A stretch of DNA of 64,000 bases from an uncultured Desulfospira sp. (GTDB lineage Bacteria > Desulfobacterota > Desulfobacteria > Desulfobacterales > Desulfobacteraceae): assembly GCA_963663165.1 (NCBI GenBank), contig OY760175.1, positions 2,720,001-2,784,000 on the forward strand, in the 5' to 3' direction. The position numbers and the translations under genes were made by a program. Under the pieces are notes generated by a model. It saw only the letters and a program-made list of their open reading frames with translations, had not been told where the DNA came from and did not search any database. Below, piece after piece: positions 1 to 64,000 of the stretch; position 1 is the first letter of the stretch, and each line of letters opens with the position of its first letter.

Positions 1-1
1 C

Positions 2-175
2 ACGCTGAAAAGGATAAAACAGCAAGGAAAATCCTGCCAAAATGCCCTGCCTGTACTGGCGGCTTATATGGGGCACAGCAAATACAAATACACAACCTAT
101 TATTTGAAGGTACTGGATGCTGAGCACCGTTGGCAACTGTTTGATTTTTCGAAATCAAAAAGCGAGGGTGCATGA
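2..175 (+). CDS. Tyrosine recombinase (RitB-like), C-terminal part
   Basis: Frame 2 reads ...NALPVLAAYMGHSKYKYTTYYLK..., the H...Y end of RIT second recombinases; stop overlaps next ATG. Confidence 0.8.
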   Translation, partial: TLKRIKQQGKSCQNALPVLAAYMGHSKYKYTTYYLKVLDAEHRWQLFDFSKSKSEGA

Positions 176-1191
176 GATTGACAAGTTGCCTGCACCAGTA
201 TTTTTATGAATACTTGCCCTCGATAAAAGGGACGAGCAAACAAAGTGTTCAAGCTTACCAGCAGAGCCTGTCGTTATTTCTGCATTTTCTGGCGAATCAT
301 CACTCAATAAAAATCAAGTCATTGAAAATCGAACACTTAACGGTGGATGCAGTGCTTGCCTTTCTCCAGCATCTGGAAAAAAACCGAAAAAATAGCGTGC
401 AGACTCGAAACCAACGCCTGGCCGTGATTAAGTCTTTGGCCAAGATGATCCGCTTCATGCATCCGGATAAAAAACGAATTGCCGATAGGCTCCTGAACAT
501 CCCTCAGAAAAGAGCTCAAAAAAAGGTGATGGGATTTTTATATCCTGAAGAAATCATGAAAGTCTTCAGTGCCGTTGATCTGAAAAAGAAAGAAGGCATG
601 AGGGATTTTACCATTCTCCATCTGCTTTATGACTCCGGTGCCCGGGCCAGTGAAATTGCCACATTGGAATTTGATTATTTTGACCCCGAAAACGAAACCA
701 TTGCGGTCCTGGGAAAGGGAAACCGATACCGGTTGATTAATCTATGCTCCAGAACCGCCTCCTTGATCTCGGACTATATCAGCAATCACAGGGTAGATCC
801 CATCCCTTTATTTGCCCATAGGCTGTTTATCAATCAACGGAAGCGGGAAATGACCAGACATGGAATTAATAAAATTTGCAGGAAGTATTTGACCTTGGCC
901 TTGCCGGAAAAACGGCTGAAAGGACTGAGCCCGGCTCACTGCTTCAGGCATTCGTGCGCGGTCAACATGGTCAGTTCAGGTGCTCCGGTATCGGATATCA
1001 AAAATCGTCTTGGTCATCAAAGTATTGAATCAACAATGACCTATCTGCAGCTGGATCTGTCAAAAAAACGGGAAGTCCAAAATACGCTCATGGAATACAT
1101 GCAATCGAAAATAACTCATGACAAAAAAATTGATGAGTTAATCGACTGGGGAAATAGTGCTGAAATCCTTGCCTGGCTTGACAGTTTATGA
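172..1191 (+). CDS. Tyrosine recombinase (RitC-like)
   Basis: GARASE, GKGNR, HCFRH, LGH...TMTY catalytic motifs; N-terminal TRNQRLA SAM-like domain. Confidence 0.9.
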   Translation: MRLTSCLHQYFYEYLPSIKGTSKQSVQAYQQSLSLFLHFLANHHSIKIKSLKIEHLTVDAVLAFLQHLEKNRKNSVQTRNQRLAVIKSLAKMIRFMHPDKKRIADRLLNIPQKRAQKKVMGFLYPEEIMKVFSAVDLKKKEGMRDFTILHLLYDSGARASEIATLEFDYFDPENETIAVLGKGNRYRLINLCSRTASLISDYISNHRVDPIPLFAHRLFINQRKREMTRHGINKICRKYLTLALPEKRLKGLSPAHCFRHSCAVNMVSSGAPVSDIKNRLGHQSIESTMTYLQLDLSKKREVQNTLMEYMQSKITHDKKIDELIDWGNSAEILAWLDSL

Positions 1192-1695
1192 ACCACTGAA
1201 GCAGCTTTTGCTATCTTTGGAGGGGTATGTAGTAAAACAAAAAATTATGTTGCCACTGATCTTTAAAATTTCTAAAATAACTTTTAACGTGTTGAATTTT
1301 AATACAATATTGATTTGCAATGTGAATAGCTAAAATCGCCTTTAAATTTAACAGGTTAGACCCACTCGCAACATAATACTATTTAAGAAAAGGTCCAGCT
1401 GGTTCAGGTTCCGGGGTGGCCGGTGCTGCTTCTGCTGCTTCAAACTCTTTGATAACAGCTGCACCAGTTTTCGAAACATTGATTCCGGTCCAGGGCCTTG
1501 TCATGTCCTGGCCCTGGACACGGACAGCAAGCCCTTTCTTTTCCAGGCTCAACACGGCTTTTTCGTATTGCTCAGTAGACTTTTGGTCCGCATCCGGATC
1601 AACTACCATGGCCCTGGTTTTGTATTGAATTCCAGGGACGCCGCCCACGATCTCAGCGGCAAACAGATCAGCATAAAATTCAAGCTCCGGCAAAC

Positions 1696-2281
1696 TAAAC
1701 AACCACCGGCTTAAAGCCGGTGGGTTTAAGAGCGCGGACTGAAAGTCCAGCGATACCGGCAATAGCCGGTTGAAATGCGTCACTCTACATCAAAATGGTC
1801 ATTAGGGTCTTTTTCAAAATGATGTTCGAGATATTCCTGAATCATTTCCTTTGTCAACTCACCAACGGTCACACAAAAATACCCACGGGCCCAAAAATGC
1901 TTGCCCCAATACCGTTTCTTCAAATGAGGAAATTCCTCAAACACTTTTCGAGACACTCGGCCTTTGATCCGACGCATTATATCCGAAGGAGAAATGTTCG
2001 GTGGTGCCGAAACCAGGATGTGAACGTGATCTTTGCTTACAACTCCACGCAAAATGTGGATTTCGAACCTTTCACAAGTTTGGCGTACGAGTTCTCTGAC
2101 TCGCAATGCAACATCCCCCTGCAATACGTGATATCGGTATTTGGTTACCCAAACAAAGTGATACTCTATTTTGAACTTCGTATGACTGTTTTGCCGATAG
2201 CTCATGTAAAGCACTATAAAACAACTACTGGCAAAATGCTACCCGCCTAAAGGCGGGGGTTTTAACCTTTTACAGAAACAA
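1696..2281 (-). mobile_element. IS200/IS605-family element, tnpA only (~586 bp)
   Basis: Left hairpin CCCGCCTTTAGGCGGG, right hairpin CCACCGGCTTTAAGCCGGTGG, TTTA at both junctions; ends +/-1 bp. Confidence 0.88.
1780..2205 (-). CDS. tnpA: IS200 HUH (Y1) transposase
   Basis: YHFVWVTKYR, DHVHIL (HUH), FWARGY, IQEYL. Confidence 0.95.
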   Translation of the reverse strand: MSYRQNSHTKFKIEYHFVWVTKYRYHVLQGDVALRVRELVRQTCERFEIHILRGVVSKDHVHILVSAPPNISPSDIMRRIKGRVSRKVFEEFPHLKKRYWGKHFWARGYFCVTVGELTKEMIQEYLEHHFEKDPNDHFDVE

Positions 2282-2668
2282 TAAAAAACTGCAACCAAGG
2301 GGCTTTCTTTTTCCATTCTTCAATGACCTTTTCCGCCTCCGCCCGGGACCAGCAAACACGCCCGGCCGCCCAAATAAACCCAGCCCGTATAAAATTTTCA
2401 ATATACAATCCATTAGTCCGCGCCGGGGCGATCTCGCTTCCAAACATTTCCTTGACTTGTTTTAAAAATACATCAGGATTCACGTTTGCTTGATATGCCT
2501 GGCCGCTGTTTTCATATATTGCCTCCGGCATATGGTCATAGCCGACCTCTTGGGGTGGTACAGGCAACGGACATTTTACCGCCGGTCTCCAGAAAGGGGG
2601 TTGCCGGTGTTCCCGTTTTTGGTTTTCCAAAGCTCTTGTCAAAATTTCGGTTTCAAGTTTTAATAATT

Positions 2669-2836
2669 TCATGATGGGTTTCCTTTCTGTTTTTTGTTTT
2701 TTGATTCTTGTTCCAAATATTCAATCAATTGGGTTTTCATCTGCGAGACCTTGAGCAGGCGCAGATATGCAACTTCAAGTTGATTTCGTGATAGGGATTT
2801 GATATCCACGGTTTTCAGTTTGATTGCTTCATCCAT
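2669..2836 (-). CDS. Small hypothetical protein, 55 aa (MDEAIKLKTVDIK...)
   Basis: Below ORF-track cutoff; start overlaps helicase end and stop overlaps next ATG (ATGA). Confidence 0.55.
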   Translation of the reverse strand: MDEAIKLKTVDIKSLSRNQLEVAYLRLLKVSQMKTQLIEYLEQESKNKKQKGNPS

Positions 2837-4478
2837 ATTGTTCCACTCCCCACGCCTGATAATTTCCTGAATAGGTGTATTTCAATTCTACAGAGCCCAG
2901 CTTGCCAATCTCTTTAAACCGGATTTTCTGGATAATGATTGTCGTAAGGTTGGTTTCAAAATCCCGGTAAACACAAAGCCCATTATCGGCCTTATTCCGC
3001 CAATGAGCCCCGCCTGAGATATCGTACATGCTTGGGGGCGGATATTTCCCGGCAAGGTTTTTTTGAAGTTTCGTTGGGTGAGCCACGATCCAGATATGTA
3101 TTCCGTTGAGCCTGGCAAAGCGCCGGACCTTGGTAAGCTCCTGAGAAATATATTGGGTTTCTGACAATCCATTGAAGCAGTGTTCGACTTCGTTCCAAGG
3201 ATCGATTACAAGGCCTTTTATCCCAAACTGAAGGCAAAGCACCCGGGCATATTTTAAGATCGTGTCTATAGAAAGAAGTTCGCTTTTAGGGGCAATGAAC
3301 TTGACGTAATCGTCCAACATTTCCATTCCTTCTTTTGCCTCTGCTGGGGTCATTCTGTCTCCATATCTGGTGGGTCTGAAAGATTTGCCCAGCATTTTTT
3401 CTATGAGCGTTTCGGCATGTCTTTGAAGCGGCCAATTCTCAGGGCTAAAAAACCCAATCCTCCAGACACAGGTTTTAATCAGATTGACACAGAGGGCATC
3501 CACAAAATTTGATTTGCCGGAGCCTGGAATTCCAGTCACGATGGTCAGTTCTCCAGGCCGGACCGTGTAAAACTCATCCAGGTTAGACCAGCCGGTTTTT
3601 TCTCCGCCCTGAATTCCCTGGGTATATTCCTGCATAACCACATCGGTCAGGCTCAAGGGGGAAATTATTCCCTCAACCGGAAAAGGTTTTGCCTTTTTCA
3701 AGACCTCGACAAGAGCCTCTTTCCCGTGTTTGACAAGAACGTCATTGCAATCCTTGCAGCCTGCTGGGTATTCAACGACAAAACACTTTTCCACTCCGAT
3801 CCGCCGCCCCAATTCCTGAACAGCTCTTTTCCCGGGGGCGTCGTTGTCCCCGGCAATGATAATTTTCTCAAAACGGGAGAACAGCTTTTCAGTTCCTTTT
3901 AAAAAATCAAATTTGGTACTGAAATTTTTTGAATTTTCGGACGGCGCGCCGTCTGGGATACTTACAGCTTCATATCCGGCAACAAGGCAGGAAAGGGCGT
4001 CTATTTCGCCCTCAGTGATAACCAGCTCCTTTTGGGTTGATCCCATGGCTTTGTCACGGCGGTAAAGGCATTTCTTCCCGCCTTTTTCCTGCCGGAAATC
4101 TTTTGTGGCTGTCCGGTACTTCACATTCACGCAGACCGAATTGTAAAAATATGGGAATTTGATCCAGCCCTTTCCATAAGACTCTTCAAAACCGATATGC
4201 TCTTGTTCGAGAATGCCTTGAGATATCCCCCGTGATTCAAAATACCGGATCACCTTTTCTGGCAGAGACTTTTTTAATTCATACGGGATGGGCTTGACGT
4301 CACTTTTTTTCAAGGAACCGCTCCACCCACAATGATGACAGATCCAAACGCCTTCAATTGTATTAACAGCCAGGCACTTTTCATTTTTCTTTTTTCTGGT
4401 CGGGGAGCATTGGGGGCAAGTTGTGCGAACCTCTGTCCCACTCCCTTGAACGTGTATACCGTAGCTTTCGAAACTCAT
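2829..4478 (-). CDS. Bifunctional primase-helicase (T7 gp4/Twinkle-like)
   Basis: CPQC..CHHC Zn finger, TOPRIM (ITEGEIDA, GDND, KDCND), Walker A GIPGSGKS, IDPWN, VAHP. Confidence 0.9.
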   Translation of the reverse strand: MSFESYGIHVQGSGTEVRTTCPQCSPTRKKKNEKCLAVNTIEGVWICHHCGWSGSLKKSDVKPIPYELKKSLPEKVIRYFESRGISQGILEQEHIGFEESYGKGWIKFPYFYNSVCVNVKYRTATKDFRQEKGGKKCLYRRDKAMGSTQKELVITEGEIDALSCLVAGYEAVSIPDGAPSENSKNFSTKFDFLKGTEKLFSRFEKIIIAGDNDAPGKRAVQELGRRIGVEKCFVVEYPAGCKDCNDVLVKHGKEALVEVLKKAKPFPVEGIISPLSLTDVVMQEYTQGIQGGEKTGWSNLDEFYTVRPGELTIVTGIPGSGKSNFVDALCVNLIKTCVWRIGFFSPENWPLQRHAETLIEKMLGKSFRPTRYGDRMTPAEAKEGMEMLDDYVKFIAPKSELLSIDTILKYARVLCLQFGIKGLVIDPWNEVEHCFNGLSETQYISQELTKVRRFARLNGIHIWIVAHPTKLQKNLAGKYPPPSMYDISGGAHWRNKADNGLCVYRDFETNLTTIIIQKIRFKEIGKLGSVELKYTYSGNYQAWGVEQYG

Positions 4479-5228
4479 TTAAAACGCCTTTTGGAAAAGA
4501 GATTGACTTGATTCTTTTTGAACGGCCTGGTCCTTGCCCCGAATGATGCCCCGGAAATATTTTTCACCTTTACCTGATTTCCAGTATTGGCCATCCACGT
4601 ATGCGGTAAGGGCGGCATTGATTGTTTCGTTGGGGTACTGTTTCCAATATTCAATTTCTTTCTGAATGACACCGGATGAAATCTGACCGGTTTTTCTGGT
4701 GGAAATAAATCCGTCTATGGTTTGTTCGAGTTTTGATTTATCCCATCCGTTTATCACCGGTGAGAAAAATTCTAAGACAGAAATCGCCCTTTTATGTTTA
4801 TTTACATTATCTACATTATTGTTTGTGTCCTTTGGTTGTCCCTTGCCTGTCCTTTGCCTGTCCGTTTGGGTGTCCTCTTTTTTGTTCGGATGTTGATAAA
4901 GTTCCCAGTTGACAATGGTTACAATAGAAAAATGGGTGTCCGTTTGGATGTCCAGATTTTCAACCTTTTTTAATTTTTCCATGCGGTTTCTAATCGTGGA
5001 TGGGCTCATCTTGAGTTCTTTGGCTGCAGTTTTACGACCGAAAATAAATTGACCCTTTCTCAATAATATTTCGGTCTCTCCACGACCTGTTTTGACCGGG
5101 ACCCACCTATCTTCGTGACCAGCTTTCAATAAACACCAAATCCAAACTTTAAGAAGTCCCTCATTCTGAAAGACTCGTGAATCTAAGAGCTTTCGATGGA
5201 GGAAAATGAACCCGGCGAGATCCATCAT
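4479..5228 (-). CDS. Phage-type replication initiator
   Basis: GFIFLHRKL..., LKVWIWCLLKA, RKGQFIFGR, SIVTIVNWELYQ typical of phage Rep N-termini; next to helicase. Confidence 0.7.
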   Translation of the reverse strand: MMDLAGFIFLHRKLLDSRVFQNEGLLKVWIWCLLKAGHEDRWVPVKTGRGETEILLRKGQFIFGRKTAAKELKMSPSTIRNRMEKLKKVENLDIQTDTHFSIVTIVNWELYQHPNKKEDTQTDRQRTGKGQPKDTNNNVDNVNKHKRAISVLEFFSPVINGWDKSKLEQTIDGFISTRKTGQISSGVIQKEIEYWKQYPNETINAALTAYVDGQYWKSGKGEKYFRGIIRGKDQAVQKESSQSLFQKAF

Positions 5229-5443
5229 TCGGCCTCACTCATTACGACAAGGCGGTCATGGAGCCTGGACAGCCTGTTACTTTTCGGAAAAAAACGAATG
5301 GCCAGTTCGGCCACCCAGGGGTACAGGTGGCCGGCTGCTGATTTTTTGATATTTCCAATCTGAAAGCGCCCGGCCAGGCGCTTTTGGTTTTTGGGACGGT
5401 TATAGCGCATGGTCCTATGCCGAGAGGCAAACGCGGTTTGCAT
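5225..5443 (-). CDS. Hypothetical protein
   Basis: Overlaps both neighbours in the operon. Confidence 0.45.
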   Translation of the reverse strand: MQTAFASRHRTMRYNRPKNQKRLAGRFQIGNIKKSAAGHLYPWVAELAIRFFPKSNRLSRLHDRLVVMSEAE

Positions 5444-5603
5444 CTAGATATCTGTCTAACGCATCCTGGTCATAGCGGGGGGACCTGCCACCAACCAGGA
5501 TATAGTCCGGGCCTTTTCGCTGGTGCCTCCAGTTGTATAGGGTTTGTACTGCGATCCTGAGATAGTCCGCCGCCTCTTGAGTTGTCATGAGTTTTTTGTC
5601 CAT
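5415..5603 (-). CDS. Excisionase/AlpA-like HTH protein
   Basis: LMTTQEAADYLRIAVQTLYNWR...GPDY..RY. Confidence 0.85.
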   Translation of the reverse strand: MDKKLMTTQEAADYLRIAVQTLYNWRHQRKGPDYILVGGRSPRYDQDALDRYLDANRVCLSA

Positions 5604-5696
5604 GCCTAAAAATCCTTTCGGTTTTGGGGTATTGCCGTTTTTTACCGGCGTTTTGGAGAAGTATATTTTTGGATGGAGATATCGTCACCCGACATA

Positions 5697-5732
5697 GCGG
5701 TAAATCCATATAAAGTTATATAGATTTACCGC
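5697..5732. promoter_or_regulatory. Palindromic operator upstream of excisionase
   Basis: GCGGTAAATC-N16-GATTTACCGC. Confidence 0.5.
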
Positions 5733-5910
5733 CATATCCCTAAAATCGAATTATCCATTGATTTCAAATGGTTACAAATTTACATTTTTTATATAAAAAT
5801 TCAGCCAGAACGGCTGGACAAGAATAAACATGAAATGATTTAAATTAACGATGATTGTAGGACTACTTTGATGAGGGGGATGGTTCTGCAATGACTCCTG
5901 ATTAAACGTG

Positions 5911-5975
5911 CCCCAGGAAGGCGACCAGGAAACCGCCTGTTCGGTCCGGGTAGCTATTCCGGGCCTATCCTGGGG
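5911..5975. ncRNA. Candidate three-way-junction RNA (C4/CI-like)
   Basis: CCCCAGGA/TCCTGGGG closing stem encloses hairpins AGGCG/CGCCT and GGTCCGG/CCGGGCC; GC-rich island in an AT-rich intergenic region. Confidence 0.5.
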
Positions 5976-5982
5976 AAAGAGA

Positions 5983-6342
5983 TTACAGCCTTAATTCAAC
6001 CTGGAAATCCGTTGCGTTGACGATGGGCCGGACCATGCCTTTTTCCTTGATCAGATCAACAATCCCATAATTTGAAAGGGTTTTCAGTGTCCGGGAAAGG
6101 TTTGATTTTTTTCGCCCTGACAATGCTTCCAGTTCAACCAGAGACGCCGGGTGCCGGTCCCGGATCAATCTTAAAAGCTTTTGATTCTGGCCGCTCAAGA
6201 CCTGACCCAGGGATTCCATGGATTCAAACCATACCTTGGGTTCGTTCTTACGGGGCTTATATTCCCCCTTGGCAATGGCAATGGTCCGGTGCTTGTAATC
6301 TTCCTTTGACATGATGCCGATTTTCATGGTTTTGCTGGCCAT
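5983..6342 (-). CDS. HTH antitoxin-like regulator (HVO_A0114-like)
   Basis: VWFESMESL...PASLVEL..LSGRKKSNLSRTLKTL..YGIV. Confidence 0.75.
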   Translation of the reverse strand: MASKTMKIGIMSKEDYKHRTIAIAKGEYKPRKNEPKVWFESMESLGQVLSGQNQKLLRLIRDRHPASLVELEALSGRKKSNLSRTLKTLSNYGIVDLIKEKGMVRPIVNATDFQVELRL

Positions 6343-6346
6343 TCTC

Positions 6347-6700
6347 TTATCCTCTCAATAAATATTCATCCACAGCCGCCCAAAAATCTTCAAGCAATTG
6401 TCCGGCGGTTTCAAAAGAGTACGGTGCCACTTTATCCAAGTCGTGTTTATGGTCCCATGTGACTATGCGCCCGGTAAAGCCCTTTTTCCTGACCGGTTTC
6501 ACGGCATGGGCATTGTCAAATCCAATCACCCGGGTATTATATCTGTCATGCAAGGACAGGGAGTACCTTATTCCGTGTGGCGCATGTTGGTCCGGGTGAA
6601 TTGGCTTTGCGTTGAATTTTACCCAGTACCCGTTATCCATTGGAAAAATTTCACCGTCCAGATCCAGCAGGGTATCAAGTGAACCATATTTGCCATTCAT
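6347..6700 (-). CDS. DUF6516/TumE-like toxin
   Basis: PHGIRYSLSLHD...GFDNAH...WDHKH...LLEDFW; directly upstream of HTH gene. Confidence 0.7.
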   Translation of the reverse strand: MNGKYGSLDTLLDLDGEIFPMDNGYWVKFNAKPIHPDQHAPHGIRYSLSLHDRYNTRVIGFDNAHAVKPVRKKGFTGRIVTWDHKHDLDKVAPYSFETAGQLLEDFWAAVDEYLLRG

Positions 6701-6751
6701 GTTATCATCCGATGATAATTTGTCAAGGTTTGTCCGCCTGTTTTGGAAAAT

Positions 6752-7630
6752 TTAAAATCCAATTTTTCGTTTCGGGTTTTTATCATCGGCCAGGAGTTTA
6801 TCCAGGACAGAGAACACCACTTCGAACCGTTCGTCTGTTTGCTGTTTCAATTCTTCCACGGCCTTGCGCAGTTCCTCATGCTCGGCAATCATGTGGCGCA
6901 TTTTGGTAAAGGTCCTCATAATCTGTATGTTTGCTCGTATGGCCCGGTCACTGTTCAATATTCCGGACAGCATAGCAACACCTTGTTGAGAGTGATCACG
7001 ATATTTGATGGAAAGAGGCTTTATTTTTTGCAAGCTATCTTATGGAAATTTTTCACTCCCTTTGTCGTTCCTCATTTTTCACTATACTTTAGGGCCGATC
7101 GGTCCTCCTTCCGTTAACTTGAAAGAATCAACGATAAATGAGGGATAGATTTTTTGAATTAGATTTAATTACAGGTAGATATAAAATTCTTAGAGCGTAC
7201 CACCCCTCCCTTGGGTATCGTAAAAATTTGCTGGTTTGAGACATTTTTATCAACTTTCCCATCTACCCATGGGGGGTGGTGTGTCAAGCTATTGTTTCTT
7301 CTCCTCAGTTCCACCAAATAGCATGAAAACGTGTCCATCAAATATCGTGATTGCTCTCACTTGTTCAGTGAAGGCATATGGCATTTTTCTGATGCCGCCC
7401 CAACTTGATGTCACAATTTGTGACTTCAAGTTTTCAAACTCCGACCGGGTCAACTGAAACATAAAATCGTTCGGAAAACGCTTCATGTGCCTTTTGACGG
7501 CTTGGTTTAATACTCTGGTTTCAACGCCATAAAGATAGGCCAGGTCCCTATCCAGCATCACTTTTACACCCCTGATAAAGTAAATTCTACGTTCAATTTG
7601 ATCAACTATCGCAACACTGTTTTCATTCAT
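6752..7630 (-). pseudogene. ORF6N-domain DNA-binding (antirepressor-like) gene disrupted by a MITE
   Basis: IRGVKVMLDRDLA..YGV..LNQAVKR..RFP.DFMFQL...PYAFTEQ | GVAMLSGILNSDRAI; halves separated by 6987-7359. Confidence 0.9.
6987..7359. mobile_element. Non-autonomous MITE, 373 bp
   Basis: 26-bp terminal IRs TGAGAG(TG/CA)ATCACGATATTTGATGGA with 2 mismatches; 5-bp TSD CTTGT at 6982-6986 and 7360-7364. Confidence 0.9.
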
Positions 7631-7724
7631 TTTTGTTCCCATATCTATTTTGAGGTGACAATTTGGCACCTCAAGTTTATTTAGCCCATCTCATGGTTTT
7701 GGAGGTTACAATTTGTGATCTCCA
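7405..7724. repeat. Three related 25-bp palindromes
   Basis: 7405-7429, 7650-7674, 7700-7724; core GTNACAATTTGNNAY. Confidence 0.8.
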
Positions 7725-7726
7725 AT

Positions 7727-8890
7727 TTATTTATCCCCATGAAGGTTTACAACCTTTGAATCATCTTGTTTCTGCAGATATCCAGCTACTGCTTTACTGG
7801 CATCTTCAGATCCTTTTTTTAAAACCGTATCATTCAAGTGGGCATATCGCTGTAAAAGCTGTGGCGTTTTATGGGTGGTCAATTTTTGAAGGGTATACAA
7901 ATCAATTTTGCCGGAATTGACAGCCATTGTGGCAAAGGTATGTCTTAGGGAGTGTATCGGCCTTGTTTCCTTTGGAAGATTTGCAGCGACTTTGATTTTA
8001 TTCACCGGCTTGCTGATGCTTGACAGTTGCCCCCCATTTCGCCCAGGGAAAACATAATCACTGTCTGTCCGATAGGCCTTTTCTAAAACTGATCGGGCCA
8101 TATCATTCAAAGGAATAATTTGATCTTTCCCTCCTTTTGGTCCCAGGATAGAGATAAAACCTTTTTCAAAGTCAATATCAGACCATTTCAATTTAAATAG
8201 CTCTCCACGCCTCATCCCAGTGTAAAGCGCCATCAACATAATATTTCCAGCTAAGGGGTGGTCGTCTTGCTGGATCGCATCATACAAACGGGTTAATTCT
8301 TCCGGGCTCAAGGAATCATCTTTGATATTGTCAACTTTCGGCATTTTAACTTTAAACTGCAAATTTTTGCTAAGGCCAAGTTCAAAACCGTAGTTTGCAA
8401 TTCGTTTTAAAAGAGCCAAAACATGCTTCACTGTCTGAGGGGAATATTTTTTTAACAGCTCTCTTTTATGTCGTTCAACATCAAGGGCAATAATTTCATC
8501 CGGCTCTTTATTGCCGAACGGTTCTTTTATGTGCTGCTCGTATCGATTGTTATCTTTCGTGTAATTCAGATTTTTTTTTCTTTGGAGGGAATATTCTTTC
8601 CATAATCTGTCTATGGTGTATTTGCCTGCTTCGGCCTCTTTTTTTGCCTGTTCTTCGTCACGCTTCTCCTGATTGGTCTGTTGCTCACCGTCTATTCTCT
8701 GCCCCCGGAGAGCGGAAGCCCTGGCAGGGGTCATATCATCCTGATATTGACGGCCTGCTTTTTCTTCTACCATCTTGCCGCCTTTGCGGTATCGGATGTA
8801 ATAGATTTTTTCCGGTTTACCCTGGGCGGATATTCCCTCAAGAAAGAAAACTCCGGCATACTTTGTTTTAAATCTTTTCTTCGCCGCCAT
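7727..8890 (-). CDS. Phage-type tyrosine integrase
   Basis: TGMRRGEL, PKGG, HSLRHTFA, LTTH...RYAH. Confidence 0.93.
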   Translation of the reverse strand: MAAKKRFKTKYAGVFFLEGISAQGKPEKIYYIRYRKGGKMVEEKAGRQYQDDMTPARASALRGQRIDGEQQTNQEKRDEEQAKKEAEAGKYTIDRLWKEYSLQRKKNLNYTKDNNRYEQHIKEPFGNKEPDEIIALDVERHKRELLKKYSPQTVKHVLALLKRIANYGFELGLSKNLQFKVKMPKVDNIKDDSLSPEELTRLYDAIQQDDHPLAGNIMLMALYTGMRRGELFKLKWSDIDFEKGFISILGPKGGKDQIIPLNDMARSVLEKAYRTDSDYVFPGRNGGQLSSISKPVNKIKVAANLPKETRPIHSLRHTFATMAVNSGKIDLYTLQKLTTHKTPQLLQRYAHLNDTVLKKGSEDASKAVAGYLQKQDDSKVVNLHGDK

Positions 8891-8896
8891 CGTTTA

Positions 8897-9091
8897 TTCC
8901 CCACTTTTTAAAACAATTATTTGGTTGTGATTCTTTTATATCAATGCTTTTAGTCGCTTAGTCTTCCCCACACTATTCCCCACATCTATGGTAAATATAC
9001 AGGTATCTGTGAGTAAGTCAAGGTAATAGATACAACATCGAACAGATTGAAATTAAAAGGTTTTGGTATGATTTTGGGAAATACGGTAAAT
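8897..9091. promoter_or_regulatory. att arm region with repeated TTCCCCAC and GGTAAAT sites
   Basis: TTCCCCAC three times (~8897, ~8964, ~8976); GGTAAAT at 8990 and 9085. Confidence 0.45.
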
Positions 9092-9111
9092 ACAGGGAAA
9101 TAGGCGATTTC

Positions 9112-9168
9112 GGCATCATGAGCCGTAAAAAACAGATCATCCCGTTTCTTGAAAAAGTATTTGGATAG
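9112..9168 (+). pseudogene. ppaC: Displaced 3' end of Mn-dependent inorganic pyrophosphatase gene (att site)
   Basis: Reads GIMSRKKQIIPFLEKVFG*, matching the family II PPase C-terminal SRKKQxxP motif; next to the integrase. Confidence 0.7.
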
Positions 9169-9486
9169 ACTGTAAATAAAGGGCTTTTGGGCCTTACTCC
9201 CGGCCCGTTATCCCAGCAAAAAATTAAATTAACCAGAATCAGCCCACGGCTGTTTTTGTACCAATGCCATCCGACGCATTCGCACAAAGAGAATTCAGGC
9301 CTTTTTCTCTGCTGAACCACCCTGTCCACAAAAAGGATACCCGCCGGGTTGATAATTCAGGGCCTTCCCCCCACTTTGCTGAAGTTTTCTGACCGACAAA
9401 GGTGACGGATGCCAATTCATGCATTATGGTTTGAAAAAGAGGCGGCACTGAAAAAAGTCAGCCGCACACAACAAAAGGGGGAACCC

Positions 9487-10986
9487 ATGAAACAAACCAC
9501 TGCCAGATCAATGCTTAAAGCCGGATTTGAAAACAGCTTTGCCGATCTTCCCCAGGACTTTTATGAGCCGTGTACCCCTGAACCCGTACCGGGCGCGGTA
9601 CTGCAAAAATTCAATGAAGATCTGGCCCGGAAACTGGGCTTTGACTTTACCCGGGAAACGCCGGAACTGACGGATTACCTGTCAGGCAACCGTCTTTTTG
9701 CCGATGCCGATCCCATTGCCATGGCCTATGCCGGACACCAGTTCGGCGGGTTCGTCCCGCAGCTCGGGGATGGCCGGGCCATCCTTCTCGGTGAAAAAGT
9801 CACCCCAGACGGCCACCGGTATGATGTTCAGCTCAAGGGCTCGGGCCGGACCCGGTTTTCCCGGGGCGGCGACGGCAAGTCCCCGTTAGGGCCTGTGATC
9901 CGGGAATATCTTGTCAGCGAGGCCATGCATGCCTTGGGGGTTCCCACCACCCGGGCCCTTTCTATTGTTTCAACAGCAGAAACCATCCTGCGCCCGGACG
10001 GGGCCCATCCCGGCGGCATTCTGACCCGCATCGCACCGGGCCTGGTCCGGGTGGGCAGTTTTGAATACTTTGCCGCCCGGGGCGATGACAAGGCTGTCCG
10101 AAGACTTGCCGACTACGTGATCGCCCGCCATTATCCGGACATAGCGGGAAAAAAAGACCGGTACAGGCACCTGTTTGAATCTATTGCCTTACGACAGGCC
10201 GGGCTGGTGGCCCAATGGATGCATCTGGGGTTTATCCACGGGGTGATGAACACTGACAACACCGCCATTTCCGGAGAAACCATCGACTACGGGCCCTGCG
10301 CCTTTATGGATGATTATGACCCCAACCGGGTTTTCAGTTCCATCGACCTTGGCGGCAGATACCGGTATGCCAACCAGGGCGCCGTCATGAAGTGGAATTT
10401 GAACAGTCTGGGGGCCAGTTTGCGCCCGCTTCTCGGGAAAACCAGCGCACAGGCAACAGCTGTCATTGATGGTGTTCTTTCCGCCTTTGAGCAGGCTTTT
10501 CTTCAAAACTGGCGCAACGGCATGCTCAAAAAAATCGGCATAGAATCCCCGACGGATGAGGACACGGTCCTTCTGGGGGAGCTGCTTGATCTCATGTTAA
10601 ACCAAAAGGCCGATTTTACCCTGACCTTTCGCTATTTGTCCGATCACACCAGAGACGGTGCGGCCATGACACCGGAATTTAAAGGTCTTTTCAAAAAATC
10701 AGAGGCACCTGAAAACTTTCTTGTCAAATGGCGAAAACGGATCAGCAAAGATAATCCCCCTGAAACAATTAAGGAAAGGATGGACCGGATCAACCCCCTT
10801 TTTATCCCAAGAAATCACCAGATTCAAAAGGCCATTGAGGATGCTGAAACCAACGATGATTTCACCCGGGTACACCAGCTGGCTCAAGTTCTCAAGCACC
10901 CTTTCACGGAACAGCCGGATTTGATGGCGTACGCCAATGCACCCGCCACCGAAGAACGGGTGACCCGGACCTTTTGCGGGACGTGA
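9487..10986 (+). CDS. selO: Protein adenylyltransferase SelO (YdiU)
   Basis: YAGHQFG, QLGDGRA, QLKGSG, HGVMNTDN, IDYGP, C-terminal TFCGT. Confidence 0.95.
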   Translation: MKQTTARSMLKAGFENSFADLPQDFYEPCTPEPVPGAVLQKFNEDLARKLGFDFTRETPELTDYLSGNRLFADADPIAMAYAGHQFGGFVPQLGDGRAILLGEKVTPDGHRYDVQLKGSGRTRFSRGGDGKSPLGPVIREYLVSEAMHALGVPTTRALSIVSTAETILRPDGAHPGGILTRIAPGLVRVGSFEYFAARGDDKAVRRLADYVIARHYPDIAGKKDRYRHLFESIALRQAGLVAQWMHLGFIHGVMNTDNTAISGETIDYGPCAFMDDYDPNRVFSSIDLGGRYRYANQGAVMKWNLNSLGASLRPLLGKTSAQATAVIDGVLSAFEQAFLQNWRNGMLKKIGIESPTDEDTVLLGELLDLMLNQKADFTLTFRYLSDHTRDGAAMTPEFKGLFKKSEAPENFLVKWRKRISKDNPPETIKERMDRINPLFIPRNHQIQKAIEDAETNDDFTRVHQLAQVLKHPFTEQPDLMAYANAPATEERVTRTFCGT

Positions 10987-11033
10987 GGCACTATCTGCCT
11001 GCCTTCAAATGCCAAACTTACGGGTCATGCCTC

Positions 11034-12236
11034 CTAATTGCCTGACGGGTCTTTATCCCCGTGAAAAATCCTGAGCAGTTTCCGGACAGCGGTGACGGCG
11101 GGCATGCTGCCTTCGGAGACCTCCGTTTCAATATCCGGCAGTCTGGCGGTGACTTCAGGGTGTTTGAAAAACAGGCTGGTTAAGTGTTCATTGATCATGT
11201 CATGGACCCATTTGACGGTCTGCTTTTTTCTGAACGACTGAAAAACCCCGGATTCCCGGGTGATCCTTTCAAAGGTCTTTATGGTTTCCCAGATCTTATC
11301 GATGCCGGCGCCGGTAAGGGAAGAACAGGTATAGGCATGGGTGGTCCAGCCCCGGGTGGCGGGCTGAAGATAGTGAAGCGCCCGCTCATATTCGGTTCTG
11401 GCCCGCTCGGCCGGCAATTTGTTGTCACCGTCGGCCTTGTTGATGACCAGGGCATTGGCAATTTCCATGATCCCTTTTTTAATGCCCTGGAGTTCGTCGC
11501 CGGCACCGGAGAGCATGAGCAAAAGGAAAAAATCCACCATAGAGCGGACCGTGACTTCGCTTTGACCCACCCCCACGGTTTCAATGAGGATAACATCAAA
11601 TCCAGCGGCTTCACAAACCAGCATGGTTTCCCGGGTTTTGCGGGCCACCCCGCCCAGAGAGCCCCCCGACGGAGACGGCCGGATAAAACAGTTGGGGTCC
11701 TGGCTTAATTTTTCCATCCGGGTCTTGTCCCCTAAGATACTGCCTCCGGATATACTGGAACTTGGGTCCACGGCCAGGACGGCCACCCGGTGGCCCTTGC
11801 CGGTCAGATAACAGCCAAGGGCCTCGATAAAAGTGCTTTTCCCAACCCCGGGAACCCCGGTGATCCCGATACGGATGGCCTGTCCCGTATGGGGAAGCAG
11901 CCGCCTGATCAGGTCCTGGGCCTTGTCCGCATGGCGGGGGGCATTGCTTTCCACCAAGGTGATGGCCCGGGCCAGGACCATGCGGTTCCCCTCAAGGACC
12001 TGGCCGGCCATTTCTTCAGCAGACAAAGCCTGCCGCCTGAACCTGGCCGGGGGACGGTTTTTCACAGAAGACAATTTTAAAGAACCGGCGGCCTGGGGTG
12101 CCGCACCGTCGTGCCGTGCGGCCACCCCGTCCTGAACCCGGCAGGCAAAGCCCTTGCCGCCCCCTTCAGGGGCCCACTCGGGAAGCTTTTCTAACGGATC
12201 ACAATGAACCTTATCCCGGTCCTTTCCGGAACTCAT
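11034..12236 (-). CDS. meaB: Methylmalonyl-CoA mutase-associated GTPase
   Basis: [40 protein letters not shown]. Confidence 0.95.
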
Positions 12237-14416
12237 GCCACTTCCTCAAGCCTGAGTTTAAGTTCCTCCAATACCTTCTGAGCGGCTACGGGGATCACGG
12301 TGCCGGGCCCAAAAATACAGGCGGCCCCGTTTTCCTTTAAAAACTCATAATCCGGAGCCGGGATCACCCCGCCGATGATGCACATGATATCCGGCCGGCC
12401 TAATGCTTCAAGCTCTTTGGCCAGGGCCGGCAGCAGGGTCTTGTGGCCGCCGGCAAGGGAGCTGAACCCCACGATATGGACATCGTTTTCAACGGCCTGG
12501 CGGGCCGCTTCGGCCGGGGTCTGGAACATGGGTCCGATATCCACGTCAAAGCCCATATCGGCAAAGGCGGTGGAAATCACCTTGGCCCCCCGGTCATGGC
12601 CGTCCTGGCCGAGCTTTGCCACCAGGATCCGGGGCCTGCGCCCTTCAAATTCTTCGAACTCTTTGGTCATTTTCACCACCCGTTCAAATTCTTTGGCCTC
12701 GCTGAATTCGGCCTTATACACACCGGAAATGGCCCGGGTCACGGCCTTGTGGCGGTCCCAGACCTGTTCAAGAGCACTGGAAATCTCGCCTAAGGATGCC
12801 CTGGCCCTGGCCGCTTCAATGGACAGGGCTAAAAGGTTGCCCTGGCCGGTCTGGGCACACTGGGTCAAGGCATTGAGGGCGGCCCGGCATTTGGTTTCGT
12901 CCCGCTGTTCCTTTAAGATTCTGAGCCGTTCCAGCTGGGCCTTTCTGACGGCGGTATTGTCCACTTCCAGGGTGTCCAAGGCCTCTTCTTTTTCAAGACA
13001 GAAGGTATTCACCCCGATGATTTTTTCCCGGCCTGTGTCGATATTGGCCTGGCGCCGGGCAGCCGCCTCTTCGATGCGCATCTTGGGCAGCCCGGTTTCA
13101 ATGGCCTTGGCCATGCCCCCGAGTTCCTCGATTTCCTGGATATGGTCCCAGGCCCGGTGCATGATGGCATGGGTTAAGGCCTCCACGTAGTAGGAACCGC
13201 CCCAGGGATCTGCCGGCCTCAGGATGTTGGTTTCATCCTGGAGGTAGAGCTGGGTGTTTCTGGCAATCCGGGCGCTGAAGTCCGTGGGCAGGGCAATGGC
13301 CTCGTCCAGGGAGTTGGTGTGCATGGACTGGGTATGGCCCAGGGCCGCGGCCATGGCCTCAATACAGGTCCGGGCCACATTGTTGTAGGGATCGCCCTCG
13401 GTGAGGCTCCATCCCGAGGTCTGGCTGTGGGTCCTCAAGGCCAATGATTTTTCATTTTTCGGGTTGTACTGGTTGATGATCTTGGCCCAGATCATCCGGG
13501 CGGCCCGCATCTTGGCCACTTCCATGAAAAAATTCATGCCCTGGCCCCAGAAAAAGGAAATTCTCGGGGCAAAGGCGTCAATGTCCATGCCGGCATTGAT
13601 GCCGCACCGGATATATTCCATGCCGTCGGCCAGGGTATAGGCCATTTCAATGTCTGACGAGGCCCCGGCCTCTTCCATGTGGTAGCCGGATATGGAGATG
13701 GAGTTGAACTTGGGCATGTTGGCCGAGGTATGGGCAAAGATATCGGAGATAATCTTCATGGACGGTTCCGGCGGATAAATATAGGTATTCCGGACCATGT
13801 ATTCCTTGAGAATATCGTTCTGGATGGTGCCGATGAGCTTTTCCTGGGGAACGCCCTGCTCCTCGGCCGCCACAATATAAAAGGCCATGATGGGCAGCAC
13901 CGCCCCGTTCATGGTCATGGAAACGCTCATCTGGTCTAAGGGGATGCCGTCAAACAGAATATTCATATCCAGAATGGAGTCCACGGCCACCCCGGCCTTG
14001 CCCACGTCGCCCACCACCCGTTCATGGTCGGAATCGTATCCCCTGTGGGTGGCCAGGTCAAAGGCGATAGACAGCCCCTTCTGGCCTGCGGCCAGGTTCC
14101 GGCGGTAAAAGGCGTTGCTCTCTTCGGCCGTGGAAAAGCCGGCATACTGCCGGACGGTCCAGGGCCGCTGGACAAACATGGTGGCATAGGGCCCCCGAAG
14201 ATAGGGGGCAATCCCGGCAACATAATCCAAATGATCCAGGTTCTCATAATCCGCCCGGGTGTAAAGGGGTTTGAGATCAATCTGTTCGTTGGTGGTCCAG
14301 GCCAGTTCTTCCGGGCTTAAACCGGTTTCCTTTTTTACCTTTGCCGCCCACTGCCCGTAGGAAACGGACGGGGCGCCGGCATTGAAGTCAATGTTTGTGA
14401 AATCAGGGGTTTTCAT
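12233..14416 (-). CDS. mutB: Methylmalonyl-CoA mutase, large catalytic subunit
   Basis: RQYAGF, QNDILKE, B12 motif [15 protein letters not shown]. Confidence 0.97.
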
Positions 14417-16533
14417 GCGTCACCTCCCGGCATCAGGTGTGCCGAAATTTTGGTCAGAATCCCAAGGGCATCGGCCTTGATGTGAATAAATTCATCCACG
14501 CCGGCTGCCTTAAAATCCGCCACATAGGTTGTGGCATATCCGGCCACTATGGTCAGGATACCCGGGTCGGCTGCCTTGATCTGTTTGAGCATACCGGGCA
14601 CAGCCGCCATGTAATCGTCATCCGTACCGCAGATCACAACGGCTTTTAAGCCCGAATCCAGTGCGGCCTTGACCGCATCCTCCGGATTCTCAAACCCGGG
14701 GGTAAACCGGGTTTCAATGGCGGCCACGTTAAAAAAGGCCGTGGAGAAATCCGACCGGGGTTTGTGCCGGGAAAGGGGGCCCAAATTGGCCATGAAAATC
14801 TCAAGGGGTTTGCCGGTGTTTTCTTTAAAGGACTCCACGGTTTGCCGCAGGGTTTCAAAAGGCCTGGACCGGCGCAGGGGTGACAGCTTCGGCACTTGAA
14901 TTTCCAAACCTTTTGGTCCCAGGGCCTTTGAAAGGTCTTCCAGGGTGGCCCCGGCCTTTGCCGCAATCACAGCGGCCTGCATTTTTTCTTTTCCCCGGGC
15001 CGCCTTAACCGTTTCTAAAGCGGCGTCCAGGCCATCCCGGTTCTGGCTGCCCCTGTCCTGGGAAAGCCGGTCTTTACAGGCCGAATAAAATTCATCCCCT
15101 AAAGGCTCTCTTTGCCTTAACGGGGTTTCCGTTAAGTTGGGGTACATGTTCACCCCCACGATCCGGTCTTTACGGGTAGCCGTGGCCGCCACCCTTTCCC
15201 CTGCCGTTTCGCTGATCCGGCCTTGGACAAATCCGTCCTTCAGGGCCTGTTCCATTCCGCCCATGGCCTCCACTTCCTGGAACAGCTGCCAGGCCTTTTT
15301 GGCCAGTTCCAGGGTGATGTTTTCCACATACCAGGAGCCCCCGGCCGGGTCCGCCACCTTATCAAAGTGGGCTTCTTCCTTGAACAGGGTATGGACATTC
15401 CGGGCAATGCGGCGTGAAAATTCATCGGGTGTCCGGACCGTCTCGTCAAAGGCACCGGTATGAATGCTGTCGCAGCCGCCGGCCACCCCGGAAAAGGTCT
15501 CGGTACAGACCCTAAGCATATTGACCCAGGGGTCGATGACCGTCTTGTTGAACAGTCCGGTGCGTGCGTGGATGACCATGCGGGAGTCTTTGGCCCCGAA
15601 GGCGTCGGCAACCTGATGCCAGACCATGCGGGCGGCCCTGAATTTGGCGATTTCCATAAAAAAATCAGGCCCGATGCCAAAACAAAACTGAATGGCCGGG
15701 CAGATCTGGTCAATATCCAGCCCGCGCTGCTGCATCTGCCGGATATAGGCGACGGCCGTGGCAACGGCAAAGCCCACTTCCTGAACCCCGTGGGCCCCGG
15801 CATGGGCCATGGTTTCGGCACTTACCATAATGGTTTTCATGGCCGGCATCTGGTCTGCCGCCCACAGGGTAAAGCCTGCCATGGCATCATAGGCTGCCGG
15901 CAGGTCTGCGGCAAGGGTTCCCTCCCTGGATAAAACCCCCAAAGGATCCAGCCCCAGGCTGCCTGACAGGGTTTTGACCGCTGCCGGGTCAAGGCCTGCG
16001 GCCAAGAGGGCTGCAGCAGCCGGGGCGTTCATGCCGGCATCGGCCATGAGTGGTGTTTTGGCCATGTCCACACCATTTAAAATTCTGGCCCAGTCCTGGG
16101 CCGTGGCAAGGCTTACCCCGTCTTTTCCCACATCTTCTTTAGGGGCGGTATCCGGATTGAGCCCTTCACAGCCGGCCCGGTCCAGTTTAATGTTCAGGGT
16201 ATCCTGGCCCCGGGCCAGGTCTTTTTTCAAACTTGCATTTAAGGTGTCGGGGTCCGGCTCAATAATTTCCTGGGCGGTCTGCCAGGCCGTGGCCCGGTTT
16301 CCCTGGGCCCGGTTCCCCCTGACATAGGGAGCAAATCCGGGAAAGGTGTCCACATGGGGCAGGCCCTCCAGATCATGCTTAAAATACATGGGCAAAATTG
16401 GAATCCCCTCGTAGGTCTTCTTTACCAGCACCTTATCAAAGGGCTTGCCTTTGAGCTGCTTGTCCACAGCGGCCAGCCATTCTTCATGGGGCGTGGCCGG
16501 GAAAGCATCTAAAATGTTCAGGTCTTCCCTCAT
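14413..16533 (-). CDS. mutA: Methylmalonyl-CoA mutase, small subunit
   Basis: MCM-like ([27 protein letters not shown]) without DxHxxG. Confidence 0.92.
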
Positions 16534-16613
16534 TTAACACTCCTTATATATAGGGGTTTAGGCTGAAGGGGGTTAGGCCGAAGGGCTTTCTTTTCATCCT
16601 TCATCCTTTCTGC

Positions 16614-17240
16614 TTATTCCTTTCCTGGTACGGTAATGGCCCGCCACACCATATCAAACAACAGGCCGCTTTGATCGGCCAGGCTTTCCTTTTCTCCCCG
16701 CTGGACCCACATAAAAAACGAGCGCTGAACCAGGCCGAGCATAAAATCCATAAGGATACCGGCCGGGACTTTGGGATTGAGGACCCCCTGGCGCTGTCCC
16801 TTTTCCAGAACATCCAGGTAAAGGGAAATCATCTTTTTTTGTTCAAAGGTTTCATCGGCCATCCAGGTGGCCATGGGAAGGGTCATGAAAAGCATGCGGC
16901 CAAGATAAGGATGTCGCTCGTAATAGTCCAGCTGAACCCAGAGGACCTTGCGCATCTTTTCTTTCAGATCCTCAATGCCTTTGAGGTGGTCCACAATCCG
17001 GTCGGTAAGCCGGCCCAGCCAGATATCCACATAGGTGAACACCAGCTGCTCCTTGGACCCGAAATGTTTGTAAATGGTGGTAAAACTGACCCCGGCCACA
17101 CTGGCGACGTCCCGGATATTGGCCTTGTGAAAATCAGCATGGGAAAAGATTTCCATCACGGCCTTTTCCAGGCGGCTGCTGACCTCGGGCCGCAGATCGG
17201 GTAACACTGTTTTATTTTTGTTCTTTAACTGGGTTTCCAA
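16614..17240 (-). CDS. TetR-family regulator (start uncertain)
   Basis: ANIRDVASVAGVSFTTIYKHFGSKEQL HTH. Confidence 0.9.
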   Translation of the reverse strand: METQLKNKNKTVLPDLRPEVSSRLEKAVMEIFSHADFHKANIRDVASVAGVSFTTIYKHFGSKEQLVFTYVDIWLGRLTDRIVDHLKGIEDLKEKMRKVLWVQLDYYERHPYLGRMLFMTLPMATWMADETFEQKKMISLYLDVLEKGQRQGVLNPKVPAGILMDFMLGLVQRSFFMWVQRGEKESLADQSGLLFDMVWRAITVPGKE

Positions 17241-17346
17241 GCCGCCATTCCATGGGTTAAAAGTTAACAAAAAAAACAATTTCACCGGCTTTGAAAAGCT
17301 AAACTGGCCGTTTCGGGTTAGTCAGGCCAGTGGGTTCCGGCAAAAA

Positions 17347-17359
17347 GTAACAATGTTAC
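17347..17359. promoter_or_regulatory. Putative TetR operator
   Basis: GTAACA-A-TGTTAC palindrome downstream of a minus-strand TTGACA (~17392-17397). Confidence 0.45.
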
Positions 17360-17422
17360 CCTTTTGGGTAGGTATCATCCTGAACTCCCTGTGTCAAGGG
17401 AAAACCTTTAAGGGCCAGGGTG

Positions 17423-17810
17423 ATCGCATGTAACTTGCCTGCAGGTGATAACCATTTTGATGATAAGGATAATAATGCAAAAAAAAGGAAACCGGAAGGA
17501 AGGGAGACGGGAGACCGAAACCGTCAAGTTCCCTGGTTTGAGCGGTAGGGTTGGAGCGGGCCATGCCCGCTCCAACCTATCATCTGCCGAAAAAATGATG
17601 ATGGATACCGGATGTTGCGGTGGTGTTGGGCGCCCGTAGGGGCGATTCATGAATCGCCCTTACATGAATCGCCCCTACATGAATAACCATTAGGTGGGCA
17701 ATTCATGAATTGCCCTACACCGTCATCATCTGTAATAATGACAATCCAAAATTCAATTTTATTGGAGTTCTTTATTTTTCAGTTTCGGAATGGATGGCTT
17801 TTTTTACATG
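17423..17810. repeat. Bipartite dispersed element, copy 1
   Basis: Blocks 17423-17477 and 17761-17810 match 37266-37320 and 37415-37465. Confidence 0.8.
17636..17718. repeat. GTAG-type REP-like palindromes
   Basis: GTAGGGGCGATTCATGAATCGCCC, partial repeat ending CCCCTAC, and GGGCAATTCATGAATTGCCCTAC. Confidence 0.75.
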
Positions 17811-18128
17811 GGATGCGCCTGCCGGCAGGTCCGGCGAAGCGGCCGGGCTATGTAAAATTTTTCCTAAATCGCCGGATTGCTGTTACATTTTGTTCCTAAA
17901 AGTAGCACCTTTTTTTCATAATTTTTCCTGTCCCCGCGGTTTTTCAGAACCACCTTTTTTTATTGAAGATTATAGAACGCCTTCATCCATGGGGATTCCG
18001 GTGATCCGGCGAAATCTTTGGGGTGTTTCGGAATATTTTTTGCATAATTTTTGAACGTAAACCCGATAATTTGATGCCTTTTTTAGGATTAACCGGTTAT
18101 GGATCAACCATAATAAGGAGAAAATCAG

Positions 18129-20102
18129 ATGAAACGCTTTTTGAAAGGCCTGGCAATCCCGGGCGTTTTTTTACTGGCCGCAGGGTTAATGCTCTGCGGA
18201 CCTGCGGGTGCCGTGGACTGTTCCGGGTGTTATGGTGAGGCGCTGTCTTTTTGCGGGATCGAAACCCCATTAGAAAATGAGGAATGCTTTCATTCAGAAT
18301 ACAGCTTCTGCCTGGAGTTCTGCTGTAAGGATGGATGTTATATGGATGTTGTTGATCCATGCCAGGTGACCTGTTATGAAAATTATTATTTATGTGAAAG
18401 TGCCTGCCATGACGATTGTGAGCAGCAATATTGTGGAGAAGAAGGGTGCGGGGAGGGATACGATCCATGTATGGGAGAGTGTACCTATTCCTGTGAACAG
18501 ACACGGGATGATTGCGGTTATCAGTGTGAATATGACAACCCGGAATTTGATTTATGTGTCACTGAGTGCCAGTCAGGAGGAGACATTGACGGGGATGGTG
18601 TTAGCGACGCCATCGACAACTGCGTTTACATCCCTAACCCGGGCCAGGATGATGCCGACGATGACTTCATCGGAGATGCCTGTGACAACTGCAGCAGCGT
18701 ATCCAATCCTTACCAGGAAGACGATGACGATGATTATGCCGGCAATGCCTGTGATCTGTGCCCTTGGGTATACAGCAATGCGCCTTATCAGGACACCGAC
18801 GGAGACGGGGAAGGAGATGCCTGTGATCCGGACATTGATGGGGACGGGCACCTCAATGAGTCGGACAACTGCCCCTTTGTATCCAACTATTTGCAGGAAG
18901 ATGCAGACGGGGACGGCATCGGCGATGCCTGCGATCTGACAGACATCCGGATCAGTGCAGCCTCTTATCAGACCCTGGACCTGTCCATGAAAAAGGCACC
19001 GGAACTGGACAGCCCGGAAAACGGCCATGCACTCTATGACATTTCTCCGGTCAGTCCTTTCATGGCCGCGGCGTTTGATATCAGCAGCGATGATTCAGAA
19101 CGGGTGGTGGGATGGTATGCCCCTGATACCGCGTTTGACAATGAACGGCGCGGATTTGTGTGGGGAGATGATTTTGACACCGATTCCAACACAGATGATG
19201 CCGTCCGGATTAAAATATCGGAAGAAAATGCTGACAATACCATGTTATGGGGAATCTACAACGACTCAAATTATGTAGGGCAGTACACTTTGGACGGTGT
19301 AAAACAAGGGGTGTGGGTACAACGGTCTTACGCACCGGAATTAGGACTTTATTCCTATTCATACCAGCCCCTGGTCCCGGATTTATCCGGTGCATACTCC
19401 AGCAGCGCCTGGGATTATGCTGTCGTGGACGGCTCCGTCAGCATTGTGGGCCGTTATTATAGCCAGACAACAGGGCAGGATCATGGCTATCTATACCAGC
19501 GGACGTACAGCCCCAACCTTACGGAAACCTATACCGCCATTAGCATGCCCGGGGCCAGTGGCACCTATGGCAGCGGCATTAACGACAACGGGCAGATTGT
19601 CGGGTACTACAGTGATGTGTCGGGTACCCACGGGTTTTTGTTTGACGGAACCAACTATGTCTCCATCAATGTTCCCGGGGCCGTCAGCACCCTGGCCTAC
19701 CGTATCAATAACCAGGAAGACATTTGCGGCTACTTTTTAGGAACGGACGAACAATACCACGGGTTTGTCTATTCAGGCACCCAATTTCAGACCTTTGACA
19801 TTGAAGGGGCCAAGGACACCTTTGCCTTTGGCCTCAATGATGACGGTAAAATTACCGGATACTTCAGAGATAAACTGGGCACCCACTCGTTTGTGGCACA
19901 GCCCCTTCCTGAAACTACTGTCTGCATAGGAGATTTTGACAATGACAATGACGTGGACAGTGAAGACCTTGGTGTTTTTGCGGGACTTTTCGGGGTGAGC
20001 GGCAGTGAAAGCCCTGCAGACATTGCCGCTCCTTCGGACAATGATGTGGACGGCCTGGATTTGGCCAAGTTTATCACCTGCCTGACCACGGGATGTCCCT
20101 AA
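18129..20102 (+). CDS. Secreted protein: Cys-rich domain, thrombospondin type-3 repeats, HAF-like repeats, dockerin-like tail
   Basis: Signal peptide; DxDGDGxGDACD and DNC repeats; GIND.GQIVG...HGF repeats; [10 protein letters not shown]...DNDVDGLDL. Confidence 0.85.
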
Positions 20103-20129
20103 TTCGTTTAAAAAACAGATAAATTTCTT

Positions 20130-20170
20130 GCCGGGGCCTTTGTTCTCATTTCCAGAACAAAGGCCCCGGC
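20130..20170. terminator. Bidirectional intrinsic terminator
   Basis: GCCGGGGCCTTTGTTCT/AGAACAAAGGCCCCGGC between convergent genes. Confidence 0.8.
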
Positions 20171-20197
20171 ATTTTTAACTCTTTCGGGACCAAGGGC

Positions 20198-21733
20198 TCA
20201 GCTGGGCCGGGCCACCAGGACCGGCACCTTTGAATGCCGGATCACGCCCTGAGCCGTGGAGCCCAGGAAAAAGTCTTCAAGGCCGTCCTGGCCGTGGGTG
20301 CCCATGATGATCAGATCAAAGTTGCCCTGTTGGGCTTCCCGGACAATTTCATCCACCGGGTCTCCGGTTCTCACGATGATATTCTCTTCGGCCAGGGGGC
20401 AGGTGGGGATTTCCTCCAGAACTTTTTTGGAGGTCTTTCTGATTCGGTCACGGACAGTCTCTTCTGCCTGCGCCACCGCCTGCCGGTCCATTTTTTCTTT
20501 TTCTTCTTTGTCCATCTGGCCTGAAAGGTTCATGCCGGCCTGGGAAGACTCCGCCTCCATGGGATCGCCGACCACATGCATGGCCCATACCTTGGCATTG
20601 AACTTATTGCCGATGGTGCAGGCGTACCGGGCGGCAAACTTGGCCGTGTCCGAAATATCCGTGGCAAACAGGATCTTTTGGATATTCATGGTCATGGGGC
20701 CCTGGATGGTCTCTTCCGGGGCTTTGGCCGGCGGGGCGGAAGGGGCCGCTTCTGTTTCGTCTTCGGTTTCTTTCAGGGGGCCAAAAATCCTGCTGGTAAA
20801 CTTCACATACCAGGCCGCGGACTGGACCTGTATAATATAGGCCACCGCCACCACTAAAGCCGCGCTGGCCCCTTCTTTGCCGAATGCGTTAATGGCAATG
20901 GCAAGAGCAATGGACAAATTGCGCATCACCGATCCGTAGACCAGGGCAATGGCATCGCCTCTGGGCAGAAAGTACTTGCCCACCATACTGCTCAATACAT
21001 AGTTGAGCCCGTAGATGATCACCAGGGGAATTAAGATGTAGAACAGCATGGCCGGGGCTGCGGCAATGCCCTTGGCCTTAAGGGCCATGGCAATGAACAC
21101 GATGCCGATCACCCCTAAGGTGGACAGGGCCGGGAACTTGGGGCCGATATTCTTTTGAAAGGATTTCATTCCGTACTTTTTGACCAGGTGCCGGCGGGTC
21201 AGGAATCCGGCCGCCATGGGCAGAAAAACAATGATCACAATCTGCTGCATGACCTTGGCAAAGTTGATCTCAATGGAGGCCCCCATGAGCAGTTTAACGT
21301 AAAACGGGGTGGCAATGGAGCCTAAGGTCAGCCCGATCACGGTCATCTTGACGGCAGCGGCAATGTTGCCCTTGGCAAATCCGGTCCAGGAAATGGTCAT
21401 GCCCGAAGTGGGAACCAGGCCGGCCAGAAGAAGCCCTAAGGCCATATACGGCTGGTTTCTGAAAAATATCAGGCCGGCCACCCAGGCCACAAAGGGAATA
21501 ATGCCGAAGTTGATCACCTGGGTTAACACCTGGGCCTTGCCGTCACCGCCTTCAAACACCTTCTGGATGTTTAAGGTGACCATCATGGGGTAGACCATCA
21601 GAAAGGTAAAGGGGATGATCATGCCCTTGAGAAACTGGGCATCAAATATAATCCCGAAAATGAACCCCGAGACCATCATGACCGGGATAGCGATAATCAG
21701 ATTTTTTGAAATTTTACCTAAGAATTTCCACAT
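20198..21733 (-). CDS. ACR3/bile acid:Na symporter-family transporter fused to a universal stress protein domain
   Basis: MVYPMM, PTSGMTISWT, RNLSIALA and multiple TM helices; C-terminal KILFATD...DLIIMGTHG..FLGSTA..V..PVLV. Confidence 0.85.
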   Translation of the reverse strand: MWKFLGKISKNLIIAIPVMMVSGFIFGIIFDAQFLKGMIIPFTFLMVYPMMVTLNIQKVFEGGDGKAQVLTQVINFGIIPFVAWVAGLIFFRNQPYMALGLLLAGLVPTSGMTISWTGFAKGNIAAAVKMTVIGLTLGSIATPFYVKLLMGASIEINFAKVMQQIVIIVFLPMAAGFLTRRHLVKKYGMKSFQKNIGPKFPALSTLGVIGIVFIAMALKAKGIAAAPAMLFYILIPLVIIYGLNYVLSSMVGKYFLPRGDAIALVYGSVMRNLSIALAIAINAFGKEGASAALVVAVAYIIQVQSAAWYVKFTSRIFGPLKETEDETEAAPSAPPAKAPEETIQGPMTMNIQKILFATDISDTAKFAARYACTIGNKFNAKVWAMHVVGDPMEAESSQAGMNLSGQMDKEEKEKMDRQAVAQAEETVRDRIRKTSKKVLEEIPTCPLAEENIIVRTGDPVDEIVREAQQGNFDLIIMGTHGQDGLEDFFLGSTAQGVIRHSKVPVLVARPS

Positions 21734-21754
21734 ATGTTTTGGGGTCCTTTTGAT

Positions 21755-21817
21755 TTAGGGGGTTAGGCTGAAGGGGGACACTATCCTTCAGTCTAACAGC
21801 CTTCAGTCTTCAGCCTA
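21755..21817. repeat. TTAGGCTGAAG / CTTCAG(T/C)CT repeat array
   Basis: Seen directly; similar arrays near 16555, 23925-24030 and 28815-28890. Confidence 0.75.
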
Positions 21818-23912
21818 CTTTTTCCAAACTTGGAAAAAGTTTCATGTCCGTATGGGGCAGGAACTGGGCCTGGATAAATTCGTCCATGAACCGGCTGGAA
21901 CTTGAAAAATCCACATAGGTCATGGTGTTGGAAATTTCCACGGCCTTTCTTCTGTAATCCCTTGACATCAGGGCCATGTAGGCCCCGGCCACAGAGCTGT
22001 TGCCCATGTATTTGAATTTGTCCCGGTCAATGTCCGGCAACAGGCCGATGCTCACCGCTTTGTCAATGTTCAGGTACTGGCCGAATCCGCCGGTGATGAT
22101 AAATTGTTCCACCATGGAAAAGTCCATGCCGATGCCTTCAAGAAGAGAAACAAAACCGGCATAAACGGCCGCCTTGCTCAGCACCAGGCTGCGGATATCA
22201 GATTCCGTGAAAATAATGTCGTCACTGGTATCTGCGTTTTCACTGGATTCAATGATAAAGGCCGGTTCCTCTTTAAACCGGGTCATCCTCGGATGGATGT
22301 CATATAAAAGAAACTTTCCGTCCTGGCCGATGACGCCCTTGTCCAGCATTTCCGAGAGCAGATCAATCATGCCTGACCCGCAGATGCCCCGGGCCGGTTT
22401 GTTCTCAACCGTTGAATAGTCCGGGTCAAAGGTGTTGGGGTTGAGGCTGATTTTTTCAATGGCACCGTCCTCGGCCCGCATGCCGAAACGGATCCCGCCC
22501 CCTTCAAAGGCAGGCCCGGCCGAACAGGCCGCAGTCATGAGAAATTCTTTAGAGCCTAAGACAATCTCACCGTTGGTACCGATGTCGATAAACATGGTTA
22601 AGGGGTCTTTATCGTAAAACCCCGTGTAAAGGACGCCCGAGACAATATCCCCGCCCACATACCCGGCAGGACCGGGCATGATGAATACCCCGGCATAATG
22701 GGCGGCTTTCAGCCCGATTTCCCCGGCCTTGATAATGGGGAATTCCGACACCGTGGGGATATAGGGTTCCCGGCGGATATAGGCGGCTTCAATTCCCAAG
22801 GCCAGGTGAACCATGGTGGTATTGCCGGAGATGACCACGTTCTCAATCTGGTGATGGCTCTCTTCAAGGCTGTCCAGGGCCCTTAAGGTCAGGTTGTTGA
22901 TGGTGGAGATGGCCATTTTTTTAAGCTTGGCCACCCCGTCCTTTTCAGAGCAGACGATCCGGTTGATCACATCATCCCCGCAGGCGGCCTGGCTGTTATG
23001 GCCCGAGGCCCCGGAGATGATTTTCCCGGTGACCATGTCCACAATATAGACCACAATGGAGGTGGTTCCGAGATCCACGGCAAGCCCTAAGGACCTTGAG
23101 GCCTCATGGGCGGGTTTGACCTCCACAATTTCAGAGGAACATTTTTTCACCAGGACAGACACTTCCACATGCCAGTTGTCTTTCCGCACGGCCTGGGTCA
23201 GCTGCCGCATGACCCGGATGCTGGCGCTCATCCTTTCAATATCACAGCCGTTCTGTTTGAGACCCCGCTTCAGGCGCTCAAGATCGCTGACCGTATCATC
23301 AAGGCTTGGGGGCGCCATTTCCAGAATATATTTTTTCACCATGGGGTCCGGTGTCAGGACCAGGCCGGACAGTTTTTCAGTGGCCTCTTTGCCCATACCC
23401 ACGGCCTTGAGCTTTTTCTCTAAGGTCTCTTCAGGAATCCGGACCGTCACATCGCCCGTGACAATGGCCTGGCAACTTAAAACCATGCCTTTTTGAAGCT
23501 CCATATCCGTAAGCAAAGAGGTATGGGTTCCGTTTTTAACACTGCCGGATTCCACGATCAATTTGCATTTGCCGCAGGAGCCCTTGCCGTTGCACGAGGC
23601 ATTGACATAGACATCGGCTTTCCCTGCCGCTTCCAGCAGGTTGGTCCCGGCAGGGACCTTGACGGTCACATCCTGGGGCTGAAAACTAACCGAACAGGCC
23701 GAAGAATCATCGTCAGCGGCCTGGGCTGCTGCGGCTTTTTTTTCAGTTTTGTCAAACCCCTTTTTGGAGATGAAATGGATGGGGCAGGAAGATCTATATT
23801 TACAATATATATCCGGGTCCCGGCACTCCAGGCAGTCTTCGCACAGATAGATCTGGTGCTTCATACAAAGATAATTGGTTTCGCGGTCAGGATGATTGAT
23901 GCAAGTGCCCAT
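21810..23912 (-). CDS. ASKHA-family corrinoid reductive activator (RACo-like) with 2Fe-2S domain and extra N-terminal Cys/His domain
   Basis: CNGKGSCGKC, DLGTT, SGNTTM, GYVGGD, DIGTNGE, CSAGPAFEG, GICGSG. Confidence 0.9.
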   Translation of the reverse strand: MGTCINHPDRETNYLCMKHQIYLCEDCLECRDPDIYCKYRSSCPIHFISKKGFDKTEKKAAAAQAADDDSSACSVSFQPQDVTVKVPAGTNLLEAAGKADVYVNASCNGKGSCGKCKLIVESGSVKNGTHTSLLTDMELQKGMVLSCQAIVTGDVTVRIPEETLEKKLKAVGMGKEATEKLSGLVLTPDPMVKKYILEMAPPSLDDTVSDLERLKRGLKQNGCDIERMSASIRVMRQLTQAVRKDNWHVEVSVLVKKCSSEIVEVKPAHEASRSLGLAVDLGTTSIVVYIVDMVTGKIISGASGHNSQAACGDDVINRIVCSEKDGVAKLKKMAISTINNLTLRALDSLEESHHQIENVVISGNTTMVHLALGIEAAYIRREPYIPTVSEFPIIKAGEIGLKAAHYAGVFIMPGPAGYVGGDIVSGVLYTGFYDKDPLTMFIDIGTNGEIVLGSKEFLMTAACSAGPAFEGGGIRFGMRAEDGAIEKISLNPNTFDPDYSTVENKPARGICGSGMIDLLSEMLDKGVIGQDGKFLLYDIHPRMTRFKEEPAFIIESSENADTSDDIIFTESDIRSLVLSKAAVYAGFVSLLEGIGMDFSMVEQFIITGGFGQYLNIDKAVSIGLLPDIDRDKFKYMGNSSVAGAYMALMSRDYRRKAVEISNTMTYVDFSSSSRFMDEFIQAQFLPHTDMKLFPSLEKVG

Positions 23913-24032
23913 GATCTCTCCTTTGTTAGGTGGTTAGGCTGAAGGTGTTTGTTGAAGTTTATTAAAGTTATCCCGTACCCTTCAGTCTTCAGTCTAAACG
24001 CCTTTATTAGGGTTATAGGCTGAACCTAAGGT

Positions 24033-24509
24033 TTATAGCTTTTTAATTAATTCTTCAAGTTCTTTAAGGTCGGCCTCGTCAGGATGGCCTATGGCTGCCG
24101 GAGCATCGGGAAGCCATCCCGGAGGTTCAGGCTTCTGGCTTACCTTTTCAAGGACCTTGGGGTTCACCTCACCCTGGCAGGTGAATACGCCGGCCACATC
24201 TGCATTATTGGTCATCTCCACAGCATGCTGTATGGCGTTTTTCACATGATCCGAGCCCCTGGCCGCACCATGGGTGGCAAACAGAAAAATTCGCGACTGG
24301 CTGCCAAGGCCGGCCAGAAACGCCTGGGATTTGGGATCGGGCTTGCCGGCCATGAGCCAGAATCCCACCGCCACCAGGTCGTATCCGTCTGGGTCCGGGG
24401 CCTGGTCAACGGGAAAAAGGTCTTTTCCCCCATCCAGGGCATCATATATTTTTTCGGCAAGCTTCTGGGTGTTGCCGCTTTGGCTGGAATAAACAATCAA
24501 TGTTTTCAT
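24033..24509 (-). CDS. Flavodoxin-family protein
   Basis: YSSQSGNTQKLA, GFW, FATHGA, GHPDEADL. Confidence 0.88.
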   Translation of the reverse strand: MKTLIVYSSQSGNTQKLAEKIYDALDGGKDLFPVDQAPDPDGYDLVAVGFWLMAGKPDPKSQAFLAGLGSQSRIFLFATHGAARGSDHVKNAIQHAVEMTNNADVAGVFTCQGEVNPKVLEKVSQKPEPPGWLPDAPAAIGHPDEADLKELEELIKKL

Positions 24510-24617
24510 TGGTATTCTCCTTGTTATGTCAGGTGGTTGGGCTCAAGTGTATTGAATCGCCTGTAAAACTGTTGCATTGGCTTCCAAATTTTTCCTTTTC
24601 AGCCCAACCCCCTTTTT

Positions 24618-26693
24618 TTAGTTTTCAGTCTCCAGCTTCCGGTCTCCAGTCTCCGGTTTCCGGTCTCCTGTTTCATACCCCATTGGCAGCTTCTTGAACC
24701 GGCCGCCGTAAATAATGGGATCACCCTTATACCCCAGGGCTTTAAAGTTAATATAATCGGTTTTGTTGATCAGGTGTTCCACATCCCTTCCCTTGGATTT
24801 CATAAAGGAAAAGTCGGTTCCCTTCTGGGCAATGGCTTTAAAATCCACATTCCGGTTATCCTGGTGGCACCGGTTGCAGGTTTGATCGCCCTTCAGGCTT
24901 TCATGGCACTGGACACAGGACAGGGCCATGTCTGCGGGCATGACTTCATGCTCTAAGCGCCAGTACATCCAGGTCTCTTTCCATTTGTATGATCCGGAGT
25001 AGGGCAGGTCCACGGCGTTCATGCCGTCCTCAAAGGCCTTGTCCCAGTCCAGGTTTTTCCAGTAAGCGGTTTTGTCCTCCTTGTTTCTGGGAAACAGGTG
25101 GGGAATCAGGATGGTTTCATGGTCCGCATCCACGGCCTGGATGCCTTTCATGATCTTGAAGGGCGTGATTTTGGACGAGGGATCCTTCATAGAGCCCACC
25201 GGTGTCGTCAGGTTGATGACAGCGGCATTGAGATCCACGGTATCCCCCATGAGAACCCGGTCCATATATCCTGAATACCACTGATAATCCGGGACAGCGG
25301 ATTCCTCCCATTTAAACTCGCCTTTTTTCCAGTCATAGTCCGGCTTTCCGTACTTATCCATCTGGGGTTTTCTCTTTTTGTCCCCGGCCTTGGACCAGTC
25401 CCAGAAGGTCTTGGTGGGCTTGCACTTGGCAAACACAGGGGAATGGCAGACATTGCAGTCCAGGGTTTTGCTGTGGCTGTTCAGGTGATGATCTAAGAGG
25501 CCGCCGCTGTAATGGGGCGCCTCACCATGACAGTTTTCGCATGACACCGCCCCCTCGGCCACAGGGACCGACGTACTGCGGCCGGAAATTTTATGGTTCC
25601 GGGTCTTATGGCATTCAGTACAGGCAAAATCATATCCGCCCATGTGAATGTCACAGCTTCGTTCAGGGTTGAGCAGCTGCCGGGACATGTCGGCGTGTTT
25701 GATGGCGTCCCCGCCCCCGCCGTTAAAGTGGCAGGAACCGCAGGAAGCCCGGCCGGAATGCCCCACGTTCTGGGCCACCATTTTCAAATCCACCTCTTTT
25801 TTGGGCATGCCGGCTCCCGGCGGGTCTTTCTGGTAAGTGCCCGTGGTGTCGTGGCAGACCAGGCAGTCCATTTTTGTCTTATCGGTAAAATCAAAGTTTG
25901 CGTCTTTCCATCCATATCCGGCATGACAGCTTGTGCAACGAGCCTCGTTGCTGATGGGGCTGATTCAATAGTTGTTCAGGGCCGTGGTGCCCTTGCCGTG
26001 CAGGATGTCCTTTCGATGCCCCGTGGTATAAGGTGAAGGGCCTTTCCAGAGCCAGTGGGCGCTTGTCAGCATGTCTTCTGCCTGGGTGTCGTGGCACCTG
26101 AGGCATTCTGCCGTAACCTGAAAGGGATCAGCACCGTCGGGCAGGTTGACCAGTTCTTTGTGGTTGGGAACATTTTTTAAATGGCATCCCTTGCAGTCTG
26201 TGGGCCCTTTGGCCTCATCCTTGTGGCATTCCATGCACTGCTGGTGGTAGGCGGCTTTCAGCCCGATCCGTTCGGGATGGTCTTCATCAAAGGCCTCCTG
26301 GTGGCAGGCCGAACACCGTGTGGTTTCTAGGGCAGCCTCATCTTTTGGCCGGTAATGATGGCATTTGGTGCAGTCCTGAATCAGGGCCGCATGCCGTTTA
26401 TGGGCAAACCGTACCGGTTCGTAATGGTCTTCTCTTTGTTTGATGACGGGGCTGTCCAGGAGAAAATAAACATCGGTAATATCTGATAAAGACAGGCCCT
26501 CTTTTAAAAGACGCATCTTGCGGGCGATCTGGTCTTCATTTTTGTACTCACTGACAAAGGGGACCGTTTCCAGGGTCCTTGCCTTGGCCGCTTCCTGGTC
26601 CGGGGCACGCCAATCCTTGGCGGCCAGGCAGACAGCGGTTTGCAAAAGCAGCAAACTCAACATTATGAGCCCAACCGTTAAGTTCCTATTCAT
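24618..26693 (-). CDS. Predicted selenocysteine-containing 13-heme cytochrome c (tetraheme c3-like domain plus octaheme tetrathionate-reductase-like domain), 691 aa
   Basis: ORFs 25965-26693 and 24618-25871 share a frame, separated only by TGA (25965-25967) in GK..NNY*ISPISNEARCTSCHAGYG; 13 CxxCH; signal peptide. Confidence 0.85.
25927..25964 (-). promoter_or_regulatory. Candidate bacterial SECIS element
   Basis: GCAACG-AGGCT-CGTTGC stem-loop starting 14 nt after the TGA, G near loop start; lower CAGC/GCTG stem. Confidence 0.7.
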
Positions 26694-27886
26694 GATACCT
26701 CCTTGGTTGTTTGCAAAACAGGTAAATAGGTTACAACAATCCTGTAAATGAACATCAGCGTGGCAATCAGGCCGAAGGTCACCATCATTTCCCCGATGGA
26801 GGGGAAATAGCCCGGATCACTCAAGGGCGGTTTAAACCCCACAATGAACACGTTGATCCGGTTGAGCACCACACCGCCCACAATGAGGGTGGCCGCTGTG
26901 AAAACCCCTTTTCGGGAGGTTCTTATTTTTTTGGCCAGCAGCATGGCCCAGGGAATCATAACCCCGAATACCATTTCCACGATAAAGGAATTGGTCTGGG
27001 CGGTCCCGTCCAAAAGATAGGTCCAGGTGCCCCGCACTGCCATATCCCCGATTTTCAGGGCCATGTAAATTCCCAGGAGGACAATGGTGATCCGGGTCAG
27101 CGGCGACAGGATATTCATTTCAGAGTCCAGTTTAAACGAGGAGGTGGCAAGGGTGGTTTCAAATACCACCATGGGATACCCCACGGCAAAGGCCGAGGTT
27201 AAAAACAGCAGGGGCAGGATGGGCGTGTACCACAGGGGATGCAGTTTGGTGGGGGCAATGAGCATCAAAGACCCAAGGCTTGACTGGTGCATGCAGGACA
27301 GCACCACCCCCAGGATGATCAATATCCACATGATTTTGTCCACTATGGCGTCTCCGATTTTCAGGACCGCTTCGATCAGGCCGTTGAGTCCGGCAAAGGG
27401 GCCGGGCAGGTTCACCCGCCCCTTGAACTGTTCGGCCACGATGGGGAAAAATTCAAGGTAAAGCACATTCAGGTAGCACATGACACACATGGCCACCTCA
27501 AATAGAACCGAGTTGGGGTTCCAGTTGAACATGGGCTTCCAGATGGCCCAGGACCGGCCAATGTCCACCATGAGCCCCAAGACCACAAAGGTGTAGCCAA
27601 GGACTGCCGTCAACAGGGCCGGCCGGGTGACGGGTTCGTAATAATGGCGGCCGAAGATATGGGCCAGGGCGGCGGTGGTAAATCCGCCGGCGGCCAGGGC
27701 CACCCCGGTGGCCACATCCACGCCGACCCACAGGCCCCAGGGCCTGGCCGTACTCAGGTTGGCCACATAGCCGATACCGCCGGTAAACCGGGCCATGATG
27801 GCGGCAAAACCAGCCGCCATAAAGGCCAGCATGACCAGGACCCCCGGGGTCCAGAAGGGCCTGTTTAAGGGACTTGCTTTATGCAT
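26690..27886 (-). CDS. NrfD/HybB/HmcC-family integral membrane subunit
   Basis: [43 protein letters not shown]. Confidence 0.9.
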
Positions 27887-28802
27887 GGCCGCCTCCTTTC
27901 TCGTCTTTATTTTTGCCGTCAGCCTTGTTGAAACCGAACATGGCAACCCCGAGCAGCCCAAACAGGGCGATGGGGGACCACAGGTAGCTGAACAGGGAAT
28001 GCTGGATGGTTTCGGACAGCTCTGGAGACGGTTTGTCCGGCAGGACCGGCAGGTTGACCTTTTCAAAGGGAACCGCTGAAATATAAAGCCAGGACGTGCC
28101 GCCCACCTCTTTTTCCCCGTAAATATGGTTAATGTATTTGCCCGGGTTTTGAGTTACCCGTTTTCTGGCCACCTTGAGCAGGGTCTCTCTTTTGCCGAAG
28201 GTCAGGGCTTCGGTGGGGCAAATGGTGGCGCACCCGGGAAGCCCGCCGTCTTTTGAGATCCGGTCGTAGCAGAAGGTGCATTTCATGACCTTGGGGGTGA
28301 CCGGGTCAAAATATTCATAGGCCGGGATTTCAAAGGGGCAGGCCACCATGCAGTACCGGCACCCGATGCACTTGTCGGCATTGTACCGGACAGCGCCGGT
28401 TTCATCTTTGGTCAGGGCCCCCACAATACAGGCCGACACGCAGGCCGGGTCCTGGCAGTGCATGCACTGGACCTTGGCAAAGGTGGGCAACGGTTTGTCA
28501 AACTGGTCCAGCTGCCCTGTGAAATACCGGTTGACCACGGTATAAGCCTTGTCATCGGGCCGTCGTTTTTTCTCAAAGATGGTACACTGGCAGTTGGGCC
28601 GTTCCGGGGCCGGCAAATGGTTCACCTGGGCACAGGCTTCCTCGCATTTGCGGCAGCCCACGCACCGGGTCAGGTCCACCAGGCACCCGTAAGGATCCGG
28701 GGGCGCTTTGGACTTCCAGGCGTTGGCAGATGAAGGCGTTGCCGCGACGGTTGCGCCGGCGGCCCCCATGAATTTGAAAAAACTTCTTCGGGTCAGTTGC
28801 AT
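27879..28802 (-). CDS. Tat-exported multi-[4Fe-4S] protein (HybA/HmcB/NrfC-like)
   Basis: TRRSFFK Tat motif; CVGCRKC, CMHC..PAC, CIGCRYC..ACP, KCTFC; C-terminal TM. Confidence 0.92.
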
Positions 28803-28895
28803 TGGACCTCCATTGGTTAGGTTGTTAGGCTGAAGGGGTTTAGGCTTAAAGGGTGTCAATCCCTTCATGCCTATCAGTCTTCAGTCTATCCACCT

Positions 28896-29132
28896 TTAGC
28901 TTCCGGTTCCCTTCCGGATACCAAGGCAGATACAATCGGGTTGTTTCCGGTGATATAGCAGTTCATCCTCTGACCGCAGGATGATGGTGGCCAGGGTTTT
29001 TGCCACCTCCTCATCTTTCAGGATGACCTCAAGACGTTCACCTTTTGCCATGGCGCTCAGACGGCTTTTGCACTTGAAAAGATCAAGGGGGGAAACAATG
29101 CCCCGCAAATCCAGAACAAGTTTTGCCGCCAT
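28896..29132 (-). CDS. TusA/SirA-like protein lacking the canonical Cys
   Basis: LDLRGIVSPL...GERLEVIL; GGAGG RBS. Confidence 0.7.
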   Translation of the reverse strand: MAAKLVLDLRGIVSPLDLFKCKSRLSAMAKGERLEVILKDEEVAKTLATIILRSEDELLYHRKQPDCICLGIRKGTGS

Positions 29133-29174
29133 AAGGCCTCCTGTTAATGTCTTCAATCGTCCAACACCTGAATT

Positions 29175-29190
29175 AGCAATGGGTGTGCCA
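29175..29190 (-). promoter_or_regulatory. Sigma54 -24/-12 promoter
   Basis: TGGCAC-ACCCA-TTGCT on the minus strand, ~40 bp before the tusA-like start. Confidence 0.88.
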
Positions 29191-29261
29191 TGGCGAATTA
29201 AAATCATAAGTCGTTAATTTTGTATAAAATTTATAAAATCACACCCCCCATGGTGTTAAAG

Positions 29262-29317
29262 CACATGTTAAAATTTGTTTTGACACATGTTAAAATTAAA
29301 CATATTTTTAACATGTG
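29262..29317. promoter_or_regulatory. Putative activator (UAS) sites
   Basis: CACATGTTAAAATT at 29262 and 29284; inverted TTTTAACATGTG at 29306-29317. Confidence 0.65.
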
Positions 29318-29368
29318 TTAAATTGGCCGTTGCAAACATAAACAGGCTGCCGGATCAGGGGGGATGGA

Positions 29369-30766
29369 ATGGACGAACATGAGATGAACGTCTTCTGGAA
29401 AAAGATTGTGAACACCATCAACGACGGCCTGTTGTTCATTGGGCCGGACGGGTCCATTTTAATGGTGAACAAAGCCTTTGAAACCCTGACCGGGTATGCT
29501 TCGGATGAGGCCATCGGCATGTCCTGCCGGATCCTGGGGTGCGATGCCTGTGAACAGGCCCTGAAAACCGGCAAAACATCGGTCTGGTGCAAGTTGTTTG
29601 AACCGGGCCGGCAAGGGATGAACAAGTGCCGCTGTCTGCTCAGGCGAAAGGACGGCAGTTTTTTCCCGGTACTCAAAAATGCGTCCATCTTTAAAGATGA
29701 AAACGAGAATATACTGGGCGTTGTGGAGACCCTCACCGATATATCGGAAATAGAACGCCTGGATGAAAAGGTTCATATGCTGTCCCGTCAATACGGGAGG
29801 GACAGTGATTTTTACGGTATGGTGGGCAAATCACGGCAAATGGAGGCCGTGTTTGAAATGGTCCGCAAGGCTTCTGATTCGGCCGCCCCGGTGATCATCT
29901 TGGGGGAAAGCGGATCAGGCAAGGAGCTGGTGGCCGATGCCATCCACCTGTCCGGGGCCAGAAAAAAAGGCCCCTTTATCCGGCTCAACTGCGCGGCCCT
30001 GAACCCGTCGATTCTTGAAAGTGAGATGTTCGGCCATGCCAAAGGGGCTTTCACCGGGGCCTATGACAACCGCATCGGCCGGTTTGAGGCGGCGGACACG
30101 GGCAGCTTTTTTTTAGATGAAATCGGCGACATGCCCCTGCCCTTGCAGACCAAGCTGCTGCGGGTCCTTGAATCCGGGCAGTTTGAACGGGTAGGGGAGA
30201 TCGATCCCGTCCGGGTGGATGTCAGGATCATTACCGCCACCAACAAAAATCTGGAAGACCTGATCCAAAAAAATGAATTCCGGCAGGACCTGTTTTACCG
30301 GATCAATGTTTTGCCCATTCATCTGCCTCCCTTGAGGGAAAGAAAAGAGGACATCCCGTTGCTGGTCAACGCCTTTATCGGGCGGCTGAACCAGGCGTCG
30401 GGCAAAACCGTCACCAGGGTGAGCCGGGAGGCCATGGACCAGTTCATGGACCACACCTTTCCGGGCAATGTCCGGGAGTTAAAAAATGCTTTGGAGTACG
30501 CCTTTGTCACGGCCGACGGCCCGGTGATCCGTCTGGAACATCTGCCCAAATCCATGGCCCCGGCCGGGCCGGAACCACAGGTTTCTTTGCCGGAAACCAC
30601 CCCCCCGGAAAAGATTTTAGATGAAAAACAGCAGCTCATTAACGCCCTGAAAAAAACCAACGGAAATCAGACCCAGGCGGCCCGTCTGTTAAAGGTCAAC
30701 CGGGTCACGGTCTGGAACCGCATGAAAAAATACGGCATTGATCTTAAAAAAACATTGGCATGCTGA
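29369..30766 (+). CDS. PAS-domain sigma54-dependent activator
   Basis: GESGSGKE, GAFTGA, LDEIG, FRQDLFYRINV, Fis HTH; Cys-rich PAS. Confidence 0.95.
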   Translation: MDEHEMNVFWKKIVNTINDGLLFIGPDGSILMVNKAFETLTGYASDEAIGMSCRILGCDACEQALKTGKTSVWCKLFEPGRQGMNKCRCLLRRKDGSFFPVLKNASIFKDENENILGVVETLTDISEIERLDEKVHMLSRQYGRDSDFYGMVGKSRQMEAVFEMVRKASDSAAPVIILGESGSGKELVADAIHLSGARKKGPFIRLNCAALNPSILESEMFGHAKGAFTGAYDNRIGRFEAADTGSFFLDEIGDMPLPLQTKLLRVLESGQFERVGEIDPVRVDVRIITATNKNLEDLIQKNEFRQDLFYRINVLPIHLPPLRERKEDIPLLVNAFIGRLNQASGKTVTRVSREAMDQFMDHTFPGNVRELKNALEYAFVTADGPVIRLEHLPKSMAPAGPEPQVSLPETTPPEKILDEKQQLINALKKTNGNQTQAARLLKVNRVTVWNRMKKYGIDLKKTLAC

Positions 30767-30985
30767 TTTGTATCCCCAGGGGAAAAAGATAAATATGGCG
30801 AAAAGGACATAAAATAAAAATATGGCGTTTCCGACATAATGAGAAAGAGCCTTTCCAGATCCCCCGCATTTTCCTAATTCTATTCTAACGAAAATCAAAT
30901 TTATCCCGTATATGTTAAATCACGCTGTTTTGGCGTGGGGATGAGGGTGGTTTCCCTTTTTTCAATCACAAGTTGCGGGATGATA

Positions 30986-31585
30986 ATGAACCGGTATATC
31001 TTTATTTTTTTGGTCATGGTACTGGCCTTTGGGCTGTCAGGCTGTTTTATTCCTGAAACATTTGATGCCGCTATCCACGTGGCAAAGGATGGGTCGTATA
31101 CCTTCCAATACACCGGCACCCTGGCCTATGGCCCTGCGTTAAAACAAATACAGAAGGTTGCGCTCACCCCCGAAAACGAAACAAAGCTTAAGGCCATGGC
31201 AACAGAGTTAAAATGGCCCCCTGAATTTAAAACCGTCACCTATGAAGGGAACGCAAGATTTGCCGCACAGGTTGAAAAATCAGGGCAACCCAACGAAGAC
31301 TATATATTTATCAATAAAGATTTTTCCTTTCTTTCCATATCCCACGAGCCCGACGGTACCATAAAGGTCAGTTCAAAAAAATGTGAGGGTGAACAGCTCA
31401 AGATGCTAAAAAATATCCGCGCCCGGATAGACGGGCATCTGACCATATCTGTGAAAAGCCCCATGAAGGTGCTGGACCATAATGCCCGCAGATCTCCAAG
31501 ATTTTTGGGCCTTTTCGGGGATTATGAGTGGGACATTCAGTCATTTGAAGACCCGGTGTTGATGGTCATTAAACCGGCATCTTAA
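30986..31585 (+). CDS. Hypothetical lipoprotein
   Basis: Lipobox LSGC after a hydrophobic leader. Confidence 0.75.
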   Translation: MNRYIFIFLVMVLAFGLSGCFIPETFDAAIHVAKDGSYTFQYTGTLAYGPALKQIQKVALTPENETKLKAMATELKWPPEFKTVTYEGNARFAAQVEKSGQPNEDYIFINKDFSFLSISHEPDGTIKVSSKKCEGEQLKMLKNIRARIDGHLTISVKSPMKVLDHNARRSPRFLGLFGDYEWDIQSFEDPVLMVIKPAS

Positions 31586-31782
31586 GGCAAAATAGTTTAA
31601 CCATAACCATCTGCTCACATAAACCAAATCACCATACCCTATAATCCTTGACGGCAAATAGATGTTTGCTGTTTTGCGCATGGTTTAATGTTCATTTTCA
31701 AATGTCTGAACGAAAGCTCGTGTTGGGCGGCTATAGATCGTCGTCGAAACACCAAACCAAAAAAGGAAAGGAGAGAAAATCA

Positions 31783-34779
31783 ATGTTTAACAAGTGTATT
31801 GCTGCTGCGGCTTTTTTAATCTGCCTGTCTGCCCCGTCAGTATGGGCGGCAGCCGCCAATTTTGCGGTCATTTCCGACCCCCATCTTTATGACACGGATT
31901 TAGGAACCACCGGAGAGGCCTTTGAAACCTATCTGGCCTCGGACCGGAAAATGCTCCGGGAGTCCGAAGCGATTCTGGCCTCAGCCTTAAAATCCATTAA
32001 AGCTAAAAAACCTGATTTTTTAATTGTTCCCGGCGACTTGACAAAGGACGGGGCCCTGGCCAGCCACGAGAAATTTGCCGGATACCTTGCCGCCATGGAA
32101 GCCGCAGGCATAAAGGTGTATGTGGCACCGGGCAACCATGATGTCAACAACCCCCACGCCTATTCTTTTGATGAGACCGGGGTCACTCCGGTTGACACCG
32201 TATCGCCGGAGGGGTTTGCACAGGTGTATGCCGATTTTGGTTATGACGAGGCCATCGACAGGGATGAAGCGTCATTGAGTTATGTGGCTGAACCCGTGGA
32301 AGGCATCTGGATTTTTTCCATTGATTCCTGCAAATACGAAAACAACATTACCCAGGGTTCTCCTGAAACCGGCGGTGCCATCCGGGAAGACACCATGGCC
32401 TGGATCCTGGAAAAAATGGCCGAGGCCAGAAGCCTTGGCAAACAGGTGATCGGATTCATGCACCATGGGGTGACTGAGCATTATACCAGCCAGACCGCTT
32501 TTTTTTCAGAATATGTTGTGGATGACTGGGAACAGGTTTCCGCCACCCTGGCCGATGCCGGAATGAAAATGGTGTTTACCGGCCATTACCATGCCAATGA
32601 TATTACCCAGACCACACGGGTTAACGGCGGCCCCACGCTGTTTGATGTTGAAACCGGCTCCCTTGTCACCTGTCCTTCTCCTTACCGGCTGGTAACCTTA
32701 ATGGACAACAAGGCCGCCATCCAGACCCAGTTTGTTAAAAAGATCAACTATGATACCGGAGACCAGTCCTTCCAGGAATATGCACAGGATTATCTGTACA
32801 ACGGCCTTGTATCGATTGCCCAGGTCCTGCTCCAGAGCATGTTCGGGGTAGATGCGACTACGGCAGCTTATGCGGCCCCCTCTGTCGCAAAGGCCTTTTG
32901 TGCCCATTATGCCGGTGATGAAACTGCCGATGCCGAAGCTTGGGCTGCGATCAATCAATTTATGGGTGGTGATGAAGACTCCCAGCTGTTAGGGGGGGTG
33001 CTTTATTATCTGTGGACGGATCTGCCCGTGGCAGACAACAATGTCTTTTTGGATTGCAGCACCGGCATTAAATTGTCCGTGGCCGGGACCTATGCATACA
33101 CGGATGCATCCGGAGCCAAAGTGTTTGATGGGGGTGCAGCGGAAATCCTGACCTATGACCCTTCTACCCAACGGGTTTTTGTTTCCAATGCCCATGCCAA
33201 TACCGTGGATGTCCTGGATGCGTCTGATCCGGCTCACCTGTCACGTTTATTTTCCATAGCTTTGGAGGGTTATGGTAAAGGGGTAAACAGCGTTGCGGTT
33301 AAGAACGGTATCCTGGCCGCAGCCATTGAGGCTGATCCCAAACAGAGTGACGGAAAAATCGTATTTTTTGATACCACTACCGGTGACTGTCTGAAACAGG
33401 TTGATGCCGGTGCCCTGCCCGACATGCTGACCTTTACCCCGGACGGCCGTAAAGTCCTTTGCGCCAATGAAGGGGAACCCAGTGACGATTATACCAATGA
33501 CCCTGAAGGGTCTGTTACCATTGTGGACTTGAGCGGGGGTGTGGAAAATGCTGATGCTGTTACGGTGGGCTTTTCTGCCTTTAATAACCAGGCGACGGCT
33601 CTCAAAGAAGCCGGGGTCAGGATTTTCGGTCCCGATGCCACGGTTGCCATGGATCTGGAGCCCGAATACATTGCCGTGTCCCAGGACGGCTCAACTGCAT
33701 GGATCACCTGCCAGGAAAACAATGCCATGGCCATTCTCGATATTGAAACCCGAACCATTACCGGCATTGTGCCCCTGACTTACAAGGCTCACAATGTGGA
33801 CGGCAACGGGCTTGATGCCAGCAACAAGGATGATGGTATCAATATCCAGACCTATGGCAACCTTTACGGCATGATCCAGCCCGATGCCGTGGCCGCTTTT
33901 CAGGTAGACGGTGAGACTTATTTGATCACCGCCAATGAAGGGGATTCAAGGGACTATGACGGGTTTTCGGAAGAAAAAAGGATAACGGGTGTGACCCTCG
34001 ACCCCACAGCCTTTCCTGATGCCGCTTCCCTCCAGGAAAATGAAGTCCTTGGCAGACTCAACATCACCACCACCCTGGGCGACACGGATGAGGATGGTGA
34101 TTACGATGAACTGTATTGCTACGGCGGCCGGTCCTTTTCCATTTTCAAGGCAGTGGACGGCGGTCTGGAACCGGTCTTTGACAGCGGGGATCAGTTGGAG
34201 CGGATCACAGCGGCCATGCTGCCCGATAATTTTAACGCCACCAACGATGACAACGATTCCTTTGACAGCCGCAGTGATGACAAGGGGCCTGAACCCGAAG
34301 GCCTGGCCGTGGGCACCATCAACGGCCGGACCTACGCCTTTATCGGCCTTGAACGTATCGGCGGTGTCATGGTGTATGATGTCACCGATCCTGCCGCTCC
34401 CGTTTTTGTCCAGTACATCAACAACCGGGATTTCACAGGTGATGCTGAAGAAGGCACCGCCGGCGACCTTGGCCCTGAAGGCCTGGTGTTCATCCCGGCA
34501 TCTGACAGCCCCACAGGTGCAAACCTGCTGGGGGTTGCCAACGAAATCAGCGGCACCACCACCTTGTATACCATTGATGTTGACAGTGATCTTGAAGGGG
34601 ACTTCAACGGTGACGGTGTGGTTGACAATGTGGATGTCAAACTGCTGCGGGTCCACCTTCGCCAGCCGGCAGCCACCCTCCCGGCGGCCGATTTTGACGG
34701 TGACGGAACCATTACGGTCCGGGATGTTCGCAAGCTGATAAATAAATGCACCCATGCCAGGTGCGCCTGCCAAGGGTAG
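31783..34779 (+). CDS. Secreted metallophosphoesterase fused to choice-of-anchor I (alkaline phosphatase-like) domain, with dockerin-like tail
   Basis: SDPH, GDLT, PGNHD, GHYH; ANEGE, LEPEY, DKGPEPEG, GLERIGG; two DxNGDG/DxDGDG loops. Confidence 0.85.
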   Translation: MFNKCIAAAAFLICLSAPSVWAAAANFAVISDPHLYDTDLGTTGEAFETYLASDRKMLRESEAILASALKSIKAKKPDFLIVPGDLTKDGALASHEKFAGYLAAMEAAGIKVYVAPGNHDVNNPHAYSFDETGVTPVDTVSPEGFAQVYADFGYDEAIDRDEASLSYVAEPVEGIWIFSIDSCKYENNITQGSPETGGAIREDTMAWILEKMAEARSLGKQVIGFMHHGVTEHYTSQTAFFSEYVVDDWEQVSATLADAGMKMVFTGHYHANDITQTTRVNGGPTLFDVETGSLVTCPSPYRLVTLMDNKAAIQTQFVKKINYDTGDQSFQEYAQDYLYNGLVSIAQVLLQSMFGVDATTAAYAAPSVAKAFCAHYAGDETADAEAWAAINQFMGGDEDSQLLGGVLYYLWTDLPVADNNVFLDCSTGIKLSVAGTYAYTDASGAKVFDGGAAEILTYDPSTQRVFVSNAHANTVDVLDASDPAHLSRLFSIALEGYGKGVNSVAVKNGILAAAIEADPKQSDGKIVFFDTTTGDCLKQVDAGALPDMLTFTPDGRKVLCANEGEPSDDYTNDPEGSVTIVDLSGGVENADAVTVGFSAFNNQATALKEAGVRIFGPDATVAMDLEPEYIAVSQDGSTAWITCQENNAMAILDIETRTITGIVPLTYKAHNVDGNGLDASNKDDGINIQTYGNLYGMIQPDAVAAFQVDGETYLITANEGDSRDYDGFSEEKRITGVTLDPTAFPDAASLQENEVLGRLNITTTLGDTDEDGDYDELYCYGGRSFSIFKAVDGGLEPVFDSGDQLERITAAMLPDNFNATNDDNDSFDSRSDDKGPEPEGLAVGTINGRTYAFIGLERIGGVMVYDVTDPAAPVFVQYINNRDFTGDAEEGTAGDLGPEGLVFIPASDSPTGANLLGVANEISGTTTLYTIDVDSDLEGDFNGDGVVDNVDVKLLRVHLRQPAATLPAADFDGDGTITVRDVRKLINKCTHARCACQG

Positions 34780-34802
34780 GTAATTTGCGTCCTTGGTTTT
34801 TT

Positions 34803-34829
34803 GGGCCGGGTTGAATCTTAACCCGGCCC
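34803..34829. terminator. Intrinsic terminator
   Basis: GGGCCGGGTT/AACCCGGCCC between convergent genes. Confidence 0.7.
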
Positions 34830-34871
34830 TAAGCCCTTTTTTTTGTTTACCTTTCCGGTCTGAGTTACACT

Positions 34872-36107
34872 TTATCGGAGGTTATCCCTTCCCTGGCGGA
34901 TCAGTTCCAGCACATGATCAATATCGGCGACGGTGTGGCAGGCGTTGATCTGGAACCGGATGGTTTCATCGCCTTTGGGGACCACGGGAAATGTTAAGCC
35001 CACCACCAATACCCCGTTGTTATACAGAAAGTTTACCAGATCCCGGGTTCTGGCGGTATTCCGGACCAGAAGAGGGACCACGGGGTGAGGGCCGTCAATG
35101 GATTCAAGCCCTAAGCCTTCAAGGCCTTTTCTGAACCGGGCCGTGGCGTTTCCAAGATGGCCTAAAAGGTCCCGGCCCTGATCGCTGTCACAGATATCCA
35201 GGGCGGCCAGGGCAGCGGCACAGTCGGCAACACTTAGGGGGTTGGTGTAAATATAGGTGTCGGCCTTTTGCCGGACCGCCTCAATAACGGTGTCACTGCC
35301 TGCGATAAATCCGCCGTTCACCCCGAATGCCTTGCCAAAGGTGCCGATCACCATATCGGGCCAGGCCCCGGCATATTCGCTGGTGCCCCGGCCCGTTGCC
35401 CCGTAGGCCCCGATGCCGTGGGAATCGTCCACCACGGTGATGACCCCGTCTTTGAATTTGTCATCATAGGAGTTGCAGATGCTCTGGATCTGGTCAATGG
35501 GGGCAAAGTCACCGCGCATGGAAAAAATGCCGTCGAAAATCACCACCACCCGTTCCATGGACGGGTCCACCTCATCCAGGCAGCGTTTCAGATCGGCCAT
35601 ATCATTGTGCCGGAAAATTCCCTTATTGGCCGAGGGGATGTTGGATATGCGCATGGCCCGGATAATGGAGTTGTGGTTGAGCTGGTCCCCGATCCAGTGG
35701 GTTTTGGGGCTTGAAATGCTCAATGCCAGGCCGCAGTTGGCTGTATAGGCGCTGTTAAAGATTTTGGCGGCAGGCTTGCCCGTAAACTGTGCAATCCGCT
35801 GTTCCAAATTAGCGTGGTAGGAAAAAGTGCCGTCAATGAACCTTACCGCCCCCGGGCCCACCCCGAATTCATGGGTGGCTTTATCGGCTGCCGCCACCAG
35901 TTCAGGATGGGTGGATAAAGACAGATAAGAATTTGAATTGAGACGGATATACGCTTTGTCAGATCCCAGAAGTGTATATCTTGGGCCGGATTCTCCTTTG
36001 GGCGGGATATATCCGGTAATAATCCGTTCCTTTTGTTTTGCCCGGCCTTCTTCGCTTAATGCGAGAAGTTCCGATTCAAGGCTTTTGTCTAATTTTTTCA
36101 TGGTCAT
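34872..36107 (-). CDS. kbl: 2-amino-3-ketobutyrate CoA ligase
   Basis: GAVRFIDGT, LNHNSII, DDSHG, GTFGKA; next to tdh. Confidence 0.88.
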   Translation of the reverse strand: MTMKKLDKSLESELLALSEEGRAKQKERIITGYIPPKGESGPRYTLLGSDKAYIRLNSNSYLSLSTHPELVAAADKATHEFGVGPGAVRFIDGTFSYHANLEQRIAQFTGKPAAKIFNSAYTANCGLALSISSPKTHWIGDQLNHNSIIRAMRISNIPSANKGIFRHNDMADLKRCLDEVDPSMERVVVIFDGIFSMRGDFAPIDQIQSICNSYDDKFKDGVITVVDDSHGIGAYGATGRGTSEYAGAWPDMVIGTFGKAFGVNGGFIAGSDTVIEAVRQKADTYIYTNPLSVADCAAALAALDICDSDQGRDLLGHLGNATARFRKGLEGLGLESIDGPHPVVPLLVRNTARTRDLVNFLYNNGVLVVGLTFPVVPKGDETIRFQINACHTVADIDHVLELIRQGRDNLR

Positions 36108-36124
36108 ACTGGGGTATCCTTAAG

Positions 36125-37174
36125 TTAATCCCAATCTAAAATGACTTTTCCTGAATTTCCGGACCTCATGACCTCAAATCCCTTTTCAAATTCCGTGTAG
36201 TGGAACTTGTGGGTGATCAAAGGGGAAATATCCAGGCCGCTTTGGAGCATGGTGGTCATTTTATACCAGGTCTCGTACATTTCTCTTCCGTAAATTCCCT
36301 TGATGGTGAGCATGTTGAACACGACCTTGTTCCAGTCAATGGGTGCCTGGTCGGGCATGATGCCCAGCATGGCAATTTTACCGCCATGGCACATGTTGGA
36401 AAGGATGGCATCAAGGGCTGCCGGGCTGCCGGACATTTCCATGGCCACGTCAAATCCCTCTTTCATGTTAAGTTCTTTTTGAATATTGCCCAGGTCCTCT
36501 TTGGCCGCATTGACGGTCCGGGTGGCCCCGGCTTTTCGGGCCAGATCCAGGCGAAAGGGGTTAAGATCCGTGACCACCACATGGCGGGCCCCGGCATGCC
36601 GGGCAATGGCCGCGGCCATGCAGCCGATGGGACCGGCCCCGGTGATCAGGACATCCTCGCCCAGCACATCAAAGCTCAAGGCCGTGTGGGTGGCATTGCC
36701 GAATGGGTCAAAGCAGGCCAGGACATCCAGGGGGATGGTTCTGTCACAGTACCAGACATTGGTCACGGGGATGGCCAGATACTCGGCAAAGGCCCCGGGC
36801 CGGTTCACGCCAACGCCTTTGGTGTCCCGGCACAAGTGGCGCCGGCCGGCCAGGCAGTTCCTGCAGTGGCCGCAGACCAGATGCCCCTCCCCGGAAACCA
36901 GGTCTCCGATGGCAAAATCCGTGACGTGGCTGCCCACGGCGGCAATTTTGCCCACAAATTCATGGCCGATATGCATGGGCACGGGAATGGTGTTCTGGGA
37001 CCATTTATCCCAGTTGTAAATATGGACATCCGTGCCGCAGATGGCGGTTTTAAGGATTTTGATCAGCACCTGGTCATGGCGGATTTGGGGAACCGGAACC
37101 TTCTGGAGCCACAAGCCCTGTTTTGCATGGGCCTTGACCAGGGCGTTCATGGTATGAGGAATGGATGAATTCAT
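36125..37174 (-). CDS. tdh: L-threonine 3-dehydrogenase
   Basis: [49 protein letters not shown]. Confidence 0.95.
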
Positions 37175-37265
37175 GATGGGAACACTCCTTAATGTTAAGC
37201 GTTCATCATTCATCCTGCCCTTGTGGGGTAAAAATGTCAAGAAGGGACCGGTTTGCGGGCAGGCC

Positions 37266-37465
37266 ATCGCATGTGACTTGCCCGCTGGTGATGCCAATTG
37301 GGGTGATAAGGATAATAATGTATAAAATTGGGACTTGGGATATGGGACTTGGGACTTGGGGAGGCCATGGATACGGCAATCCCCAAGTCCCATATCCCAA
37401 GTCCAAAGTCCATAATTGGAGATTCTCCTTATTTTCCATTCCGGAATGGGTTGCTTTTTTACATG
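37266..37465. repeat. Bipartite dispersed element, copy 2
   Basis: Matches copy 1 blocks; centre is an inverted GGGACTT/CCCAAGT array. Confidence 0.8.
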
Positions 37466-37641
37466 CGTTAGCCCTGCTTTAAGGGCAATTGCGTTCAGCC
37501 CGCTTAAAATTTTGATCTAAATCATGACAAGCCATTTTAACGGTTTTTGAAGATAAGCTTTTGTAATGGGGTGGGTTTCTATCGTGAATATGGAATCAAG
37601 CCGTATCGGACGAGCGGGGGAACTGCGGGGGGAGGATGGCT

Positions 37642-37678
37642 TTGAGAAATTCGCCGCATGGGGTTGCGAATTTCTCAA
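37642..37678. terminator. Hairpin, possible terminator
   Basis: TTGAGAAATTCGC/GCGAATTTCTCAA. Confidence 0.5.
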
Positions 37679-37707
37679 GGCGGTTCCGGGGGTTTTCCCA
37701 TGGGGGG

Positions 37708-38157
37708 TTACCAGTTCTGGGGATTGAGCATGGTTTGCTCAGCCTCTTTTTTCCGGATTTCTTCCTGATCCTTTTGATAGATTTCGGGTGACGGGGTGTA
37801 TTCAGCAGAAACCGTTGTTACCACCGGCGTAAGAACCCAGGTAAACGGCGGAAACCCATACCAGTAATTTTCGCTCGATCCCTGAACAATCCGGACATTG
37901 TTACCGCCCTCTTCAGCGATGGCTTCGGTCAGGTCTTCCACCATCCCGCCTACGCCGACATTGCCGGCAAACGGGATCACCACCAGAAGATTCATGGCCA
38001 CTTTACTGGTTTTTTTATAATAAGCCGGTTCTCCGTCCACCCCGGTCAATCCATGCCAGTTTGTTGCCGTTGAGTGAAACGCACACCCGCTCATCAGACA
38101 ACAGAAGCAAGCCAGAACCACCATCCTTTTTTTAATACACATCCTGTTTTCCATCAT
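37708..38157 (-). CDS. Hypothetical lipoprotein
   Basis: Leader with MSGC lipobox; AAGGAAGG RBS. Confidence 0.75.
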   Translation of the reverse strand: MMENRMCIKKRMVVLACFCCLMSGCAFHSTATNWHGLTGVDGEPAYYKKTSKVAMNLLVVIPFAGNVGVGGMVEDLTEAIAEEGGNNVRIVQGSSENYWYGFPPFTWVLTPVVTTVSAEYTPSPEIYQKDQEEIRKKEAEQTMLNPQNW

Positions 38158-38830
38158 TGACTATCGGCCTTCCTTTTTTAAAACAATAAATTCCTTTAAT
38201 TTAACCCGGTGCCGGGCCTGTTCCGTTTTACCGGGCCGGCCATCCCACTGGATCCATGATCTTTACCAGCAACCGGCCGGGGCGGTAAACAACACCGTCC
38301 CGGCCGGCAAATCGGTTCTGTATAAAATAGGGTCTTTTAATTGTCAAGGTTGGGCCGGGCCAAAGACGGACCCGCTTAAGGCCACGGTTTTGAGGGTAAA
38401 AAAAGCGGGAACTTTTATCCTGTCGATCCCTTAGGCCCATTTGCCTTCACCCCATCGGATCTGTCCCAACCATCTTAATTATGTAAAAAAAATGAAGAAA
38501 CGCAGGTGTAAATCCAAGATTGGCCTTGACATTAAAGCCTTTTCCAATATTATGGAAAATGACCTTAACCATTTTTCGTAAATAAAAAAATACAGCGGCA
38601 AAAAGGGACGTTAGCCCCCCCCCAAAGGAAAACCCTGAATTACGTTTCGCCCAACCGTTATATCTGTCGTTTTTGTGATACCATTGACTTTGCCGCAAAT
38701 CCGTATAACGGCCACGGGCCGTCTTGGTTATCCAACCAAGGCCCGCCCGCAACAAATATTATAAAAATTCAACCGGTTGCAGAGTCTTTCATATAAAAAA
38801 AACAAAAAGCAGCCCCATTGAAGGCAAGCC

Positions 38831-40381
38831 ATGTTTGAAAAAACAGGTCATAGCACGACATACGATAAAACAATGCTGGATTATTTGCGCGCTTTGATAG
38901 CCGTGAATGCCGGCATCGTGCTGCCTAAAAGCCAGGACCGGGAATTGCTTTCCCTGATTCAGGAGCGGCTGCATAAGAATGGCCGGATCTCCTTTGAAGA
39001 ATACGAAAGCCGGTTGAACCTCAAAGGGGCGTTTGCGAAAGATGAATTGCAAATTCTGTTTAAACGCCTGACCATTGGCGAAAGTTATTTTTTCAGGGAT
39101 CCCCAGCAGTTTCAATTAATTGAGACCAACCTGCTTAAAAAATGCATTCAATCGCTCAAACCCGGGAACCCCTTAAGAATATGGAGTGCGGGATGCGCCA
39201 CAGGAGAAGAACCCTATTCCATTGCCATCATTTTAGACCGCCTCCCCCTTGTGGCAGATGGCCTGACCGTAGACATACTCGGAACCGATATCAACGAGGA
39301 TTTTATTGCGTCAGCCAAGCAGGGGATATACAGTTCATGGTCCTTTAGAAACATTGACCCGGACATAAAAGACCAATATTTCACACGGCAGAATCAAAAA
39401 TGGCACATCAGCGACGATATCCGGGAAAAAGTACATTTCCACCGGATCAACCTGGTCCGGGACACATTTCCCTCCCATTCAGCCGGTCTTGAAGCCATGG
39501 ACCTTATTTTATGCCGGAATGTGTTTATCTACTTTACGCCTGAAACCGTCAGCCGGATAATGGAAAAATTTGCCGCCACCCTGCGGCCCGGCGGTTTTCT
39601 GGTCACCGGGCATGCGGAAGTCGTCCAATATCCGACCCAAATGCTTGGGGCGATCTCTTATCCGGAGTCCATGGTATATCAGCGGTATCTGTCCGGTGAG
39701 AAACCCTTGCAGCCCATCCCCTCCAAAAGCTGCGGCCCGGCGTTAAACAAAAGACCGGCAGACCGGGAATCCAGGGCATCTGCCCTCTCTTTCAGGACAG
39801 CACCTCCCCGACGGGTGGCCCCTGCCCGGCCCATGACCGATCCTAAACCATCCGGGCCCAAAGCGGCCATAAACCCCAAAACAGACCTGACCGCCTTATT
39901 TTTAAACAAAAAATACGATGCCCTGATCCAGGCAGTCGGAAAGCTTGACCCGGTGCCGGCATTTGCCGTTGTTCTCACGGCAAGGGCCGCTGCCAACCAA
40001 GGCAAACTGACCAATGCCGAAGAACTTTGCCGCCAGGCCATACAGGCCGATGACATGAACCCGTCCGCCTATTATCTGCTGGCACTGATTGCCCTGGACC
40101 GGGGGCGGCCGGAAGATGCGAAAGCCTTTTTTAACCAGGCCATTTATCTTGACCCGGATTATGCCCCGGCCCATTTGAGCCTGGCAGACCTTGTAGAACA
40201 GGAAAAAGACCTTTCCAAAGCCCGGGTTTTAAGACAAATCGCCGTGACCCTCATCGGTCGTTTGCCCGATGGCCAACCCATCGAATTTTTTGAAGAATAT
40301 TCCAAGAACGACCTGACGGCGCTGCTCCAGCAGCAGCTGATACCGAGCCATCGTAAAAAAGAACGGGACGTTATGCCATGA
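38831..40381 (+). CDS. cheR: CheR methyltransferase with TPR (WspC-like)
   Basis: TIGESYFFRD, WSAGCATGEEPYS, CRNVFIYF; C-terminal TPRs. Confidence 0.93.
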   Translation: MFEKTGHSTTYDKTMLDYLRALIAVNAGIVLPKSQDRELLSLIQERLHKNGRISFEEYESRLNLKGAFAKDELQILFKRLTIGESYFFRDPQQFQLIETNLLKKCIQSLKPGNPLRIWSAGCATGEEPYSIAIILDRLPLVADGLTVDILGTDINEDFIASAKQGIYSSWSFRNIDPDIKDQYFTRQNQKWHISDDIREKVHFHRINLVRDTFPSHSAGLEAMDLILCRNVFIYFTPETVSRIMEKFAATLRPGGFLVTGHAEVVQYPTQMLGAISYPESMVYQRYLSGEKPLQPIPSKSCGPALNKRPADRESRASALSFRTAPPRRVAPARPMTDPKPSGPKAAINPKTDLTALFLNKKYDALIQAVGKLDPVPAFAVVLTARAAANQGKLTNAEELCRQAIQADDMNPSAYYLLALIALDRGRPEDAKAFFNQAIYLDPDYAPAHLSLADLVEQEKDLSKARVLRQIAVTLIGRLPDGQPIEFFEEYSKNDLTALLQQQLIPSHRKKERDVMP

Positions 40382-41628
40382 CAAAAGTATTAATTGCCGA
40401 AGATGATATGATTCTGGCCAAAATGATCACCCGGAAAATAACGGACACCCTTAAGTTTGAGGTCACCCATGTGACCACCTTGGCCCAGGCCATGGCCGTG
40501 ATTGAACAAGGGGTAGAGGATTATTTCATTGCCATTTTAGATCTTTATCTTCCCGATGCCCCGGACGGTGAAATCATTGATATGGTTGCCCAGCATCTGC
40601 CGGTGGTGGTGTTTACCGCCCAGATGGATGATGATGTCCGCAGCTTTGTGGAATCCAAGCCCGTGATCGATTATGTGATTAAACATGGCGAACGCAGCAT
40701 CAAATTACTGGTTGAACTGGTCCAGCGCCTTTCCAAAAACCAGAATATCAAAGCCATGGTGGTGGACGATTCGGCCATTGCCCGGACCATGCTGGCCAAT
40801 ATTCTAAAATCTTATCAGTTTCAGGTCCTGACGGCCGGGGACGGGGATGAAGCCCTGGCCCTTCTGGCCGAACACCCGGACATCCGCATTGTGATCACCG
40901 ATTATATCATGCCCAATATCAACGGGCTTGAACTTTTGGAAACCATCCGGGGAAACCTGGACCTGGATCGCAAAGAGCTTGCCATCATCGGGGTTTCCGG
41001 CCAGGTCGGGGATACCTTCAGCGCCAAATTCATCAAAAACGGAGGCAATGATTTTCTGATCAAGCCCTTTTTAAAAGAGGAGCTGATCTGCCGCATCAAC
41101 CAGAACATTGAATTTTTAGAACATATTGAAGCCATTACCACCATGGCCGAACGCGACCATTTATCCGGGCTGTACAACCGCCGGTACTTTTTTGAAGTCG
41201 GGGAACGGTTTTACGCCAATGCCAGACGGGATCACCTGACCCTGGTGCTGGCCATGCTGGATATTGACCATTTTAAATCCGTGAATGACGTTTACGGGCA
41301 TTATGCCGGCGACCAGGTGATCAAGGCCGTGGCCAACACCCTGAATGATTCATTTCGGTCTTCTGACCTGGTGGCCCGGATCGGGGGGGAAGAATTTTGT
41401 GTGCTGGCCACCAATATGGACCCGGGCCATATCAGAATCACCATGGAACGGCTGCGCCAGGCGGTTGAAAATACGGTGGTCACGGTGGGGGAATCGGATA
41501 TCCGGGTAACCATCAGCATCGGGGTACATTCCGATCTTGAAGAATCCCTGGCCGCCATGCTCAACCGGGCCGATGAACTGCTTTATAAGGCCAAAACAAG
41601 CGGCAGAAACCGCGTGGAGGAGGGATAA
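40378..41628 (+). CDS. REC-REC diguanylate cyclase
   Basis: Two receiver domains; DIDHFK; RSSD I-site; GGEEF. Confidence 0.93.
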   Translation: MTKVLIAEDDMILAKMITRKITDTLKFEVTHVTTLAQAMAVIEQGVEDYFIAILDLYLPDAPDGEIIDMVAQHLPVVVFTAQMDDDVRSFVESKPVIDYVIKHGERSIKLLVELVQRLSKNQNIKAMVVDDSAIARTMLANILKSYQFQVLTAGDGDEALALLAEHPDIRIVITDYIMPNINGLELLETIRGNLDLDRKELAIIGVSGQVGDTFSAKFIKNGGNDFLIKPFLKEELICRINQNIEFLEHIEAITTMAERDHLSGLYNRRYFFEVGERFYANARRDHLTLVLAMLDIDHFKSVNDVYGHYAGDQVIKAVANTLNDSFRSSDLVARIGGEEFCVLATNMDPGHIRITMERLRQAVENTVVTVGESDIRVTISIGVHSDLEESLAAMLNRADELLYKAKTSGRNRVEEG

Positions 41629-41634
41629 GGGGGG

Positions 41635-42732
41635 ATGAATATGTCAACTGCGGCTCAAAGTTCTGTTAAACCGGAGACCCCCCTGCCGGATTGCGCCGGT
41701 GCTTATCTGGTGTTTGAATTCACCGGGAAACGGTATGGGGTAAAAGCCGCCATGTTAAAAGAGTCCATCCGCCTGCCCGAGCTGACCCCGGTGGATGATG
41801 AACCCGATTATATTGTGGGGGTGCTGAACTTAAGAGGACGCGTCCTGCCTGTCATGGACCTGAACCTGCGCATGGGAAGGCGGACCCAACCCTACACCAT
41901 CAATCACTGCGTGGTGGTCCTGAATAACCAGGGCCGGCTGTTGGGGCTGATGGCCAATGATCTGGTAAAGCTGACCGATTACCTGGACAGTGACGTGGAC
42001 CCGCTGCAGCACTTTGAGGAAAAAGACACCCCGGCGGCCCGGCGGCTGCTGCATTGCGTCAGGGGGGTTGCCAAAGACAGCGAAGAACTGGTGGCCGTTC
42101 TGGATACGGATATTCTGTTTTCCTCAGCCTGGCCTGAGGACAAGAATATCAAGGAGGATCTGCCAGGCCCGTTAACGGAACCCGGCAGTTTCTGTCCTGA
42201 GGCAAGCGATGCCGACCGCGCCGTGTTTCTGAACCGCCGGCAGCGGCTGATGCAGCACACTGAGGCCATGGACACCTCTGAATTGGCGTCAATGGCCGTG
42301 ATCCGTATTGGGCAGGCCTTTCTCGGAATCGACCTGGGGATTGTCCGGGGATTTGCCGGAACCCGGAAAATCACACCGGTTCCGTGCTGTCCGGCCTATA
42401 TTCTGGGCAATATCAACCTGCGCGGCGAAGTACTCACCGTCGTGGACCTAAGGGGGTTTTTACAATTGCCCCCGGCAGACCCGTCCGCTTACCTTCAGAT
42501 TCTGGTGGCCAAATCCGGTGACATTACCGTGGCGGTTTCCATAGACGAAATCCAGGATGTCATCAGCCTTGGCCATGAAACCACGGCCCAGACACCGGTG
42601 GCCGGCGGGGCACTGACAGGGGATTTTGTCAAAGGGGCGGTGATTTACAAAAAAAAGATGATCAGCATCATTGATCTGGACCATATTCTCACCAGCGGCA
42701 TGCTGGTGGTCAACCAGGAGAAAACTATCTAA
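41635..42732 (+). CDS. cheW: Tandem CheW-CheW
   Basis: Two G..NLRG.V..V.DL motifs. Confidence 0.92.
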   Translation: MNMSTAAQSSVKPETPLPDCAGAYLVFEFTGKRYGVKAAMLKESIRLPELTPVDDEPDYIVGVLNLRGRVLPVMDLNLRMGRRTQPYTINHCVVVLNNQGRLLGLMANDLVKLTDYLDSDVDPLQHFEEKDTPAARRLLHCVRGVAKDSEELVAVLDTDILFSSAWPEDKNIKEDLPGPLTEPGSFCPEASDADRAVFLNRRQRLMQHTEAMDTSELASMAVIRIGQAFLGIDLGIVRGFAGTRKITPVPCCPAYILGNINLRGEVLTVVDLRGFLQLPPADPSAYLQILVAKSGDITVAVSIDEIQDVISLGHETTAQTPVAGGALTGDFVKGAVIYKKKMISIIDLDHILTSGMLVVNQEKTI

Positions 42733-42751
42733 CGCATGGGGAGTACCTTTT

Positions 42752-44890
42752 ATGAAACTGAAAATATACCAAAAACTGATTGGTCTGTTCATTATCATCG
42801 GCCTTACCCCTTTTCTGCTTATCAGTATCTATGCCTTTATAAACTCCAGAAACGCCCTGGAAAAAAACGCCAGAGACCGACTTTCATTTTTGCTGGAAAG
42901 CCGGAAAGAAACCATTGCCTTGTATCTGGATACCGTCAAAAGCCAGGTGGCCACCCAGGCCCAGAGTACCATGATTCGCAACGCCATGCGCCGATTTTCC
43001 ACCTCATTTAAACAGTTCAGGCAGGAGGAATTCATTCATTTCAGCAGTGACCAGGAAGCCATTACCACCCGCCTTAAAACCCGGTACATCTACCAGGAGT
43101 CCCACACCCTGGATGCCCCCAGGGATGCCCGTTCCCTGTGGTTTCCCAAGGACTGGCATGTTCAATACCTCCAATATCTGTATATCGCCAATAACCCCTT
43201 TCCCATCAACGAAAAATGCGAGATGGACAAGGCAAAGGACAACAGCCTTTACTCTGTGGTCCATTCGGAATATCACCCCATATTACACCACTTTGCCGAA
43301 GAATTCGGGTATCATGACCTGTTTTTGATAGAGGCAGAGACCGGCCATATGGTGTATTCCGTATCCAAAAAGGTGGATTACGGCACCAGCCTGCTTACAG
43401 GGCCCTATGCCGATACCCATATTGCTAAAATTTTCAAGGCGGCGGCCGCCGCTGAAAAGCCCGCCATTTTTTTTAGCGACTTTGCCATGTATCCGGCCTC
43501 CTTCAACCGCGAAGCCGCCTTTATTGCTGCCCCCATCTTTGAAAACAAATCCGTCATCGGGGTCATCATTTTCCAGATCCCGGTGGCCCGTATCAACCAT
43601 ATCATGACCAGCGGCCACCAGTGGCAGAGTGTGGGGCTCGGCAAAAGCGGAGAAAGCGTTCTGGTAGGGCCTGACTTAAAATTTCGCTCCAACTCAAGGC
43701 ATCTGTTCGAAGAACCCGAGATTCTCAAAAAACAGCTTTCAAGCCAGGGGGCAGAACAGCATGTTATTGACCGGGCCAAACAGCTCAATACAGCCATCGG
43801 CACCCTGTCCTATGACATCCCCATCGTCGGCGAAGCCCTGCAGGGAAAAAGCGGGGTTAAACTGACCTTGGATTACCGGGGCGTTTCCGTTCTGGCAGGA
43901 TATGCCCCCCTTGACACACTCGGCACGCGGTGGGCCATCATCACAGCCATTGATGAAGATGAAATTTTAGACGCCTTTTTCAGCCTCAGGAAGGCCATGA
44001 TTTTTCTCGGGGTTATCGGCATCGTTGCCGTGCTGGCGGCAGGGGGCTATCTGGCCCGTTCCATCAGCCGGCCCCTAAACGAGGTCATCGGTGTGTTATC
44101 CTCTTCTTCCGCCCAGATCACCACCTCTATCACCGAGCAGGAATCCGTGGCCCGGCAGCAGGCCAGTGCGGTCCAGGAGACCAACGCCACCATGGAGGAG
44201 CTCGGCACCTCCAGCAAGCTGTCCTCTGAACAGGCCCAGGCGGCCGCGGCCGGCTCCCAGCAGGTCCTGGACCTTTCCGAAGAAGGCCGGGAAAAGATGG
44301 AAGATATGGTCCTTGGAATGGATACTTTAAAAGAAAAAGTGGATGATATTGCCAAACAGATTCTTCATTTATCAGAACAGACCGGTAAAATCGGCGATAT
44401 TACCAACCTGGTGTCAGACTTTGCCAACGAGACCAAAATGCTGGCCATGAATGCGGCTGTGGAAGCGGTCCGCGCCGGGGAAAACGGCAAAGGCTTTTCC
44501 GTGTTGTCCGTGGAAATCAGGAAACTGGCCGATGAAAGCAAGCGATCTGCAGAACGGATCAATGCCCTGGTGGCCGAAATCCAGAAAGTTACCAATGCCA
44601 CGGTCATGGCCACGGAAGAAGGCACCAAAAATGTCAACCGGGGGGCAGAGCTTGCCAGGGCCACGGCGGAGACCTTTCAAAATGTCAGCACGGCCATTGG
44701 TGAGGCGGCCCGGAATACCACACAGATTGCCTTGAACGTTCAGCAGCAGGCCATTGCCGTAAAACAGGTGGTGGAGGCCATGGGAACCCTGAACCAGGGG
44801 GCCAAGGAAACCTCTTCGGGCATCGGCCAGGTCAAGGCCGGTATTCAAACCCTGAACGATGCGGCCCGGACTTTAAAGGAGATGGTATAA
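42752..44890 (+). CDS. Methyl-accepting chemotaxis protein with Cache-type sensor
   Basis: 2 TM; LAMNAAVEAVRAGENGKGF. Confidence 0.93.
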   Translation: MKLKIYQKLIGLFIIIGLTPFLLISIYAFINSRNALEKNARDRLSFLLESRKETIALYLDTVKSQVATQAQSTMIRNAMRRFSTSFKQFRQEEFIHFSSDQEAITTRLKTRYIYQESHTLDAPRDARSLWFPKDWHVQYLQYLYIANNPFPINEKCEMDKAKDNSLYSVVHSEYHPILHHFAEEFGYHDLFLIEAETGHMVYSVSKKVDYGTSLLTGPYADTHIAKIFKAAAAAEKPAIFFSDFAMYPASFNREAAFIAAPIFENKSVIGVIIFQIPVARINHIMTSGHQWQSVGLGKSGESVLVGPDLKFRSNSRHLFEEPEILKKQLSSQGAEQHVIDRAKQLNTAIGTLSYDIPIVGEALQGKSGVKLTLDYRGVSVLAGYAPLDTLGTRWAIITAIDEDEILDAFFSLRKAMIFLGVIGIVAVLAAGGYLARSISRPLNEVIGVLSSSSAQITTSITEQESVARQQASAVQETNATMEELGTSSKLSSEQAQAAAAGSQQVLDLSEEGREKMEDMVLGMDTLKEKVDDIAKQILHLSEQTGKIGDITNLVSDFANETKMLAMNAAVEAVRAGENGKGFSVLSVEIRKLADESKRSAERINALVAEIQKVTNATVMATEEGTKNVNRGAELARATAETFQNVSTAIGEAARNTTQIALNVQQQAIAVKQVVEAMGTLNQGAKETSSGIGQVKAGIQTLNDAARTLKEMV

Positions 44891-44957
44891 CCGCAGCTGT
44901 TAGCTATTAGCTATGAGGTAACTGCAAAAGGCTAATAGCTAATCCAGGAAATATAAA

Positions 44958-47240
44958 ATGATCAATGATCCGGAATTGCGTGATATATTTAAGGTAGAGT
45001 CCAACGAGCGGCTGGAAAATATGGATAACGGCCTGCTGGCGCTGGAAAAGAACCCTGAAGATGCGGAAACCCTCAAAGGCATGTTCCGTGAGGCCCACAG
45101 CCTGAAAGGGTCATCCCGCATGCTGGGTGAAGACCGGCTTGAAAAGGTGGCCCATGTATTTGAAGATCTGTTGGGAATGGCCGCCAAAGGCGAGATCCAG
45201 TTTACCTCCGAGATTGTGGACGAGCTGTTTGCCGGGGTGAGCGGCATGCGCAAATTAGCCGATGAAGTGGTGGAGAATGTTGAAAAAAGCCAGGTAGATG
45301 TGGAGGCACTGGTGAATGCCCTTAAGGCCCTATGCCAGACCGGGAAAGCCTCTTCTGGTATTGACCTGGACATGGGGGCACCGGCGCAGGGCTTGAAAAC
45401 ACCCCTTAAGACTGACCCCGGGCCAGAAGAAAATCTACCTGGAAAGCAGCCGGAAGAAGCCCCATCCGCACCTGAAAACCAGGCGCCGGCCGAGCCCCCA
45501 CCCCAAAAAAAACCAGCCAAAACCGATAAAGCGGAACCGGCTTACCGAGTGGACACCATCCGGGTAGACACCCAAAAATTAGACCGGCTTATCAATCAAA
45601 CCGGCGAGCTTGCCGTTATCCGGACACGGCTGCGCCAGCGGCTCCAGGATGCCGGGAACCTGATGGACTTATGGCAGGACCTGGAAAGGGCCTTGTACCA
45701 TTTCAGCCATCTGCCGGGATTAAGCCAGGCCATCCATGACCTGCCGGCAGAGCTGGCCCAGATGATTCAGGCCATGCAGCAGAACCTGTATGAAGACAAC
45801 ACCGAACTGGAACTGGTGGCCAGGGATCTTGAAGACGGGGTAAGGCATTTGAGGCTGCTGCCCCTGTCTACCATCTTCAACCTGTTTCCGCGCATGGTCC
45901 GTGACCTGACCCGGTCTCTGGACCGGACTGTGGCGTTACAGATTACCGGGGCCGATACCACCGTTGACAAGCACATCCTTGAACAGATTAAAAGCCCGCT
46001 GACCCATATGGTCAGAAATGCCGTCCACCACGGGCTTGAATCCCCCAAGACCCGGGCAGAGAATAAAAAAGACCCCACCGGGGTGCTGCACCTGAATGCC
46101 TTTAAAACCGCCACCCATGTAATCATTGAAGTCCGGGATGACGGCCGGGGAATTGACCTTGACGCTGTCCGGGCCAAGGCGGTGGCCAATAACCTGCTTC
46201 GGGCCGATGAGGCCAAAGAGGCGGACAAAAACCTGCTGCTTTCCCTGATTTTCAAGTCCGGATTTACCACCAGCAAAATGATCACGAATATTTCCGGACG
46301 GGGGGTAGGCCTTGACGTGGTCGCCAGCGAGGTATCCCAGCTCAAAGGGACCATTGAGGTGGATACCACCCCGGGAAAGGGCTGCTGCTTTACCATCCAG
46401 CTGCCCATCAGCCTGACCACGTCAAAGGTGTTCATCATCCGGGTCCAGGACCGGCAGTTTGGGATTCCCGTGGATTTTGTCAAACAGGTCCGGCAGATTA
46501 AAAAAGAGGACGTGTTCAATGACAACGGCCGGGCTGCCATTAATATGGACCAGTCACCCGTCTCTATTGTCCCTCTGGCCTCACTGCTGGAAATCGGTGC
46601 GCCCCATCCCGGGTACGGCCCCTGTCTTATTCTTAAAAGCGGCCCGGACAGGATCGGGATTCTGGTGGATGAAATCGAGGATGAACTTGAAGTGGTGGTC
46701 AAACCCCACGGCAATCTGCTCAAACAGGTGCGCAATATTTCAGGGTCCACTATCCTGGGCACAGGCAATGTCTGCACGGTCCTGGACCCGCCGGACCTGG
46801 TCAGTACCGCCTATACCCTGGGCAGTACCGGTCTGATTGCCCGGGATGAAGAAAAAATCGAAGAACAGGAGCGGGCAGCCAGGCACGTCCTGCTGGTGGA
46901 GGATTCCATTACCACCCGGACCCAGGAAAAACGGATTCTGGAGTCTGCCGGATTTGAAGTCACCACGGCAGTGGATGGCCTGGACGGCTGGACCAAGCTT
47001 TCCAACCGGTTTTATGATGCCGTGGTGTCCGACATTGAGATGCCGAATTTAGACGGGCTTAACCTGACCCGGCGGATCCGGGAACACGAACAGTTTCAAA
47101 CCCTGCCGGTGATTCTGGTGACCTCCCTGTCCAAGGATGAGGACCGGCGAAAAGGCCTGGAGGTTGGCGCCAATGCCTATATCTCCAAACCCAGTTTTGA
47201 CCAGAGTACCTTAATCGACACATTGGAAAGGCTCATCTGA
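44958..47240 (+). CDS. cheA: Hybrid CheA-REC kinase (WspE-like)
   Basis: AHSLKG Hpt, RNAVHHG, DDGRG, SGRGVG, CheW and REC domains. Confidence 0.95.
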   Translation: MINDPELRDIFKVESNERLENMDNGLLALEKNPEDAETLKGMFREAHSLKGSSRMLGEDRLEKVAHVFEDLLGMAAKGEIQFTSEIVDELFAGVSGMRKLADEVVENVEKSQVDVEALVNALKALCQTGKASSGIDLDMGAPAQGLKTPLKTDPGPEENLPGKQPEEAPSAPENQAPAEPPPQKKPAKTDKAEPAYRVDTIRVDTQKLDRLINQTGELAVIRTRLRQRLQDAGNLMDLWQDLERALYHFSHLPGLSQAIHDLPAELAQMIQAMQQNLYEDNTELELVARDLEDGVRHLRLLPLSTIFNLFPRMVRDLTRSLDRTVALQITGADTTVDKHILEQIKSPLTHMVRNAVHHGLESPKTRAENKKDPTGVLHLNAFKTATHVIIEVRDDGRGIDLDAVRAKAVANNLLRADEAKEADKNLLLSLIFKSGFTTSKMITNISGRGVGLDVVASEVSQLKGTIEVDTTPGKGCCFTIQLPISLTTSKVFIIRVQDRQFGIPVDFVKQVRQIKKEDVFNDNGRAAINMDQSPVSIVPLASLLEIGAPHPGYGPCLILKSGPDRIGILVDEIEDELEVVVKPHGNLLKQVRNISGSTILGTGNVCTVLDPPDLVSTAYTLGSTGLIARDEEKIEEQERAARHVLLVEDSITTRTQEKRILESAGFEVTTAVDGLDGWTKLSNRFYDAVVSDIEMPNLDGLNLTRRIREHEQFQTLPVILVTSLSKDEDRRKGLEVGANAYISKPSFDQSTLIDTLERLI

Positions 47241-47340
47241 TAACGATTTTTATTGAAAAAACCGGTATCAACAGCCTTTTAAAGCCCGTTGCATACAAAA
47301 TCCAGGTGTCAATCCATAACAGACAGGAAAGGAGAAACGA

Positions 47341-47545
47341 GTGGCTCAAAAGCTGATGAAGTACTATGAGGAGGCAAAAAAAATGGGGCACCTATGACAA
47401 GCCGGTGAACTATATCAGCGCAGGCTTCATCAAGGCCATGTTCGAAAGCGTTCTCAAGATGCCCGAAAGATCGTTCAATGCGGTGGAGATACAAAGTATT
47501 GTGACGGGTGATGACACATCAATATTCAAAATTACGAGGACATAA
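47341..47545 (+). pseudogene. Fused fragments of a small protein and a V4R-domain C-terminus
   Basis: GTG-AQKLMKYYEEAKKMG after an RBS, then ..PVNYISAGFIKAMFES...EIQSIVTGD..SIFKI*. Confidence 0.5.
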
Positions 47546-47548
47546 ATC

Positions 47549-48158
47549 ATGGCTATAGACAGAAAAAAGATCATTGAGCAGATGTCGCAGATCGACATCC
47601 TTCCGGATGAAAACGGCATCATCGAGGGGTATAACGTACTGATGACCCAGATGCCCACGACCTTCTGGAACGGATTTGCCGAACAGCCTGACCTCCAAAA
47701 CATCGGCCGGCATGCTTGAAGCCAAGGAATACCTGCTCTACAACGCGGCCCACGGATGCGGTTATCGCACCGGTCACGGCATTGTCACTTCCGATGAATG
47801 GAATGCCGTGGTAAAGCCCATGCTGGAAGAAATGCCCGAAGACGTCCTGCACGGCGCCTTTGCCGTTTTCACCGCCTGGGGCTGGGCTGACTCGGAAATC
47901 ATTGAACTGGTGCCCGGGGAAAAGATGGTCACCCGGGCCTATGATTATTACGAGGCCGACATTGCCAGATACGGCCGGTCCAGGAAAATGAGCACCTATA
48001 TGATTGCCGGCGTGTGCGCGGGGTTCATGGAACTGGCCTAGGCGGGGGACTACGACCCTGCGGGCAAGCCCATCGGCACCTTTGAATGCAGACAGGTCAA
48101 GGGCATTGAGTGCGGCGATTCTTATGCAGAACTTATTGTCACCAGGGCACATACATGA
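47549..48158 (+). pseudogene. V4R-domain gene with frameshift and internal TAG
   Basis: MAIDRKK...FWNGFAE, frameshift near 47685, AWGW, GVCAGFM, TAG 48039-48041, then FECRQVKGIECGD. Confidence 0.7.
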
Positions 48159-48429
48159 AGCCATAACCCCAAACACCGGCGCCGTGGTGGTCAACCACTG
48201 TTCCAATGTAACGGGAATAGCCAACGATATGCAGGCCATGGGGGCTGTCACCAGACAGCACGGCATCCCCTTTGTCGTGGATGTGTCCCAGAGCGCTGGC
48301 GTGTATCCGGTGGATGTGCAAAATGCCCATATCGCTATCCTGGCCTTTACCGGCCACAAATCCCTATACGGCATTCAGGGCATTGGCGGGGCCTATATCG
48401 GGGAAGGCATTGAATTGACGCCTCTATGA
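48150..48429 (+). pseudogene. Internal fragment of class V aminotransferase/cysteine desulfurase
   Basis: HCSNVTG, VDVSQSAG, FTGHKSLYG; both ends missing. Confidence 0.8.
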
Positions 48430-48662
48430 TATCGGAATTACGGCTTTCAGAAAAAATCACCAAAGAACTGATCTTCCTGCTCGGCAAAGACGGGGATGTC
48501 CAGTACTTTGCCCATTTTGCCAGGCCGTTCTTCGAAATCCGGATCCCGGGTTATTATGATGTAAAAGGGATTGAAGGCAACAAAACCACGTGGGTGCATC
48601 TGAAGAATCCGGGCCGATACTCACTGGAGGCATTCATTGAAAACCTGGAAAATATGATATAA
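48426..48662 (+). CDS. Hypothetical protein or fragment
   Basis: 78-aa ORF, no motif recognised. Confidence 0.4.
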   Translation: MISELRLSEKITKELIFLLGKDGDVQYFAHFARPFFEIRIPGYYDVKGIEGNKTTWVHLKNPGRYSLEAFIENLENMI

Positions 48663-48727
48663 AATACCCACATCTCAGACTTTAAGTTGACCAGAGGCCA
48701 ATTAACCGACACATTGGAAAGGTTCTT

Positions 48728-49771
48728 ATGATTACGGTTTTTATTGTAGACGACTCAAGCTTGATGCATAACGCACTCAAGAAAATCCTTGATCCGGAGC
48801 CGGATATTAAAATTATCGGAACCGCGTCCAATGGCAGAGAAGCTTTGGAAAAAATTCCTGGTTTAAAGCCCCGGGTGGTGTTGACAGACCTGCGCATGCC
48901 GGTGATGGACGGTTTTGAACTGGTCAAAGAACTGATGCAGTCCCATCCTGTCCCCATACTTGTGGTCAGCGCCGTGGTTACCCCGGACATTACCCAGGGC
49001 GAAACATTCCGGATCCTGGAAATGGGGGCCATGGATATCCTGCCCAAGCCCGGCATGGGGACAGAAGAGGAAAACCGCATTTGGAAAAGACAGCTGATCA
49101 ATAAAATCAAAGTATTATCCGGGGTGATGCCCATTACCCGGCGATTGGCTTCAGGCCGTTCTTTTCAGGCACCGGCTTCACTGAAAACGCCCCCTGTCAT
49201 CCCTGATGCCTCAGTTCAGGAGATTGTCTGCATCGGCGCCTCCACCGGGGGCCCCATCGCATTAAAGGAAATTTTTTCCAGCCTACCGGGCAGCTTTGCC
49301 TATCCCGTCTGCTGTGCCATGCACATTTATGAGGGGTTTACCGACGAACTGATCAGCTGGCTGAAGTCCTATGCCCATCTTAAAATCGTCAAAGCCCAGA
49401 ACCACCACACCCCTGAACCCGGATATATTTACTTTCCCGAGGACAATACCCACCTGACCTTTGATGGCGGCGGGCGGTTTATCCTCACCCCTTCCGTGTC
49501 CACAGACCTGCATAAACCCAGTGTGGACCTTTTGTTTCAAACAGCGGCCCGGGCCTTTGGCCCCAAACTGACCGCAGCGATCCTGACCGGAATGGGACGG
49601 GACGGGGCCCAGGGCTTATTGGAAATCAAAAATGCCGGAGGGCTGACCATGGCCCAGAACGAAGCCTCCTGCGTTGTCTTCGGCATGCCCAAAGAGGCCA
49701 TCCAGCTAGGGGCGGCCCAGCATGTCCTGTCTATTTCCCAGATTATCAGCCAGCTGCTGCTGTTGGGCTGA
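48728..49771 (+). CDS. cheB: CheB methylesterase with REC domain
   Basis: GASTGGP, KPSVD, LTGMGRDGA, VFGMP. Confidence 0.95.
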   Translation: MITVFIVDDSSLMHNALKKILDPEPDIKIIGTASNGREALEKIPGLKPRVVLTDLRMPVMDGFELVKELMQSHPVPILVVSAVVTPDITQGETFRILEMGAMDILPKPGMGTEEENRIWKRQLINKIKVLSGVMPITRRLASGRSFQAPASLKTPPVIPDASVQEIVCIGASTGGPIALKEIFSSLPGSFAYPVCCAMHIYEGFTDELISWLKSYAHLKIVKAQNHHTPEPGYIYFPEDNTHLTFDGGGRFILTPSVSTDLHKPSVDLLFQTAARAFGPKLTAAILTGMGRDGAQGLLEIKNAGGLTMAQNEASCVVFGMPKEAIQLGAAQHVLSISQIISQLLLLG

Positions 49772-49863
49772 CACGCCGTGTCAATATGTTTAACGCACCA
49801 GAATTACAGATAGTCTGGGGGGTTTGTTTTCCCGATTCACAAAAAAATTAAGGACGATATCCC

Positions 49864-50820
49864 ATGGCCGTATGCAAATTCAGTCTTCCCACCGGTGAAA
49901 AATGCCCTGAGACTGCTGTGGACAGTGACGGCTTCTGCAAATGGCACGCAAGTCAGCCACCATCCGGACAGGGACTTAGGGAAGAGCTGAAAAAAAAGAT
50001 AAAGGCCGGGGAGAGCCTTGCCGGGTTTAACCTCAAAGGCCTTGACATGGCTGATGTTTACCTGATCCGGGCTGACTTGAGATATGCGGTCTTAAGTCAT
50101 GCCAATCTGGTCAAAGCCCACATGTACGGCGCCAATCTTGAAGGGGCAGATCTCTTTAAATCAAACCTGGAAAAAGCCAACCTCAAAGCCGCCAACCTGA
50201 AAAACGCCCAGCTTCTGGCCGCCAATTTTGACGGGACCAAACTTGAAGAAGCCCTTTGGAATAAAGATTATGTTCTCCAGAATGAATGGGAGGCGAACCA
50301 GGCATGGAAAAAAGGCGACAGGGAGCTGGCCCGTAAAAAATATAAAGAGGCTGAAGAGATTTACCGGAGCATCAAACAATGCCATCGGCAGCTAGGTCAT
50401 TCCAAAGACCAGAGCCCCTTTTTCTACCGCGAAATGGTGGTGCACAGAAAACAGATGCCGTTGTTCTCCTTTCTGCGGTTTTCCTCCAAGGCCATGGACA
50501 TCACCACGGGATACGGGGAGAGGCCGCTCAATGTGTTCTGGACATCCCTTGCCGTGGTCTTTTTCTGTGCTTTTTTATACGGACTGTTCGGGGTCCTGGA
50601 CCATGGACGCCCGGTTTCCTTCTGGGTGCATGACCGTACGTTGCTTGAAGCCATTGGAAATCTGATCTATTTCAGTTCCGTGGTCTTTACCACCATTGGT
50701 TTTGGGGATGTGGTCCCCTTTGGCTACAGTAAATGGATCATGACCATTGAGGGATTTTCCGGCCAGATACTGATCGCCTTCCTGGTTGTCTGTATTTATA
50801 AAAAACTTATGGAACGGTGA
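49864..50820 (+). CDS. Pentapeptide-repeat protein with 2-TM K+ channel-like domain
   Basis: A(D/N)L repeats; YFS..FTTIGFGD pore motif. Confidence 0.85.
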   Translation: MAVCKFSLPTGEKCPETAVDSDGFCKWHASQPPSGQGLREELKKKIKAGESLAGFNLKGLDMADVYLIRADLRYAVLSHANLVKAHMYGANLEGADLFKSNLEKANLKAANLKNAQLLAANFDGTKLEEALWNKDYVLQNEWEANQAWKKGDRELARKKYKEAEEIYRSIKQCHRQLGHSKDQSPFFYREMVVHRKQMPLFSFLRFSSKAMDITTGYGERPLNVFWTSLAVVFFCAFLYGLFGVLDHGRPVSFWVHDRTLLEAIGNLIYFSSVVFTTIGFGDVVPFGYSKWIMTIEGFSGQILIAFLVVCIYKKLMER

Positions 50821-50930
50821 TCCAGGCCTGAACGGCAGCGCTCTTGAAAGGAAAATGGAATCCTGGGCATGCCGCTATTCATTGATTTTAAGGGGAAACG
50901 AGAGAAGAACGCCTGTCCACCCCGTTTCCC

Positions 50931-52277
50931 CTATCCGCCTATTTTCTTTAACACCTGGCCGGCGGCGGTCAGCAATGGATCCCAGACCGGTCCAAAGGGC
51001 GGGGCATAGGCCAGGTCTGACTGGAAAAAATCCGCCACGGTCATCTGATTGTGGAGGGCAACGGCGGCCGCATTGATCCGGTGGGCCACCCCTTCTTTGC
51101 CCACCATCTGGACCCCGAGCAGGCGGCCGCTGGCCATATCGGCCACCATGCTGATATGAATGGGGGTTGATCCCGGCTGGCCATGGGCCCTGGACCGGGT
51201 TTGAATGGTATTTTCCCTGGGGTTAAATCCGGCGGCCTTGGCCTGCCCCAATGTCAGGCCGGTCCGGGCTGCCTCAAGATCAAACACCTTAAACACCGAG
51301 GTGCCGGCCACGCCTTTGAGTTCAGTCTCAATCCCGCAGATATGATCGGCCACGGCCCAGCCCGCCCGGTTGGCCCTTAAGGCCAGAGGAATCCAGCACT
51401 TTTGTCCGGTGACCACATGAAAGGCGTCGGCACAGTCGCCGGCAGCGTAAATATCAGGATCAGAGGTTCTCAGCTGACGGTCTACGCTGATGGCCCCGCC
51501 GATACCGAGTTGGAGCCCGGCATCTTTTGCCAGCCCGCTTAACGGCACCACACCAGATGCCACCAGGACCAGATCCGCTTCCAGCGTCAGGTCAGGGCAG
51601 ACCACCTTTGCACCGCCCGAAGCTGGCTCAATCCGGTCAATGGATCTGCCCGGGTACAAAGAAACCCCCTTTTGCAACAGTTCTTCTTCAATCACCTTGG
51701 CAAGCTCCGGGTTCAGCCAGGGTAAAAATACGGGGCCCGGCTTGACCATGGCCACGTTAACCCCTCTTTTTTCAAAGGCCTCGCACATTTCAAGGGCAAT
51801 ATATCCCATGCCGATGACCACGGCCTGTTTAACGTTCTTTTCAACCAGAAAATTTTTGATCTGCCGCCCCTGATCCAGATTTTTCAAGGTCTTGACACAG
51901 GCAAGGTCCACCCCCGGGACGGCCGGGACCATGGGGGCCGCGCCCGTGGCAATCAAAAGTTTGTCATAGTCAAACGCAAAGGGCTCGCCGGAAAGGGTGG
52001 TCCCGGACACTTTTTTGTCTTTGGGGTCGATCTTGTCCACCCGGTGGCCGGTGAGCAGGTTGATCTGATTTTTTTCCCTGAACACCTGGGCCTTTCTGAC
52101 CACCAGAACATCCATATCCCGGTCAGGATCAGCGATATTGTAAGGCATGCCGCAGGCACTGTAGGAAACGTCTTCGGTCATTTCCAGGACCGTTACCTTG
52201 GCATCTTTATTCAACCGTTTGAGCTTGCTGGCCGCACTCATGCCGGCGGCGTCACCGCCAATGATCACAACATTCAT
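50931..52277 (-). CDS. CoA-disulfide reductase/NADH oxidase family flavoprotein
   Basis: GGDAAGMSAA, SYSACGMPY, ATGA, GDC, DLAYAPPF. Confidence 0.92.
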   Translation of the reverse strand: MNVVIIGGDAAGMSAASKLKRLNKDAKVTVLEMTEDVSYSACGMPYNIADPDRDMDVLVVRKAQVFREKNQINLLTGHRVDKIDPKDKKVSGTTLSGEPFAFDYDKLLIATGAAPMVPAVPGVDLACVKTLKNLDQGRQIKNFLVEKNVKQAVVIGMGYIALEMCEAFEKRGVNVAMVKPGPVFLPWLNPELAKVIEEELLQKGVSLYPGRSIDRIEPASGGAKVVCPDLTLEADLVLVASGVVPLSGLAKDAGLQLGIGGAISVDRQLRTSDPDIYAAGDCADAFHVVTGQKCWIPLALRANRAGWAVADHICGIETELKGVAGTSVFKVFDLEAARTGLTLGQAKAAGFNPRENTIQTRSRAHGQPGSTPIHISMVADMASGRLLGVQMVGKEGVAHRINAAAVALHNQMTVADFFQSDLAYAPPFGPVWDPLLTAAGQVLKKIGG

Positions 52278-52291
52278 GGGTTAGTCCTTAT

Positions 52292-52360
52292 ATTAGCTGT
52301 TAGCTGTTAGCTTTTAGCTTTTAGCGGCTAAAGGCTAATAGCTAATGGCTGATAGCTAAT
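52292..52360. repeat. Inverted 7-mer array (TTAGCTN / NAGCTAA)
   Basis: Seen directly; similar arrays near 44895 and 61655. Confidence 0.8.
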
Positions 52361-52522
52361 TATTATAAGAAACTTCTGGAAAACCCAAGCCAAAATTTCT
52401 ATAGTTGACAGGGGCAGCCAGGGTTTGGCTTTCCCCGGCCGGCCGAGACAACGGCGCTTAAGCCTTAAAACGCCCGCCAGGCAGCTTGATCACGCTTTGC
52501 GGGATTAAAAGGATAAAAATTT

Positions 52523-53017
52523 ATGTTTACCTTGAACGATCTTTTGGATATTGCTGTCACCATGGAAAAAAACGGGGAAAAAATTTACCTGACCGCCATG
52601 GATCAGGTCAAATCCGACCAGCTCAAATCCCTGCTCAAATGGATGGCCCAAGAAGAAACACATCATGCCAAATGGTTTTCCAGTTTAAAAAAGCAGACTT
52701 TGGATAACTCAGAAGACCTTGAAACCATGCTGCCTGACATTATCAAAGAAATGATGGGGAAAAAAAGCCTGTCCCTGGACGAGGTGGATTTTTCTCAAAT
52801 CAAAACCACGGGACAGATGCTTGCCGTATTTGCCGAGTTTGAAAATGATACGGTCCTTTTTTATGAATTTTTAGAACCCTTTATTGAAAATGCCGACAGC
52901 CTGGCCGGTTTAAAAAAAATCATTACAGAAGAGAATGCCCATAAAGAAAAGCTGATGCTCATGATCCAGTCGGTTGAAGACAGCGGGACCCGGGAGGCGG
53001 TCAGCCTTCAGTTTTAA
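52523..53017 (+). CDS. Rubrerythrin/ferritin-like protein
   Basis: E..G..Y, EETHH, FE..T..FY, EENAH. Confidence 0.85.
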   Translation: MFTLNDLLDIAVTMEKNGEKIYLTAMDQVKSDQLKSLLKWMAQEETHHAKWFSSLKKQTLDNSEDLETMLPDIIKEMMGKKSLSLDEVDFSQIKTTGQMLAVFAEFENDTVLFYEFLEPFIENADSLAGLKKIITEENAHKEKLMLMIQSVEDSGTREAVSLQF

Positions 53018-53102
53018 AGCCCCTTAAGTCCGGTTGCCCGGTTTGCCGCGGATAAACGTTAACCCAAGAAGCCCTCAGGATATAAGATTGAACCTGTACA
53101 GA

Positions 53103-53792
53103 ATGATCATCTGGTTGTTTTGCCTTTGTTTCATAATGGCCGGTGCCCTGCCTCTTTATGGGGTAGAAACGCCCCCTGACGGCACCCTGTCCTTATCCGG
53201 AGATAAAAATGCCCTGAGCCTTACGGCTGAGAACGTTCCGGCATCACAGATTATCCGTAAGTTAAAAGAACAGTTTTCCATTGCATTCACCGGCCTTGAC
53301 GACCGGACCGAAAAACGGATTACCCTTTCCTGTTCCGGGCCTTTACTGGATGTTATCCAAAAATTATTAAAAGCGGCCGCCATAGAAAATTATGCGTTTA
53401 CTTTTAACCGGGACCGGTTAACCGGGGTGGGGGTTTTTCCGCAGTCCTCATCACCGGACTCAGATCCATTGCCTGAAGACCCCGCGCCAAAACATTCAAC
53501 GGCGTCCGCCGTCAAGATCCAATCCGTAATCGAAGGCACACAGGCGTCAAGAATCGGGCTTCAACCCGATGATATCATTATTGCCTATAACGGCAAACGG
53601 ATCATCCATGCCCACCGGCTGGTCCACCAGGTCGAAAGAGATGAGTCCAAACCATTGGCCACCCTTGTCATTCTCCGGGATGGAAACCTTGAAAAGTATG
53701 ATATAGACGGCGGGTTTATCGGGGTCCAGGTGGTGACCATCCCCATGGATGCGGAACGGCTTGAAGCCTATTTTGATGACCTGGGGATTTGA
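53103..53792 (+). CDS. Exported PDZ-domain protein (start uncertain)
   Basis: Hydrophobic leader; A..IGLQPDDII..YNG. Confidence 0.7.
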   Translation: MIIWLFCLCFIMAGALPLYGVETPPDGTLSLSGDKNALSLTAENVPASQIIRKLKEQFSIAFTGLDDRTEKRITLSCSGPLLDVIQKLLKAAAIENYAFTFNRDRLTGVGVFPQSSSPDSDPLPEDPAPKHSTASAVKIQSVIEGTQASRIGLQPDDIIIAYNGKRIIHAHRLVHQVERDESKPLATLVILRDGNLEKYDIDGGFIGVQVVTIPMDAERLEAYFDDLGI

Positions 53793-53809
53793 TCCTTTGG
53801 GGAAAGTGG

Positions 53810-53845
53810 GAAAGCGGGCTTAACCAGAGCACAGAGCCCGCTTTC
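53810..53845. terminator. Bidirectional terminator
   Basis: GAAAGCGGGCT/AGCCCGCTTTC. Confidence 0.65.
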
Positions 53846-53870
53846 AATCCAAGTTGCTTACAGGGGAAGA

Positions 53871-54725
53871 TCAGCCCTCTTTCCTGCCGTCAGGATGGCT
53901 TGTGCCTTTGACCACACCCGGCTCTCCCGTGATAAAATCGGTCTCCATGTAACGGACCACTTCGCTGGTCGGCAATACATTTGCCACTGTCCCCCCGGCT
54001 ACCTTCAGCGCAATTTCCTGATTGGCCGTTGCCGTCGCAACGGCGTCGCTGACCACCACCACATCATACCCGCGGGAGTTGCCGGCAAAAGCTGTACTCA
54101 GAATACATTCATCGGTCCAGAGACCGGCCAGCACAATGGTATCAATACCGGCAGCCTTTAACTTTTCATCCAGATAGGAATTGCCGTTCTCGTCAAAATT
54201 CCAGAACATATCCAGATGTCGGCCATGATAAAACCAGCCGTCGGCAATCTCTTCCCCGGTCGGGGCAATTTCCGCCAAAGGTGCCATCCCGGGGGCACCG
54301 GTAAAAATATAGACCGCATTCTCCGGGTTTTTGGCCAAGCCTTTGGGGCCGTACCAACGGTCCATTGCGTTGCTGATCCCGTCGTCAAACCGGCGGGCCC
54401 AGGCACTCCAGACAATTCGGATGCCGTCACTTTTGGATTGGGCCGCCCTGAAGGAATCCGTAAGTTTTATCAAATGGGGCAGCACATCTCCGGCATAGGG
54501 CCGGTATTCTTCCTGGCAGTCATCTAAAAGCAGGGCCACCCTGCGGGGCCGGTCCGAAAGATTCCAGGACGCCCAAAAGCCGAGCGGCTGCCCATGCGGA
54601 CCGCCCGGTGTGCTGGTGTAGTTATCCATCGGCTTTAGGGCCAGGTCCATGTCGCGATGCCTGCATGGTGCCTGAAGTGCTTCTTTGAGTGTCTGGATTT
54701 TATAGCCATCCATGTTGTTCATCAT
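53871..54725 (-). CDS. Isochorismatase/cysteine hydrolase family protein
   Basis: ALLLDDCQ, GLWTDECI.ST, GYDVVVVSDA. Confidence 0.85.
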   Translation of the reverse strand: MMNNMDGYKIQTLKEALQAPCRHRDMDLALKPMDNYTSTPGGPHGQPLGFWASWNLSDRPRRVALLLDDCQEEYRPYAGDVLPHLIKLTDSFRAAQSKSDGIRIVWSAWARRFDDGISNAMDRWYGPKGLAKNPENAVYIFTGAPGMAPLAEIAPTGEEIADGWFYHGRHLDMFWNFDENGNSYLDEKLKAAGIDTIVLAGLWTDECILSTAFAGNSRGYDVVVVSDAVATATANQEIALKVAGGTVANVLPTSEVVRYMETDFITGEPGVVKGTSHPDGRKEG

Positions 54726-54755
54726 CACATTCTCCTGCAAATCGCTAAAATAGTT

Positions 54756-54907
54756 GTAACTATTCAGCTAATGCTGAAAACTAAGCAAAACAAGGGTCCG
54801 TAACTGTTCATCAGTGCTTCATATTTGTTTAGTCAGGACTTCGTAGCATACTGTTGCTATGTGAGAAGGCCTGAATGAGCGAAGATGGGGCACTGCTGAA
54901 CAGTTAC
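54756..54907. mobile_element. MITE, 152 bp
   Basis: IR GTAACT(A/G)TTCAGC; 8-bp TSD AAATAGTT at 54748-54755 and 54908-54915. Confidence 0.8.
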
Positions 54908-55322
54908 AAATAGTTTTTGTTAAAACTATATCTGGGTTGGCAGACCGGTTTCCATTCGCCATTAAGTAAAACATGACCCCCCTTGCGGCCTTTCCGGAAA
55001 CCACTGATATGTTAATTTTATCTTATTTCCAGCATTTATCCCCCGTATACCCATTTAACGCTTTCTAATTCGCAGGTCAAGATATTTATTTCGAACTCAA
55101 TGCATTATTCTGGAACCAATACAATGGGTTTAGCCCTCATCATTCATCCCTCTTTTCTTTTTGAAAACACTTAAAAATTTCAGGGCGATGCGGGGTTTTA
55201 TCTTTGAAAAAGGTCTTAACTGGATAGGAAGGGGCAGGCTGAAAAGCGGGAAAACGAAAAAATGAGCCGGCGGGAGCTGGGCGGCGGGAGGGTATGGCCC
55301 CTTTGGCCCGCCTACCCTTTTT

Positions 55323-56234
55323 TCAACCCAAATGAATCAGCAGGGCTCTGAGTTTTTCCCGGGTCCGGTCAAATTCTTTTTGGAATGCCTTGTTTTCACT
55401 GTTGTCGAATCCGGAAAAATCCATCAGTTCCAGGGTCTTGATCAGATTGAGCTGGTCAAGGATGTGGGTTTCGGCCACCATCCGGCAGGCATTGTTATCT
55501 TTTTCCTTTATTTTCTGAACCAGTTCCGGATTTGCCCCTAAGAATTCCGGCGCGGCATACTCTTTTTCAAGCACATGGTAAATCAGGTGAAACATGCCGT
55601 CTACCCGGCTCATCTTGATCCGGGTGGGGGTGTGGAAAAAAGAAACATTTTTATCCACGTTGACATCCCCACTGTTCAAATACCGGACCCGGTCAAACCA
55701 GTTCAGGGTATAGGTCAGATAATCCGATGGCTGCCAGGTCTCTTTTTTCCAGACATGGGCCTTGGCCGCCTTTTTTAACCCCTCCATGCAGTCCTCGGTA
55801 TTTTCATAGTTATAGGTCCCTAAAAGGGCGCCGGACTGAAAAATATCGATCCCGGGGTTATGGGCTTTGGTGCTGATCTCTGCGCACAAAATCCGATTTT
55901 CCTCGCCAGGGTTTAAAATGATGATCTTGCAGGAGGGATACTGTTTCTCAATGCGGACAAGTTCCGGTGCCGTATCCGGCGGAACAAGGGCATTGGCAGC
56001 ACTTGAAGACAAAAAAGCGGCAAACACAGACGGACTTAAGTCCATTCGCTTTAAGGCGGATTCAAACAGGGGGATTTCCTCACGGCTCATGCCCCGGACA
56101 GGAATTAACCGCCCCTTTTCCATATCCGGTATAAACAATTCCATAATCGCTTCAAGACCGGCCTGCCAGTAGGCGCTTCTCGGGTCCTTATCCTGATCTA
56201 TCCACTGTTTGGCCATTGAAGATATGTCTTTCAT
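55323..56234 (-). CDS. Hypothetical protein
   Basis: 303-aa ORF with AAGGA RBS, no motif recognised. Confidence 0.75.
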   Translation of the reverse strand: MKDISSMAKQWIDQDKDPRSAYWQAGLEAIMELFIPDMEKGRLIPVRGMSREEIPLFESALKRMDLSPSVFAAFLSSSAANALVPPDTAPELVRIEKQYPSCKIIILNPGEENRILCAEISTKAHNPGIDIFQSGALLGTYNYENTEDCMEGLKKAAKAHVWKKETWQPSDYLTYTLNWFDRVRYLNSGDVNVDKNVSFFHTPTRIKMSRVDGMFHLIYHVLEKEYAAPEFLGANPELVQKIKEKDNNACRMVAETHILDQLNLIKTLELMDFSGFDNSENKAFQKEFDRTREKLRALLIHLG

Positions 56235-56583
56235 GCCTGGTTCCTTTTTTCCTGAAATTTTTTTCCTTCCGGGCCTGGTAATAAATCAGAAAGGGGCCGA
56301 TGTTGTCAATATAAACATTTTTTCAGGGGTTAACAAAAACATAATATCCCGATAGTTATTCAAAATAATCCCTCTCCTTTTATGGGTCTGTTGCCCATAA
56401 TTCAATGTCATTAACTTAAGCGTTAATACAAGAAACTGGATACAAGAAACAAGACAGGGAAGCGCCGTTGGTGCCCATTTTATAAAGTCTGCACGCACGG
56501 CCAGATTTCTTAAGTTAATGGCATTGGCCCATAACTATTAAATAGTCCGGACCTTTGAAAGCATCATCATTGGACGAATTCCG

Positions 56584-56946
56584 TTGCCCAATCCCAAGAG
56601 TGGCCGTAAATCCGAAGTCGTTTTTATTCCCCAAAAGGTGGCAGACCGGCTGCGTGATTATATTGCCGCTGAAAATATCCTGGAGGATAAGCGTATTTTC
56701 CCTCTGGGATATACCCATGCCGGGGAGATCGTTAAAAGCGCCGGCAAGAAAATCGGAATTAATGTAAGGCCACATGATCTCAGGCGGCATGCAGCCACTT
56801 ATGCCAGCCGATCAGGCGTTCCCATTGAAATCGTTTCAAAAATCATTCTCCGGCACGCTAATCTGTCCACGACCCAGCGGTATCCTGGCAAAGTCAGCGA
56901 CACTGAGGCCATGTATTGGATCGAGAATATTTACCGGTTTGGATGA
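56584..56946 (+). pseudogene. C-terminal fragment of tyrosine recombinase
   Basis: PKSG, HDLRRHAAT, LRH..STTQRY; N-terminus absent. Confidence 0.8.
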
Positions 56947-56956
56947 AACGAGATGA

Positions 56957-57241
56957 TCAAAAGTCTTTGGGCCATTTCATTGAGGTATGCATAACCCTCA
57001 AGATAAAAATGATCCCATCCTTTTCGATATATGGCAAAATGAATGGTAAGCCGCTTATAACCAATTCTCTTGTTCCTGGTACCCTACCGGGTCGCCCCAT
57101 CCCCGGATGCTCACCCAGTGCTTTTGCACTGTCCCATATTTTTTGCCCCACACTTTGCGCTGCCATGGGGCGATCCTCGGTTATATACTTAATGGCATTA
57201 TCCAGGTTTAATAATGCCGTACGGGTCCACTTAACGAGCAT
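56957..57241 (-). CDS. RelE/ParE toxin
   Basis: WT..AL.DL..YI, HPGMGRPG...TRELV...ILRVMH. Confidence 0.9.
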   Translation of the reverse strand: MLVKWTRTALLNLDNAIKYITEDRPMAAQSVGQKIWDSAKALGEHPGMGRPGRVPGTRELVISGLPFILPYIEKDGIIFILRVMHTSMKWPKDF

Positions 57242-57470
57242 CTACACCCCACTGACTAAATGCACTTCTAACCTCCTCGTCTGTGGCAATTTTGCCCTGT
57301 TCAACCTCTGAGAGGCCAGCCTGGATTTCCTGTGCAAACCACTCTTCGTAATCAACAAATTTTTCTATGGCTTGATTAATTATCCAAGATCGGGAACGAT
57401 TGAGAGCCTCTGCAAGATTATCAAGCCGTCCCAATACGTTATCATCAATTCTCACTGTTGTTGGCTTCAT
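57231..57470 (-). CDS. CopG/RHH antitoxin
   Basis: TTVRID...LDNLA...RSRSWII; overlaps toxin. Confidence 0.9.
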   Translation of the reverse strand: MKPTTVRIDDNVLGRLDNLAEALNRSRSWIINQAIEKFVDYEEWFAQEIQAGLSEVEQGKIATDEEVRSAFSQWGVDAR

Positions 57471-57951
57471 AAATATCTCCTGTATTTACCTGTATGCTCA
57501 TAGACTACACTGGAACATAAAAAGAAACAAGCACATTGGTTTAAGAATCGATTCCATTCCCAGTTGGGAAAAAATCATGGGGGTGAGGCCACCTATTGGA
57601 TTAGGAATATTTATCCCGGTAAAAATTTGAAAAGAATTGAACTGATCCCAACCCCCAACAATGGAAACGCCAGTGCCCATGAGGTTTTTCGGGGCAATAG
57701 CGACGGGGTATAGACCAAATAAGACCCCGGGGTCACACCCGGGGCTATATTCCGTGACCCCGCCCGGGTCTTTGCTCTGAGCCAGATGAGGTCCTAAAAC
57801 ACAATGATTCTGGATAGTAATCCGAAAGGGACCGGAAGAGTCCCCGGACTATCCCTGTAAGCACTCACTTTTTTGAAATTATGTCTTGAACACTAAAAAT
57901 AAACTTTTATTGGAAGACAAACCTTATATTTTCCATCCTTTTCCCCACTTG

Positions 57952-58569
57952 TCAGGGCTGCCGGATCAAGGCCAGAATCATCTCTTCGACCTTGCCGCCG
58001 ATCCGTTTCATGTGGCCGATCCGCTCCTTGTCTGTCCGGCCCGGATAGTTGCGAAAGGAGATCAGGATGCCGCTTAAGCAGGAAAAAAAGGTGTGGGCAA
58101 GAATTCTTGAATCTTTCTGGCATCCCATTTTATGGAACATGGACTCAAACAGATCCATGAGCAACTGGCCGGCCTGGTTGAGCTTGTCCACGGCCGTCAT
58201 CTCCCGGGAACCGTGAAGGGCAAAATGGGTGATCATCCGCCACTGGGCTTTGTTAACAATATAATAGTCAAGGAACTCGTCTACGGCGGCCTTGATATAC
58301 CCCTCATCAATGGATTCAATCTTTTTTCTTAACCGGTCCACAAAGGCTTTGGCATCCCGGCTGGCAATCACCGCATACAGTTCTTCCTGGCTTTTAAAAT
58401 AGGTGTAAATGGAAGACTTTGAGATGCCGGCCACCTTGGCGATTTCCGCCATACTCACCTGGTCATAGGTTTTGGCCCCGAAGACCTCCCGGCCCGCGTC
58501 AATAATAATCTTCTGTCTTAAATTCCTTTCCTTGGCCTTGAGCCTCCCCAAGGTGGTGTTTTTTCCCAT
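57952..58569 (-). CDS. TetR-family regulator
   Basis: SMAEIAKVAGISKSSIYTYFKSQEEL; divergent from the ligase operon. Confidence 0.92.
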   Translation of the reverse strand: MGKNTTLGRLKAKERNLRQKIIIDAGREVFGAKTYDQVSMAEIAKVAGISKSSIYTYFKSQEELYAVIASRDAKAFVDRLRKKIESIDEGYIKAAVDEFLDYYIVNKAQWRMITHFALHGSREMTAVDKLNQAGQLLMDLFESMFHKMGCQKDSRILAHTFFSCLSGILISFRNYPGRTDKERIGHMKRIGGKVEEMILALIRQP

Positions 58570-58785
58570 ATCCTTCTCCGCCCGGTTTCAAGCCGCCTCA
58601 TGGGGGCTAACCCGTACCGCCCCTTAAGCTAACCTATTGATAAAACCATAATATCTTTGACATACCATAATCGGGCCATTTTCACAAGCCATGGTTGACA
58701 ACATGAACAACGTTTTATATAAAGACCAGTAAACAACGGTGTATTTTCCGGTTGAACATCACAAAAAAGGAAAAACAAAAGCACC

Positions 58786-60513
58786 ATGACTGATCCCAAG
58801 CCCTGGCTCAAATTTTATTCAGACATTCCCCAAAGCCTGGATTATCCAGACCTGACCATGTACCAGGCCCTGATGAAAACCGTAAACCGGTTTCCGGACA
58901 AAGTGGCCTGGGATTTTATGGGCACCCTTTGCACCTACAAGGAATTTGGCCGGCTGATTGAAAGATGCGCCCATGCCCTGGCAGGCCTTGGCCTCCAAAA
59001 AGGGGACCCCATTACCATATCCATGCCCACCTGCCCCCAGGGCATCATCTGTTTTTATGCGGCCAACCGGATCGGTGCTGTTGCCGCCATGATCCATCCC
59101 CTGTCCACCCAAAGCGAAATCGAATTTTATTTAACCCTGTCCACCTCCACCATGGCATTGACCCTGGATGCCTTTTACGGCAAATTTACCAAAGCCATGG
59201 AACCAACCCCCTGCAACCGGCTTATCCTGACCCAAATTACAGATTTTCTGTCCCCTGTGAAACAGTTTGGATTCTGGGTCACCCGGGGCAGAAAAATCCC
59301 CAAGGTTCCCCGGGACAGCCGGGTGTCCTGGTGGAAGGACATCATGGACACCGCCTTTAAAGAACAGGCTCCTCCAAAAGTTCATGCCGACGATACCGCG
59401 GTTATCCTGTATTCCGGCGGCACCACGGGAAGGCCCAAAGGAATTTTATTGTCCAACGCCAATTTTATCAGCGAGGGCATGATGGTGGCGGCCTGGGGCA
59501 ACCTTACCGCAGATGACGCCATTTTGGCCATTTTGCCCATTTTCCATGGATTCGGACTTGGGGTCTGCGTTAACGGCGCGTTTATGGCAGGAGCCCGGTC
59601 CATCCTGGTGCCCCAGTTCACCCCTGACATCGTGGCAAAGCTGGTCAAAACCAAAAAGCCCAGCTTCATCATCGGGGTTCCCACCCTGTTTGCAGCCCTG
59701 ATTAAAAACAAAACCTTTGCCCGTTCCGATCTGTCCTGCCTGAAAGCGGCATTTTCCGGTGCCGACACCCTGCCCTATGTGGTCAAACAGGGATTTGAGG
59801 AACTGGTAAAAAAACAGGGGGGCCGCACCAAACTTTTGGAAGGATACGGCCTGACCGAGGCCGTGACTGCTGTCATGGCCATGCCCATGGGTCATTACCG
59901 GGAAGGCAGCATCGGGATTCCCTTTCCGGACATGGCTGCCAAGGTTGTTGACCCGGATACCTTAACGGAAAAGCCTGTTGGGGAGGACGGCGAACTGTGC
60001 CTGTCCGGGCCGGCGGTCATGAAAGGATATCTGAACCAGGAAGCTGAAACCCAAAATGTGCTGAAAGTCCATGATGATCAGAAAACCTGGCTTCATACCG
60101 GAGACATGGTTTCCCAGGACAAGGACGGATTCTTTTATTTTAAACTCCGGCTTAAGCGGATGATTAAATCCTCGGGCATGAACGTTTTTCCGGCCCAGGT
60201 AGAGGATGTGATCTATAGCCATGATGCCGTGTCCGCGGTCTGTGTCATCGGGGTTCCTGATCCCGAACAGGTAAAACGGATAAAGGCTTTTGTGGTATTG
60301 CAAAAAGGGTTTGAACCCGGACCTGAAATGGAAGCCGAAATCATTGCCCACTGCCGCAAAACCCTGATTAAATGGAGCTGCCCCAGGGAAATTGAGTTCA
60401 GGGATGCCCTGCCCACTACCCTGGTTGGAAAAATTGCTTTTCACACCCTTGAACAAGAAGAATTAGGGCGGTTAAAGGCCCGGGGGGAATTCACGGGAGA
60501 AGAAAATTCATGA
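58786..60513 (+). CDS. Acyl-CoA synthetase (FadD-like AMP-binding)
   Basis: YSGGTTGRPKG, EGYGLTE, HTGD, VGK. Confidence 0.93.
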   Translation: MTDPKPWLKFYSDIPQSLDYPDLTMYQALMKTVNRFPDKVAWDFMGTLCTYKEFGRLIERCAHALAGLGLQKGDPITISMPTCPQGIICFYAANRIGAVAAMIHPLSTQSEIEFYLTLSTSTMALTLDAFYGKFTKAMEPTPCNRLILTQITDFLSPVKQFGFWVTRGRKIPKVPRDSRVSWWKDIMDTAFKEQAPPKVHADDTAVILYSGGTTGRPKGILLSNANFISEGMMVAAWGNLTADDAILAILPIFHGFGLGVCVNGAFMAGARSILVPQFTPDIVAKLVKTKKPSFIIGVPTLFAALIKNKTFARSDLSCLKAAFSGADTLPYVVKQGFEELVKKQGGRTKLLEGYGLTEAVTAVMAMPMGHYREGSIGIPFPDMAAKVVDPDTLTEKPVGEDGELCLSGPAVMKGYLNQEAETQNVLKVHDDQKTWLHTGDMVSQDKDGFFYFKLRLKRMIKSSGMNVFPAQVEDVIYSHDAVSAVCVIGVPDPEQVKRIKAFVVLQKGFEPGPEMEAEIIAHCRKTLIKWSCPREIEFRDALPTTLVGKIAFHTLEQEELGRLKARGEFTGEENS

Positions 60514-61631
60514 ACGATATTCAAGCCTTTTACGAGGCCGCAGCCCATCCTGAAGCCCAGGCAGCCCGCATCAAATCCAAATCACCTGAAAAAAGGATCA
60601 TTGGCCACGTCTGCTCCTATGCCCCGGAAGAACTCATATATGCGGCCGGATGCCATCCTGTGCGGATCTTTCCGGGAAAAGAGCGGGCCACAGGGCTTTC
60701 CGACACCCACCTTCAGTCCTATTGCTGTTCACTGGTCCGGGGCATCCTTGAGCAGTGCCTTTCCGGACGCCTGAATTTTCTGGACGGTATCATCTTTCCC
60801 CACACCTGTGATTCCATGATGCGGTTAAGTGATATTGTCCGGTTGAACGGACAGACGGCTTTTTTCTCCGATGTGATTTTACCGGCCAAGCTTCATACCG
60901 ACAGTGCCTCAGATTATTTAAAGGCCGTGCTTGAACGGTTCTGCAAAAATCTTGAATCCCATACCGGCCGGGTCATCACAGAAGCGGACCTTAAAGGGGC
61001 GGTCCGCCTTTTTAACGCCATTCGGAAAAACCTTTCAAGACTTTATGAACTGACGGCTCAAACCCCCGGGGTGATGTCGGGAAAAGACCTTTGGGCCATT
61101 GTACAGGGCGCCATGATCATGGAGCGGGGTGAGCTTCTAAAACGGCTTGAGTCCATTGTTTCAACCATAGAACAGGCAAAGGGGATGCCCTTTGACGGCC
61201 CGCGCCTGATCCTGTCCGGATCTGTCTGCACCACGCCGGAAATCTACGGCCTGATTGAAGATTCCGGAGCTGCTGTGGTGGCTGATGACTTGTGTACCGG
61301 GCAGCGGTGGTTTGACGGGCAGATCAATGAGACCCTGCCGCCCCTGGAGGCCTTGACCCGGCGGTACACCCGGCGGCTGATCTGTCCGGCCAAATACGCC
61401 GGGACCCTTGCCCGGGCAGAGCAGCTGGTGGTCATGGTAAAACAACAAAACGCCGACGGGGTGGTTTTCCTGGTCTATAAATTCTGTGATCCCCACGCCT
61501 TTGACATGCCATATCTAAAGGAAGTCCTGGATGAAGCCGGCATCAAAAACCAGGTCATCGAAATAGACGAAGGGCAGCAGAGTACGGGACAGACTGCGAC
61601 CCGGCTGGAAACCTTTATCCAGATGCTGTAA
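60510..61631 (+). CDS. 2-hydroxyacyl-CoA dehydratase/benzoyl-CoA reductase family subunit
   Basis: PEELIYAAG, HTCD, DDLC, KFCDP, TRLE.F. Confidence 0.88.
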   Translation: MNDIQAFYEAAAHPEAQAARIKSKSPEKRIIGHVCSYAPEELIYAAGCHPVRIFPGKERATGLSDTHLQSYCCSLVRGILEQCLSGRLNFLDGIIFPHTCDSMMRLSDIVRLNGQTAFFSDVILPAKLHTDSASDYLKAVLERFCKNLESHTGRVITEADLKGAVRLFNAIRKNLSRLYELTAQTPGVMSGKDLWAIVQGAMIMERGELLKRLESIVSTIEQAKGMPFDGPRLILSGSVCTTPEIYGLIEDSGAAVVADDLCTGQRWFDGQINETLPPLEALTRRYTRRLICPAKYAGTLARAEQLVVMVKQQNADGVVFLVYKFCDPHAFDMPYLKEVLDEAGIKNQVIEIDEGQQSTGQTATRLETFIQML

Positions 61632-61704
61632 ACCAGGAAACCGTCCATCACCGACAGCTAATGGCTAACCGCTAAAAGCTTATAGCTATCAAAGGAACAA
61701 CCCA

Positions 61705-62937
61705 ATGCCGGACAAAGAATATATTAAAATAAAATCAGCCAAAAAAATGCGGGATATCATGGGGCTGTACTATATGGATGCCTTAAGCGCGGCCCAAAAT
61801 AATAAACAGGTGGCCTGGATCACCTCGGGCGGTCCTGTGGAACCGCTGGTGGCCATGGATATCATTCCGGTTTATCCGGAAAACCACGGGGCCATGATCG
61901 GGGCCTCCAAAATGGGAGAGGACTTGTGCGTCAAGGCCGAAGAAATGGGATACAGCACAGACCTTTGCTCCTATGCCAGGGCCGACATTGCCTGCTCTGT
62001 GGTCAAGGGCGGCCCCATTGGCGGACTTCCCCGGCCGGATATGCTGATTTGCTGCAACAACATCTGCAGCACAGTGGTCAAATGGTACGAGGTCCAGGCC
62101 CGTTTTTTCAATGTGCCCTTGTTTCTCCTGGACACGCCCGTCTGCCATGGGGAATACACAAAAGAAGCGGATGCCTATGTAAAGGCCCAGATCCGTGAGT
62201 ACATTGAATTTTTAGAGACCATGACCGGCACCCGGCTGGATCAGGACCGGATGGCGCAAACCGGAAGGCTCTCCCTGGAAGGGCAGAAATTATGGCAGCA
62301 GGTGCTGGCCGCAACCCGGCACAAGCCCTCTCCCATGAGCGCCTTTGACGCTTTTTTTTTCCTGGCCCTGATCGTGACCCTGAGGGGGACTCAGACCGCC
62401 GTGGATTTTTACAAAGAACTGCTCCGTGAAATGGCGCAGCGCATCCAGAACAACATTGGGGTGGTGCCCGACGAAGCCTTCCGGCTGCTCTGGGATAATT
62501 TGCCGGTCTGGCACGAACTGCGGTGGCTTTCAAAAACCTTTGCCGGCCATAAGGCATGCCTGGTGGCCGACACCTATACCTCGGCCTGGTGCAGTGCCAT
62601 AGATTACATTGACCCTGAGGATTTTTTAGGGTCTATGCCCAGGGCCTACACCAATATCTACCTGAATACCGGCGTGGACCGGATGGCCGATCAGGTACTT
62701 GAGTATATCCGGTATTACGATGTTAACGGCCTGGTCATGCATTCCAACCGCTCCTGCAAGCCTTACTCTCTAGGGCAGATGGATATCATGAACCGGGTCA
62801 AAAACGCCATGGACATTCCGGTTCTCATGCTTGAGGCAGACATGACCGACCCCCGAAGCTTTTCAAAATCCCAGGCAGAAACCAGAATTGATGCATTCAT
62901 GGAAATCGTCAAACAAAAACAGGGGGCCGCCTCATGA
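61705..62937 (+). CDS. 2-hydroxyacyl-CoA dehydratase/benzoyl-CoA reductase family subunit
   Basis: YPEN, DLCSY, NNIC, RSCK, TRIDAF. Confidence 0.88.
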   Translation: MPDKEYIKIKSAKKMRDIMGLYYMDALSAAQNNKQVAWITSGGPVEPLVAMDIIPVYPENHGAMIGASKMGEDLCVKAEEMGYSTDLCSYARADIACSVVKGGPIGGLPRPDMLICCNNICSTVVKWYEVQARFFNVPLFLLDTPVCHGEYTKEADAYVKAQIREYIEFLETMTGTRLDQDRMAQTGRLSLEGQKLWQQVLAATRHKPSPMSAFDAFFFLALIVTLRGTQTAVDFYKELLREMAQRIQNNIGVVPDEAFRLLWDNLPVWHELRWLSKTFAGHKACLVADTYTSAWCSAIDYIDPEDFLGSMPRAYTNIYLNTGVDRMADQVLEYIRYYDVNGLVMHSNRSCKPYSLGQMDIMNRVKNAMDIPVLMLEADMTDPRSFSKSQAETRIDAFMEIVKQKQGAAS

Positions 62938-63701
62938 TTTCTGCCGGTATTGATATTGGCTCCATCACGGCCAAGGCCGCCCTGGTTCAAGGCCGCAGGG
63001 TTATGGGAACCAGCGTCATCCCCACGGGATTTGATCATGGGCTGACGGCAGAAAAAGTACTGGATCAGCTGCTTGAAAAAACCGGCATCAATTTTGGAAA
63101 AATTAAACACATCGTTGCCACGGGATACGGCCGGGCCAGTGTTGCCGTTGCCGCTAAAGCCATGACCGAAATCATCTGCCACGGGGCCGGTGCCTTTTTT
63201 TTGAATCCCGGAACAAAGGGCATTATTGACGTGGGCGGCCAGGACGCCAAAGCCATTCTTCTGGACAAGGAAGGGCGGGTTCAGGATTTTGCCATGAATG
63301 ACAAGTGCGCAGCCGGCACCGGAAGGTTTCTCGAAGTCATGGCCAAAGCCCTTGAAGTCAGCCTTGAAGATTTAGGGCAGATCAGCCTGACCGGCCAGGA
63401 ACCGGTTCACATATCCAGCGTCTGCACTGTATTTGCGGAATCCGAAGTGATTTCCATGATTGCCCGCAGGGAAAGCCGGGAAAATATTATTTCAGGCATT
63501 CACCAGTCTGCGGCCTCCAGGATTTCGTCTCTGGCCCTGCGGGCCGGGATCGGCCCGCCTGTGGTGATGACCGGCGGGGTGGCAAAAAATATCGGCATGG
63601 TCAAAGCCCTTGAGTCCTGTCTCGGGTGGAAAATCACGGTCAGTGACTTTCCCCAGGAAAACGGGGCCATTGGGGCGGCGGTGATTGCCGGCACCCTTTA
63701 A
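62934..63701 (+). CDS. ATP-dependent dehydratase activator (HgdC-like)
   Basis: GIDIGS, ATGYGR, DVGGQD, NDKCAAGTG, CTVFAESE. Confidence 0.93.
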   Translation: MISAGIDIGSITAKAALVQGRRVMGTSVIPTGFDHGLTAEKVLDQLLEKTGINFGKIKHIVATGYGRASVAVAAKAMTEIICHGAGAFFLNPGTKGIIDVGGQDAKAILLDKEGRVQDFAMNDKCAAGTGRFLEVMAKALEVSLEDLGQISLTGQEPVHISSVCTVFAESEVISMIARRESRENIISGIHQSAASRISSLALRAGIGPPVVMTGGVAKNIGMVKALESCLGWKITVSDFPQENGAIGAAVIAGTL

Positions 63702-63717
63702 AACAGCCGTTCAGGCA

Positions 63718-63999
63718 CTACTCAGGGGGCTGGCTTTGTTTCATTTTTTCAATCAGATGCTGAACCAGATCCCCGCCGGGGGCGGTTGCCATGGGATTGA
63801 TCTTCACCAGCGCTTCCCATGCCTGGACTGCCCCGCTGATATCATTTAGATCGTGCATCAAAACAACGCCCTTGTTAAACCGGGCCGTTTCAAAGGAAGG
63901 ATCTGCTGCCACGGCCCGGTCAAAGGCTTCGACGGCTTTTTCAGGCTGGCCGCTGCGCCGGTACATCACCCCGAGGTCGGTAAGGACTTCGGGATTGGC
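63718..63999 (-). CDS. TPR protein, C-terminal part
   Basis: DLGVMYRR...A..AF, ARFNKGV; runs off the window edge. Confidence 0.8.
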   Translation of the reverse strand, partial: ANPEVLTDLGVMYRRSGQPEKAVEAFDRAVAADPSFETARFNKGVVLMHDLNDISGAVQAWEALVKINPMATAPGGDLVQHLIEKMKQSQPPE

Positions 64000-64000
64000 C

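What the first reader, a model, noticed from the sequence alone, without database searches (positions are those of the whole stretch)
24618..26693. Hidden selenoprotein: 13-heme cytochrome with UGA at the active-site Cys position
Seen: two cytochrome ORFs share one frame and are separated only by TGA at 25965-25967. Read-through gives HGKGTTALNNY-U-ISPISNEARCTSCHAGYG and restores a CxxCH missing from both ORFs. A GCAACG-AGGCT-CGTTGC hairpin begins 14 nt downstream. There are 13 CxxCH in total (4 in a c3-like N-domain, 8 in the Otr-like core, 1 extra). Knowledge: octaheme tetrathionate reductases have GK...NNFC...RCxxCH and GGGDxxKH (here GGGDAIKH) around the catalytic heme, and this Cys is what the TGA replaces; spacing and loop G fit the bacterial SECIS model. 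Inference: a periplasmic Sec-containing multiheme enzyme with a fused tetraheme wire, likely annotated as a pseudogene or two genes. Sec multiheme cytochromes are known in Geobacter; I cannot tell whether this family or fusion has been reported.
Basis: partly seen in the sequence, partly recalled or inferred. Interest (0 to 1): 0.92.

Follow-up and report, generated by a model that had tools for sequence, protein, structure and literature searches.

The report
Selenocysteine-containing 13-heme respiratory cytochrome
What looks like two broken cytochrome genes is one gene for a 13-heme respiratory enzyme whose internal "stop" codon almost certainly encodes the rare amino acid selenocysteine at a catalytic-site position; databases already flag this enzyme family as selenium-containing, but its chemistry seems untested.

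Summary
Confirmed, on the minus strand (26693→24618): one 691-codon frame, one TGA (codon 243), 13 CxxCH. It passes the octaheme tetrathionate reductase (OTR) model TIGR04315 (490 vs 375 bits); TGA aligns with OTR Cys64, and Lys56 is kept. Of 70 homologous loci covering the site, 59 have TGA, 11 TGY, none another codon; all TGA forms keep the hairpin (58 letter for letter), no Cys form does. selA, selB, selD and tRNA-Sec are present. The gene ends a sigma-54 operon with Fe-S and NrfD-type membrane subunits, like the Ohc complex. Best reading: periplasmic, quinol-fed Sec enzyme cleaving S-S bonds (Sec 0.96, substrate class about 0.55). Not new as a family: a 2026 review lists TIGR04315 as a GenBank-annotated selenoprotein, and this scan found it earlier on other DNA. 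The Cys 13-heme form is in databases; the Sec form was split in 4 of 4 cultured species checked. I found no bench study.

The parts
24618..26693 (-). Gene for a 691-aa, 13-heme c-type cytochrome with one in-frame TGA (Sec243)
   Evidence: TIGR04315 489.8 bits vs cut-off 375; AlphaFold pLDDT 86, Foldseek top hit 1SP3 E 1.3e-43, TM 0.85 on the target
26619..26693 (-). Predicted export signal peptide (about residues 1-25)
   Evidence: single hydrophobic segment from residue 4, basic N-terminus; cleavage site inferred, no signal-peptide predictor run
26178..26429 (-). Tetraheme cytochrome c3 domain (residues 89-172; CxxCH 108, 127, 153, 167)
   Evidence: PF02085 over cut-off; His98, 101, 113, 150 kept in 115-116 of 116 relatives
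24897..26162 (-). OTR octaheme core (residues 178-599)
   Evidence: 1SP3 E 1.7e-117, all 8 CxxCH aligned
25992..25994 (-). Lys234, equivalent of OTR Lys56, the ligand of catalytic heme II
   Evidence: alignment; invariant in 116 of 116; Lys56 role from PMC3769277 passage
25965..25967 (-). TGA = selenocysteine 243, equivalent of OTR Cys64
   Evidence: TGA 59, TGY 11 of 70 loci
25935..25951 (-). SECIS hairpin: 7-bp stem, GGC loop, 20 nt from UGA to loop
   Evidence: six codons invariant in 58 of 58 TGA loci, broken in 11 of 11 Cys loci; fits the model in PMC13188914
25923..25937 (-). CxxCH of catalytic heme II (253-257), missing from both table-11 ORFs
25422..25655 (-). Cys347 (25655-25653) and Cys424 (25424-25422): extra pair absent from Shewanella OTR, probably a disulfide
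   Evidence: both present in 109, both absent in 7, never one alone, of 116; disulfide inferred
24864..24878 (-). Thirteenth CxxCH (606-610) in a C-terminal extension
   Evidence: invariant in 116 of 116
26690..27886 (-). NrfD/HybB/HmcC-type integral membrane subunit (398 aa, about 9 hydrophobic segments); its stop overlaps the cytochrome start (ATGA)
   Evidence: PF03916; below HybB and HmcC cut-offs; upstream in 66 of 72 loci; fused to the cytochrome in P0099, P0123, P0125; start and segments
27879..28802 (-). HybA/HmcB-type Fe-S subunit (307 aa) with twin-arginine signal, 16 invariant Cys (four 4Fe-4S clusters inferred) and a C-terminal membrane helix
   Evidence: in 65 of 72 loci
28896..29132 (-). 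TusA-fold protein (78 aa) lacking the CPxP cysteine
   Evidence: PF01206 29.0 vs cut-off 28.6; in 26 of 72 loci; no Cys or TGA at the motif position in the copies extracted
29175..29190 (-). Sigma-54 (-24/-12) promoter of the operon
   Evidence: only exact match in the window, 0.06 expected; motif on the operon strand in 38 of 48 loci vs 0 on the other strand and 1 in a control stretch
29262..29322 (.). AT-rich inverted/direct repeats, likely activator binding sites
   Evidence: role inferred, conservation not tested
29369..30766 (+). Divergent one-component sigma-54 activator (PAS + AAA + HTH)
   Evidence: in 50 of 72 loci

Best explanation
One gene, one protein. UGA243 is decoded as selenocysteine by SelB bound to the hairpin just downstream (shown by sequence comparison; 0.96). 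The product is exported, matured with 13 c-hemes, and is the periplasmic subunit of a three-part membrane complex with the co-transcribed Fe-S and NrfD-type subunits under a sigma-54 activator (gene order, overlap and fusions shown; physical complex inferred; 0.85). Electrons pass menaquinol -> NrfD-type subunit -> four Fe-S clusters -> c3 domain and heme 13 -> OTR heme chain -> Lys-ligated heme II (inferred). Sec243 replaces the one free Cys of the OTR catalytic site. As a selenolate it attacks an S-S bond of a sulfur intermediate (tetrathionate, trithionate, thiosulfate or polysulfide), and the Se-S adduct is then reduced from heme II (inferred by analogy with MccSep, TsdA and SoxAX; about 0.55). 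The host is a dsrA-bearing sulfate reducer, so the complex would let it respire or detoxify sulfur-cycle intermediates.
For: Sec: TGA/TGY only in 70 loci; six codons frozen at synonymous sites in 58 of 58 TGA loci while equally conserved downstream Cys, His, Gly and Tyr codons vary; the hairpin goes with Ala where Shewanella OTR and the Cys forms have Pro (NEAR vs NEPR/NWPR); in a second set found by protein search alone, 16 of 16 TGA loci have the same 17-nt hairpin against 1 of 41 Cys loci; selA/B/D and tRNA-Sec in the genome, selA in 35 of 35 TGA genomes tested. [quoted passage not shown] Complex: NrfD 66 and Fe-S subunit 65 of 72 loci, 5 of the 6 loci without NrfD having no upstream DNA; NrfD-cytochrome fusions; sigma-54 promoter. 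Sulfur substrate: OTR reduces tetrathionate in vitro as cited; otr transcripts rose 36-fold with tetrathionate in sediment microcosms; Sec is the nucleophile in the heme enzyme MccSep; this genome has no NrfA match and no NapA over cut-off; a TusA-fold gene leads the operon.
Against: No expression, protein or activity data here. In Shewanella ANA-3, deleting otr did not affect tetrathionate respiration, and in-vitro OTR activity is reported as mainly nitrite and hydroxylamine reduction with very low tetrathionate activity. The residue is not universal: 12 of 116 13-heme relatives and 22 of 82 distant representatives have neither Cys nor Sec. Close relatives use Cys although they keep selA (10 of 10 tested), so Sec is dispensable. 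The TusA-fold protein lacks its sulfur-carrying Cys and is in only 26 of 72 loci. The microcosm result had p = 0.0488 and concerns an Acidobacteriota otr. I could not measure the Sec-heme distance: the model holds no hemes, pLDDT near the site is 83-88. Three of 58 TGA loci (L007, L058, L063) gave short frames, cause not examined.
Confidence: 0.55

Rival explanations
1. Same selenoprotein and complex, but it mainly carries electrons between periplasmic cytochrome c3/formate or hydrogen oxidation and the quinone pool, as assumed for Ohc, Nhc and Hmc; Sec only tunes or protects heme II.
For: Fe-S subunit + cytochrome + membrane subunit under a divergent one-component sigma-54 activator is the layout reported for ohcBAC and DVU3142; Ohc is tabulated as a TpIc3/menaquinone complex; the c3 domain resembles the last domain of HmcA; a clade has lost the Cys.
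Against: Lys ligand, heme II motif and the DxxKH motif are kept in essentially all relatives, which a plain wire would not need (MmcA, the wire-like OTR relative, lost heme II and the Lys). A costly SECIS is kept in many lineages.
Confidence: 0.17
2. A nitrite/hydroxylamine reductase used for detoxification; substrate binds the heme II iron and Sec plays a side role.
For: These are the strongest in-vitro activities reported for OTR. The genome has no NrfA match, so it could fill that gap.
Against: No NapA over cut-off in the genome; nitrite reduction at Lys-ligated hemes uses no thiol in NrfA/ONR (catalytic Lys, Tyr, His, Arg), so it does not explain selection for Sec.
Confidence: 0.13
3. A sulfur enzyme of another kind or direction: sulfite reductase, or thiosulfate/sulfide oxidase feeding quinone during disproportionation.
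For: The ANA-3 otr deletion accumulated slightly more sulfite and the authors suggest sulfite reduction; TsdA and SoxAX use an active-site Cys oxidatively.
Against: MccSep, the Sec-heme precedent, does not reduce sulfite; the host has DsrAB; Foldseek shows no real likeness to MccA (E 0.9).
Confidence: 0.12
4. TGA is a true stop: a pseudogene, or two separate proteins.
For: Public databases hold the halves as separate proteins; the second ORF has a usable ATG.
Against: Same codon is TGA or Cys only, across several orders; frozen SECIS tracks TGA; the C-half has no signal peptide and would lose heme II; both halves are under purifying selection (70-95% identity in most windows).
Confidence: 0.03

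Closest known systems
[quoted passage not shown]
   Same: Same family model, one Sec per protein. 8-heme TGA forms with the same site and hairpin were found here.
   Different: The review row gives no motif, reference or architecture; I could not open the record, so I cannot say whether it has 8 or 13 hemes. The 13-heme Sec form was split in 4 of 4 cultured species checked.
Octaheme tetrathionate reductase OTR of Shewanella oneidensis (SO4144, PDB 1SP3)
   Same: Eight aligned CxxCH, Lys56, Cys64 position, DxxKH motif, fold.
   Different: Sec for Cys64; N-terminal extension plus c3 domain (OTR instead binds a separate tetraheme STC); 13th heme; extra Cys pair; own Fe-S and NrfD-type partners.
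[quoted passage not shown]
   Same: Same full architecture, 52-86% identity; same operon in all 11 Cys loci.
   Different: Cys and Pro/Trp-Pro in place of Sec and the SECIS-bound Ala; annotated whole.
Ohc complex (ohcBAC, DVU3143-3145) with activator DVU3142 of Desulfovibrio vulgaris
   Same: Fe-S subunit, multiheme cytochrome and membrane subunit behind a sigma-54 promoter with a divergent one-component activator.
   Different: Gene order here is Fe-S, membrane, cytochrome; 13 hemes rather than 8; homology to OhcA and OhcC not tested because no D. vulgaris sequence was retrieved.
MccSep/ExtKL (GSU2937-2936) polysulfide reductase of Geobacter sulfurreducens
   Same: Periplasmic multiheme cytochrome split by an in-frame UGA in annotation; Sec beside a catalytic heme.
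   Different: Different family: five hemes, His/Cys-ligated heme, Sec in a C-terminal Ig-like domain, no tetrathionate activity; NF040886 was not among the NCBIfam hits.

Membership tests
OTR family (TIGR04315) | Score above the curated HMM cut-off | tested here: met
   489.8 vs 375 bits
OTR family (TIGR04315) | Eight CxxCH in register with 1SP3 | tested here: met
   five further motifs lie outside the core
OTR family (TIGR04315) | Lys ligand of heme II (Lys56) | tested here: met
   Lys234, 116 of 116
OTR family (TIGR04315) | Free Cys of the catalytic site (Cys64) | tested here: met
   position 243 is TGA (Sec); Cys in 104 of 116 relatives
OTR family (TIGR04315) | OTR fold | tested here: met
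   predicted model vs 1SP3, E 1.3e-43, TM 0.85 on target
OTR family (TIGR04315) | Tetrathionate, nitrite or hydroxylamine reductase activity | not testable with these tools
   needs purified enzyme
Bacterial selenoprotein | In-frame UGA aligned with Cys in homologues | tested here: met
   59 TGA, 11 TGY of 70
Bacterial selenoprotein | bSECIS: 4-16 bp stem, 3-9 nt loop with G in first two positions, 16-37 nt from UGA, MFE <= -7.5 | tested here: met
   7 bp, GGC, 20 nt, -12 kcal/mol for 45 nt
Bacterial selenoprotein | selA, selB, selD, tRNA-Sec in the genome | tested here: met
   all over cut-off; anticodon UCA
Bacterial selenoprotein | Selenium in the protein | not testable with these tools
   needs 75Se or mass spectrometry
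MccSep/ExtKL (NF040886) | Five hemes, His/Cys-ligated heme, Sec in a C-terminal Ig-like domain | tested here: not met
   13 hemes, Sec ten residues before heme II, no NF040886 hit
Ohc complex | Fe-S + multiheme + membrane subunit with sigma-54 promoter and divergent activator | tested here: met
Ohc complex | Octaheme cytochrome and gene order ohcBAC | tested here: not met
   13 hemes; order Fe-S, membrane, cytochrome
Ohc complex | Sequence homology to OhcA/OhcC; heme b in the membrane subunit | not tested
   no D. vulgaris locus among the 80 kept
Hmc complex | 16-heme HmcA; HmcB and HmcC equivalog cut-offs | tested here: not met
   66.5/400, 345.5/420, 284/550 bits

The most novel reading that the evidence does not exclude
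The Sec form shows that the free Cys64 position is the nucleophile of OTR, that OTR-family enzymes are physiologically S-S-cleaving sulfur enzymes rather than nitrite reductases, and that many marine Desulfobacterales carry an undescribed quinol-linked 13-heme selenoenzyme complex for respiring tetrathionate or polysulfide: a second, independent Sec-heme catalytic design (open Lys-ligated heme) beside MccSep, with one 17-nt SECIS reused across 8- and 13-heme subfamilies and toggled to Cys many times.
Probability: 0.35. Interest if true: 0.75.

Novelty: new member of a known kind. Interest (0 to 1): 0.43.

Why it matters
The physiological role of OTR has never been established. Sec usually marks the catalytic nucleophile, so a natural Sec at Cys64 points to the residue and the chemistry to test, and cultured pairs exist: TGA forms in Desulfosarcina variabilis, D. 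widdelii, D. alkanivorans, Desulfamplus magnetovallimortis and Desulfocicer vacuolatum; Cys forms in Desulfospira joergensenii, Desulfobacter vibrioformis and D. curvatus. For annotation, a common energy complex of sediment sulfate reducers (TGA pattern in 17 of 36 same-family genomes) is cut in two and named 'cytochrome c3'. The surprise is limited because the family is already listed as a selenoprotein.

Tried and rejected
Sequencing error or pseudogene: rejected. Loss of Sec machinery as the cause of the Cys forms: rejected, selA in 10 of 10 Cys genomes tested (10 of 11 Cys loci). Recombination of the junction segment: 20-codon windows against 9 loci showed no clear break, third positions near saturation; undecided. 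One Sec clade: rejected by a constrained-tree test (42 Sec of 154 rows, delta lnL 978, AU p 0.002 with only 2000 replicates), but nested Cys reversions alone would give that, so it does not prove several origins. A second Sec in the TusA-fold gene: none seen. A second OTR copy in the genome: none, only three small c3-like hits. Expression: no RNA holder listed. No complex prediction was obtained, so the partnership rests on gene order, overlap and fusions. D. vulgaris Ohc was not retrieved. The comparative-genomics paper on sulfate-reducer complexes that I recall defining Ohc and Nhc was not held, and the OTR structure paper (Mowat 2004) was seen only as cited by others. BSepDB main text has no mention of the family; its database and supplements were not searched and may list it. 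A terminator scan after the gene found nothing on the gene's strand. The first tree run returned no answer and was redone.

Full report
1. Observation. The finding is on the minus strand. Positions 26693 to 24618 give 691 residues with one TGA, at codon 243; under table 11 this is two ORFs of 242 and 417 aa. There are 13 CxxCH motifs, and the one at 253-257 falls between the TGA and Met275. A 7-bp hairpin with a GGC loop starts at the 14th base after the TGA. The fold alone is modest (z -1.85), but only 2 of 2962 long TGA-ended stretches in the genome combine such a hairpin with a long open continuation: this gene and an Fdh-like gene. Contigs of two studies carry the TGA without differences.

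2. What the protein is. Residues 89-171 match cytochrome c3; 189-599 pass TIGR04315 at 489.8 bits against 375. Against PDB 1SP3 (Shewanella OTR, E 1.7e-117) all eight heme motifs align; by my count along that alignment Lys234 = Lys56, position 243 = Cys64, 253-257 = heme II motif 74-78. The predicted model (pLDDT 86) finds 1SP3 first. A passage in PMC3769277 gives Lys56 as ligand of heme II; a supplementary figure legend of bioRxiv 10.1101/2023.04.20.537704 lists motif 2, the lysine and 'the cysteine residue' as features of the catalytic site, without a number (figure not seen). Cys64 is the only non-motif Cys in the aligned residues 4-416, so I take it to be that residue.

3. The TGA is selenocysteine. 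A protein search of species genomes confirmed 214 relatives, kept the best 80 and gave 72 loci. My motif matched 69: 58 TGA, 7 TGC, 4 TGT. Of the other three, L033 also has TGA, with a GUC loop, and L029 and L072 match only from residue 323 on. The six codons that form the hairpin are identical in 58 of 58, whereas the next Cys, His, Gly and Tyr codons vary freely at synonymous sites; none of the 11 Cys loci can form the 7-bp stem (3-5 pairs). The TGA forms read NEAR, the Cys forms NEPR or NWPR like Shewanella, so the RNA signal appears to dictate one amino acid. The element meets the four constraints of the bacterial SECIS model given in PMC13188914. The genome has selA, selB, selD (itself with a TGA) and tRNA-Sec over cut-off; selA is in 35 of 35 TGA genomes tested (35 of 59; one in two pieces). 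Three TGA loci gave short frames that I did not examine.

4. Spread and history. An exact DNA pattern (TGA plus hairpin) hit 119 or more stretches, including Desulfovibrionales, Desulfobulbales, a Holophagae and a Phycisphaerales record; among them were 52 uncut 13-heme and 18 uncut 8-heme genes (hairpin fixed by the pattern). As a check free of that bias, a protein search with an 8-heme member gave 80 loci: 57 matched my motif, 16 with TGA, all 16 with the same 17-nt hairpin, against 1 of 41 Cys loci; the other 23 are one more Cys form, 20 Cys-type members of a distant subfamily and 2 truncated matches. The exception, L209, has TGT with the hairpin and Ala intact, as expected of a recent Sec-to-Cys change. 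In trees built without the site region, Cys forms nest several times inside the Sec-rich 13-heme clade; a Cys form from a Desulfospira record is sister to the window protein in one tree (support 0.93) and near it in the other. Sec forms sit in three separate parts of the OTR tree and are not one clade, but I cannot separate repeated gain, segment transfer and old origin with many losses. Cys genomes keep selA (10 of 10). The nearest named relatives place the window in Desulfobacteraceae; 17 of 36 same-family genomes carry the TGA pattern, the two same-genus genomes do not.

5. Surroundings. Upstream on the same strand lie an NrfD-type membrane subunit whose stop overlaps the cytochrome start, a twin-arginine Fe-S subunit with 16 invariant Cys, and a TusA-fold gene; a PAS-AAA-HTH sigma-54 activator points the other way. 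These are in 66, 65, 26 and 50 of 72 loci. A perfect -24/-12 promoter sits at 29190-29175 and a like motif is on the operon strand in 38 of 48 loci against 0 and 1 in two controls. Three database proteins fuse NrfD to the cytochrome. PMC4641369 describes the same regulatory layout for ohcBAC and DVU3142 in D. vulgaris (passages). The TusA-fold protein lacks the CPxP Cys. The genome has dsrA, no NrfA match and no NapA over cut-off, at 96.7% completeness.

6. Mechanism. Shown by sequence: recoding signal, heme count, OTR site residues, operon. Inferred: export, a three-subunit complex, flow from menaquinol through Fe-S clusters and the added hemes to heme II, and attack of the selenolate on an S-S bond followed by reduction from heme II. 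The analogy is MccSep, where Sec is required for polysulfide reduction beside a His/Cys heme (PMC13510729; outline, passages and Discussion read). For a sulfur role: otr rose 36-fold with tetrathionate in microcosms, p 0.0488 (PMC8528874 passages). Against: otr deletion did not affect tetrathionate respiration in Shewanella ANA-3, in-vitro activity is mainly on nitrite and hydroxylamine, and the physiological role is called unestablished (PMC12949373 passages); 12 of 116 13-heme relatives and 22 of 82 distant representatives lack Cys at the site. I give 0.96 to Sec, 0.85 to the complex, about 0.55 to the whole with S-S chemistry.

7. What is known. Table 1 of PMC13188914 lists TIGR04315 as a selenoprotein family with one Sec, example WP_331457571.1, source 'GenBank annotated' (passages). 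Of the best 120 protein hits (3955 at E <= 1e-50 among 8000 scored), 114 could be scored at the site and 111 of those have 13 CxxCH; many are named as OTR-family cytochromes. So neither the Sec family nor the fusion is unseen. Yet for 4 of 4 cultured TGA carriers checked both halves stand as separate proteins, often named cytochrome c3. Ten literature searches in the open library returned no study of a Sec-OTR or of this 13-heme complex; subscription papers are mostly absent. Other papers seen as passages only: PMC13326102 (no hits), PMC8840924, PMC4429474, PMC6491731, PMC9250108, PMC4484225, PMC4911364, PMC11492766. Mowat 2004 and Atkinson 2007 were seen only as citations; no supplements were read, and those of BSepDB and the review may bear on novelty. 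Earlier notes of this scan report the same 13-heme gene and 8-heme relatives in other genomes.

8. Verdict. Real, well supported, and a member of the OTR family and of the bacterial selenoproteins by every feature testable here. It works like OTR in fold and site, like MccSep in proposed chemistry, like Ohc in layout. New member of a known kind; interest 0.43, mainly because it makes the open question of what OTR does directly testable with cultured Sec/Cys pairs.

Noticed in passing
window 25655-25653 and 25424-25422 (-): Cys347 and Cys424, absent from Shewanella OTR, are kept or lost together (109 both, 7 neither, 0 single of 116): probably a disulfide; 5 of the 7 losses are in the clade lacking the site Cys.
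   Followed up: partly
L209 (Desulfatitalea record): TGT at the Sec site with the SECIS hairpin and Ala still intact: looks like a recent Sec-to-Cys change.
   Followed up: partly
P0103, P0107-P0114, P0119-P0121: A clade of 13-heme proteins has Leu, Ala or Thr at the site and an altered GGG loop but keeps Lys, His and the KH motif: possibly another substrate.
   Followed up: partly
window 24635-24675: The last codons of the gene overlap an interspersed repeat with 43 other hits in the genome, giving a non-conserved low-confidence tail.
   Followed up: partly
window 28815-28850: A second interspersed repeat between the TusA-fold and Fe-S genes, 59 other hits in the genome.
   Followed up: no
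window 28896-29132 (-): TusA-fold protein without the CPxP cysteine in all copies extracted; role unclear, perhaps regulatory.
   Followed up: partly
G000:C1:6426402 (+), 1061009-1061740 (-), 4859732-4860658 (+): Other in-frame TGA genes in the genome: two molybdopterin-enzyme (Fdh-like) genes, one with the same GGC-loop hairpin, and selD.
   Followed up: no
window 21810-24509 (-): Flavodoxin-like and RACo (corrinoid activator) genes follow the cytochrome; near it in only 8 and 16 of 72 loci.
   Followed up: no
P0099, P0123, P0125; P0122: NrfD-cytochrome fusion proteins of about 1050-1090 aa, and a 16-heme protein with two OTR cores.
   Followed up: partly
window 172-8890: Two tyrosine integrases (172-1191, 7727-8890) and a primase-helicase (2829-4478): likely an integrated element.
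   Followed up: no
window 9409-10986 (+) and 18129-20102 (+): A SelO-family adenylyltransferase, and a TSP3-repeat protein with a weak hit to an Omp28-related selenoprotein model (65 vs 200 bits); neither checked for TGA read-through.
   Followed up: no
L245-L275 (20 loci): A distant Cys-type OTR subfamily (about 35% identity) in Desulfobacterales keeps GK..NN[FY]C but has a different stretch around heme II.
   Followed up: no
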